A DNA stretch of 33,952 nt, from contig NZ_CALJRY010000298.1 of the NCBI RefSeq assembly GCF_937976295.1, forward strand, positions 1 through 33,952, given 5' to 3'. Origin of the DNA: an uncultured Rothia sp. Its GTDB lineage: Bacteria > Actinomycetota > Actinomycetes > Actinomycetales > Micrococcaceae. A program made the translations under genes and the position numbers. Under the pieces are notes generated by a model. That model was not told the DNA's origin. It made no database searches and saw only the letters and a list, made by a program, of their open reading frames with translations. This document shows, one piece after another, positions 1 to 33,952 of the stretch. The first letter of the stretch is position 1, and the number at the start of each line of letters is the position of its first letter.

Positions 1-103
1 CTTCGTGCTCGCTCCAGGTGGGCTGCTGGTCAATGTGCAGCTGACGCCAGGTGTCCAGGCCGTGGTCGGGGGCCTGCGAGGTGCTGAGGTTTTGATTGCT
101 CAT
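1..103 (-). CDS. 5' end (partial) of a class II DAHP synthase (3-deoxy-7-phosphoheptulonate synthase)
   Basis: Not in the ORF track. ATG at 103 with GGAG upstream reads MSNQNLSTSQAPDHGLDTWRQLHIDQQPTWSEHE off the window edge. LDxWRxLxxxQQPxW resembles actinobacterial class II DAHPS N-termini, and the gene commonly lies next to a plsC-like gene. Confidence 0.7.
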   Translation of the reverse strand, partial: MSNQNLSTSQAPDHGLDTWRQLHIDQQPTWSEHE

Positions 104-370
104 CTTCACTCCATCGGGATGGTCTTGTGCGTTTTCTGGTTCAGCCCCGTTTCGGGTGCTCGGCGCGCCGCGTGCGGCGTGCTGGCTTACGATTCTTCAG
201 ACTGAATAGACCTAATTGTACTCTTGCTTACTTCAACACCTAACCCTGCTGTCAGGTACATCTCACATGTTTAGATAGCGTCCCGGTGTCGGTGGTCAGC
301 GGGTTAGTGTTCAGGGGGTTGAGATGAGCAGCAACAGGCTGAAAAGCACCGTCGCACAACGGCATACGAA

Positions 371-404
371 AGGGCGGGATGCGGCATGTACCGCATCCCG
401 CCCT
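371..404 (-). terminator. Hairpin downstream of the plsC-like gene
   Basis: Perfect 14-bp stem AGGGCGGGATGCGG/CCGCATCCCGCCCT with a short U-run on the minus strand. Confidence 0.7.
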
Positions 405-454
405 CTGGCGTATGTGTGCGCTCAGGGAGCTGTCTCAGGGTGCTGTCTCAATGT

Positions 455-1204
455 TTAGTGCTGCAGGTGTGCGATTGCCGCCTCAGCGCTCATGTTCTTA
501 TCAGCCATGAGCTTCTTGACGCGGTCAGCGTAAACGTCCACGTATTCCTGGCCGCTCAGGGTACGGATTTCAGCACCGATACGGTCGGCAATTTCACGCT
601 GAACGCGGTAGCTCGTGTCTGAGCCGTCGGTGTATTCCTCGAAGATGAGGGGCTTGCCGATAATGGTGCGCACCCGAATGGGCTTGCCGTCGTGGCGCAG
701 GCGGATACGGTTCGAACCTGAGGGCTGAATCAGGTCGGTACCAATCTGGCCGACGGGCACTACGGGCACGCCGGTTTCCAGGGCGAGGCGGGCGACACCG
801 ACCTTGGGACGGTAGCCGCGTCCGTCGGGGCTGCGGGTGCCTTCAGGGTAGATGCCGATCACGCCGCCGTCCTTGAGGACCTGCGCGCCGGCGTTGAGGG
901 ATTCCTGGCTCTTCTGCCCGCCCGAACGGTCCATGGGAAGCTGGCCAACACCGCGGAAGAACGCCGCCATGGCGCGCCCCTTCACGCCGGGGGTGGTGAA
1001 GTAGTCGCTCTTGGCGAGGAAGTTTACGGTGCGTGGCATAGCGAGAGGAATGAAAATGGAGTCGCAGAACGCCAGGTGGTTACTGGCGACGATGTAGGGG
1101 CCCTCGGGCAGATTCTCTAGGCCCACCACGTCATGGTGGTACAGTCCCTGCAACAGGGGGGAGCCAAGAATCTTGAGCGTTGAATAGAGGGCGGTGTTAG
1201 GCAT
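455..1204 (-). CDS. plsC: 1-acyl-sn-glycerol-3-phosphate (lysophospholipid) acyltransferase, PlsC family
   Basis: NHLAFCD (HX4D) and YPEGTRS motifs; AGGAG RBS upstream. Confidence 0.9.
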   Translation of the reverse strand: MPNTALYSTLKILGSPLLQGLYHHDVVGLENLPEGPYIVASNHLAFCDSIFIPLAMPRTVNFLAKSDYFTTPGVKGRAMAAFFRGVGQLPMDRSGGQKSQESLNAGAQVLKDGGVIGIYPEGTRSPDGRGYRPKVGVARLALETGVPVVPVGQIGTDLIQPSGSNRIRLRHDGKPIRVRTIIGKPLIFEEYTDGSDTSYRVQREIADRIGAEIRTLSGQEYVDVYADRVKKLMADKNMSAEAAIAHLQH

Positions 1205-1436
1205 GGGGTCTCCTCTCTGAATGTTCCCGGCTCAATTCTAGCGTGTCTGGAGAGGCGTAAGAGAACGCGCGATAATTAAAGAAAAGAGAACGATTTTTCT
1301 GCGCACCGGTGTATCGGGTGCTCGGGTGCGCTGGCGGCGATATACCAGCACCGCTACTGTCTCTGTGGTAGCCGGTCAAGGTACACTATAGAGCCTCACC
1401 TGCGCTCATACTCACGCAGGTTGGCGAAGGAGGACC

Positions 1437-2303
1437 ATGAGCATTTTTGATAACTCGTTGGATCCGCTCAAGCGGATGGGCCGCAAGGCTCGCGAGCACC
1501 GGCTTCTAGCAACCCAAAATGTTAAGGATTCCCTGGCACGCCGCTTCGGGGAAGAGCAGGATGCGCTCGACCACTCCCCTGTTTCTTTTACCCCCGATTC
1601 GGCTCAGCATTCCGTGGGTATTTTGCTGGTGCATGGTTTTACGGGTTCGCCACACAGTATGCGCCCGGTGGCTCAGCATTTTATGGAGCTCGGGTATGCG
1701 GTGGAGATGCCTGTGCTGACCGGTCACGCGACCCGTTGGCAGGATTTGCGTGATAGCACGTACCAGCAGTGGTTGGCTTCTGCTGAGCAGGCGTACCGTC
1801 GCCTGACCGATCAGGGGCTGCAGGTGGTGGTCATTGGCATGTCGATGGGTGGCACGGTGGCGACTCATCTGTCGGCGCGTCTGCCGGTTGCGGGCACGGT
1901 GCTGATTAACCCCTACATGGTGGATGTGAACCCGATGATGCGCCACGCCGGTAAGGTCTCGAAGGTTCTGCCGGTCCTGAAGGCAATTGGTTCCGATATT
2001 GCGATTCCGGGCGTGAGCGAGGGCGCGTATTCTGTCGTTCCGACGGCGGCGGTGCATCAGCTGCATCTTTTGGGCGCTGAGACTCGTGCTCTGATTCCGC
2101 AGTTGAAGTCACCGGTTCTGTATTTGCGTTCACTGGGCGATCATACTGTGTCGGATAGCTCCCACAAATATTTTCTCGAACGTTGTTCAGTTCCTGTAGA
2201 ATTTAGGTGGCTGACCCGCAGCTACCATGTGGCAACGCTCGACTACGACGCCGAGTACCTTCTCTCTACTGTTCAAGCTTTTGTCACATCCCTAAACCAC
2301 TAA
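1437..2303 (+). CDS. Alpha/beta-fold carboxylesterase / monoacylglycerol lipase-like protein
   Basis: HGFTGSP oxyanion motif, GMSMGG nucleophile elbow, DHTV acid, SYH catalytic His; AAGGAGG RBS. Confidence 0.9.
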   Translation: MSIFDNSLDPLKRMGRKAREHRLLATQNVKDSLARRFGEEQDALDHSPVSFTPDSAQHSVGILLVHGFTGSPHSMRPVAQHFMELGYAVEMPVLTGHATRWQDLRDSTYQQWLASAEQAYRRLTDQGLQVVVIGMSMGGTVATHLSARLPVAGTVLINPYMVDVNPMMRHAGKVSKVLPVLKAIGSDIAIPGVSEGAYSVVPTAAVHQLHLLGAETRALIPQLKSPVLYLRSLGDHTVSDSSHKYFLERCSVPVEFRWLTRSYHVATLDYDAEYLLSTVQAFVTSLNH

Positions 2304-2455
2304 ATTCTGAAGGTTCCACCCGCTGCAAAACTAGCGAATGCATCACCCGCCGCGGTGGGCAGAACAATCAGAAAGCTATCACGGCACCTCGAGAAATCGA
2401 GGACAGCCCGCGGCCCGGACCGCCCGAGCTGACGCCCTGATTTGAAAGGCGCATT

Positions 2456-4603
2456 ATGAAAGTCTTCTCCACCCCCGCTGAGGTGCTTGTCGACCCCTCG
2501 CTGAATCTGACAAGCATTGTTGAGCGCCACCGTGCCGATAGCTCCAATCCGGTGCTGTACCGCCGTCAGATGTCTCCGGGTAACTGGCAGCCGGTTCGCG
2601 CCCAGCAGTTCCACCAGATGGTGACCGACCTGGCTAAGGGCATGATTGCCGCTGGTATCCGCCCGGGTGACCGCGTGGGTATTATGAGCCGCACCCGTTT
2701 TGAGTGGACCGTCATTGACTTCGCGATTTGGTATGCCGGCGCTGTCTCCGTGCCGGTGTATGAGACGAACGCTGCCGCTCAGGCGGCGTGGGCGCTGTCC
2801 CATTCTGAGGCTATCGCTATCTTCGTCGAGGATGAGAAGCTCCTGAATCGTGTGGCTGAGGCTGAAGAATACGCCGCTTCTACTTCTGAGCCGTGTCAGC
2901 TCAAGCACCGCTGGGTCATTGAGAACGGTGACCTTGATACCCTCAGCGCTCGCGCGTCCGAGGTGAGCGATGAGCAGCTGGAGCAGGTACGTTCCGCTAG
3001 CGGCTGTGATGACATCGCGACCATTGTGTACACCTCCGGTACGACCGGTCGCCCTAAGGGTTGCCCGCTGACTCACGGCCACTTCCTGAACCTGAGCGCG
3101 AACACTAAAATTGCAGAGTCTGAGATTGCAAACCCCCGCAACTCCTCCATTCTTTTCTTGCCGCTGGCGCACGTTCTGGCGCGTCTGATTCAGGTTCTGG
3201 CGCTGGATGCCGGTCTGGTGATCGGTCACTCCCCCAATATTAAGAACCTGGCGTCTGACTTGGATAGCTTCAAGCCGACCATGCTGCTGGTGGTGCCCCG
3301 CGTCTTTGAGAAGGTGTATGAGGGCGCCATGGCGAAGGCGGCTAAGGGCGGTAAGTTCAATAAGGCTCTCTTTGAGCGTTCCACCGATATTGCGGTGCGC
3401 TGGTCGCAGGCGAAGGTTGAGGGACGCGTGCCCATCAAGCTGGCGGCACAGTACGCTCTGTACGACAAGTTGGTCTACTCGAAGCTGCGTGCGGCTCTGG
3501 GCGGCAAGCTGCGTTACGCGGTCTCCGGCGGCGGTCCCCTCGGCGAGCGCCTGGCGCACTTCTTCCACGCGGTGGGTGTGCAGGTGGTTGAGGGTTACGG
3601 TCTGACCGAGACCTGCGCCCCGATTGCGGCTGGCCGCATCAACCCGTACCAGATTGGCATGATTGGCCCGCTCCTCCCCGGTGCAGAAGGCTATATCGCT
3701 GAGGATGGCGAGCTTCTGGTTCGTGGCGTGGGCGTGATTAGCAGCTACTACAAGAACCCCGAAGAGGACGCTCAGGCGTTCACTGAGGACGGCTGGTTCC
3801 GTACCGGTGACCTGGCTCGTTTCGATGAGCGGGGCTACCTGAAGATTGTGGGCCGCAAGAAGGAAATCATTGTCACCGCCGGCGGTAAGAACGTGATTCC
3901 GGGTATTGCGGAGACTCATCTGCGTACCTCTCCCCTGGTTTCTCAGGCGATGCTGGTTGGCGATGAGAAGCCGTTCATTGCGGCTCTGGTGACTCTGGAT
4001 CCGGATACCCTGCCCGAGCAGTTGGAGCATCTGGGTCTGCCGCGTTCGCTCTCTGTCCCGGAGGCTGCTGTTCACCCAGCGGTTCGCGCCGCGATTCAGA
4101 AGCTTGTGGACGAGGCAAACCAGCTGGTTTCCCGCGCCGAGGGTATTCGCGAGTTCCGCATTATGAACCGCGACCTGACCGAGGCGGATGGCTATCTGAC
4201 TCCGTCGCAGAAGTTGCGCCGCGCGAAGATTCTGCAGGACTTCTCTTCCTACGTGGATGAGATGTACGGCAAGGTTTCCAATAGCACCTCGGATTCTTTG
4301 GCTCGTCTGCAGGAGTACGCGGCGGAGCAGTCTGAGAAGTTCGCTGAGCTGCGTGAGCAGGCTGCTGAGCGTCTGCACGAGTACGCGGATCATCAGGCGG
4401 AGCGTCTTGCCGAGCTACGTGAGCAGGCGGCTGAGAAGTTTGAGGAGCTGCGTGAGCAGACCGCCGAAATGATGCATAAGCATCAGGATGAGAAGGTTGA
4501 GGACTCTTCCGCAGAGGCGGAAAAGGTTGAGGAGTCTTCCGCTAATGCTCCGGCTGAGAAGCGCACTCAGGCTAAGAAACAGGCTGAAGGCGACAACGCA
4601 TAA
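2456..4603 (+). CDS. fadD: Long-chain fatty acid--CoA ligase (AMP-dependent synthetase) with a C-terminal repeat extension
   Basis: YTSGTTGRPKG, GYGLTET, GWFRTGD and GRKKEIIVTAGGKNV motifs; GAAAGG RBS. Confidence 0.92.
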   Translation: MKVFSTPAEVLVDPSLNLTSIVERHRADSSNPVLYRRQMSPGNWQPVRAQQFHQMVTDLAKGMIAAGIRPGDRVGIMSRTRFEWTVIDFAIWYAGAVSVPVYETNAAAQAAWALSHSEAIAIFVEDEKLLNRVAEAEEYAASTSEPCQLKHRWVIENGDLDTLSARASEVSDEQLEQVRSASGCDDIATIVYTSGTTGRPKGCPLTHGHFLNLSANTKIAESEIANPRNSSILFLPLAHVLARLIQVLALDAGLVIGHSPNIKNLASDLDSFKPTMLLVVPRVFEKVYEGAMAKAAKGGKFNKALFERSTDIAVRWSQAKVEGRVPIKLAAQYALYDKLVYSKLRAALGGKLRYAVSGGGPLGERLAHFFHAVGVQVVEGYGLTETCAPIAAGRINPYQIGMIGPLLPGAEGYIAEDGELLVRGVGVISSYYKNPEEDAQAFTEDGWFRTGDLARFDERGYLKIVGRKKEIIVTAGGKNVIPGIAETHLRTSPLVSQAMLVGDEKPFIAALVTLDPDTLPEQLEHLGLPRSLSVPEAAVHPAVRAAIQKLVDEANQLVSRAEGIREFRIMNRDLTEADGYLTPSQKLRRAKILQDFSSYVDEMYGKVSNSTSDSLARLQEYAAEQSEKFAELREQAAERLHEYADHQAERLAELREQAAEKFEELREQTAEMMHKHQDEKVEDSSAEAEKVEESSANAPAEKRTQAKKQAEGDNA

Positions 4604-4626
4604 CCGGCTCTGACTTTCCATATACG

Positions 4627-4666
4627 AGAGGAGGGGGCGTACCTCAGCGGTACGACCCCCTCCTCT
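4627..4666. terminator. Hairpin between the convergent fadD and mtr genes
   Basis: AGAGGAGGGGG-CGTACC / GGTACG-A-CCCCCTCCTCT stem followed by GTGTTTGT on the plus strand. Confidence 0.7.
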
Positions 4667-4747
4667 GTGTTTGTCCGCTAGAAGCCTATGCTTGCTAGAA
4701 ACCTCGACTTGCTAGAACCTCGGCTTCCGGGCGTTTTCTAGCCGCCG

Positions 4748-4792
4748 CTAGCTGGCGGATTCTTAGCTGGCGGGCTCTTAGTTGGCGGGCTC
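4748..4792 (-). repeat. Three degenerate 15-bp tandem copies of the mtr 3' end, including the stop codon
   Basis: Plus strand: CTAGCTGGCGGATTC / TTAGCTGGCGGGCTC / TTAGTTGGCGGGCTC. Confidence 0.8.
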
Positions 4793-6235
4793 GTCGAATT
4801 CCAGGCCGAGCAGCGCGTTCTCCACGATTTCGGTCAGTGCCGGGTGGATCCAGTACTGGCCGCGTGCGAGGGTGCGCGCATCCATGCCGAAGCTCATTGC
4901 CTGCAGTAGCGGCTGGATGAGCACGGAGGACTCTTCGCCAACCAGGTGTGCACCGAGCAGCTCGCCGTTGTCCTTGCGGGCGATGAGCTTGCACAGACCG
5001 ATCTTGTCTTCCATTGCCCAGCCGTAGGCGGTGTCGCCAAAGTTCTGTGCCTTGACGGTAATCTCAAAGCCTTCACACTCAGCCGCCTGGCGTGCCTGCT
5101 CTTCGGTCATGCCGACCACGGCAATCTGCGGGTTGCTGAATACCGCGCCGGGTACGTAGCGGTGGTCGCTGGCGCGCAGGTCCTCGGGGTGGCTGAGGTT
5201 GTGCTGCACAACGCGTGCCTCGTGGTTTGCCACGTGCTTGAGCTGGTAGCGGCTGGACACGTCGCCGAGGGCGTAGACGCCGGGTACGGGCGCGCCGTTG
5301 TAGAGCACGCGCTGGTACTTATCGACGCTGAGCTGACCACCCTCCTGCACATCGAAGTAGTTCTTCGCGTTGAGGGTGTCGGTGTTGGGGCGGCGGCCGG
5401 TTGCCACGAGCACGGCGTCTGCCGGGATTTCGAGCAGTTCTTCACCGTTCTCACAGGTGCGCTTAGCTACGACGGTCACGCTGCCGTCGGCGTTCTCGCG
5501 GATTTCGGAGAGGGACGCATCCTTGACGATGTTCCACTGCTTGCTTGCGGCTTCTTCGAAACGTGCCACAACTTCTTCGTCCACGCCGCGCAGCAGGCGG
5601 GAGGAGCGGTTCAGCTGGGTTACTTCGGTGCCGAATGCGGAGAAAACGTGGGAGAATTCTGCCGCGATCACGCCGCCGCCGATGACGACCATGCGGGCGG
5701 GCAGCTCGTCCATGCGCATAACGTTGTCGTTGGTGTAGACCTTGGAGGAGTCGATACCGGGCACGGGAGGCAGCACGGCGCGCGAACCTGCCGCAACGAC
5801 AATCTGGCGACCCTGCAGACGGGTACCGTCGGTCAGCTCAACGGTGTGGGAGCCGACGAAGCGCGCGTACTGGTCGTAGAAGTCGACGTTGGGCAGACCG
5901 GCACGCCATTCGCGGCCGCCTTCAACAATCGGGTCAATGCGGGAGGCGAAGATACGGTCGCGAATCTGCGCCCAGTGCACGGCGTCTACGTGTGCGTCAA
6001 CGCCCAGGTGCTTGACCTCGCGGGTCTTCTGCGCGATGGTCGCCGGGTAGACGTACATCTTGGTGGGGATGCAGCCAACGTTCAGGCAGGTGCCGCCGAA
6101 GATACCGCCGTCGATGAGGGCGACCTTCTTGTCGTCCCATTCGGGGCCGATGAGGGTGTTGCCGGATCCGGAGCCGATGACGATGAGGTCGTATTGTGCT
6201 ACGCCGTCAATGCGTTCTACGTTCTCGATGCTCAT
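4778..6235 (-). CDS. mtr: Mycothione reductase
   Basis: GSGSGN FAD loop, GGTCLNVGCIPTK redox disulfide, QLKHVANHE, and C-terminal ARGQYWIHPALTE typical of Mtr. Confidence 0.93.
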   Translation of the reverse strand: MSIENVERIDGVAQYDLIVIGSGSGNTLIGPEWDDKKVALIDGGIFGGTCLNVGCIPTKMYVYPATIAQKTREVKHLGVDAHVDAVHWAQIRDRIFASRIDPIVEGGREWRAGLPNVDFYDQYARFVGSHTVELTDGTRLQGRQIVVAAGSRAVLPPVPGIDSSKVYTNDNVMRMDELPARMVVIGGGVIAAEFSHVFSAFGTEVTQLNRSSRLLRGVDEEVVARFEEAASKQWNIVKDASLSEIRENADGSVTVVAKRTCENGEELLEIPADAVLVATGRRPNTDTLNAKNYFDVQEGGQLSVDKYQRVLYNGAPVPGVYALGDVSSRYQLKHVANHEARVVQHNLSHPEDLRASDHRYVPGAVFSNPQIAVVGMTEEQARQAAECEGFEITVKAQNFGDTAYGWAMEDKIGLCKLIARKDNGELLGAHLVGEESSVLIQPLLQAMSFGMDARTLARGQYWIHPALTEIVENALLGLEFDEPAN

Positions 6236-6465
6236 GTGGTCCTCTCGTTGATGGTGTTGAGGCTGGGCTCGTTCCCAGCGTGCCCCTCGATGACGGGCTT
6301 ATTCCTGTTACTGCCACTATAACGTGTACGGGCAGCACGCTATTCCCGCTATCTCATCTCTTTACCTGCTGATACGCGAAAGCGCGCCGTCCCAAAGAAC
6401 GCAGCGGTTCTTTGAGAAGACGCACTCAAGCGGTAAAACTATATGAGCCCGCGGATTAGTGGCGC

Positions 6466-7278
6466 TTAGATGTCAGCCATGAGCCCAGCCAGCAGGCGGG
6501 TAAAGTCAATCGCGGGATCAACCGATTCTTCGTCGGGCCAAAAATGAATCGGGTACGCGGCACCCTGGGCGCGCTGCAGCACGGGGCTTTCAGCGAGTAC
6601 GGGTTCTGCCACGAGCTCGCCGAAGAGGGAACGCATTTCGTCGCGTCGGTAGCGGTGTTCGCTGTCGTTGGGGCGCATCTTATTGATAACTACTCCCGCA
6701 CCATCAATGCTGATGCCGCTTTCCTGCTGAAAACGCACGATGGCGCGCAGGGTTCGTTCGGTGCCCGCCACCGAGAAGAGAGAGGGTTCAGCGACCGAGA
6801 GGATGCGCTCACTCACCGCCCAGCCCATCGACGACAGGGTGCCGAGGAACGGCGGGCAGTCAATCAGGATGACGTCGTAGGCGTCCGCTGCCGCCTCCAC
6901 CATGCGCTTGAATCGGCGGATGAAAGGTGCCGCGTCCTGTCGGTCCACGAGGGTGGAACGAGCCGAACCGCGCGCCACCTTTACGCTACCGGTGGTCACG
7001 GGGTTATTGGTCAGCAGGGTGGGTTTGCCAACGAGCGAGTTCCAGGAGGAGCTACCGGCGTCCTCCGCGAAGGCGCGCTCATTGGAGCTGGCGATTAGGG
7101 AGGCGACGTCGGGGATAGTTTCATCCACCGCCAGGCCGGTGCTGGCGTCGCCGTGGGGGTCGAGGTCAATAACGAGTGTGGAGAGTCCGCTGTGTAATGC
7201 CGCGGAGGCGAGCCCCAAAGTGATGGACGTTTTACCAACGCCACCTTTGAGGCTGCTGATACTGACGATGCGGGGCAT
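6466..7278 (-). CDS. ParA/MinD-family ATPase
   Basis: Deviant Walker A KGGVGKTS, LVIDLDPHG and ILIDCPP; no adjacent parB. Confidence 0.9.
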   Translation of the reverse strand: MPRIVSISSLKGGVGKTSITLGLASAALHSGLSTLVIDLDPHGDASTGLAVDETIPDVASLIASSNERAFAEDAGSSSWNSLVGKPTLLTNNPVTTGSVKVARGSARSTLVDRQDAAPFIRRFKRMVEAAADAYDVILIDCPPFLGTLSSMGWAVSERILSVAEPSLFSVAGTERTLRAIVRFQQESGISIDGAGVVINKMRPNDSEHRYRRDEMRSLFGELVAEPVLAESPVLQRAQGAAYPIHFWPDEESVDPAIDFTRLLAGLMADI

Positions 7279-7411
7279 GCAGGTCCCTTTTTTGAGTGAG
7301 GTGTAATGCCCCTTTATTTTAGCGAATCTTCGCTTTTCTTCCGGCTCTGACAGGGGTGTATCTTGAGTTTTTTCTCAAGTGAGCATTGAATATTCCCTAG
7401 GGTTTAAAGGT

Positions 7412-7454
7412 TCTGCCCGCGCTCGCCACCGGGTAGGTAGTGAGCGCGGGCAGA
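7412..7454. terminator. Stem-loop downstream of the MerR gene
   Basis: Inverted repeat TCTGCCCGCGCTC / GAGCGCGGGCAGA. Confidence 0.55.
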
Positions 7455-7479
7455 TTCAAGATATGTGGTTTAGTCCTAT

Positions 7480-7533
7480 GTTTTATGCCTGTGCGCGGCG
7501 GGCGCGGTTTTATGCCTGAGCACGGCGGGCGCG
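7480..7533 (-). repeat. 27-bp in-frame tandem duplication of the MerR gene 3' end
   Basis: GTTTTATGCCTGTGCGCGGCGGGCGCG (7480-7506) vs GTTTTATGCCTGAGCACGGCGGGCGCG (7507-7533). Confidence 0.85.
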
Positions 7534-8157
7534 GCGGGCGGCGAGTTCGTCGCCTTCGAAGTTCTCGTGCATTTCTTCGCCGGGCTGACCGTTGAGGTTC
7601 ATTTCGATTTCTCGCCAGACGCGGCCAATCGCGATACCGAAGACGCCCTGACCAGCCTGAACCAGGTCGATAACCTCGCTCGGGGAGGTGCATTCGTAGA
7701 CGGTGGTGCCGTCACTCATCAGGGTGATGTTCGCGAGGTCGTCAATGCCGCGGGTACGCAGATGCTCGATGGAGGTGCGGATCTGCTGCAGGGACACGCC
7801 GGTGTCGAGCAGTCGCTTCACGATCTTGAGCACGAGCACGTCGCGGAAGCTGTAGAGGCGCTGGGTACCGGAACCGGATGCGCCACGCACGGTGGGTACG
7901 ACCAGGTCGGTGCGTGCCCAGTAGTCGAGCTGACGGTAGGTGATGCCGGCTGCCTTGCAGGCGACGGCGCCACGGTAGCCGAGGTTTTCCTCGACGACAG
8001 AGACAGGGTCGGTGAAGAGTACGCCCTGTTCACCGCGCGGAGGCGGTGCTACGGGGAAGAGGGTGTCAAAGCCGTCCAGGGGCTGGTCGAAGCCCTGGGG
8101 TGCCTCATGGGTACCTGCGGCCTCGCCTGCATTTTCGGCTACCTGCTGCTCTAGCAC
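7510..8157 (-). CDS. MerR-family transcriptional regulator, Rv1830-like
   Basis: GYRGAVACKAAGITYRQLDYWARTDLVVP...GSGTQRLYSFRD...LLDTGVSLQQIR and C-terminal DELAARRARR; GTG start with AAGGAGG RBS. Confidence 0.9.
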   Translation of the reverse strand: MLEQQVAENAGEAAGTHEAPQGFDQPLDGFDTLFPVAPPPRGEQGVLFTDPVSVVEENLGYRGAVACKAAGITYRQLDYWARTDLVVPTVRGASGSGTQRLYSFRDVLVLKIVKRLLDTGVSLQQIRTSIEHLRTRGIDDLANITLMSDGTTVYECTSPSEVIDLVQAGQGVFGIAIGRVWREIEMNLNGQPGEEMHENFEGDELAARRARRAQA

Positions 8158-8193
8158 GGCCCCTCCTTTTCGTTAACCCGTTTAATGCGATTC

Positions 8194-8881
8194 ACCGCGC
8201 CCTATCAAATGTGGTCGACTTCGTTCCGGTGTAGCCCCGATTTTCGGGGTGAGGTTCTAGGGCTAAGCCTTAGAATCTGCATCTATGATTCGCGTGGCTC
8301 CCTCTAGGAGGTCAGCTACGCGGTTTTCAATACTACACATTGGTTCGACTATTCGCTTCGCAGAACACGAGGTTCGTAGAACACAACTCGATAGTGCGAC
8401 CGATGCGCGATAGGCGCGGTTGTTCAATCTATTTTAACTGATAGAGGGCTCTACTTAAAATTGAACCCACCGGAGCGAATGATCTTTCCTGATTCATTCG
8501 TACCTCTTTAACGCCCCTATAGGGCCACTCCTCCCCCGCTATTGCGTTAGCTTTCCCTGGATATCCACCCCACAGGGGAGTTTAAAAAGTAAATGCGCAC
8601 GGATAGGTAGTCCGTACGCATTTACAGCTGAGTTGAGTGAATAGCCTTGGCAGGCCGGGAGCCCCCTGGTTAGAAAGCTCTTCGTGTTGGACGAAGGGGT
8701 AGAAGTTCCGAGCGTGCCAGCGTCGGCTTCGTCCAAGTCTAGAGGCCGCTACCCGCTGGTAAGGGGTAGGGACTATAGAGGGAATCACCGTGGTCAGTGG
8801 TGTTTCCCGAGGGAAATCCCCGTTTGGGGGTGCGGTAAAACCGCTGAGGTTTTACGAGCGGCAGGCTGTCCGGTAGTCTGC
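8194..8881. ncRNA. Candidate large structured RNA of unassigned family
   Basis: About 15 helices within ~690 nt, including nested long-range pairings; no credible ORF. See findings. Confidence 0.5.
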
Positions 8882-8893
8882 GTCTTCGTACGC

Positions 8894-9667
8894 CTACTCG
8901 TAGGTAGGCATCGCCGATTCGACGAGAGTTGCGTGCAGCTGCAGGCACAACTTGCGGATCTTATCGGCTCGTTCCTGCGCCTGAGCCTGGGAGGCTGCAT
9001 CGCGGCGCGATGCCAGCGGAGCCACCGCAATTTCCACAAGGGAAATTTCGCGGTCTGCCGCGGACTTGAATGCGCGCAGGTGACGGGGCTGAATGCCGTG
9101 CTGGGTCAGTTCTGCACTAACGCGGGCAATCAGCACGTCGTAATCGGTGTACTCCACATCCGAACCGTCTTCGAGCAGTCCAAAGTCAATCAGCTCGCGA
9201 ATCAGTTCGGGAGTGGTGTTAGCATATTCTGCCAGCTCACGGAGAGTGTAGGTGCGACCTTCCTGCTCGTTCGGGCCAAGGACGGTGTCTAGCACGTCTT
9301 CGCTTACGGTGGCAGGCATGGAGTTCAGTACGCGACCGGCTTCCATGTCTTCCAGGTGCTGACGGATTACCTTGAGCGGCATGTAGTGATCGCGCTGCAT
9401 GGTGAGGATGTAGCGCAGGCGCTCAATGTCCGTCTGGGAGTACTTGCGGTAGCCGGTTTCGGTACGGCTGGGGTGCACGAGACCGCGCTCCTCCAGGAAG
9501 CGAATCTTGGATGCGCTAATTCCGGGGAACTCCAGGTCGAGCTGACTAAGAACCTGACCAATGGTCCGACTCTTAACGTCACGCGGGTTACGGTCAGAGT
9601 TGCCGTTCTCCACGTCCTCTAGTTGAACCTCAGCGTTAGTGAGGTTTTCATCGATGCGTGAGGTCAT
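8894..9667 (-). CDS. MerR-family regulator, Rv1828/FtsR-like
   Basis: TIGQVLSQLDLEFPGISASKIRFLEERGLVHPSRTETGYRKYS...QRDHYMPLKVIR and GIQPRHLRAFKSAADRE. Confidence 0.9.
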   Translation of the reverse strand: MTSRIDENLTNAEVQLEDVENGNSDRNPRDVKSRTIGQVLSQLDLEFPGISASKIRFLEERGLVHPSRTETGYRKYSQTDIERLRYILTMQRDHYMPLKVIRQHLEDMEAGRVLNSMPATVSEDVLDTVLGPNEQEGRTYTLRELAEYANTTPELIRELIDFGLLEDGSDVEYTDYDVLIARVSAELTQHGIQPRHLRAFKSAADREISLVEIAVAPLASRRDAASQAQAQERADKIRKLCLQLHATLVESAMPTYE

Positions 9668-10174
9668 CTATGTCTTTCGGGTACTTGTTCAGCCGATGTC
9701 GATACGAGCCGAAATTTGAGTGAGTGGCTCGTTCCCCGGTCGGGGTCTCGCTTCGTGCCGAACATCTTTGCTTAGTGTTGAGAGTGTGATAGATAAGTTT
9801 AGTTGTTTATCACGAAATGATAAACCGCAAACCATCGAGACAATCTTATAGCCTCACAAGGCATTTTGCTATTCAGTTCACCCTTTTCAGGGGCGTTTGG
9901 AACCCAAAAATAGCCACACAACCAGACACTATTCAGTAGAGACAGTACCAATTTTAGCAAAATTCCAATACTTCTAATACACGTATCTCATATTGGACTG
10001 CTTTACGAGGAAAATTTTATCTTCTCGCGATAGTTGAAGTTTTCATCACATTTAACTTGAAAGAGGCTCCCACTAGGGGTTTAGTCATCTTTCAAGCCCT
10101 TCAGACAGCTTCAGAGACCCTCAAGATGAACCTTAAATACGTCCGTTTATTTGCGTTTGTGTGCACTTTAAATG

Positions 10175-10206
10175 AAAAACGGCGAGACCAATCGGTCTCG
10201 CCGTTT
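10175..10206 (-). terminator. Intrinsic terminator downstream of gcvH
   Basis: AAACGGCGAGACC-AATC-GGTCTCGCCGTTT with a U5 tract on the minus strand. Confidence 0.8.
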
Positions 10207-10260
10207 CACCACTACGTACCTCTTATCATCAGGGACGCCAGAGGTATAGAGTCTATCGAC

Positions 10261-10653
10261 TTAGAGCTTAGCCAGCTCAGCCTTGTATGCCTCTGCATCC
10301 AGCAGGTTAGCCAGGTCGTCAGCATTCTCAGGGCGAATCTCAACGATCCAGCCCTCGCCGTAGGGGTCAGAGTTAACCAGTGCGGGATCGTCTTCCAGAC
10401 CCTCGTTCACAGCGACAATCTCGCCCGCAACGGGAGCGAAAAGATCAGAGACAGACTTGGTGGACTCAATCTCACCGAAGCTATCCTCAGCAGCTACAGA
10501 GTCGCCAACGGAGGGAAGATCGACGTAGACGACGTCACCCAGTGCATCCTGAGCGTGGTCGGTAATACCAACACGGACGGTGCCCTCAGCGGTGAGAGCG
10601 GAAACCCACTCGTGCTCAGAAGTGTACGAGAGTTCTGCGGGAACGTTGCTCAT
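10261..10653 (-). CDS. gcvH: Glycine cleavage system H protein (lipoyl carrier)
   Basis: HEWV, GITDHAQDALGDVVYVDLP, lipoyl site EIESTKSVSD, and NSDPYGEGW. Confidence 0.96.
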   Translation of the reverse strand: MSNVPAELSYTSEHEWVSALTAEGTVRVGITDHAQDALGDVVYVDLPSVGDSVAAEDSFGEIESTKSVSDLFAPVAGEIVAVNEGLEDDPALVNSDPYGEGWIVEIRPENADDLANLLDAEAYKAELAKL

Positions 10654-10943
10654 AGCAGCGGTGTCCTTTCAGTGTGATTTTGCGTAGCGCGGACCGTCCC
10701 GCGCACGGTGCCGTTCCGCGTGTGGGATAGCGAAACGTCCTACACCAATTATCACATAAGAAGTAACGCGGGGCACGTCTAAACACCCCCGTACTCCTTC
10801 TATGACACTATTTTTCCTCTTCCTCTTCGTGCACCTAACCATCCGCACCCTATCGACCGCTAGATGCCCCTCTATTCATCACTTTCACGCACGGCTCTGT
10901 ACAGCCCTCCCACTCCCCCGATAAGAGCCCATCAGAAACGCAA

Positions 10944-10988
10944 AAGGCTCAGAGCCCCACACCATGAAGGTGCAGGACCCTGAGCCTT
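10944..10988 (-). terminator. Intrinsic terminator downstream of putA
   Basis: AAGGCTCAG...CTGAGCCTT outer stem with inner CACC/GGTG and a U-run on the minus strand. Confidence 0.65.
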
Positions 10989-11017
10989 AGACTAGAGAGC
11001 TAAACTCTCACAGCGTC

Positions 11018-14000
11018 TTAGCGGGAAGAAATGACGCGCTCGGAGAAGTGGTTCGGGTTACCGAAACGGTGTGCGGTAATCGAAACAGCCTGCTCGCGGA
11101 GGAAGGGCAGCATCTCGATACGGCCAGCCTCGGTGACCGGTGCGAAGTACACTGCAACATCCGGGCGACCACCCAGTGCCGAGTAGATGGACTTCACATC
11201 GTTACCGATGTAGCGGATACGGGTGCCTTCCAGCGGGGTGCCAGCCAGTGCGCGAACCGGGGTCTTAGCGTTCGAAGCCAGGTACTCGCGGAACTGAGCG
11301 TCCGACTTGACTTCGTACTTGATGCCCTTGTTCTCGAGGACGCCACGGACGTCGACCGGCAGGTCCTTACCGACGGACAGAGCGACCGGTGCGTTAGCTG
11401 CCAGACCGGCGAGCACAACGCGCAGGGTCTCTGCTGCGGATGCGGACTCGTCTGCACGAACCAGAACCTGGGTGGGTACGTAGCGCAGGATGTTGCGCTC
11501 CACGCCCAGCTTCGAAGGATCGTGACCGAAGCCGAACTCGGTGTCCCAAGCGTGTGCGTCAGAGGAGACACCGCGCTTGATGAATGCGAAGTCCTCGCGC
11601 TTGCCCAGCTCGGAGTTCTCGATGGTAGCCAGGGTCTCGCGGACGGTCACCGACTGGGTGGTTGCGGTCGCGGTTGCCTGTGCGGGCTCCCAATCGGACA
11701 GAGCGATCAGGTAGCTGGGGCCACCAGCCTTGGTACCGGAACCCACGGTGGACTTCTTCCAACCACCGAAGGGCTGACGCTGAACGATTGCACCGGTAAT
11801 TGCACGGTTGACGTACAGGTTACCTGCCTGGACCTTGGAGAGCCACAGCTCGAGCTCGTCAGCATCCAGCGAGTGCAGACCTGCGGTCAGGCCGTAATCG
11901 GGTGCGTTCTGCAGCTCGATTGCCTCTTCCAGGGTGTCAGCGGTCATGATGCCCAGAATGGGGCCGAAGTACTCGGTCATGTGGTACTCGGAACCGGGCT
12001 TGACGCCTTCACGAACACCGGGGCTCCACAGGCGACCGGTCTCGTCCAGTTCCTTGGGCTGAATGAGCCAGCGCTCGCCCGGGCCGAGGGTGGTCAGACC
12101 GCGCAGCAGCTTCTCTTCCGGCTTCTGAACAACGGGGCCCATCTCGGACTCGATGTCCTGCGGGTGTGCCACGTGCAGGGAGCTGACGGAGTCAATCAGC
12201 TGACGGCGGAAACGCTCGGAGTGTGCCACGGAGCCAACCAGGATAACGGTCGAACCAGCGGAGCACTTCTGACCTGCGTGGCCGAATGCCGAGTAGACGA
12301 CGTCCTTGACGGCGAGGTCGATGTCAGCGTTCGGGGTGACGATGATCGAGTTCTTACCCGAGGTCTCACCGAACAGGGGCAGGTCATCACGCCAGGAGCG
12401 GAAGAGCTCAGCAGTCTCGTAACCACCGGTCAGGATCAGGCGGTCAACCTCGGGGTGCGAGATGAGCAGCTTGCCTGCAGCGCGGTCAACAACCTTGACG
12501 AGCTTCAGAACTTCCTTGGGAACGCCTGCTTCCCACATGATCTCTGCGATCAGGGCACCGGTGCGAGCGGTGATGGTTGCGGGCTTGAAGATGACAGCAG
12601 AACCTGCAGCCAGACCAGCCAGAACACCACCGGCGGGGATAGCGGTCGGGAAGTTCCACGGGGGAACAACCAGGGTCAGGTCAACAGACTTGGGCTTTGC
12701 ACCGTCGATCTTCTCGAGGTCCTCAGCCAGCATTGCGTAGTAGTATGCGAAGTCGATTGCCTCGGAGACCTCGGTGTCGCCCTGCTCCAGGGTCTTGCCA
12801 GCCTCAGCTGCCATAACCTCCAGCAGGTCACCGCGGCGCAGTGCGATAGCCTTACCGACCTTGCGCAGAATCTCTGCACGCTCGTGGCCGGAGAGCTTGC
12901 CCCATGCCTTGCCAGCTTCCTCGGTTTCCTTGATCAGCTTCTCAGCCTCAGCCTCGCTGGTCAGCTCGTTAGCCTTGAGGGTATCGATGCCCAGCTTGGT
13001 GGTCTTGGAGCGCTCGAGGATTGCGCGGCCCCACTCACGGTTACCTGCCAGTGCGGGGTCGGTATCGGGGGTGTTCTCGAAGCGGCCAGCCGGTACGAAG
13101 ACGTTGTCCTCGTTCTCGGTCAGGCGGTTCTGGGTACGCTTGGGTGCGGGAACCTCGTCGGTGACGGAGTTCAGTGCACGCATGAAGCGGTCCTCTTCGC
13201 GCTTGAAGATGGACTCGTCGGTTGCCAGTTCGAAGATACCGGACATGAAGTTCTCGGAGGAAGCGTTCTCCTCGAGACGACGAATCAGGTATGCGATTGC
13301 AACGTCGAATTCCTTGGGGTTCACGACGGGCACGTACAGCAGCAGGTGGCCAACGCGGCGGCGGATGATCTCTGCCTGCTGCTCAGCCATACCGATCAGC
13401 ATCTCGAACTCGACGCCATCCTGCGCGCCGCGGTCCTCGGCCAGCAACAGAGCGAAAGCAACGTCGAAGAGGTTGTGACCTGCAATACCGAGGCGAACGT
13501 TCTTGGTGTGCTCGGGGCGCAGTGCGTAGTCCAGAACGCGCTTGTAGTTGGTGTCAGAAGCCTGCTTGGTGTCCCAGGTGGTCAGCGGCCAGCCGTGCAT
13601 AACAGCTTCCACGATTTCCATGGAGAGGTTTGCACCCTTAACCAGGCGGACCTTGATGCCTGCGCCGCCAGCAGCAACGCGCTTTGCGGACCACTCCTGC
13701 AGGTGCTGCATTGCAGCCAGGGTGTCGGGCAGGTATGCCTGGAGCACGATACCGGCTTCCAGGTCCTTCAGGTGGGGCTGGTCCAGAATCTTGGTGAACA
13801 CCTCAATGGTGAGGTCCAGATCCTTGTACTCCTCCATGTCCAGGTTGATGAACTTCTTGGGGGAGGTGGATGCAGCCAGCTCGTACAGCGGGGTCAGGCG
13901 GCGAACAGCGGTCTCAACAACCTCGTCGAATGCCCAGTGCTGGTGGGGGCCGGAAACAGCGGACACCTTAATGGAGACGTAGTCAACGTCGTCACGTGCC

Positions 14001-14509
14001 AGCAGGCGCCTGGTCTCAGCCAGGCGGTGCTCTGCTTCCTTATCACCCAGAACTGCCTCACCGAGCAGGTTGACGTTCAGGCGGTTACCGGTCTTGGTCA
14101 GCTCTGCAATTGCGTCGCCCAGCTTCTCCTCGGAAGCGTCGACAATCAGGTGACCAACCATCTCGCGCAGCACGCGGCGTGCAACGGGAACGGTGGGCCA
14201 TGCGACCTTGCCAGCCAGCTTGCCACCGAAGCCAACAGCGGACTTCATGTACCAGGGCAGGAAGGAAGGTGCCAGGCCGGAAATGCGGGAAAGGTTGCGG
14301 CCGGAGACGTTGTCGTCCTCGGGGCGAATAACGCCATCAACAAAGCCGACGGTGAAGGGAAGGCCATTGGGGTCCTTCAGAACACCGGCGAGCTGCTCAG
14401 CCGCGAAGGTGGGCTTGATCGACTGGGACTCGTTTACCCACTGGCGAACAAGCTGACGAGCTTCCAGAGCCATCTTCTGGTAGTGCTCAGATGCGAAAGG
14501 ATGGGTCAT
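11018..14509 (-). CDS. putA: Bifunctional proline dehydrogenase / P5C dehydrogenase
   Basis: PRODH motifs NLDMEE, GIVLQAYL, RLVKGAN and YLIRRLEEN; ALDH motifs PPWNFP, ETSGKN, GQKCSA and EYFGP. Confidence 0.95.
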   Translation of the reverse strand: MTHPFASEHYQKMALEARQLVRQWVNESQSIKPTFAAEQLAGVLKDPNGLPFTVGFVDGVIRPEDDNVSGRNLSRISGLAPSFLPWYMKSAVGFGGKLAGKVAWPTVPVARRVLREMVGHLIVDASEEKLGDAIAELTKTGNRLNVNLLGEAVLGDKEAEHRLAETRRLLARDDVDYVSIKVSAVSGPHQHWAFDEVVETAVRRLTPLYELAASTSPKKFINLDMEEYKDLDLTIEVFTKILDQPHLKDLEAGIVLQAYLPDTLAAMQHLQEWSAKRVAAGGAGIKVRLVKGANLSMEIVEAVMHGWPLTTWDTKQASDTNYKRVLDYALRPEHTKNVRLGIAGHNLFDVAFALLLAEDRGAQDGVEFEMLIGMAEQQAEIIRRRVGHLLLYVPVVNPKEFDVAIAYLIRRLEENASSENFMSGIFELATDESIFKREEDRFMRALNSVTDEVPAPKRTQNRLTENEDNVFVPAGRFENTPDTDPALAGNREWGRAILERSKTTKLGIDTLKANELTSEAEAEKLIKETEEAGKAWGKLSGHERAEILRKVGKAIALRRGDLLEVMAAEAGKTLEQGDTEVSEAIDFAYYYAMLAEDLEKIDGAKPKSVDLTLVVPPWNFPTAIPAGGVLAGLAAGSAVIFKPATITARTGALIAEIMWEAGVPKEVLKLVKVVDRAAGKLLISHPEVDRLILTGGYETAELFRSWRDDLPLFGETSGKNSIIVTPNADIDLAVKDVVYSAFGHAGQKCSAGSTVILVGSVAHSERFRRQLIDSVSSLHVAHPQDIESEMGPVVQKPEEKLLRGLTTLGPGERWLIQPKELDETGRLWSPGVREGVKPGSEYHMTEYFGPILGIMTADTLEEAIELQNAPDYGLTAGLHSLDADELELWLSKVQAGNLYVNRAITGAIVQRQPFGGWKKSTVGSGTKAGGPSYLIALSDWEPAQATATATTQSVTVRETLATIENSELGKREDFAFIKRGVSSDAHAWDTEFGFGHDPSKLGVERNILRYVPTQVLVRADESASAAETLRVVLAGLAANAPVALSVGKDLPVDVRGVLENKGIKYEVKSDAQFREYLASNAKTPVRALAGTPLEGTRIRYIGNDVKSIYSALGGRPDVAVYFAPVTEAGRIEMLPFLREQAVSITAHRFGNPNHFSERVISSR

Positions 14510-14595
14510 CCTTGACTCCTAACTATCTCACTGTGTGCGGTGCACACCACGTTTGGCGATGTCTCTATTTCACCACAAAAGGGTAATAAATACCT

Positions 14596-14646
14596 CATTA
14601 GAAAAACTGAATGTTTTTTCCAAAATCCATTTAGTTTTTCTTAATG
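14596..14646. promoter_or_regulatory. Pair of inverted AT-rich CATT-N10/11-AATG boxes, probable LysR-type operator for putA
   Basis: CATTAGAAAAACTGAATG (14596-14613) and CATTTAGTTTTTCTTAATG (14628-14646) are near reverse complements, ~90-140 bp upstream of putA and facing a divergent LysR gene. Confidence 0.55.
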
Positions 14647-15020
14647 ATTGTGTGGTGCGGTTTCCGCCCGGCAACCCTCCGAACACCGAGCTCAAAGAGA
14701 AGAAACGAAGACCATTGCAACATCGCGATTCATCCCTCTCAGGCTAGCACCTTCAGAGCGCAAATATCGAACCATTTCGTAATAAACGAACACCTCAAAA
14801 CCATTCCCAGAAGCATCTTCACCCCCAAGAACCATCGTATCAGCACGAAAATACTCGCTACACAAGCCAACATCCCACTACCCCACTTCAAGCGTCTCAA
14901 AAAGAGCCGCCCGGAAGCCCGCGCGGTACCATAGACAAGAGTCCACAATGAGAGACGCGCCACGGAAGAGTTCGGGAGCACAACCCACCCGAACAACCGG
15001 GCGCACCAGGGAGGAAAAAC

Positions 15021-15947
15021 GTGTCAATCTACGACATCCGACGCATGCAAATGCTCCTCGAAATCCAAGAACGCGGCACCGTCATCGCCGCAGCCGAAGC
15101 ACTCAGCCTCACCCCCTCCGCCGTCTCCCAGCAAATCGCCACCCTCGAAAAAGAAACCGGCACCCCGCTGCTACAGCGCATCGGCAGGCGCGTACAGCTC
15201 ACCAGCGCCGGACTCATCATCGTCGACAGTGCCCGCAGCATCCTGCGCGAACTCGACCGCATGCAAACCTCCGTCGCCAACCTCACCGGCGAACCGGCAG
15301 GCATGGTGCGCCTCGCCATCTTCCAGTCCGCAGCCTTCGCACTGCTACCGGAAACCCTCAGCTACCTTGCCGAACACGCCCCCTCGCTCACCCTGCAGGT
15401 ATTGCAAATCGACCCCGAAACCGGCACCTCCCTGACCCGAAGCCGCGAATACGACATGGTGCTCTCCGAAGCCTACCCGCACCACCACATCCCCGAATAC
15501 CCCGAACTGCACTCCGAGCTACTCACCGAAGACCCCCTCAGCCTCATCGTGCCCAGCACCTCCACCATCACCTCGATCGAGGAGGCGCACGCGCTGCCCT
15601 GGGTCCTCGAAATGGAGCAGAACACCTCCCGCAGCTGGGCGCTCAACCAGTGCCGCACCGCAGGATTCGAGCCGGTCATCCGCTACAGCGCCAACGACAT
15701 GATCACGAACTCCAACCTCGTCAAGGCAGGATTCGCCGTCACCATCGTGCCCGGCTTCATCCTCTCCTCCCTCTCCACCACCGAGGGACTACGCATCGTG
15801 GAGCTACCCGGCAAACCCTCACGCAAAATCTTTACCGCCGTACGCCGAGAGTCCGCAGCCAACCCCGCCATCGCCATGGTGCGCGAAGCACTGCACCACG
15901 CGGTGCAGGTGGTTTTCGGCGAACGCGACAGCGCCGAAACCGCATAG
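15021..15947 (+). CDS. LysR-family transcriptional regulator (probable putA regulator)
   Basis: HTH AAAEALSLTPSAVSQQIATLEKETGTPLLQR...LTSAG; GTG start after GGAGG; divergent from putA. Confidence 0.93.
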   Translation: MSIYDIRRMQMLLEIQERGTVIAAAEALSLTPSAVSQQIATLEKETGTPLLQRIGRRVQLTSAGLIIVDSARSILRELDRMQTSVANLTGEPAGMVRLAIFQSAAFALLPETLSYLAEHAPSLTLQVLQIDPETGTSLTRSREYDMVLSEAYPHHHIPEYPELHSELLTEDPLSLIVPSTSTITSIEEAHALPWVLEMEQNTSRSWALNQCRTAGFEPVIRYSANDMITNSNLVKAGFAVTIVPGFILSSLSTTEGLRIVELPGKPSRKIFTAVRRESAANPAIAMVREALHHAVQVVFGERDSAETA

Positions 15948-16001
15948 GAAATCTCAGCCGCCACCTATGCCGGCACACTAGACCGGCACACTAGACGATG
16001 C

Positions 16002-16038
16002 AAAGGCGGGGCCGTTCCCACGAACGACCCCGACCTTT
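16002..16038. terminator. Hairpin between convergent genes
   Basis: Imperfect stem AAAGGCGGGGCCGTTC / GAACGACCCCGACCTTT. Confidence 0.55.
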
Positions 16039-16142
16039 CACCGCACCTTTTTGAACAGGCGCCTATATATAGAGGTATAAAAGCACAGGCAGTGGAGCCG
16101 TTCCCCCACAGTGCCTATCCTTCGCAAGGGCTAGGACAAGTG

Positions 16143-16925
16143 CTAGTTCAGCGAAGCAACCACAGCCGGGCTCTGCACCTCGTAGAACGAAGACGACAAA
16201 CCAGCCGCCGCCATATCCAGCACAGCGCTCACATGAACCTGCTTCAACGCAGAACCGGCAACACCCGAAGCCACCTGATAATTCAGCTGAACATCCAGAC
16301 GGTGACCGTGAGGAATAGCGGTACGCAACTCCAGAATATTCTCACTACCGTCACCAACCTGACCGGTCTGCTCGCTACGGTGCACCGCATCAAGATTCAG
16401 AGCATCCACAGGAGCCACCAACGCCGAAGCACCCAGGCTACCCGAAGGCAACACCGCCTGACCCGAGGTCACGCGAAGAGTCACCGCAGGGTTCAGCAGC
16501 AAGCCAGTCTTCGGATCCTGCGCGCGAGCACGCAGCATCAGGCGAGTACCCACCGGCAGCGTCGAATTACCCTCGTTAATAATGCTCAGGCGAGTCGGCA
16601 GATTCCGGAAAGCAACAGTACGCGCCGGCTGGCTCTGCATAGACACAGCCTGCACACCGTTAGCAGCCTTCAACTCCAGGCGGATGCACGACTCGTTATA
16701 GCGCATCGGCACCTGCACCAACGCAGAGCTCGCCGCGCCACTATGCTGTCCACCGCCGCGCTGTCCGCCAGGACGCTGGGTCACCGGGGTCACGCGAGCG
16801 CGCTTACCGCCCGAACGAGTTACCGCCTCCGCAGCGCTCACACCGCCAGCCACCAGGGCCGCCGAAGCGCCCGCAACCTTCAACGCGGTACGGCGAGAAG
16901 CGTTCATCAGATTATTCTTAGTCAT
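16143..16925 (-). CDS. Tat-exported hypothetical protein
   Basis: SRRTALK twin-arginine motif followed by a hydrophobic stretch; GGGAG RBS; 11 bp after the upstream gene. Confidence 0.7.
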   Translation of the reverse strand: MTKNNLMNASRRTALKVAGASAALVAGGVSAAEAVTRSGGKRARVTPVTQRPGGQRGGGQHSGAASSALVQVPMRYNESCIRLELKAANGVQAVSMQSQPARTVAFRNLPTRLSIINEGNSTLPVGTRLMLRARAQDPKTGLLLNPAVTLRVTSGQAVLPSGSLGASALVAPVDALNLDAVHRSEQTGQVGDGSENILELRTAIPHGHRLDVQLNYQVASGVAGSALKQVHVSAVLDMAAAGLSSSFYEVQSPAVVASLN

Positions 16926-16936
16926 TTTCTACTCCC

Positions 16937-18313
16937 CTAAGCCTTCGCGATACGGTACACGCCGCTAATCGTGCCCTGCCACCAGGTGCCGTAACGGTCA
17001 ATCGTGCCCACCATCTGCAGGGTGTCACCACCGCCGAGCAGCAGGCTCACGTGCTGAGGCAGGCGCTGCTCGTGCATCGTCTTACCGGTTTCCATGTCCA
17101 GCGCGACAGCCCACGCGTAGGCGCCATTCGCCAAACCAGCCGGGCCGCGGCGACGCTCACAGGTGTAAATCAGGCCGTCAGCGGCGGAATAGCGAGGAAC
17201 AGCCGAAGAGTACACATCCTTACGATCCCAGATTTTACGCAGACCGCGGTCGGTAATATCCCAACGCTCCATACCGGGGGCAAAAAGCGCGTTCGCAGGA
17301 ACCGACGGGCCGGCACCCTCCGGGTACTTCGGGTAGGGGTAGCCGTAGGTGCTTGCACCGACCATCGTGTTACCCACACCGATCATGGAGTTCTCGGTGC
17401 CAGAGGTACCGGCAGTAAACAGGCCTGCGCTACCGACCTTCACACCGTTATCGGTGCGGTACACAATGACCGACTCCTGAATATCAGAGTTATCGGTCAG
17501 CATCACATAATCCGAACCGTTCGGACCAAAGAACGTCGGGGAGGCGCCGGATCCCCACGCGAGCTTACCGGGCTTGCGGGCGCTACCCCGATCGTACGCA
17601 TGCCACCATTTGAGAGTCGGCGCACCGGTTGCGGTAGCGTTCAGCATATAAATTGCGTGCGAGGTCACCACGCTCACGCCCTGCGGGCACGCCGAAATCG
17701 AGTTATCGATACGTTCACCGGCAATCGACGCCTTATTCAGGCGCATCGAACGGATCGTGCCGCGGGCAGAATCAATCACCGCGATGTAGCCGTTCTTCGT
17801 CGCAACCCAAATGCGACCGGACCAGTCGGGCACCAGACCAACCACAGCGTCATTGGCGCTCTGGGCGAGCATGCGGCTCAGGTCAATACGCTCATCAACT
17901 CGGATGCTGCGTCCGTCAGCAGAGTGGGAGAGGCGCAGCAGGCACTGAGAGCCGTCCACCAGAACCATGCGGTCCTGCGCATCAAGGTAGGCGTACACAC
18001 CGCCGAGCAGTGCGCCCTTCGGGATGTCCAGATGCGAAAGTTCACGACCGGTATGCGGATCAAGGATGGAGAGCTTCGGGGTGATGAACTCACCGTGGGC
18101 GAAGACCTGGGTGCAGAGCACCTGAATGAAGCCGTCGCGTCCAGCAAGGATCGTCGGGCAGGCGCCGCCGAGCTTCGTGCCGGTAATCGTCCAATTGCCT
18201 GCGCCGGGGCCGGCAAGAGGAGTAGCGTCAGAAGACTGGGCATCACCGTGCATGGTGGTAATGCCGGGTGCGCCCAGGTGCGGATTCGCCTGGGCGTTAT
18301 AGGTGGGGGTCAT
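16937..18313 (-). CDS. Hypothetical protein, probable beta-propeller (PQQ-binding-like superfamily)
   Basis: Repeated short beta strands (PDWSGRIWVAT, GSGASPTFFG, AVALDMETGK); AGAAAG RBS; no obvious signal peptide. The fold is an inference. Confidence 0.65.
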   Translation of the reverse strand: MTPTYNAQANPHLGAPGITTMHGDAQSSDATPLAGPGAGNWTITGTKLGGACPTILAGRDGFIQVLCTQVFAHGEFITPKLSILDPHTGRELSHLDIPKGALLGGVYAYLDAQDRMVLVDGSQCLLRLSHSADGRSIRVDERIDLSRMLAQSANDAVVGLVPDWSGRIWVATKNGYIAVIDSARGTIRSMRLNKASIAGERIDNSISACPQGVSVVTSHAIYMLNATATGAPTLKWWHAYDRGSARKPGKLAWGSGASPTFFGPNGSDYVMLTDNSDIQESVIVYRTDNGVKVGSAGLFTAGTSGTENSMIGVGNTMVGASTYGYPYPKYPEGAGPSVPANALFAPGMERWDITDRGLRKIWDRKDVYSSAVPRYSAADGLIYTCERRRGPAGLANGAYAWAVALDMETGKTMHEQRLPQHVSLLLGGGDTLQMVGTIDRYGTWWQGTISGVYRIAKA

Positions 18314-18596
18314 GGTTGGTTCTTTCTAACGGTGAGTGGCGCACGCCTTCAATGGAGTGCAGCAATATGCGCTTTCACGTGCGCAAACGTTTCACATTGT
18401 AGGGTCAGAAAGCAGTTTTTGACGACACTCAAGGGCACCTTGAAACATTGTTCAGGCGGCACTTGAGAGCTTCAGCGGGCAAGCTCTCAGCGCGACCCTT
18501 TCAGAATCAAAGTGCCCTTATTAACCCATAACCACGGACCTTCATGCCCCGCGAACCTCACATCCGCGGACCTCATGCCCGCGGCGATAATTTCAG

Positions 18597-19544
18597 CTAC
18601 TTCTCCATGAGCGCCTTCGCCAGAGCATCGTCAAGAACCAAGTCGGTAATCGCACCCGTACGCAAGGCACCGCGCAAAGCACGCACACGGTGAGTACCGG
18701 ACGCAACGCAAATACGGCGCGGAATACGAGCCAGCTCCTTCGGAGTCGGACCGGACGCGCGCTTATTCAGCTCCAAATCAGCCCACGAGCCGTCCTCACG
18801 CAGAAGAATCGTGCACATATCCCCCACAACGCCCAGCTCACGCAGCTGACGCTGCTCCTGCGCCTCAAAATAGCCACCCGAATACACGTGAGAAGGGATA
18901 GGCCCACCAAAAGCGCCCACACCAAAAATAGCGAGGTCAACGTTCTGCTGGGCATGCAGATTCTTCTGCACGCTACGCTCACGCCACATGGCGGTCTTCG
19001 TCTCCGCATAGTCGAAGAACGCGGGAACCGGGAAATGGATAGCCTGCGCATCGTAGGCATTCACCAACTGCCCCAGCAGCGAACCCAGGTACGGAATACC
19101 CGAATGATGCGCGTTACCGGCACCGTTCAGCTGCACGACCGTTACACCCTTCAGGGGGCGGCGCGGCAGATGACGAGAAATCTCAGTCATGGTCGAACCC
19201 CACGCCACACCCAGACTCGTTCCATTGTCAATCAGAGAATCAAGTAGCGCCGCCGCGGTGCGGGACACCTGGCTCATGCGAGCAATCGGAGTGGCATCCG
19301 AACGGACATTCACGAGGGTAACGCGCACCTTATAGCGCTCGCCGATGCGGCGCTCCAGCTCACTGCGGGTACGGAAGGAATCATCCAGGCGGATCTGCAC
19401 CATGCCGCTTTCACGAGCACTTTTAAGGAGGCGCGACACGGTGGCGCGGGAGACTCCCAGACGAGCTGCGATAGCATCCATCGTCATGTTGTGGATGTAG
19501 TACAGCTGCGCCGCCTCGTAAGTGTGGTTAGCGCGTTCGTTCAT
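18597..19544 (-). CDS. SorC/DeoR-family sugar-binding transcriptional regulator (probable glycerol-operon regulator)
   Basis: AAQLYY..IAARLGVSRATVSRLLKSARESGMVQI HTH, LGVAWGST, GVVGDMC and ITDLVLD; divergent from glpD. Confidence 0.92.
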   Translation of the reverse strand: MNERANHTYEAAQLYYIHNMTMDAIAARLGVSRATVSRLLKSARESGMVQIRLDDSFRTRSELERRIGERYKVRVTLVNVRSDATPIARMSQVSRTAAALLDSLIDNGTSLGVAWGSTMTEISRHLPRRPLKGVTVVQLNGAGNAHHSGIPYLGSLLGQLVNAYDAQAIHFPVPAFFDYAETKTAMWRERSVQKNLHAQQNVDLAIFGVGAFGGPIPSHVYSGGYFEAQEQRQLRELGVVGDMCTILLREDGSWADLELNKRASGPTPKELARIPRRICVASGTHRVRALRGALRTGAITDLVLDDALAKALMEK

Positions 19545-19666
19545 CGGTCGCAGGCCCCCAGTGAAAATCCGTTCATGCTACTTGGTTATTATTTCACCAT
19601 TGGGTTTTACTAAATGCAAGATGAAACCCCACGCCGCGCACGCGGCACGAGAAGAAAGAGCACTAC

Positions 19667-21412
19667 ATGAGCTCCCAGCACATTGCACAGCAGTCCCAGC
19701 TGACCGCTGAGTCCCGCGCCAAGGCACTCAAGAGCATGGTCAACGAAGAACTCGACATTCTGGTCGTCGGCGGCGGCATCACCGGCGCAGGTATTGCCCT
19801 TGACGCAGCAACCCGCGGTCTGCGCACCGGCATCGTCGAAGCAGGTGACTGGGCTGCAGGCACCAGTGCATGGTCCTCCAAGCTCGTTCACGGCGGCCTG
19901 CGCTACCTCTACAACCTCGACTTCAAGCTCGTGACCGAAGCACTGACCGAGCGCGGCCTGCTGCTGAACAAGATTGCACCCCACCTCGTGCACGCACAGC
20001 CCTTCCTGTGGCCCCTGAAGATGCCCGTCATCGAGCGCGCATACTCCGCAATCGGCATCGGCATGTACGACACCCTCGCATTCCTCGGCTCCCGCGGCCA
20101 CAAGGGCGTCCCCTCCCAGCGTCACTTCACCAAGACCGGCACCAAGACCGTCTTCCCCGACATCAAGGACTCCGCATTCAGCGGCGCAATCCAGTTCTAC
20201 GATGCACGCGTTGACGACGCACGCCTCGTCATCGACGTCGTCCGCACCGCTGCAGGCTACGGCGCACTGGCTGCATCCCGCACCCAGGTTGTCGGCTTCA
20301 CCAAGGACGCATCCGGCCGCGTCATCGGCGCAGAGCTGGCAGACCTGGAGACCGGCGAGCGCCTGAACGTACGCGCAAAGCACGTCATCAACGCAACCGG
20401 CGTGTGGACCGAAGAGTCCGAGTCCCTGGCTAACCCCGACGGCGGCCTGGAGGTTCTGGCATCCAAGGGTATCCACATCGTGGTTCCCCGCGACCGCATC
20501 AACGCAACCAGCGGTATCTTCACCAAGACCGAGAAGTCCGTTCTCTTCATCATCCCCTGGCAGCGTTACTGGATCATCGGCACCACCGACACCCCCTACA
20601 CCGAGGACCGTGAGCGCCCCGTCGCAACCAGCAAGGACATCGACTACGTCCTGATGCAGGCTAACAAGCTGCTCGCTAACCCGCTGACCCGCGAAGACAT
20701 CATCGGCACCTACACCGGTCTGCGCCCGCTGCTGCAGCCCAAGGTCAAGGACGGCGCAGCATCCACCAAGGTTTCCCGCGAGCACACCGTGACCGAGGTT
20801 GCACCCGGCATGAGCGCAATCGCAGGCGGCAAGCTCACCACCTACCGTGTCATGGCTGCCGACGCTGTCGACTTCGCACTGGGCGAGCAGGCTAAGCAGA
20901 ACCCCTCCGTGACCGCAACCATCGGCCTGGTCGGTGCAGAGGGCTACCACGCAATCGCCGCTAACCGTGCACGCTACGCAGAGCGTTACGGCTGGGATGA
21001 GGACCGCATCACCCACCTGCTCGAGCGTTACGGCGCACAGATTGAGGACCTCGGCGCTCTCATCGACGCTGACCCCTCCCTCGGTGCTCCCCTGGCTAAG
21101 GCGCCCCAGTTCCTGCGTGCAGACGTCGTTTTCGCTGTCCGCTACGAAGGTGCCCTGCACCTGGAGGACGTCCTTGTCCGCCGCGTACGCCTCGACCTCG
21201 AGCAGCGCGACCGCGGCCTGGCAGCAGCAGACGAGATCCTCGAGATCATGCGTGCCGAGCTCGGCTGGGACGACAAGAAGGTTAAGGAAGAACTCGACCT
21301 CTACGCAGCACGCGTTGCAGCAATGCGCGAGGCTGAGTCCACCTCCACCGACGCTGAGGCATCGGCAAAGATTGAGGCTGTCACCCCCGTGGCACCCCGT
21401 GTGAAGCTCTAA
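19667..21412 (+). CDS. glpD: FAD-dependent glycerol-3-phosphate dehydrogenase
   Basis: GGGITGAGIALDAATRGL, GTSAWSSKLVHGGLRYL, DDARL and GGKLTTYR. Confidence 0.96.
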   Translation: MSSQHIAQQSQLTAESRAKALKSMVNEELDILVVGGGITGAGIALDAATRGLRTGIVEAGDWAAGTSAWSSKLVHGGLRYLYNLDFKLVTEALTERGLLLNKIAPHLVHAQPFLWPLKMPVIERAYSAIGIGMYDTLAFLGSRGHKGVPSQRHFTKTGTKTVFPDIKDSAFSGAIQFYDARVDDARLVIDVVRTAAGYGALAASRTQVVGFTKDASGRVIGAELADLETGERLNVRAKHVINATGVWTEESESLANPDGGLEVLASKGIHIVVPRDRINATSGIFTKTEKSVLFIIPWQRYWIIGTTDTPYTEDRERPVATSKDIDYVLMQANKLLANPLTREDIIGTYTGLRPLLQPKVKDGAASTKVSREHTVTEVAPGMSAIAGGKLTTYRVMAADAVDFALGEQAKQNPSVTATIGLVGAEGYHAIAANRARYAERYGWDEDRITHLLERYGAQIEDLGALIDADPSLGAPLAKAPQFLRADVVFAVRYEGALHLEDVLVRRVRLDLEQRDRGLAAADEILEIMRAELGWDDKKVKEELDLYAARVAAMREAESTSTDAEASAKIEAVTPVAPRVKL

Positions 21413-21754
21413 TCCTTAGAGTTTTCGCGCACCTTTCGTAACCGTTTTTTCAGCACGAACCAACCGTTCACCCCTGATCTACTATGAGTTATCTCACATT
21501 TTGGTGAGGGGTGGACGGACGGTTAAATAACCGTTTACGATAATCCCCTGATCAAGAAGCAGCGAGTTAAATACAGGGTTAGCCCACTGGTACGAGCTGC
21601 TTCTCAGCCAGAAACATCTATCAACTTTTCGTAGCAACCGCTACACATTTCAGCACAGCGTTGTGCCCCGATCCGCCCGTGCGGTGAGGATGCACGGGAA
21701 TACGCAAGCAAAGGTTCGCTTGCCTTCCAGACGCTTCGTCTTCAAGGAGCATCA

Positions 21755-22552
21755 ATGTCTCTTCTTGCTTCCGCAGGAACTGTACTTGCAGCCGGCTCAT
21801 CCGCTCTCGTGGATGCATCCGGCGCCCCCACCGCCCTCGGAATCTTCGCTTCCGAATTCTTCGGCACCTTCATCCTGATCCTGCTCGGTGCCGGCGTATG
21901 TGCCGCAGTGACCCTCAAGAAGTCCTACGCTAAGGACGCAGGCTGGGTTGTTATCACCTTCGGCTGGGGTCTGGCAGTGTTCACCGCCGTGTACCTCTCC
22001 TTCCTCTCCGGCGCACACCTGAACCCCGCAGTGACCGCCGGCCTGGCGGCAGCAGGCCGTGACCTGGCAACCGGTGTTCCCGCAACCGCAGGCAACATCG
22101 CCCTGTACATCGTCGCTCAGATGCTCGGCGCAATGGCCGGCGCAACCGCAGCGTACCTCACCTACAAGAAGCACTTCGATGAGGACCCGGGCGACCGCCT
22201 CGGCATCTTCTCCACCGGCCCCGCCATCAAGTCCTACGGCTGGAACCTCGTCACCGAGATCTTCGGCACCTTCGTCCTGGTTGGTTGGGTCATCGCCTCC
22301 GGTAAGACCCCCGCCCAGCTCGGCCCCCTGGCTGTTGCCCTGGTCGTTGTTTCTATCGGTATGAGCCTCGGTGGCGCAACCGGTTACGCTATCAACCCCG
22401 CCCGTGACCTCGGTCCCCGTATCGCCTACACCTTCCTGCCCATCCCCGGTAAGACCGGCTCCAACTGGGCTTACGCATGGGTTCCGGTTGTTGGCCCGAT
22501 CATCGGCGCAATCCTCGCCGGCCTGATCGTCCCGGCAGTTCTGCCCCTGTAG
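21755..22552 (+). CDS. glpF: Glycerol uptake facilitator (aquaglyceroporin)
   Basis: [10 protein letters not shown] and [16 protein letters not shown] motifs; AAGGAG RBS. Confidence 0.96.
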
Positions 22553-22592
22553 ACCTCTCAAAACCCCGTCTTTTAGTTCTAAGGAAAAATCA

Positions 22593-24149
22593 ATGACGAC
22601 TTCTCTGCACTCCGCAACCCTCGACACCGAGCGCAAGTACATCCTCTCCATCGACCAGGGCACCACCAGCTCCCGCGCGATTCTGTTCAACAAGGCAGGT
22701 GAGAACGTAGCACAAGGTCAGCTCGAGCACGAGCAGATCTTCCCCAAGGCAGGCTGGGTCGAGCACGACGCAACCGAGATTTGGCAGAACGTCCGCAAGG
22801 TCGTAGCAACCGCAATGGCAAACGGCGAAATCAACCACCACGAAATCGCTGCAGTCGGCATCACCAACCAGCGTGAAACCACCGTCGTGTGGGACAAGAA
22901 CACCGGCGAGCCCGTCTACAACGCAATCGTCTGGCAGGACACCCGCACCCAGGAAATCGTTGAAGAACTCGCAGGCGAAGAGGGCGTTGGCAAGTACCAC
23001 GACATCGTCGGTCTGAACCTCTCCACCTACTTCTCCGGCCCCAAGATCAAGTGGATCCTGGACAACGTTGAAGGCGCACGCGAGCGCGCAGAGCGCGGCG
23101 ACCTGCTCTTCGGCAACACCGACACCTGGCTGGTCTGGAACCTGACCGGTGGTGTTGACGGCGGCGTTCACGTCACCGACGTAACCAACGCATCCCGTAC
23201 CCTGCTGATGAACATCCGCACCCTCGAATGGGATCCGCAGATTGCCGCAGACATGGGTATCCCCATGAGCATGCTGCCCGAGATCAAGTCCTCCTCCGAG
23301 GTGTACGGCTTCGGCCGCGCAACCGGCCTGCTCAGGGGAACCCCCATCGCGGGTATCCTCGGCGACCAGCAGGCTGCAACCTTCGGTCAGGCTTGCTTCG
23401 AGAAGGGCATGGCGAAGAACACCTACGGTACCGGTAACTTCATGCTCATGAACACCGGCAACGAGCCCGTCTTCTCCAACAACGGCCTGCTGACCACTGT
23501 CGCCTACAAGATTGGCGACGCAGCTCCCGTCTACGCTCTGGAAGGCTCGGTCGCAATGAGCGGCTCCCTGATCCAGTGGCTGCGCGACAACCTGCGCATG
23601 ATCGAGCACGCTGCAGAATCTGAAGAGCTGGCTACCTCCGTCAAGGACTCCGGTGGCTGCTACGTTGTTCCCGCGTTCTCCGGCCTGTTCGCGCCTCACT
23701 GGCGTTCCGACGCTCGTGGCGTCATCGTTGGCCTGACCCGCTACGTGAACCGCGCACACATCGTGCGTGCAGCGCTGGAAGCAACCGCATTCCAGACCCG
23801 CGAGGTTCTGGACGCAATGAACGCTGACTCCGGCGTTGAGCTCTCCGAGCTGCGCGTGGACGGCGGCATGACCGCTAACGAGTTCCTCATGCAGTTCCAG
23901 GCTGACATCCTCGGCGTCCCTGTGATCCGCCCGAAGGTTGTTGAGACCACCGCTCTGGGCGCTGCATACGCTGCGGGTATCGCTGTTGGTTTCTGGACCG
24001 GCGAGCAGGATGTTGTGGACAACTGGGCTGAGGACAAGCGCTGGCTGCCCTCCATGGAGCCCGCAGAGGTTGACCGTCAGTACCGCCTGTGGAAGAAGGC
24101 TGTCTCCCGCACCCTCGAATGGGTTGACGAAGACGTTCCGACCGCCTAA
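22593..24149 (+). CDS. glpK: Glycerol kinase
   Basis: [43 protein letters not shown] and VDGG. Confidence 0.97.
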
Positions 24150-24204
24150 TCCGACCGCCTAATCGCAGTACCCGTCGCCTGACGGCACGGCCCGCGCACT
24201 AGCG

Positions 24205-24256
24205 AAGCCCCGGCTGCTTCTGCCCCGCTACAGGGGGAGGCAGTCGGGGCTTTTCG
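24205..24256 (+). terminator. Intrinsic terminator of the glp operon
   Basis: AAGCCCCGGCTGCTTC / GAGGCAGTCGGGGCTT stem (G-U pairs on +) followed by T-rich sequence. Confidence 0.8.
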
Positions 24257-24270
24257 CTGTTTTATGACGC

Positions 24271-24318
24271 TCAATACAGGTTGTGCCTGACCACGAAGAG
24301 TCAGGCACAAACTATTGA
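24271..24318 (-). terminator. Long hairpin closing the Hsp70 operon
   Basis: TCAATA..TTGTGCCTGAC / GTCAGGCACAA..TATTGA, immediately downstream of the grpE-like stop. Confidence 0.65.
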
Positions 24319-24330
24319 ATCGCCAAAAGG

Positions 24331-25089
24331 CTACATGCCGGAGGGGTTATTCAGCACAGGGTTATTCGGCACAGTAGGAAGCGGGATGGTGCGGTCATCC
24401 TCTCCAATATCCCCGGTACCGTTTTCAGCCGCATCCTGAGGGCGGGTAGTAGCCGTTCCGCTAGAGGCGGCGGGCTGACGGTTCGGCATATCCCTCGCCA
24501 CGATTACACGAGCGGGACGCAAAGTCCGGTCGCCCAGAATATACCCTTCCCGCTCCACCGATACCACGGTACCTGCAGGGTAATCGGGCGCAGAAGGAAC
24601 CACACCCGAAACCTCGTGGATTGCCGGATTGAACTTACCCACCGCATCGATGCGCTGCAGTCCGCGGATCTCAAAAATGCTGACGATCTCGTCGGCAACA
24701 GACTCGCTCAGCGATGCGCTCGCTTCCTGATTCAGCAGACGGTCCAGGGCGTTGAGTACATCGCGGAAGAGGGAACGGTACGCCTCACCTGAAGCTCGTT
24801 CGTCACGCTCCTGCAGGCTAGCCTGCACGGAACGAATGAGCTGGTTCTTAGCGCCGTCCTCCGCTATACGCTGCGCAAAACGCTGATTCAGCTCAGCGAG
24901 CTGGCCAAGCACGCGTACCTCAAAATCTTCAGTCACAAAAGGTGAGGTAGGCTGAGGGGCTTCCTCCTTCGCGGTGTCTGTCACCCCCTCATGCGTTTCC
25001 TCGTGCGGAGGCTTTTCTTTTGCCTCGCCACTAACCGGCCACAGTTCAGGCTCAGGGACGACAGCGTCCTGAGGGTCATACGTTGACAC
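24331..25089 (-). CDS. grpE: GrpE-family nucleotide exchange factor (accessory paralogue)
   Basis: LFRDVLNALD, GKFNPAIHEV and VVSVEREGYILGDRTLRPARVIVA. Start moved to GTG 25089, 7 nt after AAAGGAGA (track start 25116). Confidence 0.85.
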   Translation of the reverse strand: MSTYDPQDAVVPEPELWPVSGEAKEKPPHEETHEGVTDTAKEEAPQPTSPFVTEDFEVRVLGQLAELNQRFAQRIAEDGAKNQLIRSVQASLQERDERASGEAYRSLFRDVLNALDRLLNQEASASLSESVADEIVSIFEIRGLQRIDAVGKFNPAIHEVSGVVPSAPDYPAGTVVSVEREGYILGDRTLRPARVIVARDMPNRQPAASSGTATTRPQDAAENGTGDIGEDDRTIPLPTVPNNPVLNNPSGM

Positions 25090-25214
25090 GGTCACATCTC
25101 CTTTCACAGTTATCAATGCTTGCGGTACGCCCCCGCTCTGAAGCCGCTACGGCTGACAGAGCGGGAGCATCAAGGAAGATAGGTGCTCTCCCCTGCGTTC
25201 TTTGACGGCTTTCC

Positions 25215-26465
25215 TTAACGGCCCAGCCTACTCAAGCTTCGGATGAAGATACCGAAAATCATCAGGATGACGCCCAGAATTCCCGTTGCAGTTCGAGTGG
25301 GGTCATACCCCTGCCCCGTTAAAGCCCTCTGGTTGGTCTTCCAATAGGGCGGGAACGAAGTATAGAAAGCAAAGAGGGGAAGAAGGATGAACGTCACCAG
25401 CGTCATGTATCCGTTGATCGTGTCGTAAGCAGCCTGGTTTGACGAACGGATCGCCCCCTGCAGGAGCGCCCAAATGACGCTCAGGACCAAAGACCCTGCA
25501 AAGAACGTCACCACAAAGCGCACCAGCCTTCCGAAGGTAAAAGGACGGCGGCGGGCAAAACGCATGTTCTCTTCAATGTTCCGGTACTTCTGCATCAAAT
25601 CGTAGGGAAGCAGGTACGCGTCCCGGACCTTTGACAGGCTCGAACGAATCGCCTTCACCTGCTCTTTCGAGTTGATGATGGTTATCCCGTTATAGATAAC
25701 GCCGTGGGAGTCTGCCTCCTCCATGTGGATGATGGCGTGCAGACGTAACATCTGCGGGTTATCGGGGTATGCCGCAAGTGCGTTATCCGCATCTTGCAGA
25801 GCTTCAGCGTGCTGTCCCGCATTCCAACGACTGATGATGAAGTCGCTGATGTAGTCGGTGTCTCCCGGTTTCAGAGCCATCAGCTGACGGTTGATACCCA
25901 TGACGCGCTCGTGGTCTCCGTCGCGTTGAGCCAGGCTGCGCTCCATCATGAGGAGGAATTCCTCGTGCTCCGAACCGTAACGGCGTGCCTGCGAAATAGC
26001 GTGCATGACATCTCGGCGACGGTTGTAGTCCCAATCGCCCCACAGGTACGCCGCCGCCAGTTTCTCCCACGCTTCAACATCATCGGGACGAATCCGGTGC
26101 ATTGCCTGAGCGAACTTTACCAGAGAGTTCCAGTTCTCGTTTTCCCAGGCGTAGCGCATGTCAGCGCGCAGGCGTTCCTCTTTAGAATCTCCGCCCGTAG
26201 AACGAGGCTCCGCAGAAGGTCGGGGTGCGAATCCTCGACGCTTCAGCGACTCATCATAAGAGGCGCGGACAGAAGGATTCAGCAGAGTCTGCTCAACCCG
26301 GTCTAGCAACTCCAGGCGGTCCTCACCCTCACGTGCCTTGGCGCGTTCAGGGTGACTGGTCAACAGTCGGTACCGTTTGCGTTGCTCACGCAACGCTTTC
26401 TCCACGTCCTCAGCCGTCGCGTTGTGTGGAAGGCCGAGAACCTCGTAAAAATTCTCAGTAGTCAT
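25215..26465 (-). CDS. J-domain protein B (HPE variant) with TPR-like repeats and 3 predicted C-terminal TM helices
   Basis: NFYEVLGLPHNAT...HPE...LLNPSVRASYD; TPR-like RPDDVEAWEKLAAAY, LKPGDTDY and AYPDNPQML; hydrophobic C-terminal segments. Confidence 0.85.
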   Translation of the reverse strand: MTTENFYEVLGLPHNATAEDVEKALREQRKRYRLLTSHPERAKAREGEDRLELLDRVEQTLLNPSVRASYDESLKRRGFAPRPSAEPRSTGGDSKEERLRADMRYAWENENWNSLVKFAQAMHRIRPDDVEAWEKLAAAYLWGDWDYNRRRDVMHAISQARRYGSEHEEFLLMMERSLAQRDGDHERVMGINRQLMALKPGDTDYISDFIISRWNAGQHAEALQDADNALAAYPDNPQMLRLHAIIHMEEADSHGVIYNGITIINSKEQVKAIRSSLSKVRDAYLLPYDLMQKYRNIEENMRFARRRPFTFGRLVRFVVTFFAGSLVLSVIWALLQGAIRSSNQAAYDTINGYMTLVTFILLPLFAFYTSFPPYWKTNQRALTGQGYDPTRTATGILGVILMIFGIFIRSLSRLGR

Positions 26466-26519
26466 AGATACTCATATCTCACCGGTGTTCCATCACCGGT
26501 GGTCATGGGTAGCGGGAGG

Positions 26520-28070
26520 CTAGTTCACCTCCATGCCGCCGATCTTGCGCTGCGCCTCCTGCACTTCTTCAGGTCGCAGGTTGGCCACACGCTCAATGTT
26601 GAAAGAGCCGAGAGAAGCATTAGCGGTCAGGTCAATCACCTCAACACGAACCGTCTGGTCCACGTCGTAGGCGTAGATGACCTTCAGCGGCGCACCCTTC
26701 GGGTAGGCGGGCAGGGAAAGCTCGCCGGTACCAACAACGGTCACCAGCTCGGGGTCGCGTTCCTCGCCCTGAGTGACCTTAATGTCCAGGGCGTTCTGAC
26801 CGTCGAGCAGGGTTCGGGTGTTCTGTTCGTGGGTGCAGGGAACCTTAGTGTTACGCGGAATCACCACGTGGTTAAAAGTCGAACCGTCGGCGTTGTAGAG
26901 GATAATGCCCAGCGCCTGGCTGGTCACGTCGCTAATCTTGACGCTACCGCCCAGGAAGCCCTCAACAGTTGCCTTGGAACCAACCTGCTCCGTGCTGACC
27001 TCCACGTCGCCAGACAGGGTTGCCTGAACTGCAGCGCCGAGAGCAACCGCCTCATCAGGGTTAATATCGAGCTCAGGGGTCTTGCCGGAGATACGCTCCA
27101 CCAGGGTTCGGACCGCAGGCATGCGAGTCGAGCCGCCCACCAGCAGCACCTTATCGATATCAGCCCAGGTCAGCTTCGCCGCGCTCAGAACATCCTCGAG
27201 AACCTCCTGGGTACGGTTCAGAAGGCTGACCGTGCACTCCTCAAACTCCTCACGAGTCAGCGGCACACGGTAGTGCTGACCCTCGGCGGAGAACTGCACG
27301 TTCGTCTTCGGAACAGTCGACAGCGCCTTCTTCGCAAACTCAGCCTTCTCACGCAACGCAGCGGTGAGGGAAGGATCTTCCAGAGCGTCCGGAGCGCCCT
27401 GCTCCATCAGACGCTTATTCAGGTATTCCATCAGGGCGTTATCGAAATCGAAACCACCCAGGTTACGGTCGCCGTCAGTAGCCAGAACCTCAAATTCGGT
27501 ACCGCTAATCTTCAAAATAGTGACGTCAAAAGTGCCACCGCCCAGGTCGTACACCAGCACGGTGCCGTTGGCGTCAGCTTCCACACCGTACGACAGGGCT
27601 GCAGCGGTCGGCTCGTTCAGCACACGCAAAACGTTCAGGCCGGCAATCTGACCCGCGTGGGCGGTGGCGGTACGACGTGCATCATCAAAATAAGCGGGTA
27701 CGGTGATGACGGCGTCGGTGACCTCTTCGCCCAGGGCAAGCTCAGCGTCTTCCTTCAGACGCTTCAGGATAATTGCAGAAACTTCCTCAGCGGTGTACTG
27801 GGTGCCCGAAGAAGCATCAAAACGCCAGGTCGGGTCGCCAATAAAACGCTTGACGTACTGGACGATATCCTCGGGGAATGCCGCTGCCTGGCGCTTCGCC
27901 TGCTCGCCCACCAGAGGCTCGTCCGCACCGCCGAAGGATTGGAAAAGCACCACGGAGGGGGTCACGGTGTCGCCTTCCTTGTTGCGAAGCACCTCAGGCA
28001 CACCAGTAGGACGAACCACCGAAACTGCAGAGTTCGTGGTTCCCAGGTCAATACCAATTGCAATACCCAT
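26520..28070 (-). CDS. Hsp70-family chaperone B (516 aa, no helical lid)
   Basis: GIDLGTTNS, VITVPAYF, RVLNEPTAAAL, YDLGGGTFDV, LLVGGSTRMP and NPDEAVALGAA; SBD-beta IPRNTKVP..VTQGE. Confidence 0.95.
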   Translation of the reverse strand: MGIAIGIDLGTTNSAVSVVRPTGVPEVLRNKEGDTVTPSVVLFQSFGGADEPLVGEQAKRQAAAFPEDIVQYVKRFIGDPTWRFDASSGTQYTAEEVSAIILKRLKEDAELALGEEVTDAVITVPAYFDDARRTATAHAGQIAGLNVLRVLNEPTAAALSYGVEADANGTVLVYDLGGGTFDVTILKISGTEFEVLATDGDRNLGGFDFDNALMEYLNKRLMEQGAPDALEDPSLTAALREKAEFAKKALSTVPKTNVQFSAEGQHYRVPLTREEFEECTVSLLNRTQEVLEDVLSAAKLTWADIDKVLLVGGSTRMPAVRTLVERISGKTPELDINPDEAVALGAAVQATLSGDVEVSTEQVGSKATVEGFLGGSVKISDVTSQALGIILYNADGSTFNHVVIPRNTKVPCTHEQNTRTLLDGQNALDIKVTQGEERDPELVTVVGTGELSLPAYPKGAPLKVIYAYDVDQTVRVEVIDLTANASLGSFNIERVANLRPEEVQEAQRKIGGMEVN

Positions 28071-28192
28071 AAGTCATTCTCTTTCTAATCGTATGCTTAC
28101 TGCGGCAAAATACCGCAGATGTATATGTGAGTTAGCGTTTCTTGTGATGTCTTCGATAGCCGGCGTTCGCACTACGGCGTCCCGTTTCAGGG

Positions 28193-29527
28193 CTACGTCA
28201 GCGGTTCGACTCGCTTCACCCCGTACCACCACGGCACAGGAGGTGCCAACGGAGAGTTCTTCTTCGCACGCTTCACAAAGGACCGGTCATCGGACCAGCG
28301 GGCGGGGAAAGCCGCCGCCATGAATACGTACGGGAACAGGATGACCTGTATAAGATCCTTGATCCACACAGATACCGCGATATCAGCCGGAATTGCGCTC
28401 AAACCAAGTAGCTCCACAAGCTGCGGAAGGAACAGGTAATTCGCGAGGAAAAGCGTGACCATAGTCCCCATGAGGGTCAGGCGGCTTCTGCGTCGTCGGG
28501 CGGCAGCTACAGCTCCGCGAACCTCCTGCACAGCCTGCTCAAGTTCAGCAAAACCGTTCAGAGGCAACCTCTTCAGCTGGGACAGGCGCAACTGCGCCAA
28601 ACGAACCTGGGCGGAACTCACCATCAGCCCCAGAGGCGAGCGCGAGGTAGCATAAGGGTTGGGCCCAGCAAAACCGCCGTACGTGCAACGATAGACGTCG
28701 TAGAGCAGAGCCCATGCGTACGTCTGAACAATCGCCGCGTCACGGCGACCGGACTTGTACTCTTCACGCGCTTCACGTATCGCCTCACGGGTATGCCCGG
28801 CCCCTGCCTGCTGCACTATTGCCTGTGCTGCTTCCAGCTGCTGGGGGTCCGAGTCCCGCCTCTCGAGCTGAGGAAGAATGCGGTACGGAGTCCTCCAGGG
28901 CTCGTTCGGCGCGGGGGTACGTTGAGCCGGAGCTTCTTTCTTCGGCTTCTCCTTCTTCCGAGATGCCTTACGTTTCTTCGGCTTTTCTGGCTTCTGACTC
29001 TTCTGAGCAGGCTCAGGGACCGCAGGCTCAACCGGAGGCTGGTTAGGAACAGGCTGAGTCGGAGGTGTCGTCGCCGAAGGATGCGGTGCATCCGGCGCGT
29101 CAGGCACACGCTGACGCAAACGCTCTAGCTCCTGCTCGTGTTCTTGCTCCTTGCGGCGCATCTCCTGCCGCATACGTTCCATCTCACGCCGCATCTGCTC
29201 GGCCTGTTGCTGAGCGTCAATGGTCTGCCGTTGCAGGTCCTCATTCGGTTGAACAGGTACAGTCTGTTCAGCCCCTGCGTTTCCACCGGCCGGGGCTGTC
29301 GGGGAGCTCTGAAGATTCGCATCGTAGGTCGCACGAGACTGCTGATCCAGCAGATGCTTCTCTGCCTCAGCAATCAGCTGCATCAGTCGTTCGCTCTCGT
29401 GACGCTTTTCTGCGTTCGGGTGATTCGCGCGTGCCCGGGCAGAACGACGCTTCTGAACGATTGCCTCACGCACCTGTGCTTCGGTTGCGTTCGGTTCAAT
29501 CTCCAGGATTTCGTAGTAATTCTGCAT
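28193..29527 (-). CDS. J-domain protein A (HPN variant) with coiled coil, Pro/Lys-rich linker and 2 predicted C-terminal TM helices
   Basis: NYYEILEIEPNAT...HPN...LLDQQSRATYD; Q/E/R-rich coil; hydrophobic segments near the C-terminus. Confidence 0.85.
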   Translation of the reverse strand: MQNYYEILEIEPNATEAQVREAIVQKRRSARARANHPNAEKRHESERLMQLIAEAEKHLLDQQSRATYDANLQSSPTAPAGGNAGAEQTVPVQPNEDLQRQTIDAQQQAEQMRREMERMRQEMRRKEQEHEQELERLRQRVPDAPDAPHPSATTPPTQPVPNQPPVEPAVPEPAQKSQKPEKPKKRKASRKKEKPKKEAPAQRTPAPNEPWRTPYRILPQLERRDSDPQQLEAAQAIVQQAGAGHTREAIREAREEYKSGRRDAAIVQTYAWALLYDVYRCTYGGFAGPNPYATSRSPLGLMVSSAQVRLAQLRLSQLKRLPLNGFAELEQAVQEVRGAVAAARRRRSRLTLMGTMVTLFLANYLFLPQLVELLGLSAIPADIAVSVWIKDLIQVILFPYVFMAAAFPARWSDDRSFVKRAKKNSPLAPPVPWWYGVKRVEPLT

Positions 29528-29671
29528 GACGATAGCTGGTCCTCATCGCTTTCTCGTCGGTCTTTGTAGACGTTTTACAGATGGTTTGTGTAGGGGTGCT
29601 TGAGGCCCGGTACCGAGCATCAAGCTATAGGGCTGTTCGTCCGCCCCGACGGGTATATAGCTACCCGTCAC

Positions 29672-31234
29672 CTACATGATGGTCATGCCACCAATTCGTT
29701 TCTTTGATTCCTCCACCTGAGCCTCCTTCAAATTGGACACTCGCTCGATGCTGAACGTGCCCAGAAGGATTCCGGAGGTCAGGTCCTTCACCTCCGCGTG
29801 GATAATCTGATCACGATCGTAGCTGTAGGTGATGGATAGCGGTGCGCCCTTAGGGTAAGGCGGCATGCGAAGGGTCGCTTCACCCACTAGAGTGACAAAA
29901 TCTGGATCCCTGTCATCTCCCTGAGTCACACGGAATTTGACTTCGCTCTGGTAGTCACAGACGGTCTTTACAGTAGTCGTCTCGTTCGCCGGCAAGGGAG
30001 TATTACGGGGGATGATGATGCTGTTGATCTCATCCTTCTCGTTCTCGTCCAGTACCAGCACGCCCAGTCCCTGACTTGTCACGTCCTGCACACGCACCGG
30101 GGCACCGATGTAGCCTTCAACTGCTGAGCGTCCGCCAAGGTATCCGACGGTCTCCTGGCTTTCCGGTGCCAGAAGTGCCGCCTGTACCGCTGCTCCGAGA
30201 GCTACAGCTTCATCGGGGTTGATGCTCGTATCTGGTTCTTTCCCGCTCAGGGTCTTGAGCATTGCGCGAACGGCAGGAACACGGGTAGACCCACCGACCA
30301 GAAGCACACGGGAGATGTCAGACCAGTTCAGACGCGCTGATTCCAGGGTATCGATGACCAGGTCACGTGTGCGGCGCAGAAGACGCTCAATGCGTCGTTC
30401 AAACTCTGCACGCTCAATAGTGACTCGGTACGAGGCGTTCCCGGCAGCGATCTGTACGGTGGCAGTCGGCGCCGAGGACAGGGTTTTCTTCACCTGTTCC
30501 GCCTGCTCACGCACTACGTTCAGAGTGTTCAGGTCGTCGAGGCAGCTGGGGCCTCCCTGCGAACGGACCTGTTCATCGATCATGAGCTGCAGTTCGCTGT
30601 CGAAGTCATACCCGCCCAGTCGGCGGTCACCGTCCGTTGCTAGAACCGTGAAATCGCCACCTGAAACGTTCAGGATGGTCACGTCAAAGGTACCGCCGCC
30701 CAGATCGTACACCAGGACAGTCTCATGGGTATTTCCCCTCGTGGAGACGCCATATGCGAGCGCCGCAGCCGTGGGTTCGTTCAGTACACCCAGCACGTTG
30801 AGCCCAGCAATTTCACCGGCGTGGCGGGTCGCTAGGCGGCGTGCATCGTCAAAGTATGCGGGCACGGTAATTACCGCGTCCGTGACGGGGACGTTCATCT
30901 GCATCTCGACGTCTTCTTTCAAACGACGCAGAATCATTGCGGAGATTTCCTCCGAGGTGTAGCTGGATCCCGTAGCCGAGTCGAAACGCCAGCTGGACTC
31001 GCCCATGTACCGCTTAACATGCTGAGCAACATCTGAACCGACACGGCTTGCGTGCTGTTTTGCTTGAACGCCAATCAGGGGCTCGTCACCAGCGCCGTAG
31101 TCCTGCAGCAGGACTACAGAGGGGGTCGTATTTGCCCCGTCGCGGTTTCGCACAATCCGCGGCACGCCGGTGGGATCCACCACAGCAGCGGCGGAGTTGG
31201 TTGTGCCCAGGTCAATTCCGATGGCAATTCCCAT
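29672..31234 (-). CDS. Hsp70-family chaperone A (~520 aa, no helical lid)
   Basis: Same Hsp70 motifs as chaperone B. Start placed at ATG 31234 (MGIAIGIDLGTTNS), 6 nt after GGAG and matching the paralogue; track start is 31246. Confidence 0.95.
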   Translation of the reverse strand: MGIAIGIDLGTTNSAAAVVDPTGVPRIVRNRDGANTTPSVVLLQDYGAGDEPLIGVQAKQHASRVGSDVAQHVKRYMGESSWRFDSATGSSYTSEEISAMILRRLKEDVEMQMNVPVTDAVITVPAYFDDARRLATRHAGEIAGLNVLGVLNEPTAAALAYGVSTRGNTHETVLVYDLGGGTFDVTILNVSGGDFTVLATDGDRRLGGYDFDSELQLMIDEQVRSQGGPSCLDDLNTLNVVREQAEQVKKTLSSAPTATVQIAAGNASYRVTIERAEFERRIERLLRRTRDLVIDTLESARLNWSDISRVLLVGGSTRVPAVRAMLKTLSGKEPDTSINPDEAVALGAAVQAALLAPESQETVGYLGGRSAVEGYIGAPVRVQDVTSQGLGVLVLDENEKDEINSIIIPRNTPLPANETTTVKTVCDYQSEVKFRVTQGDDRDPDFVTLVGEATLRMPPYPKGAPLSITYSYDRDQIIHAEVKDLTSGILLGTFSIERVSNLKEAQVEESKKRIGGMTIM

Positions 31235-31289
31235 CGTTTTCTCCATCCCTCGTCGATTAGTGTTTATTCACGGAACGCCACATCTCTGA

Positions 31290-31334
31290 GGCTCCGTATA
31301 GGTTGGCTCCGTATAGGTTGGCTCCGTCTAGGTT
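31290..31334. repeat. 3 x 15-bp tandem repeat abutting the lipoprotein stop codon
   Basis: GGCTCCGTATAGGTT x2 followed by GGCTCCGTCTAGGTT. Confidence 0.85.
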
Positions 31335-31957
31335 TAGAAGGTCGTGTATGAGTCCCTACTCATGAACGCGCCGTGACCAGTTGTGTGGTCCCAGCAGGTC
31401 ACGCCCTTTTCCGTCGCGCCACAGACGATGTTCCCGCTGTACACGCTGGTGTTATACAGCAGCACGGCATCAGTCTGGGTAAAGGTTTCAGGGGTTTCGT
31501 GAGAGGTCAGGCGTGCTTCTTCTGCGGTGAAATCAATCCACCAGAGGGGCTCGCCATCGGCTGCTACTCCGTAGGGTTTATCGTCGTAATAGTTCACGAT
31601 TCCACACCCAAATTTTCCGTCGATATTCTGGCAAATAATGTTGCCGGTCGGAGAGCGGAAAATCGGAGCGGTCAGCCCGTTACGGGTCGTTGAAGAAAGC
31701 AGCTCAACAGCATCGGAGGGGATGCGCTTCTCCCCTGCTCCGGGGTATGCATCGGCCGGGATCTTCCCCTTCTTGGGGGTGCTCGAGGAGCTGAACTGGA
31801 TACCGCGGAAGAGGTTCTCCACGAATCCTCCGCCGCTACCATCGGGATGTGTGTACCCCCAGATATTTCCACATCCGGTCAGCAGGCAGGCTAGAGTAAT
31901 GGCCAGCGTGGCACCCACGCCACGGCGAGGTTGCTTCTTCTTATTGTCAACGTTCAT
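31334..31957 (-). CDS. Putative lipoprotein with a Cys-containing beta-rich domain
   Basis: Basic N-terminus, hydrophobic stretch and lipobox LTG|C; FRSPTGNIIC...C...C...VTC pattern recalled from actinobacterial secreted hypotheticals; AAGGAAG RBS. Confidence 0.8.
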   Translation of the reverse strand: MNVDNKKKQPRRGVGATLAITLACLLTGCGNIWGYTHPDGSGGGFVENLFRGIQFSSSSTPKKGKIPADAYPGAGEKRIPSDAVELLSSTTRNGLTAPIFRSPTGNIICQNIDGKFGCGIVNYYDDKPYGVAADGEPLWWIDFTAEEARLTSHETPETFTQTDAVLLYNTSVYSGNIVCGATEKGVTCWDHTTGHGAFMSRDSYTTF

Positions 31958-31992
31958 TGTTCTTCCTTCCTGCGGCCTTCCTGTAAGGGCTC

Positions 31993-32026
31993 CCGTAGAG
32001 CCCGGCTAGTGTGCCGGGCTCTACGG
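31993..32026. other. Perfect 14-bp intergenic stem-loop within the operon
   Basis: CCGTAGAGCCCGGC-TAGTGT-GCCGGGCTCTACGG; no U-tract. Confidence 0.75.
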
Positions 32027-32037
32027 CTGACAAACGG

Positions 32038-33952
32038 TTACACGCCCCAGGGTAGTACCCCGCGGCGGGCCTTCGTCAGCGCTTCACGTCCATCCGGGTC
32101 GGTTTCCATCTTCTCTTCAAATGCTCGGTACTGGTCGAGCACCATTGCGTCAATGACCTCACGTTCACGAGAGCCGAAGATGGGAGTAGGTAGTAGCTCT
32201 TCCAGGCGGCGAAGGACTGCCTGAGAAATAAGCATTGTGCCTTCCGTCTTGTAGAGGTAGGGCAATGCGTAGCCCACGCGAAGTACCGTCACCGGCAATC
32301 CCCATTCGTAATGAATGGTGAAGGCGAGGTTCTCGGTCAGCTCAGCGACCTCATGATCGAAAGTACCGCTCTGGAATTTTGCCGGATACGACACATCGTA
32401 GGGCGCACCGGGTTCGCATTCCACGCATCGACGGTAATGCTCCGAGAGAGGGATCGGCTGCTCGTAGAGCTTGCCGTCGGTGCGGTAGGTCGCGGTAGAG
32501 CAGGGGGTCTGCTCGTACCTCTCGTCGTAGTCCAGAGCGCCGGTTTCAAGAATGATAACCTTCGGGTTGTACGCGCTAAGTTGCGTCAACAGGCTGTTGA
32601 GGGCTTCGTCCCGCTGGATATCAGGCACCTGCCCGTAAACGAGTACGAGGTGATGGTCAGGGGTTACCCCCTCCTCACCGGGCAGGAGCATATGCCGAAT
32701 TCGCATTTCCAGAGCTTCGTCACTCTCGTAGAGTGCCTTATTCATCTGGTCAACGCGGAAGGAGCGTTCCTCCGGCGCCATGAGGGCGACGGTACGCAGA
32801 GGCTGGCAGTTCGTCCAGCGGCTGTCCTTCGGACCGCGACGGTAATCCACCATACCGGGGTACACGCCAAATACAACGGTGCATTCGGCACCTTCAGCCA
32901 GCTCCTGAGCCATCCGCTGTGCGTTCATCTCCTGTTCCATGTTCTCGGAAGCGGATGCTTCGTCTTCAGCCGCGTTCTTGATATCCACCTGAATGTTGGG
33001 GTTACGGGTGACCTCGTACCATTGGGCGTTCGGGTCCTTCGAGAAGGTTGAGGCTCGGTACACTATTTCGGCGTATGCCTCAAACTCGACTGCCACGCGT
33101 GTGGCCAACTCAAAATCCCAGATAATTCCTTGGACAATGTCCACGTCAATCGGCAACTCTTCTACCTGCGGGTATTCTTCGGCCGCCTGCATACGATTCG
33201 TCTGCCAGGCGGTCAGGGCATGGCTACCTGCAGCCATCTGGTAGGTCATTTGGTAGAGCGCTTCAACCGATTGGATGTCCTGCAGCAGTTCTTCGCCGAA
33301 GGGGAAATACTCCGTCTCACGCAGGTGGTTCGTCAAAATCCACAGCATGTGCGATGCTCCCCAAACGTGAGGTCCCATACCCAAAATCTGAGGAACACTA
33401 ATGCGGTAGATGTAGACGTTCAGGGTGCTCTTATTCCCGAATATCTCGGCGATTTCTTCAGCACTCAGAGAGGAACCAATTTCCGGGGTAGATTTGATGA
33501 GATCGTTGCCTTCAATGCAGGGTGTTTTACCGCGACCATCGGCGGGAAAAGCCGAGTGGTCCTTCCAGAAAACGCGGGGCTTGAATGAGCTGTGCAGGCT
33601 GAGGTTAACAATCTCTTCGCGCTGCCCTTTGGCGGTTCCAGGCGCGCCCTTCATGGGCACAGAGTAGGTGGTAAATGATTCATAGCCGGGGCCCAGCTTC
33701 TCATTGGCTACACCAATAATGTGGGAGGCTAGCACGTACACCTTAGTACGGTTCCAGGTTTCGGCGGCGCGAAGTTTCGAGGCGAAAAGGGCCAGCTTGG
33801 CGTAGAACCCCTGGGGGTTCCTATCCGGTGCATCACCGGTTACCAAGTACAGTCGAGGCGTTCCGTACAGGCTGGATAGCGCATACTTCTGGTTGGCGGG
33901 CCCAAAGTCTGCGCCCATTACCAGGTGGCATACGGGAGGGTTCAGGGGAGGT
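32038..33952 (-). CDS. Large hypothetical protein (at least 626 aa), probably 5'-truncated by the window
   Basis: The frame stays open from ATG 33918 to the window edge (...PPLNPPVCHLV-MGADF), with no RBS before 33918. No family recognised. Confidence 0.75.
   Translation of the reverse strand, partial: PPLNPPVCHLVMGADFGPANQKYALSSLYGTPRLYLVTGDAPDRNPQGFYAKLALFASKLRAAETWNRTKVYVLASHIIGVANEKLGPGYESFTTYSVPMKGAPGTAKGQREEIVNLSLHSSFKPRVFWKDHSAFPADGRGKTPCIEGNDLIKSTPEIGSSLSAEEIAEIFGNKSTLNVYIYRISVPQILGMGPHVWGASHMLWILTNHLRETEYFPFGEELLQDIQSVEALYQMTYQMAAGSHALTAWQTNRMQAAEEYPQVEELPIDVDIVQGIIWDFELATRVAVEFEAYAEIVYRASTFSKDPNAQWYEVTRNPNIQVDIKNAAEDEASASENMEQEMNAQRMAQELAEGAECTVVFGVYPGMVDYRRGPKDSRWTNCQPLRTVALMAPEERSFRVDQMNKALYESDEALEMRIRHMLLPGEEGVTPDHHLVLVYGQVPDIQRDEALNSLLTQLSAYNPKVIILETGALDYDERYEQTPCSTATYRTDGKLYEQPIPLSEHYRRCVECEPGAPYDVSYPAKFQSGTFDHEVAELTENLAFTIHYEWGLPVTVLRVGYALPYLYKTEGTMLISQAVLRRLEELLPTPIFGSREREVIDAMVLDQYRAFEEKMETDPDGREALTKARRGVLPWGV

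Follow-up and report, generated by a model that had tools for sequence, protein, structure and literature searches.

In enterobacteria, the small RNAs CpxQ, SroC and DapZ derive from 3'UTRs and share the terminator of the parent mRNA, and in icaR of Staphylococcus aureus and hilD of Salmonella, a long 3'UTR acts as a regulatory element in cis. In Actinobacteria, 6C RNA (RF01066) has been linked to cell morphology and to the SOS response in Corynebacterium. The genus considered here is an oral and respiratory commensal for which a literature search found no described small RNAs; as far as we are aware, this actinobacterial host presumably lacks Hfq, and little is known about how the regulator FtsR is itself controlled. 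FtsR, a regulator conserved throughout Actinobacteria, acts as an activator of ftsZ (PMC6683498). Here, we suggest that the 736-nt gap downstream of ftsR (8158-8893) in a Rothia-like bacterium is a minus-strand composite, whose only strongly conserved fold, at 8582-8769, probably marks where the ftsR transcript ends and is predicted to act as a 3'UTR-borne small RNA. Judged from comparative sequence analysis, we give this reading slightly better than an even chance.

The gap separates two MerR-type regulator genes within the window, i.e. the whole stretch of 33,952 nucleotides that was analysed. The gene upstream of the gap encodes FtsR (Rv1828-like) and not an Rv1830-like protein: model NF050798 scores 259 bits against its product, with a cut-off of 150, and the stop codon occupies 8894-8896. 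For the second MerR protein, no NCBIfam model scored above its cut-off. Both genes are on the minus strand, which is thus the sense strand of the gap. In Corynebacterium glutamicum, according to PMC6683498, a nuclease gene separates the homologue of ftsR from that of the second MerR gene, and co-transcription of the operon cg1631-cg1633 is reported. The preliminary description had placed the gap where such a nuclease gene usually lies; this is true of C. glutamicum but not of the nearest named relatives, Rothia endophytica and a Kocuria species, in which the two MerR genes are adjacent with no gene between them. A six-frame search of the whole genome with PF02577 gave no match at E<=10, and a decayed nuclease gene of the Rv1829/cg1632 type was rejected in the absence of a PF02577 trace in any frame. 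In other members of the genus, the gap between the same genes spans only about 150-380 nt.

The preliminary description had also offered, as one of three readings of the gap, a single large structured RNA of the plus strand, saturated with helices. The helices themselves are present: all 15 local intervals fold into hairpins of 4-15 pairs on the plus strand, the three long-range helices are complementary as written, and the stem at 8589-8625 (15 bp) and the perfect 10-bp stem at 8687-8736 were found again independently. We also agree that the gap holds neither a credible ORF nor a known RNA motif. No conserved ORF was found in it, and the conserved block has lineage-specific indels of 1, 2, 3 and 20 nt; because indels occur whose lengths are not multiples of three, the core is not coding. 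Small ORFs running through core and terminator were rejected, their frames being broken by 1-, 2- and 20-nt indels in genomes G005, G050 and G020, as was a 10-codon ATG frame at 8479 that is missing from G005 and G050. A search of the whole window with Rfam 15, including GOLLD, ROOL, HEARO, Ms1, 6S, 6C, riboswitches, introns, tmRNA and RNase P, gave no match at gathering score; at E<=10, the region 8050-9000 contained three chance-level matches (E 2-4.6, 10.6-16.6 bits versus cut-offs of 35.6-90). The 6S and 6C models (RF00013 and RF01066), both of which were poorly sensitive in an actinobacterial control, were unmatched genome-wide at E<=1.

Two checks proposed in the preliminary description bear on the gap as a whole. 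Against 20 dinucleotide shuffles, it folds with a z-score of -5.79 on the plus strand and -7.09 on the minus strand. Against other intergenic stretches, the outcome is less striking: by mean z of 150-nt windows, the gap region ranks 6th among the 37 longest of 88 stretches (450-1100 nt), which puts its structure in the upper tail of such stretches in this genome without making it an outlier. Long non-coding stretches of the genome are often structured, and several fold as well as the gap or better. Conservation gives a different view of the gap. Diversity among 22 close species, the set to which all diversity values given here refer, is very uneven along it and ranges from 0.006 to 0.256, compared with 0.14-0.15 at the third codon positions of three flanking genes. 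Two strongly constrained islands, 8397-8472 and 8582-8745, are split by a spacer whose rate of evolution exceeds that of third codon positions, and local duplications, including 14-nt duplications, are visible. Because conservation is this uneven, the gap is not one unit; it is a patchwork and not one giant RNA. The covariation of the plus-strand structure originally drawn is likewise at the level of shuffles, with 10 pairs changed on both sides in 22 species versus 8.7 +/- 1.8 (equalled or exceeded in 167 of 500 shuffles). The parts that we distinguish are listed in the table.

Features of the gap between the two MerR-type genes and of the flanking genes, in window positions
Feature	Position	Strand	Basis
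Second MerR-family regulator gene, 215 aa, Rv1830/cg1633-like by position	7510..8157	-	Pfam MerR_1
Predicted long 5' leader of the second MerR gene ("domain 1"), ~265 nt	8158..8424	- (provisional)	closing helix, diversity
Almost invariant promoter- or operator-like block, diversity 0.006	8397..8472		conservation, promoter scan
Fast-evolving, indel-rich spacer with stems 8475-8501, 8513-8525 and 8531-8580	8473..8581		diversity
Intrinsic-terminator-like hairpin, 15-bp stem 8589-8625, 7-nt loop, UUUUUAA 8588-8582	8582..8625	-	terminator scan
Conserved open tract AUUCACUCAACUCAGCU, 17 nt, between P4 and terminator	8626..8642	-	unpaired in 5/5 independent folds
P4 hairpin, GGCCU / AGGCU	8643..8656	-	folds
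P3' hairpin, GAGCUUUCU / AGGGGGCUC, three U-G pairs on minus, variable loop	8659..8680	-	5/5 folds
P2 hairpin, 10-bp perfect stem, 30-nt loop	8687..8736	-	independent stem search
P1 hairpin, CUACCC / GGGUAG on minus	8749..8769	-	wobble cells, pair series
Distal part of predicted ftsR 3'UTR, small hairpins, weak constraint	8770..8893	-	diversity, folds
ftsR, MerR-family regulator FtsR, 257 aa	8894..9667	-	NCBIfam NF050798, Pfam MerR_1

What had been overlooked is a conserved structured RNA of ~200 nt, 8582-8769, most likely on the minus strand and at the end of the ftsR transcript. It consists of the hairpins P1, P2, P3' and P4, the 17-nt open tract and the terminator hairpin with its U-run. 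The element is six times more conserved than third codon positions, with a diversity of 0.025 in the core (8626-8745) and of 0.055 in the terminator. In alignment A4 (23 species), 98.0% of 1105 cells are paired, versus 24-46% when the partners are slid; eight pairs have changed on both sides, a number that 1 of 500 shuffles reached (3.0 +/- 1.4), and cells with both-side changes number 21, versus 3.3 +/- 1.6 (0 of 500). These compensatory changes support the minus-strand structure model. Folded independently, five of five divergent sequences give the same hairpin order, and independent folding leads to the minus-strand model in four lineages.

The individual hairpins have diverged in different ways. 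One position of P1 forms a series C-G, U-G (G055) and U-A (G081), and in G005 and G050 a hairpin of 8-9 bp with a different sequence takes the place of P1. P2 of G020 has one pair changed from C-G to U-A along with a 20-nt deletion in the loop. In three distant species, P3' has lost one U from its 5' arm and one G from its 3' arm; its loop is the sole variable spot of its block among the close species. The 1-nt insertion of three distant species falls in the loop of P4. The open tract AUUCACUCAACUCAGCU is a candidate seed or protein-binding site. The terminator stem has 15 pairs, 7 of them G-C, and 5 of the 15 have changed on both sides across lineages; with its tail TTTTTAAACT on the minus strand, it has the makeup of an intrinsic terminator and is the sole terminator-like site in 8050-9000. 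The T-rich run beside it is preserved throughout the 25 rows of alignment A3, which comprise 23 of the 25 carrier species plus G045 and G001. The remainder of the predicted 3'UTR is less constrained, with a diversity of 0.131 across 8746-8893 and mixed wobble types in the hairpins of 8770-8893, of which the one at 8861-8881 keeps its loop and has two compensatory pairs in G020.

We assign the element to the minus strand mainly because of the terminator U-run, the gene orientation and the fold z-scores. A T-run follows the terminator hairpin on the minus strand only, and core plus terminator fold with z-scores of -5.5, -4.9, -7.0 and -9.6 on the minus strand versus -3.2, -3.0, -3.1 and -7.0 on the plus strand (G000, G005, G050 and G020, respectively). 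In addition, the non-Watson-Crick cells of P1 include 9 G-U on the minus strand and none on the plus strand (22 species), and P3' depends on three minus-strand U-G pairs, its two arms shortening together by 1 nt in the distant lineage. A first count of wobble pairs looked clear, with 24 columns versus 8. However, the minority states in paired columns are 11 G-U versus 6 A-C, and columns of that alignment without pairing have an equal bias of about 2:1 (33 versus 16); with mutation bias taken into account, the strand argument from wobbles is weak. Helix-by-helix and strand-neutral counts are mixed. Plus:minus ratios of wobble cells are 28:4 at 8252-8278, 21:7 at 8291-8322, 30:8 at 8835-8855 and 32:10 at 8861-8881, counts that are biased since these four hairpins were defined by plus-strand folding. 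In 5 species, the pair at the apex of the terminator stem reads G-T on the plus strand, and by eye a plus-strand core hairpin CCGGG/CCUGG is also retained in distant species. Isolated mismatches, counted in a strand-neutral way, are 16 G-T versus 3 A-C in the leader and 21 versus 28 in the whole gap, so that the plus-strand G-U excess noted in the preliminary description holds inside domain 1 and disappears over the gap as a whole.

The element is confined to one subclade of the genus. Of 71 genomes of the genus searched with a covariance model, 25 gave a full-length match, a single one in each case and invariably downstream of ftsR. The 144 genomes searched from 37 further genera of the family gave none, and the model detects no additional homologues in genus or family. 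G045 and G001 retain only the terminator hairpin and a recognisable version of the adjoining open tract. The region occurs only once in its own genome and has no phage or plasmid match. The suggestion of a non-autonomous element, such as a MITE would be, is rejected on these grounds, i.e. one copy per genome, always at the same locus.

Beyond the terminator, the spacer has a diversity of 0.145 (8473-8507) and 0.256 (8508-8581); its helices are 62-91% paired and its fold z is about 0 in G050 and G020. The almost invariant block that follows contains a GC-rich motif (8400-8420) and two TAAAAT boxes on opposite strands, at 8431-8436 (minus) and 8456-8461 (plus). The sole site reported by a promoter scan is a plus-strand sigma-70-like site, TTAACT-16-TAAAAT, at 8434-8461 (0.2 expected). 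The outer inverted repeat of the block does not persist as a helix in G005, G050 and G020. G074 has a homologous block upstream of the same gene, in which the minus box stays TANNNT and the plus box does not; the plus-strand -10 box reads TAAAAC both there and in G076, where the block also occurs. An FtsR operator was considered for this block and rejected by eye, as the site given in PMC6683498 is not present.

The helices of domain 1 (8194-8420) are probably part of the leader of the downstream gene and lack significant covariation. The closing helix 8194-8206 / 8409-8420 is found in 25 of 25 species, and all five of its non-Watson-Crick cells are G-U on the minus strand. The interior has a diversity of 0.123, is nearly neutral, has large indels and is replaced by other sequence in the three distant species. 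A long leader of the downstream regulator, one of the options raised in the preliminary description, is plausible for 8158-8424. In its own genome, domain 1 folds with a z-score of -5.0 on the plus strand versus -3.2 on the minus strand; in the distant lineage, leader and spacer fold no better, or only weakly better, than shuffles. An insertion of domain 1 into the loop of a short hairpin of G074 was rejected because that hairpin aligns better with 8403-8420.

In the model that we favor, transcription of ftsR would read through 8893-8589 and stop at the terminator hairpin. The position of the element fits a 3'UTR-derived small RNA: it is on the sense strand between the ftsR stop codon and the terminator, and no earlier terminator-like site occurs before 8625. 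The structured end may stabilise the ftsR message or, alternatively, be released as a small RNA whose open tract or C-rich loops would base-pair with targets or interact with a protein; in both cases, the amount of the element would be coupled to the amount of the cell-division regulator. Beyond the terminator, the neutral spacer would be followed by the promoter- or operator-like block (8397-8472) and by the fast-evolving leader of ~265 nt (8158-8424) of the second MerR gene, the 5' end of which is predicted to pair with a segment ~25 nt upstream of the ribosome-binding site. A genome-wide duplex scan of the open tract against 4682 candidate start sites gave nothing beyond chance: the best duplex, -27.6 kcal/mol at a Fic-like accessory gene, is within the extreme expected among that many sites. 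The open-tract motif is not enriched in the window. By eye, no separate small RNA promoter upstream of P1 is conserved in the distant lineage; a TATAGT box at 8777-8772 (minus) is invariant in the 22 close species and has no counterpart in G005, G050 and G020.

Several other readings account for part of these observations. The locus may be mostly relic, such that only the ftsR terminator and the downstream promoter function and the other helices are undecayed leftovers of a hairpin-rich insertion or of local duplications in the ancestor of the subclade. The near-third-codon-position rates and large indels of the domain 1 interior, the spacer and 8746-8893, the visible duplications, the poor folding of leader and spacer in the distant lineage, the short gaps with which other genus members manage and the equally well-folded intergenic stretches elsewhere in the genome all agree with this. 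It leaves unexplained a 120-nt core with a diversity of 0.025, compensatory changes and persistence in both lineages, and the locus has no repeat family, second copy or mobile-element relative; we therefore regard it as unlikely. A conditional terminator or attenuator, in which the fold responds to a ligand or protein (FtsR and the second MerR protein being candidates) and gates read-through into the second MerR gene, strikes us as quite unlikely. A highly conserved multi-hairpin fold directly 5' of an intrinsic terminator and between same-strand genes does resemble a riboswitch or attenuator with a terminator platform, the co-transcription cited above for C. glutamicum points the same way, and the 3' arm of P2, CUUCG, can pair with a CGAAG upstream or with one just downstream. 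However, when the 3' arm of the terminator is omitted, its 5' arm has no consistent upstream partner in five of five sequences and no antiterminator alternative appears in these truncated folds; moreover, the terminator is 430 nt from the downstream start codon, with the neutral spacer and the promoter-like block of the downstream gene in between, and no riboswitch or leader class of Rfam matches.

Transcription from the opposite strand is a further alternative. Starting at the TTAACT-16-TAAAAT promoter, a plus-strand RNA of ~420 nt would run from ~8468 towards 8890, antisense to the ftsR 3' end, and the block would consist of back-to-back overlapping promoters as in mer operons, possibly controlled by the divergent MerR protein. 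As in mer-type divergent promoters, a MerR-family gene adjoins an almost invariant block with opposed -10-like boxes ~20 bp apart, and the only sigma-70-like site found is on the plus strand in this most conserved block. Hairpins 8835-8855 and 8861-8881 have mostly plus-type G-U cells, and domain 1 has both the better plus-strand fold in its own genome and the G-U excess. Unlike in mer-type promoters, the promoter spacer is 16 bp and not 19-20 bp, distant species have no conserved spacer dyad, and the divergent partner would be non-coding. Such an RNA would also start with the fastest-evolving stretch of the locus (0.145-0.256) and has no plus-strand terminator found by the scan, while the minus strand gives the better fold of the core in four of four lineages, P1 and the closing helix have minus-type wobbles only, the plus-strand structure lacks significant covariation and the plus -10 box is TAAAAC in G074 and G076. 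We consider the antisense RNA quite unlikely. Lastly, one structured ncRNA of ~700 nt over the whole gap, comparable to GOLLD, ROOL or OLE, would account for the strong folding of the gap on both strands and for the nested long-range helices. We give it almost no credence, as the gap is split by the near-neutral spacer and the promoter-like block, has a terminator in its middle, shows no significant covariation over the whole region, matches no large-RNA family in Rfam and is narrowly distributed, with domain 1 replaced in the sister lineage.

Returning to the ftsR 3' end as the preferred reading, its implications depend on which role the element has. In one subclade, the usual operon link from ftsR to the second MerR gene appears to have given way to a terminator, a structured RNA that is strongly conserved and a promoter separate from that of ftsR. 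Provided that this RNA exists and is active, it would add a new candidate regulatory RNA to the genus and offer a way into the post-transcriptional control of a regulator of cell division. Should it do no more than stabilise the 3' end, it is an ordinary feature, and the main practical result would be that the reading as a "700-nt giant RNA" can be dropped. We speculate, as a long shot, that an RNA of ~200 nt is released from the ftsR transcript and acts in trans via its CACUCAACUCAG tract, that the MerR neighbour governs a pair of back-to-back promoters, with one of the two producing an RNA antisense to the element, and that the two regulators would thus communicate via RNA instead of via the operon structure of other Actinobacteria.

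Among known systems, 6C RNA shares with the element an actinobacterial origin, hairpins with a terminator and some C-rich loops. It differs in size, in the ftsR-adjoining context and narrow distribution of the element and in its defining pair of C-rich loops, which is not evident here, and RF01066 is unmatched in both the genome (E<=1) and the window. Like the 3'UTRs of icaR and hilD, the element would belong to a long structured 3'UTR of a transcription-factor gene with pyrimidine-rich stretches. Unlike in these systems, pairing of the core with the translation-start regions of ftsR and the second MerR gene is at the level of shuffles, shuffled targets being at least as good in 0.97 and 0.67 of cases, respectively. 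The element also resembles the 3'UTR-derived small RNAs. At 200-310 nt, it is long for that class. Like them, it directly follows a stop codon on the sense strand, consists of conserved hairpins, then an open conserved tract and then an intrinsic terminator, and is conserved above the third codon positions of the neighbouring genes.

Directly after ftsR, in the gap between this gene and the gene for a second MerR-family regulator, lies a conserved element of several hairpins that covaries, contains an open tract, ends like a terminator and is present in one subclade only. The draft genome comprises 2.45 Mb with 59% G+C, and the closest named relatives of the genes in the window are from Kocuria and Rothia species. 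The regulator previously described as Rv1830-like is FtsR, i.e. the Rv1828/cg1631 homologue, because its NCBIfam match is above the cut-off. gcvH is upstream of ftsR, and the two MerR genes are also adjacent in Rothia endophytica and one Kocuria species. By analogy with Corynebacterium and Mycobacterium, a nuclease gene was expected in the gap; there is no trace of the PF02577 nuclease domain in the whole genome. The usual position of garA/odhI is directly upstream of ftsR. Here, gcvH and ftsR are separated by a 593-nt A+T-rich gap (9668-10260; G+C 0.38-0.50) with no minus-strand ORF of at least 60 aa and no FHA-domain match, and the three FHA matches in the genome are all on other contigs. 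A terminator-like hairpin follows gcvH (about 10205-10170), and diversity is 0.072 in 9668-10056; thus, part of this gap is under some constraint.

Features of the locus. Diversity is mean pairwise diversity among 22 close species; for genes, at third codon positions.
Feature	Position	Strand	Diversity	Remark
ftsR (FtsR)	8894-9667	minus	0.149	NCBIfam NF050798, 259 bits (cut-off 150)
Second MerR-family regulator gene	7510-8157	minus	0.141	
ParA-like gene			0.151	
Intergenic gap	8158-8893			736 nt, ftsR to second MerR gene
Domain 1 interior	8207-8396		0.123	
Promoter-like block	8397-8472		0.006	
Stretch	8473-8507		0.145	
Spacer	8508-8581		0.256	
Terminator	8582-8625		0.055	
Terminator-like hairpin	8589-8625	minus		followed by TTTTTAAACT; sole terminator-like site between the two genes
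Core	8626-8745		0.025	
Open tract	8642-8626	minus		17 nt, immediately upstream of terminator hairpin
P4 hairpin	8643-8656	minus		
P3' hairpin	8659-8680	minus		
P2 hairpin	8687-8736	minus		
Stretch	8746-8893		0.131	
P1 hairpin	8749-8769	minus		

The helices of the preliminary description do exist, and folding of the gap is unusually good. Each listed interval forms a hairpin, the three long-range helices are complementary, and the gap folds better than 20 dinucleotide shuffles per strand (z -5.79 plus, -7.09 minus). Scored by mean z in 150-nt windows, the gap (-1.9 plus, -2.8 minus; typical value about -1) ranks 6th among 37 crude intergenic stretches from the same genome, the longest of 88 in the 450-1100 nt size range; it is clearly part of the structured tail, but it is not unique. 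Among eight of the best-folding other stretches, only two contain an Rfam family (lysM-Actino, tRNA). A clear lysM-Actino RNA is at C157:27998-28211 (L128:599-812; RF03090, 252 bits, gathering score 153.8). Other long non-coding stretches that fold equally well or better, mean window z reaching -3.9 on both strands (C385:551-1581, C385:2565-3548, C57:18793-19668, C360:4227-5165 and C138:2059-2744), have no Rfam match except a tRNA on C138; C385, whose G+C is low at 0.43-0.50, may be foreign DNA or an array of repeats. For the gap region, the Rfam scan found no family; the gap is single-copy in its own genome, and no phage or plasmid relative was found.

The suggestion of one large ncRNA spanning the gap was not borne out. 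Constraint is uneven, with diversity from 0.006 to 0.256, and two constrained islands are split by neutral sequence; a single 700-nt functional RNA is therefore ruled out and the gap is composite. The proposed plus-strand structure as a whole has no covariation above that of shuffles in the 22 close species (10 pairs vs 8.7 +/- 1.8; 167/500). Large indels are seen in domain 1 (8194-8420): duplications of 16 nt and of 14 nt, and in three species a deletion of 43 nt. The 16-nt tandem duplication (TTCGCAGAACAC / TTCGTAGAACAC units; 8357-8384, columns 246-283 of alignment A1) is in the source genome and three relatives, and the deletion removes this area in G051, G081 and G009. The spacer contains a C-run whose length varies and reaches about 25 nt in G056, and the non-core parts of the gap are indel hot spots.

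Of the 71 species genomes of the genus, 25 have a BLAST match to the gap; 22 matches are full length with 78-100% identity, and the three distant species G005, G050 and G020 match in two blocks only. A covariance model built from alignment A4 (23 species; G017 and G084 were omitted, being identical or nearly so in the block to G052 and G054) hit the same 25 of the 71 genomes, once each and at full length, and had no match among 144 genomes of 37 further genera in the family. Measured between protein-match ends, the two MerR genes are still about 740-770 nt apart in G005, G050 and G020, about 580 nt in G045 and about 500 nt in G001; in another nine species examined, the distance is about 150-380 nt. 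The long gap is therefore a derived feature of one subclade. Of the element, G045 and G001 share just the terminator hairpin and, next to it, a still recognisable form of the open tract.

The minus-strand hairpin model is supported by the counts in A4 and by individual changes. In A4, 98.0% of 1105 cells are paired vs 24-46% with slid partners, both sides have changed in eight pairs vs 3.0 +/- 1.4 in shuffles (1/500), and there are 21 both-side-changed cells vs 3.3 +/- 1.6 (0/500). The distal terminator stem is CGGA/UCCG, CCAAU/AUUGG or CUCAC/GUGAG in three lineages; P2 in G020 has one C-G pair replaced by U-A and has lost 20 loop nucleotides; P3' in G005, G050 and G020 lacks one U and one G on opposite arms; and in G005 and G050 an 8-9 bp hairpin, unrelated in sequence, stands in place of P1. 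Independent folds of five divergent sequences all gave the identical hairpin order with the open tract unpaired (5/5). Separately, a hairpin 12 nt past the ftsR stop codon (8861-8881) retains its 7-nt loop GTCCGGT (plus strand) in G020 (L111), where two stem pairs are swapped from G-C/A-T to A-T/G-C, and is lost in G005 and G050.

Several lines of evidence favour reading the core on the minus strand. Transcription of ftsR comes along this strand and meets no earlier terminator-like site. The U-run is on the minus side of the terminator hairpin in 25/25 rows of alignment A3 (23 of the 25 carrier species, G045 and G001), and in 4/4 lineages the core and terminator together have a lower fold z on the minus strand (-5.5, -4.9, -7.0, -9.6) than on the plus strand (-3.2, -3.0, -3.1, -7.0). 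Moreover, P1 has nine wobble cells reading as G-U on the minus strand (minus-type), including the series C-G, U-G, U-A, and none of plus-type, and the P3' stem depends on three U-G pairs. On the contrary side, the wobble count is confounded, as unpaired columns (33:16) have the same 2:1 bias as paired minority states (11:6); in five species, the plus strand has G-T at the apical pair of the terminator; and plus-type wobbles are in excess in four of the less conserved hairpins (8252-8278, 8291-8322, 8835-8855 and 8861-8881). The plus-strand G-U excess noted earlier holds within domain 1 but not gap-wide, because a strand-neutral count of isolated mismatches (16 plus-type vs 3 minus-type in the leader) reverses overall (21 vs 28).

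The promoter-like block contains two TAAAAT boxes on opposite strands, and a promoter scan scores a plus-strand site (TTAACT-16-TAAAAT). Because the boxes are invariant while the inverted repeat is not retained as a helix in distant species, the pattern fits a DNA-level function, promoter or operator. The second MerR gene of G074 also has a block of this kind in front of it, in which the minus-strand box is still TANNNT and the plus-strand box is not; therefore, we read the block as the putative promoter driving the second MerR gene and place the start near 8424. The first 12 nt of the corresponding predicted leader (8424-8158) are complementary to 8206-8194, and this closing helix is present in 25/25 species with five non-Watson-Crick cells, all minus-type. 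The leader interior is completely different between the two lineages; in the distant lineage, the leader folds only weakly better than shuffles on the minus strand (z -2.3, -1.6, -1.5).

We suggest that the element is transcribed as the 3'UTR of ftsR and would stabilise or regulate ftsR mRNA, or be released as an sRNA. A classic riboswitch platform is unlikely, because truncated folds of five sequences of the element contained no antiterminator pairing. For the open tract, a genome-wide duplex scan of 4682 sites and a comparison of the core with the ftsR and MerR start regions gave no convincing target. The best site besides the tract's own antisense (-27.6 kcal/mol; probably chance) is the RBS and start codon of a 211-aa ORF (C199, start 1392, plus strand), complementary to the 5' half of the tract; this ORF contains an HPFxxGNGR-type motif and is presumably Fic/Doc-like. 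The ftsR 5' leader has CA/CU-rich strings on the minus strand (9715-9727 and 9770-9786), CCACUCACUCAAAU in the loop of a GAGCC/GGCUC hairpin and CACACUCUCAACACUAAG, that resemble the open tract AUUCACUCAACUCAGCU in the same sense. This likeness may be due to chance or to a protein-binding motif common to both; the motif is not enriched within the window.

The part worth following is the candidate RNA element of roughly 200 nt, unclassified, with which ftsR would end; in a literature search, none of the papers listed dealt with sRNAs of the genus, judged by titles and abstract openings. For C. glutamicum, co-transcription of the homologues of ftsR and the second MerR gene is reported, with a nuclease gene between them (PMC6683498). 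Here, the gap has a predicted terminator and a separate predicted promoter between the two genes, an arrangement that would seem to uncouple ftsR from the second MerR gene.

What the first reader, a model, noticed from the sequence alone, without database searches (positions are those of the whole stretch)
24331..33952. Accessory double-Hsp70 module: unknown protein - lipoprotein - [Hsp70-A + membrane J-A] - [Hsp70-B + membrane J/TPR-B] - GrpE
Seen: seven co-oriented genes ending at a hairpin back-to-back with the glp terminator. They include two short Hsp70 paralogues, each directly followed by its own membrane-anchored J-protein, and one shared GrpE. Known: the actinobacterial housekeeping operon is dnaK-grpE-dnaJ-hspR with a Zn-finger DnaJ and HAIR sites; I see no hspR, CxxCxGxG repeats or HAIR here. 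The closest precedent I know is E. coli HscC with DjlB/DjlC, which does not carry its own GrpE in the locus. Inference: a self-contained, dedicated chaperone machine at the membrane, coupled to a surface lipoprotein and a large unknown client or effector. It could act in envelope stress, assembly or export of a specific substrate, or anti-phage/conflict defence.
Basis: partly seen in the sequence, partly recalled or inferred. Interest (0 to 1): 0.88.

Follow-up and report, generated by a model that had tools for sequence, protein, structure and literature searches.

The report
Accessory lidless Hsp70 module, duplicated
A dispensable 10-kb gene block in an oral Rothia bacterium encodes two shortened Hsp70 chaperones, each with its own membrane-anchored helper protein, plus a shared recycling factor; it belongs to a rare, uncharacterised actinobacterial chaperone family whose client is unknown.

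Summary
Seven co-oriented minus-strand genes occupy window 24331-33952: an unknown protein cut by the contig end, a lipoprotein, Hsp70-A, J-A, Hsp70-B, J-B (J+TPR) and GrpE, closed by a hairpin.

- **Family:** both Hsp70s fall in a well-supported clade apart from DnaK. They lack the helical lid but keep the ATPase motifs.
- **Conserved core:** lidless Hsp70, J-TPR protein with C-terminal membrane helices, and short GrpE. A J gene is adjacent in 68 of 72 related loci, about half of them Collinsella.
- **Rarity:** 6 of 25 Rothia species genomes carry it; 0 of 400 sampled Actinomycetota.
- **Duplication:** the Hsp70 duplication is Rothia-specific.
- **J motif:** HPD is degenerate family-wide (mostly SPD). 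J-A reads HPN and Hsp70-A has Gly at DnaK Arg167, echoing the DnaJ D35N / DnaK R167H suppressor pair.
- **Variability:** J genes are hypervariable between near-identical strains.
- **Indel:** the whole 10-kb block is missing at the same site in a genome whose flanks are about 94% identical.
- **Upstream genes:** the unknown protein and lipoprotein are Rothia-only orphans, so a client role is unsupported.
- **Other lineages:** a soluble EccC-like ATPase follows the core instead.

Most likely it is a dedicated membrane-tethered Hsp70 machine; a defence role is not excluded. I rate it a new variant of a known kind.

The parts
32038..33952 (-). Unknown soluble protein, 5'-truncated by the contig end (residues 96-732 of about 726-732 aa). 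Rothia-restricted orphan.
   Evidence: ORF is open to the window end. The full 732-aa frame is in L004 and the window matches residues 96-732. No Pfam, NCBIfam, PADLOC or PHROGs hit. Only 7 hits in 1.84e9 representatives. No hydrophobic segment. AlphaFold2 pLDDT 34, unusable.
31334..31957 (-). Predicted lipoprotein, 207 aa, with four Cys in the mature part. Rothia-restricted.
   Evidence: Sequence. One N-terminal hydrophobic stretch ending in LTGC. No family hit. Only 4 homologous clusters. A 479-aa protein with 46% identity lies upstream of the module in Rothia sp. L009.
29672..31246 (-). Hsp70-A: lidless Hsp70 paralogue (520-524 aa) with Gly at the DnaK Arg167 position.
   Evidence: PF00012 E 3e-117. 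Below all DnaK/HscA cut-offs. Ends at DnaK position about 525, ATPase motifs kept, 'LGVLNEPT'. Sister to Hsp70-B inside a Rothia-only clade.
28193..29527 (-). J-A (444 aa): J domain (HPN), coiled-coil and Pro/Lys-rich linker, conserved domain of about 130 aa, C-terminal membrane hairpin.
   Evidence: PF00226 33 bits. HPN motif. Hydrophobic stretch 371-407. Alignment. Full-length homology to J-B, hhalign 99.6%.
26520..28070 (-). Hsp70-B: lidless Hsp70 paralogue (516 aa), Arg167 retained.
   Evidence: PF00012 E 2e-128.. 46% identity to the genome's own DnaK and 55% to Hsp70-A. 33% to E. coli HscC.
25215..26465 (-). J-B (416 aa): J domain (HPE), about five TPR-like repeats, three C-terminal hydrophobic helices.
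   Evidence: Pfam DnaJ plus TPR. HPE motif. Hydrophobic helices at 317-335, 349-367 and 393-411. AlphaFold2 pLDDT 89.6: J 1-76, helical repeats 94-253, long helices 311-415. Foldseek finds generic TPR proteins, including P58IPK.
24331..25116 (-). Dedicated GrpE paralogue (261 aa from a TTG start; start uncertain).
   Evidence: PF01025 63.9 bits. Below all NCBIfam GrpE cut-offs. It is the second of two GrpE genes in the genome; the other lies next to dnaK on C224.
24281..24310 (-). 12-bp GC-rich hairpin 21 nt after the grpE stop, the likely terminator of the module and the last element of the indel block.
   Evidence: Fold of 24150-24335, MFE -91 kcal/mol, z -5.1. Homology with the module-free genome G002 ends at window 24271.
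24198..24260 (+). Hairpin belonging to the glpK flank (glpK terminator), back-to-back with the module's hairpin.
   Evidence: This stretch is conserved in the empty site of G002.

Best explanation
The locus encodes an accessory, dispensable, membrane-tethered Hsp70 machine of a distinct actinobacterial family.

**Proposed mechanism (inferred).**
- Each J protein sits in the cytoplasmic membrane through its C-terminal helices. Its J domain and helical-repeat (TPR) region face the cytoplasm.
- The repeat region selects a client or partner at the inner face of the membrane.
- The J domain recruits the cognate lidless Hsp70 and triggers ATP hydrolysis.
- The single dedicated GrpE releases ADP and resets both Hsp70s.
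- Without a lid, client holding should be short-lived. That suits remodelling, assembly or extraction of a few specific membrane-proximal proteins rather than general folding.

**Evolution in Rothia.**
- The Hsp70 gene was duplicated within Rothia.
- The R. mucilaginosa group also carries a second, diverged J protein, J-A. Its partner Hsp70-A has changed the residue that contacts the J-domain Asp (Arg167 to Gly, paired with HPD to HPN).
- I read this as two partly orthogonal Hsp70/J pairs sharing one exchange factor.

**Shown versus inferred.** Shown here: domain content, clade, lid loss, membrane helices, conserved gene order, the duplication, the motif changes and the presence/absence polymorphism. 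Inferred: topology, pairing specificity, co-transcription, and the nature of the client, which is unknown.
For: - **Domains:**
- **Not DnaK or HscA by curated cut-offs:** 391 and 432 bits against 648.
- **Tree:** 34 Hsp70 rows. These were my choice of 23 of the 72 related loci, one Collinsella only, plus the two window copies, 5 actinobacterial DnaKs and E. coli DnaK, HscA and HscC. The 26 accessory rows form one clade (SH-aLRT 100, stem 0.77) apart from actinobacterial DnaK (100). Rothia A and B are sisters in a Rothia-only clade (99).
- **Architecture:** all 26 accessory rows end at DnaK position about 525. DLGTT, K70, NEPTAA and DLGGGTFD are kept. The VLLLD linker is replaced and preceded by a 15-50 aa insert.
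- **Gene order:** a J gene is adjacent to the Hsp70 in 68 of 72 loci and GrpE is nearby in 57 of 72. About 37 loci are Collinsella, so these are not independent. The 4 loci without J are L052, L053 (contig end), L065 and L068.
- **Membrane helices:** in every J protein examined (9 of 9). The J-B model has pLDDT 89.6.
- **HPD motif:** degenerate across the family. SPD in 40, canonical HPD in 8 of about 80 ORF hits, some of which are fragments.
- **Arg167/HPN pairing:** Gly167 occurs in Hsp70-A of the window, L004, L005 and L006, each next to an HPN J-A. DnaK R167H suppresses DnaJ D35N (Suh et al. 1998, as cited in passages of PMC5519331).
- **Housekeeping genes are separate:** the genome has its own dnaK with grpE beside it.
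- **Dispensable block:** G002, with flanks about 94% identical and GlpK 98% identical, lacks exactly the 10.1 kb from upstream of the unknown gene to the grpE hairpin.
- **Purifying selection on the motors:** Hsp70-B is 98-100% and GrpE 92-93% identical among L004-L006.
Against: - No client is identified. The two upstream genes are lineage-specific orphans and cannot explain the family.
- Co-transcription is not shown. Intergenic gaps are 54-144 bp (from the coordinates), the promoter scan found nothing useful, and no expression data could be obtained.
- The degenerate HPD and altered linker could mean weak or no J-stimulated ATPase, so the pair might act differently from a classical Hsp70 cycle.
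- The Arg167/third-residue covariation is imperfect. L064 has Gly167 with APD. R. aeria's J reads SPN next to an Arg167 Hsp70. L067 has Gly167 with SAQ.
- The Cryptosporangium clade lacks a detectable GrpE.
- Both Hsp70 genes are in pieces in the R. aeria complete genome, so the module can decay.
- Rarity, indel polymorphism and hypervariable J genes fit a conflict system equally well.
Confidence: 0.55

Rival explanations
1. It is an anti-phage or other conflict system. The fast-evolving membrane J-TPR proteins act as sensors or adaptors. The Hsp70/GrpE motor gates or activates an effector: the unknown 732-aa protein in R. mucilaginosa, the EccC-like ATPase elsewhere.
For: - **Patchy and rare:** 6 of 25 Rothia species genomes; 0 of 400 other Actinomycetota at E<=1e-105.
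- **Clean presence/absence:** a 10.1-kb block differs between genomes about 94% identical in the flanks.
- **Hypervariable J genes.** Between the window and L006, J-B is 47-48% and J-A 58-64% identical in protein, while Hsp70-B is 98% and the flanks are 93%. The J-B DNA is unalignable apart from a 204-bp stretch.
- **Defence-type neighbours in some lineages:** nSTAND-WD40, GmrSD, Fic, NERD-kinase, XRE HTH, DUF4143 ATPase, UvrD plus RNase T.
- **Paralogue context:** a paralogue of the unknown protein's N-terminal domain lies two genes from a type IIG restriction-methylase and next to a Schlafen/AlbA_2 protein in Rothia G459.
- **Precedent:** Kaur et al. 2020 describe HSP70+GrpE+DnaJ/TPR themes in predicted conflict systems (PMC7159879, section 29 read).
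Against: - No PADLOC model matches any of the seven proteins above noise. None matches the Collinsella triad either.
- No recognisable effector domain (nuclease, TIR, pore and so on) is present in the Rothia block.
- In Collinsella the module sits at one stable chromosomal site next to hydrogenase-maturation genes across many species.
- In several actinomycetes the neighbours are housekeeping genes such as guaB, guaA and bpa.
- No integrase, target-site duplication or phage gene is present.
- No GTPase or GAP1 partner was seen.
Confidence: 0.22
2. It is a back-up general stress chaperone set: a second DnaK/DnaJ/GrpE for heat or other proteotoxic stress.
For: All three functional classes of the canonical cycle are present and the ATPase residues are intact. 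Multiple DnaK paralogues are common in bacteria (PMC13580251, passages read).
Against: - The lid is absent in all 26 family members aligned.
- The J proteins lack the Zn-finger and C-terminal client-binding domains of DnaJ, and are membrane-anchored instead.
- No HAIR site and no Rfam element.
- The family is rare and dispensable.
- A housekeeping dnaK with grpE beside it exists elsewhere in the genome.
Confidence: 0.1
3. It assists a protein- or DNA-translocating ATPase at the membrane, such as a type VII-like secretion or FtsK-like machine. In Rothia the partner would be encoded elsewhere.
For: - In Collinsella, Bifidobacterium, Nocardioides, Cryptosporangium and three uncultured lineages the core is followed by a soluble 790-990-aa FtsK/SpoIIIE-family ATPase (42 of 72 loci, mostly Collinsella).
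- The closest solved relatives of that ATPase are EccC, YukB and EccC5.
- The Rothia genome has two large EccC/FtsK-like frames elsewhere.
Against: - The Rothia genome has no orthologue of the module-linked ATPase; only the P-loop domain matches, positions about 385-550 of 912.
- About half of the lineages with the core lack this ATPase.
- The unknown 732-aa protein is unrelated to it (hhalign probability 0.07%).
Confidence: 0.1
4. It is a decaying remnant with no current function in this strain.
For: Both Hsp70 genes are fragmented in R. aeria. The unknown gene has an in-frame TAG in G020. The block is lost in close relatives.
Against: In the window all seven frames are open. Catalytic motifs are intact. 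Hsp70-B is 98-100% and GrpE 92-93% conserved across L004-L006.
Confidence: 0.03

Closest known systems
E. coli HscC with tail-anchored DjlB/DjlC
   Same: A specialised Hsp70 with a shortened C-terminus, paired with membrane-anchored class C J proteins carrying a non-canonical HPE motif (J-B is HPE). The J-protein genes are duplicated in the locus. Repeat proteins (Sel1) sit in the E. coli locus (PMC8215388 and PMC10410713 passages). HscC joins the accessory clade in the tree at SH-aLRT 87.
   Different: Only 33% identity to HscC, and the branch is long so placement is unsure. There is no similarity to DjlC beyond the J domain. No DUF1266 genes are present. Here the TPR is fused to the J protein and the lid is fully absent. 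The locus carries its own GrpE, whereas the hscC locus has none and the review says HscC needs no exchange factor. In Rothia the Hsp70 itself is duplicated.
Housekeeping actinobacterial DnaK-GrpE-DnaJ(-HspR)
   Same: The same three functional classes, with conserved ATPase motifs.
   Different: A separate clade, below curated cut-offs, no lid, no Zn-finger or CTD in the J proteins, no HAIR, rare and dispensable. The genome has its own dnaK with grpE beside it.
Mitochondrial import motor: Pam18/Tim14, mtHsp70 and Mge1 (recalled from textbook knowledge, not tested)
   Same: A membrane-anchored J protein, a dedicated Hsp70 and a GrpE-type exchange factor acting at the membrane face. This is the closest analogy for how it may work.
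   Different: No homology beyond the shared domains and no translocon gene in the locus. mtHsp70 has a lid and Pam18 has a canonical HPD. The analogy was not tested here.
HSP70+GrpE theme of GAP1-N2 GTPase-centric conflict systems (Kaur et al. 2020, PMC7159879)
   Same: Found in actinobacteria. Accessory HSP70 with GrpE and a DnaJ- or TPR-bearing partner, sometimes with a second HSP70-domain gene (section 29 read).
   Different: No GTPase, GAP1 or FNIII repeats were detected in the seven genes or in the L004 flanks. The J-B model is all-helical. Both Rothia Hsp70s keep the peptide-binding beta domain. The paper's source data and figures were not seen.
P58IPK/DNAJC3 (eukaryotic TPR + J co-chaperone)
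   Same: TPR repeats and a J domain in one protein. It ranks among the top Foldseek hits for the J-B model.
   Different: Opposite domain order, soluble and ER-lumenal. TM-scores are low (0.23-0.25), so this is a generic TPR resemblance only.

Membership tests
Canonical DnaK (NCBIfam NF001413 / TIGR02350) | Score above the curated equivalog cut-off | tested here: not met
   Hsp70-A 391 bits and Hsp70-B 432 bits against a cut-off of 648; TIGR02350 380 and 424 against 822.
Canonical DnaK | C-terminal alpha-helical lid | tested here: not met
   All 26 accessory sequences end at DnaK position about 525 of 638. The Pfam match stops at profile position about 510 of 599.
Canonical DnaK | Groups with DnaK in a tree | tested here: not met
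   The accessory clade (SH-aLRT 100) is separate from actinobacterial DnaK (100) (quick search, LG+G4).
Housekeeping dnaK operon of Actinobacteria | Class A DnaJ (Zn finger plus C-terminal domains) and HspR/HAIR control | tested here: not met
   Only PF00226 and TPR hits. 0 HAIR-like sites at up to 3 mismatches (consensus recalled). No MerR-type gene in the block.
HscC / DjlB / DjlC | Hsp70 orthologous to HscC | tested here: inconclusive
   33% identity. Joins at SH-aLRT 87, but the HscC branch (1.81) is flagged as long. Only one HscC sequence was included.
HscC / DjlB / DjlC | Tail-anchored J protein homologous to DjlB/DjlC | tested here: not met
   hhalign probability 0.2%, with only 32 columns of the J domain aligned. 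An HPE motif and a membrane anchor are shared by J-B.
HscC / DjlB / DjlC | No exchange factor in the system | tested here: not met
   GrpE is encoded in the block. None is present in the E. coli hscC locus.
HscA / HscB | Score above the HscA cut-off, with isc gene context | tested here: not met
   333 and 371 bits against a cut-off of 708. No isc genes in the window.
GAP1-N2 GTPase-centric systems, HSP70 theme (Kaur 2020) | Linked GAP1 and TRAFAC GTPase genes | tested here: inconclusive
   No GTPase domain by Pfam in the seven genes or the L004 flanks. I do not know whether Pfam has a model for GAP1.
GAP1-N2 GTPase-centric systems, HSP70 theme (Kaur 2020) | FNIII-repeat protein fused to DnaJ or TPR | tested here: not met
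   No fn3 hit. The J-B model is helical apart from one short beta hairpin.
Known anti-phage systems (PADLOC-DB 2.0) | Significant match to a system's protein models | tested here: not met
   0 families for 6 of 7 proteins. J-A hits PDC-M16B at E 3e-4 over 44 residues only.
Accessory lidless Hsp70 / J-TPR-TM / GrpE triad (defined here) | Lidless Hsp70 of the accessory clade next to a J-TPR protein with C-terminal membrane helices and a GrpE | tested here: met
   In the window it is present twice for the Hsp70+J pair and once for GrpE.

The most novel reading that the evidence does not exclude
The lidless-Hsp70 / membrane J-TPR / GrpE triad is a previously undescribed Hsp70-powered membrane machine of Actinomycetota. 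It acts in conflict (phage or mobile-element sensing) or in gating a translocating ATPase, and its fast-evolving J-TPR proteins determine specificity. R. mucilaginosa would then carry a natural example of two insulated Hsp70/J pairs, with HPN paired to Gly167 and HPE paired to Arg167, running on one GrpE.
Probability: 0.2. Interest if true: 0.85.

Novelty: new variant of a known kind. Interest (0 to 1): 0.6.

Why it matters
- **An uncharted paralogue class.** A 2026 review calls bacterial DnaK paralogues other than HscA, and to a lesser degree HscC, largely unexplored 'dark matter' (PMC13580251, passages read). This locus defines one coherent family with a fixed co-chaperone set and a membrane address.
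- **A rule-breaking J motif.** Its J domains break the near-universal HPD rule. PMC10410713 puts HPE at about 1% of J domains.
- **A testable natural rewiring.** The Rothia duplication, with Arg167-to-Gly next to HPN, offers a natural test of how Hsp70/J specificity is rewired. It mirrors a classic laboratory suppressor pair.
- **A tractable genetic case.** The block is present in some and absent from other near-identical oral Rothia genomes. Its contribution to fitness, phage resistance or envelope biology can therefore be tested with natural isogenic-like pairs.

Tried and rejected
- **Structure of the unknown protein.** AlphaFold2 with a 7-row alignment gave mean pLDDT 34, so no fold search was made.
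- **ESM Atlas for the unknown protein.** Best score 0.87 with 120 shared features, below the level the tool calls more than a lead.
- **Is the unknown protein a diverged copy of the EccC-like ATPase seen in other lineages?** Rejected (hhalign probability 0.07%).
- **Family libraries.** PADLOC, NCBIfam and PHROGs gave nothing specific for the unknown protein, the lipoprotein or the J proteins.
- **RNA elements.** Rfam over the whole window gave 0 matches.
- **Regulatory sites.** 0 HAIR sites. The promoter scan found 1 site against 3.0 expected, which is uninformative.
- **Mobile-element signatures.** None at the block's edges: no flanking direct repeats, only the terminator palindrome.
- **Foldseek on the J-B model.** Generic TPR hits only.
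- **Paper not held.** Iyer et al. 2004 on the FtsK-HerA superfamily, so I could not check whether the Hsp70-linked ATPase is mentioned there.
- **Literature.** Six full-text searches found no description of this triad. The library lacks most subscription papers, including Barriot et al. 2020 on bacterial J proteins, which may cover it.
- **Cross-phylum transfer not claimed.** The 'Treponemataceae' (L071) and 'Anaerovoracaceae' (L054) bins share gene order with Collinsella and Senegalimassilia loci, so they may be mis-binned.

Full report
**What is there.** The window is a whole contig (G000:C298) of a genome essentially identical in this locus to Rothia mucilaginosa records. Between 24331 and the window end lie seven minus-strand ORFs.

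- Pfam assigns HSP70 to 29672-31246 and 26520-28070.
- It assigns a J domain to 28193-29527.
- It assigns a J domain plus TPR to 25215-26465.
- It assigns GrpE to 24331-25116.
- It assigns nothing to 31334-31957 or 32038-33951.

The 207-aa protein has a signal peptide ending in a lipobox. The first ORF runs off the contig. In a longer R. mucilaginosa contig the frame is 732 aa, and the window holds residues 96-732. glpF and glpK lie convergent downstream. The 186-nt spacer folds into two strong hairpins (z -5.1).

**Not the housekeeping set.**
- Both Hsp70s score far below NCBI's DnaK and HscA cut-offs, and the GrpE falls below every GrpE cut-off.
- The genome has a third Hsp70 of 610-614 aa on contig C224 with a canonical grpE beside it.
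- I built a tree of 34 sequences. They comprise 23 of the 72 related loci, chosen by me for diversity, plus the two window copies, five actinobacterial DnaKs and E. coli DnaK, HscA and HscC. The search was quick, under LG+G4.
- In that tree the 26 accessory sequences form one clade (SH-aLRT 100, stem 0.77) apart from actinobacterial DnaK (100).
- E. coli HscC attaches to the accessory clade at 87, but on a branch the tool flags as too long to trust.
- All accessory members stop at about DnaK residue 525, so they lack the helical lid. They keep the phosphate-binding and catalytic motifs.
- Their interdomain linker (VRVQD / VKISD instead of VLLLD) is preceded by a 15-50-residue insert.

**A conserved triad.**
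- A pattern scan of species genomes returned 72 loci.
- With profiles built from these loci, a J gene lies next to the Hsp70 in 68 of 72. The four exceptions are L052, L065 and L068 (a distinct Actinopolymorpha-type subclade) and L053 (a contig end).
- GrpE is nearby in 57 of 72. It is missing at contig ends, in L010 and L052, and throughout the Cryptosporangium-type clade.
- About 37 loci are Collinsella, so these counts are not independent. Distinct lineages with the full triad include Rothia, Collinsella, Senegalimassilia, Bifidobacterium pullorum, a Micrococcales isolate, Actinopolymorpha, Natronosporangium, Allorhizocola, Actinosynnema, a Pseudonocardiaceae MAG and Streptomyces.
- The J proteins are 365-464 aa with a J domain, TPR repeats and one to three C-terminal hydrophobic helices.
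- The AlphaFold2 model of J-B is confident (pLDDT 89.6). It shows the J domain 1-76, a disordered linker, ten repeat helices 94-253, and long hydrophobic helices 311-415. Foldseek finds only generic TPR proteins.
- Flanking genes differ between lineages. Some are housekeeping and some are defence-like.
- In 42 of 72 loci a soluble FtsK/SpoIIIE-family ATPase of 790-990 aa follows the triad. These are Collinsella, Bifidobacterium, Nocardioides, Cryptosporangium, three uncultured lineages and one possibly mis-binned contig. Its nearest solved relatives are EccC, YukB and EccC5.
- Rothia has no orthologue of this ATPase.

**Rarity and dispensability.**
- Among 25 Rothia species genomes including this one, 6 carry the accessory Hsp70s. 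In one of them, R. aeria, both are in pieces. None of 16 genomes from other families of the order carries them.
- None of 400 further Actinomycetota genomes had a match at E<=1e-105. Only three candidates per genome were scored and the threshold is my choice, so very divergent members could be missed.
- The genome G002 has GlpK 98% identical and flanks 87-94% identical. It lacks exactly the stretch from about 120 bp upstream of the unknown gene to the grpE hairpin. That stretch is 10.1 kb in L004 and is replaced by about 90 unrelated bases.
- No direct repeats, integrase or phage genes mark the edges.
- More distant Rothia species (L009, L069) have a module at the same ogt-glpK site. Ancestral presence with later loss is therefore the simplest reading; this is an inference.

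**The Rothia duplication.**
- Hsp70-A and Hsp70-B are 55% identical. They are sister lineages within a Rothia-only clade (SH-aLRT 99), and both lineages are present in Rothia sp. L009.
- L009 has Hsp70-Hsp70-J-GrpE with a single J. The R. mucilaginosa group has Hsp70-A, J-A, Hsp70-B, J-B, GrpE.
- J-A is a diverged paralogue of J-B (hhalign 99.6% over 361 columns). Its early repeats are replaced by a coiled-coil and a Pro/Lys-rich linker.

**An unusual J/Hsp70 interface.**
- Across the family the HPD triad is not conserved. Among about 80 ORF hits, some of them fragments, SPD occurs in 40 and canonical HPD in 8. APD, NPD, NAD/HAD, SPE, SAQ and SPN also occur.
- J-B reads HPE, a variant reported for about 1% of J domains, including DjlB and DjlC (PMC10410713 passages).
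- J-A reads HPN. Its neighbour Hsp70-A has Gly where DnaK has Arg167, in the window and in L004-L006. Hsp70-B and the single-J Rothia L009 copies keep Arg.
- DnaK R167H is the classic suppressor of DnaJ D35N (passages of PMC5519331 citing Suh et al. 1998).
- The covariation is suggestive, not strict. L067 (SAQ) also has Gly167. However, L064 has Gly167 with APD, and R. aeria's SPN J sits beside an Arg167 Hsp70.

**Hypervariable adaptors.** Window compared with L006:

| Region | Identity to L006 |
|---|---|
| Hsp70-B | 98% |
| GrpE | 92% |
| Unknown protein | 95% |
| glp flank (DNA) | 93% |
| J-A | 58-64% |
| J-B | 47-48% |

The J-B DNA is unalignable apart from a 204-bp stretch.

**The two upstream genes.**
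- The unknown protein has 7 hits in 1.84 billion representatives. It has no family or phage match, an unusable model, and no relation to the EccC-like ATPase.
- Full-length copies occur only in genomes that also carry the module.
- Its N-terminal domain of about 290 aa has paralogues (38-40% identity) elsewhere. One is in a module-free Rothia genome. One in G459 lies close to a type IIG restriction-methylase and a Schlafen/AlbA_2 gene.
- The lipoprotein has 4 homologous clusters.
- Neither gene accompanies the triad outside the R. mucilaginosa group, apart from a larger lipoprotein-like gene in L009. They share the indel block, but there is no evidence that they are clients.

**Interpretation.**
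- The best-supported reading is a dedicated, membrane-tethered Hsp70 machine with an unknown, probably narrow, client set. In R. mucilaginosa it is duplicated into two partly insulated Hsp70/J pairs sharing one GrpE.
- It works like HscC-DjlB/DjlC. By analogy recalled from textbook knowledge, it also works like the Pam18-mtHsp70-Mge1 motor.
- It fails the membership tests for DnaK, HscA, the HscC system and the GTPase-centric HSP70 systems of Kaur et al. 2020 (section 29 read).
- A conflict or defence role is a serious rival, because the module is rare, polymorphic and has fast-evolving adaptors. However, no known defence model or effector domain is present.
- Six literature searches found no description of this family. 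Subscription papers such as Barriot et al. 2020 and Iyer et al. 2004 could not be read.

Noticed in passing
L069 (R. aeria AP017895.1) 8272-11552; also G001:C1:1244028-1247305: Both accessory Hsp70 genes of the R. aeria complete genome are split into 2-3 frames each. This is either real pseudogenes or frameshift errors of the assembly. A TPR/membrane protein without a J domain lies upstream (L069:6997-8025).
   Followed up: partly
L016:13125-15830, L011:13226-16198, L060:11985-14936, L061:12101-14626, L010:7393-9770: A soluble FtsK/SpoIIIE-family ATPase (790-990 aa) follows the triad in several lineages. Its closest solved relatives are type VII secretion ATPases (EccC, YukB). In Collinsella and Bifidobacterium it is followed by a small tail-anchored protein.
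   Followed up: partly
L096 (G459:C1) 6174-7805, with neighbours 11-2074 and 2259-3572; also G000:C308:209-1087: A paralogue of the N-terminal domain of the 732-aa unknown protein (38% identity over 293 aa, then a Gln/Pro/Tyr-rich tail) lies near a type IIG restriction-methylase and a Schlafen/AlbA_2 gene. The window's own genome also holds a paralogue on another contig.
   Followed up: partly
L095 (G020:C39) 2162-4322: The orthologue of the unknown protein in one Rothia genome carries an in-frame TAG that splits it in two.
   Followed up: no
L050:12136-15852, L051:10209-11315 and 3684-4457, L042:4768-8991, L060:15486-20172: In some actinomycetes the triad sits beside defence-type genes: nSTAND1-WD40, GmrSD, Fic, a NERD-kinase, and UvrD helicase plus RNase T exonuclease.
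   Followed up: no
L071 and L054: Contigs binned as Treponemataceae and Anaerovoracaceae have the same gene order as Collinsella and Senegalimassilia loci. They are probably mis-binned rather than evidence of cross-phylum transfer.
   Followed up: no
L004:13779-14030 versus window 24276-24278: The R. mucilaginosa record L004 has about 250 extra bases between the grpE hairpin and the glpK terminator that the window lacks.
   Followed up: no
window 24000-33952: G+C of the block is slightly lower (0.556-0.597 per kb) than most of the rest of the window (mostly 0.58-0.64).
   Followed up: no
window 8894-9667 (-) and 11018-14509 (-): A MerR-family regulator gene and a PutA-type proline dehydrogenase/aldehyde dehydrogenase gene lie upstream in the window. 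They are far from the block and not linked to it.
   Followed up: no
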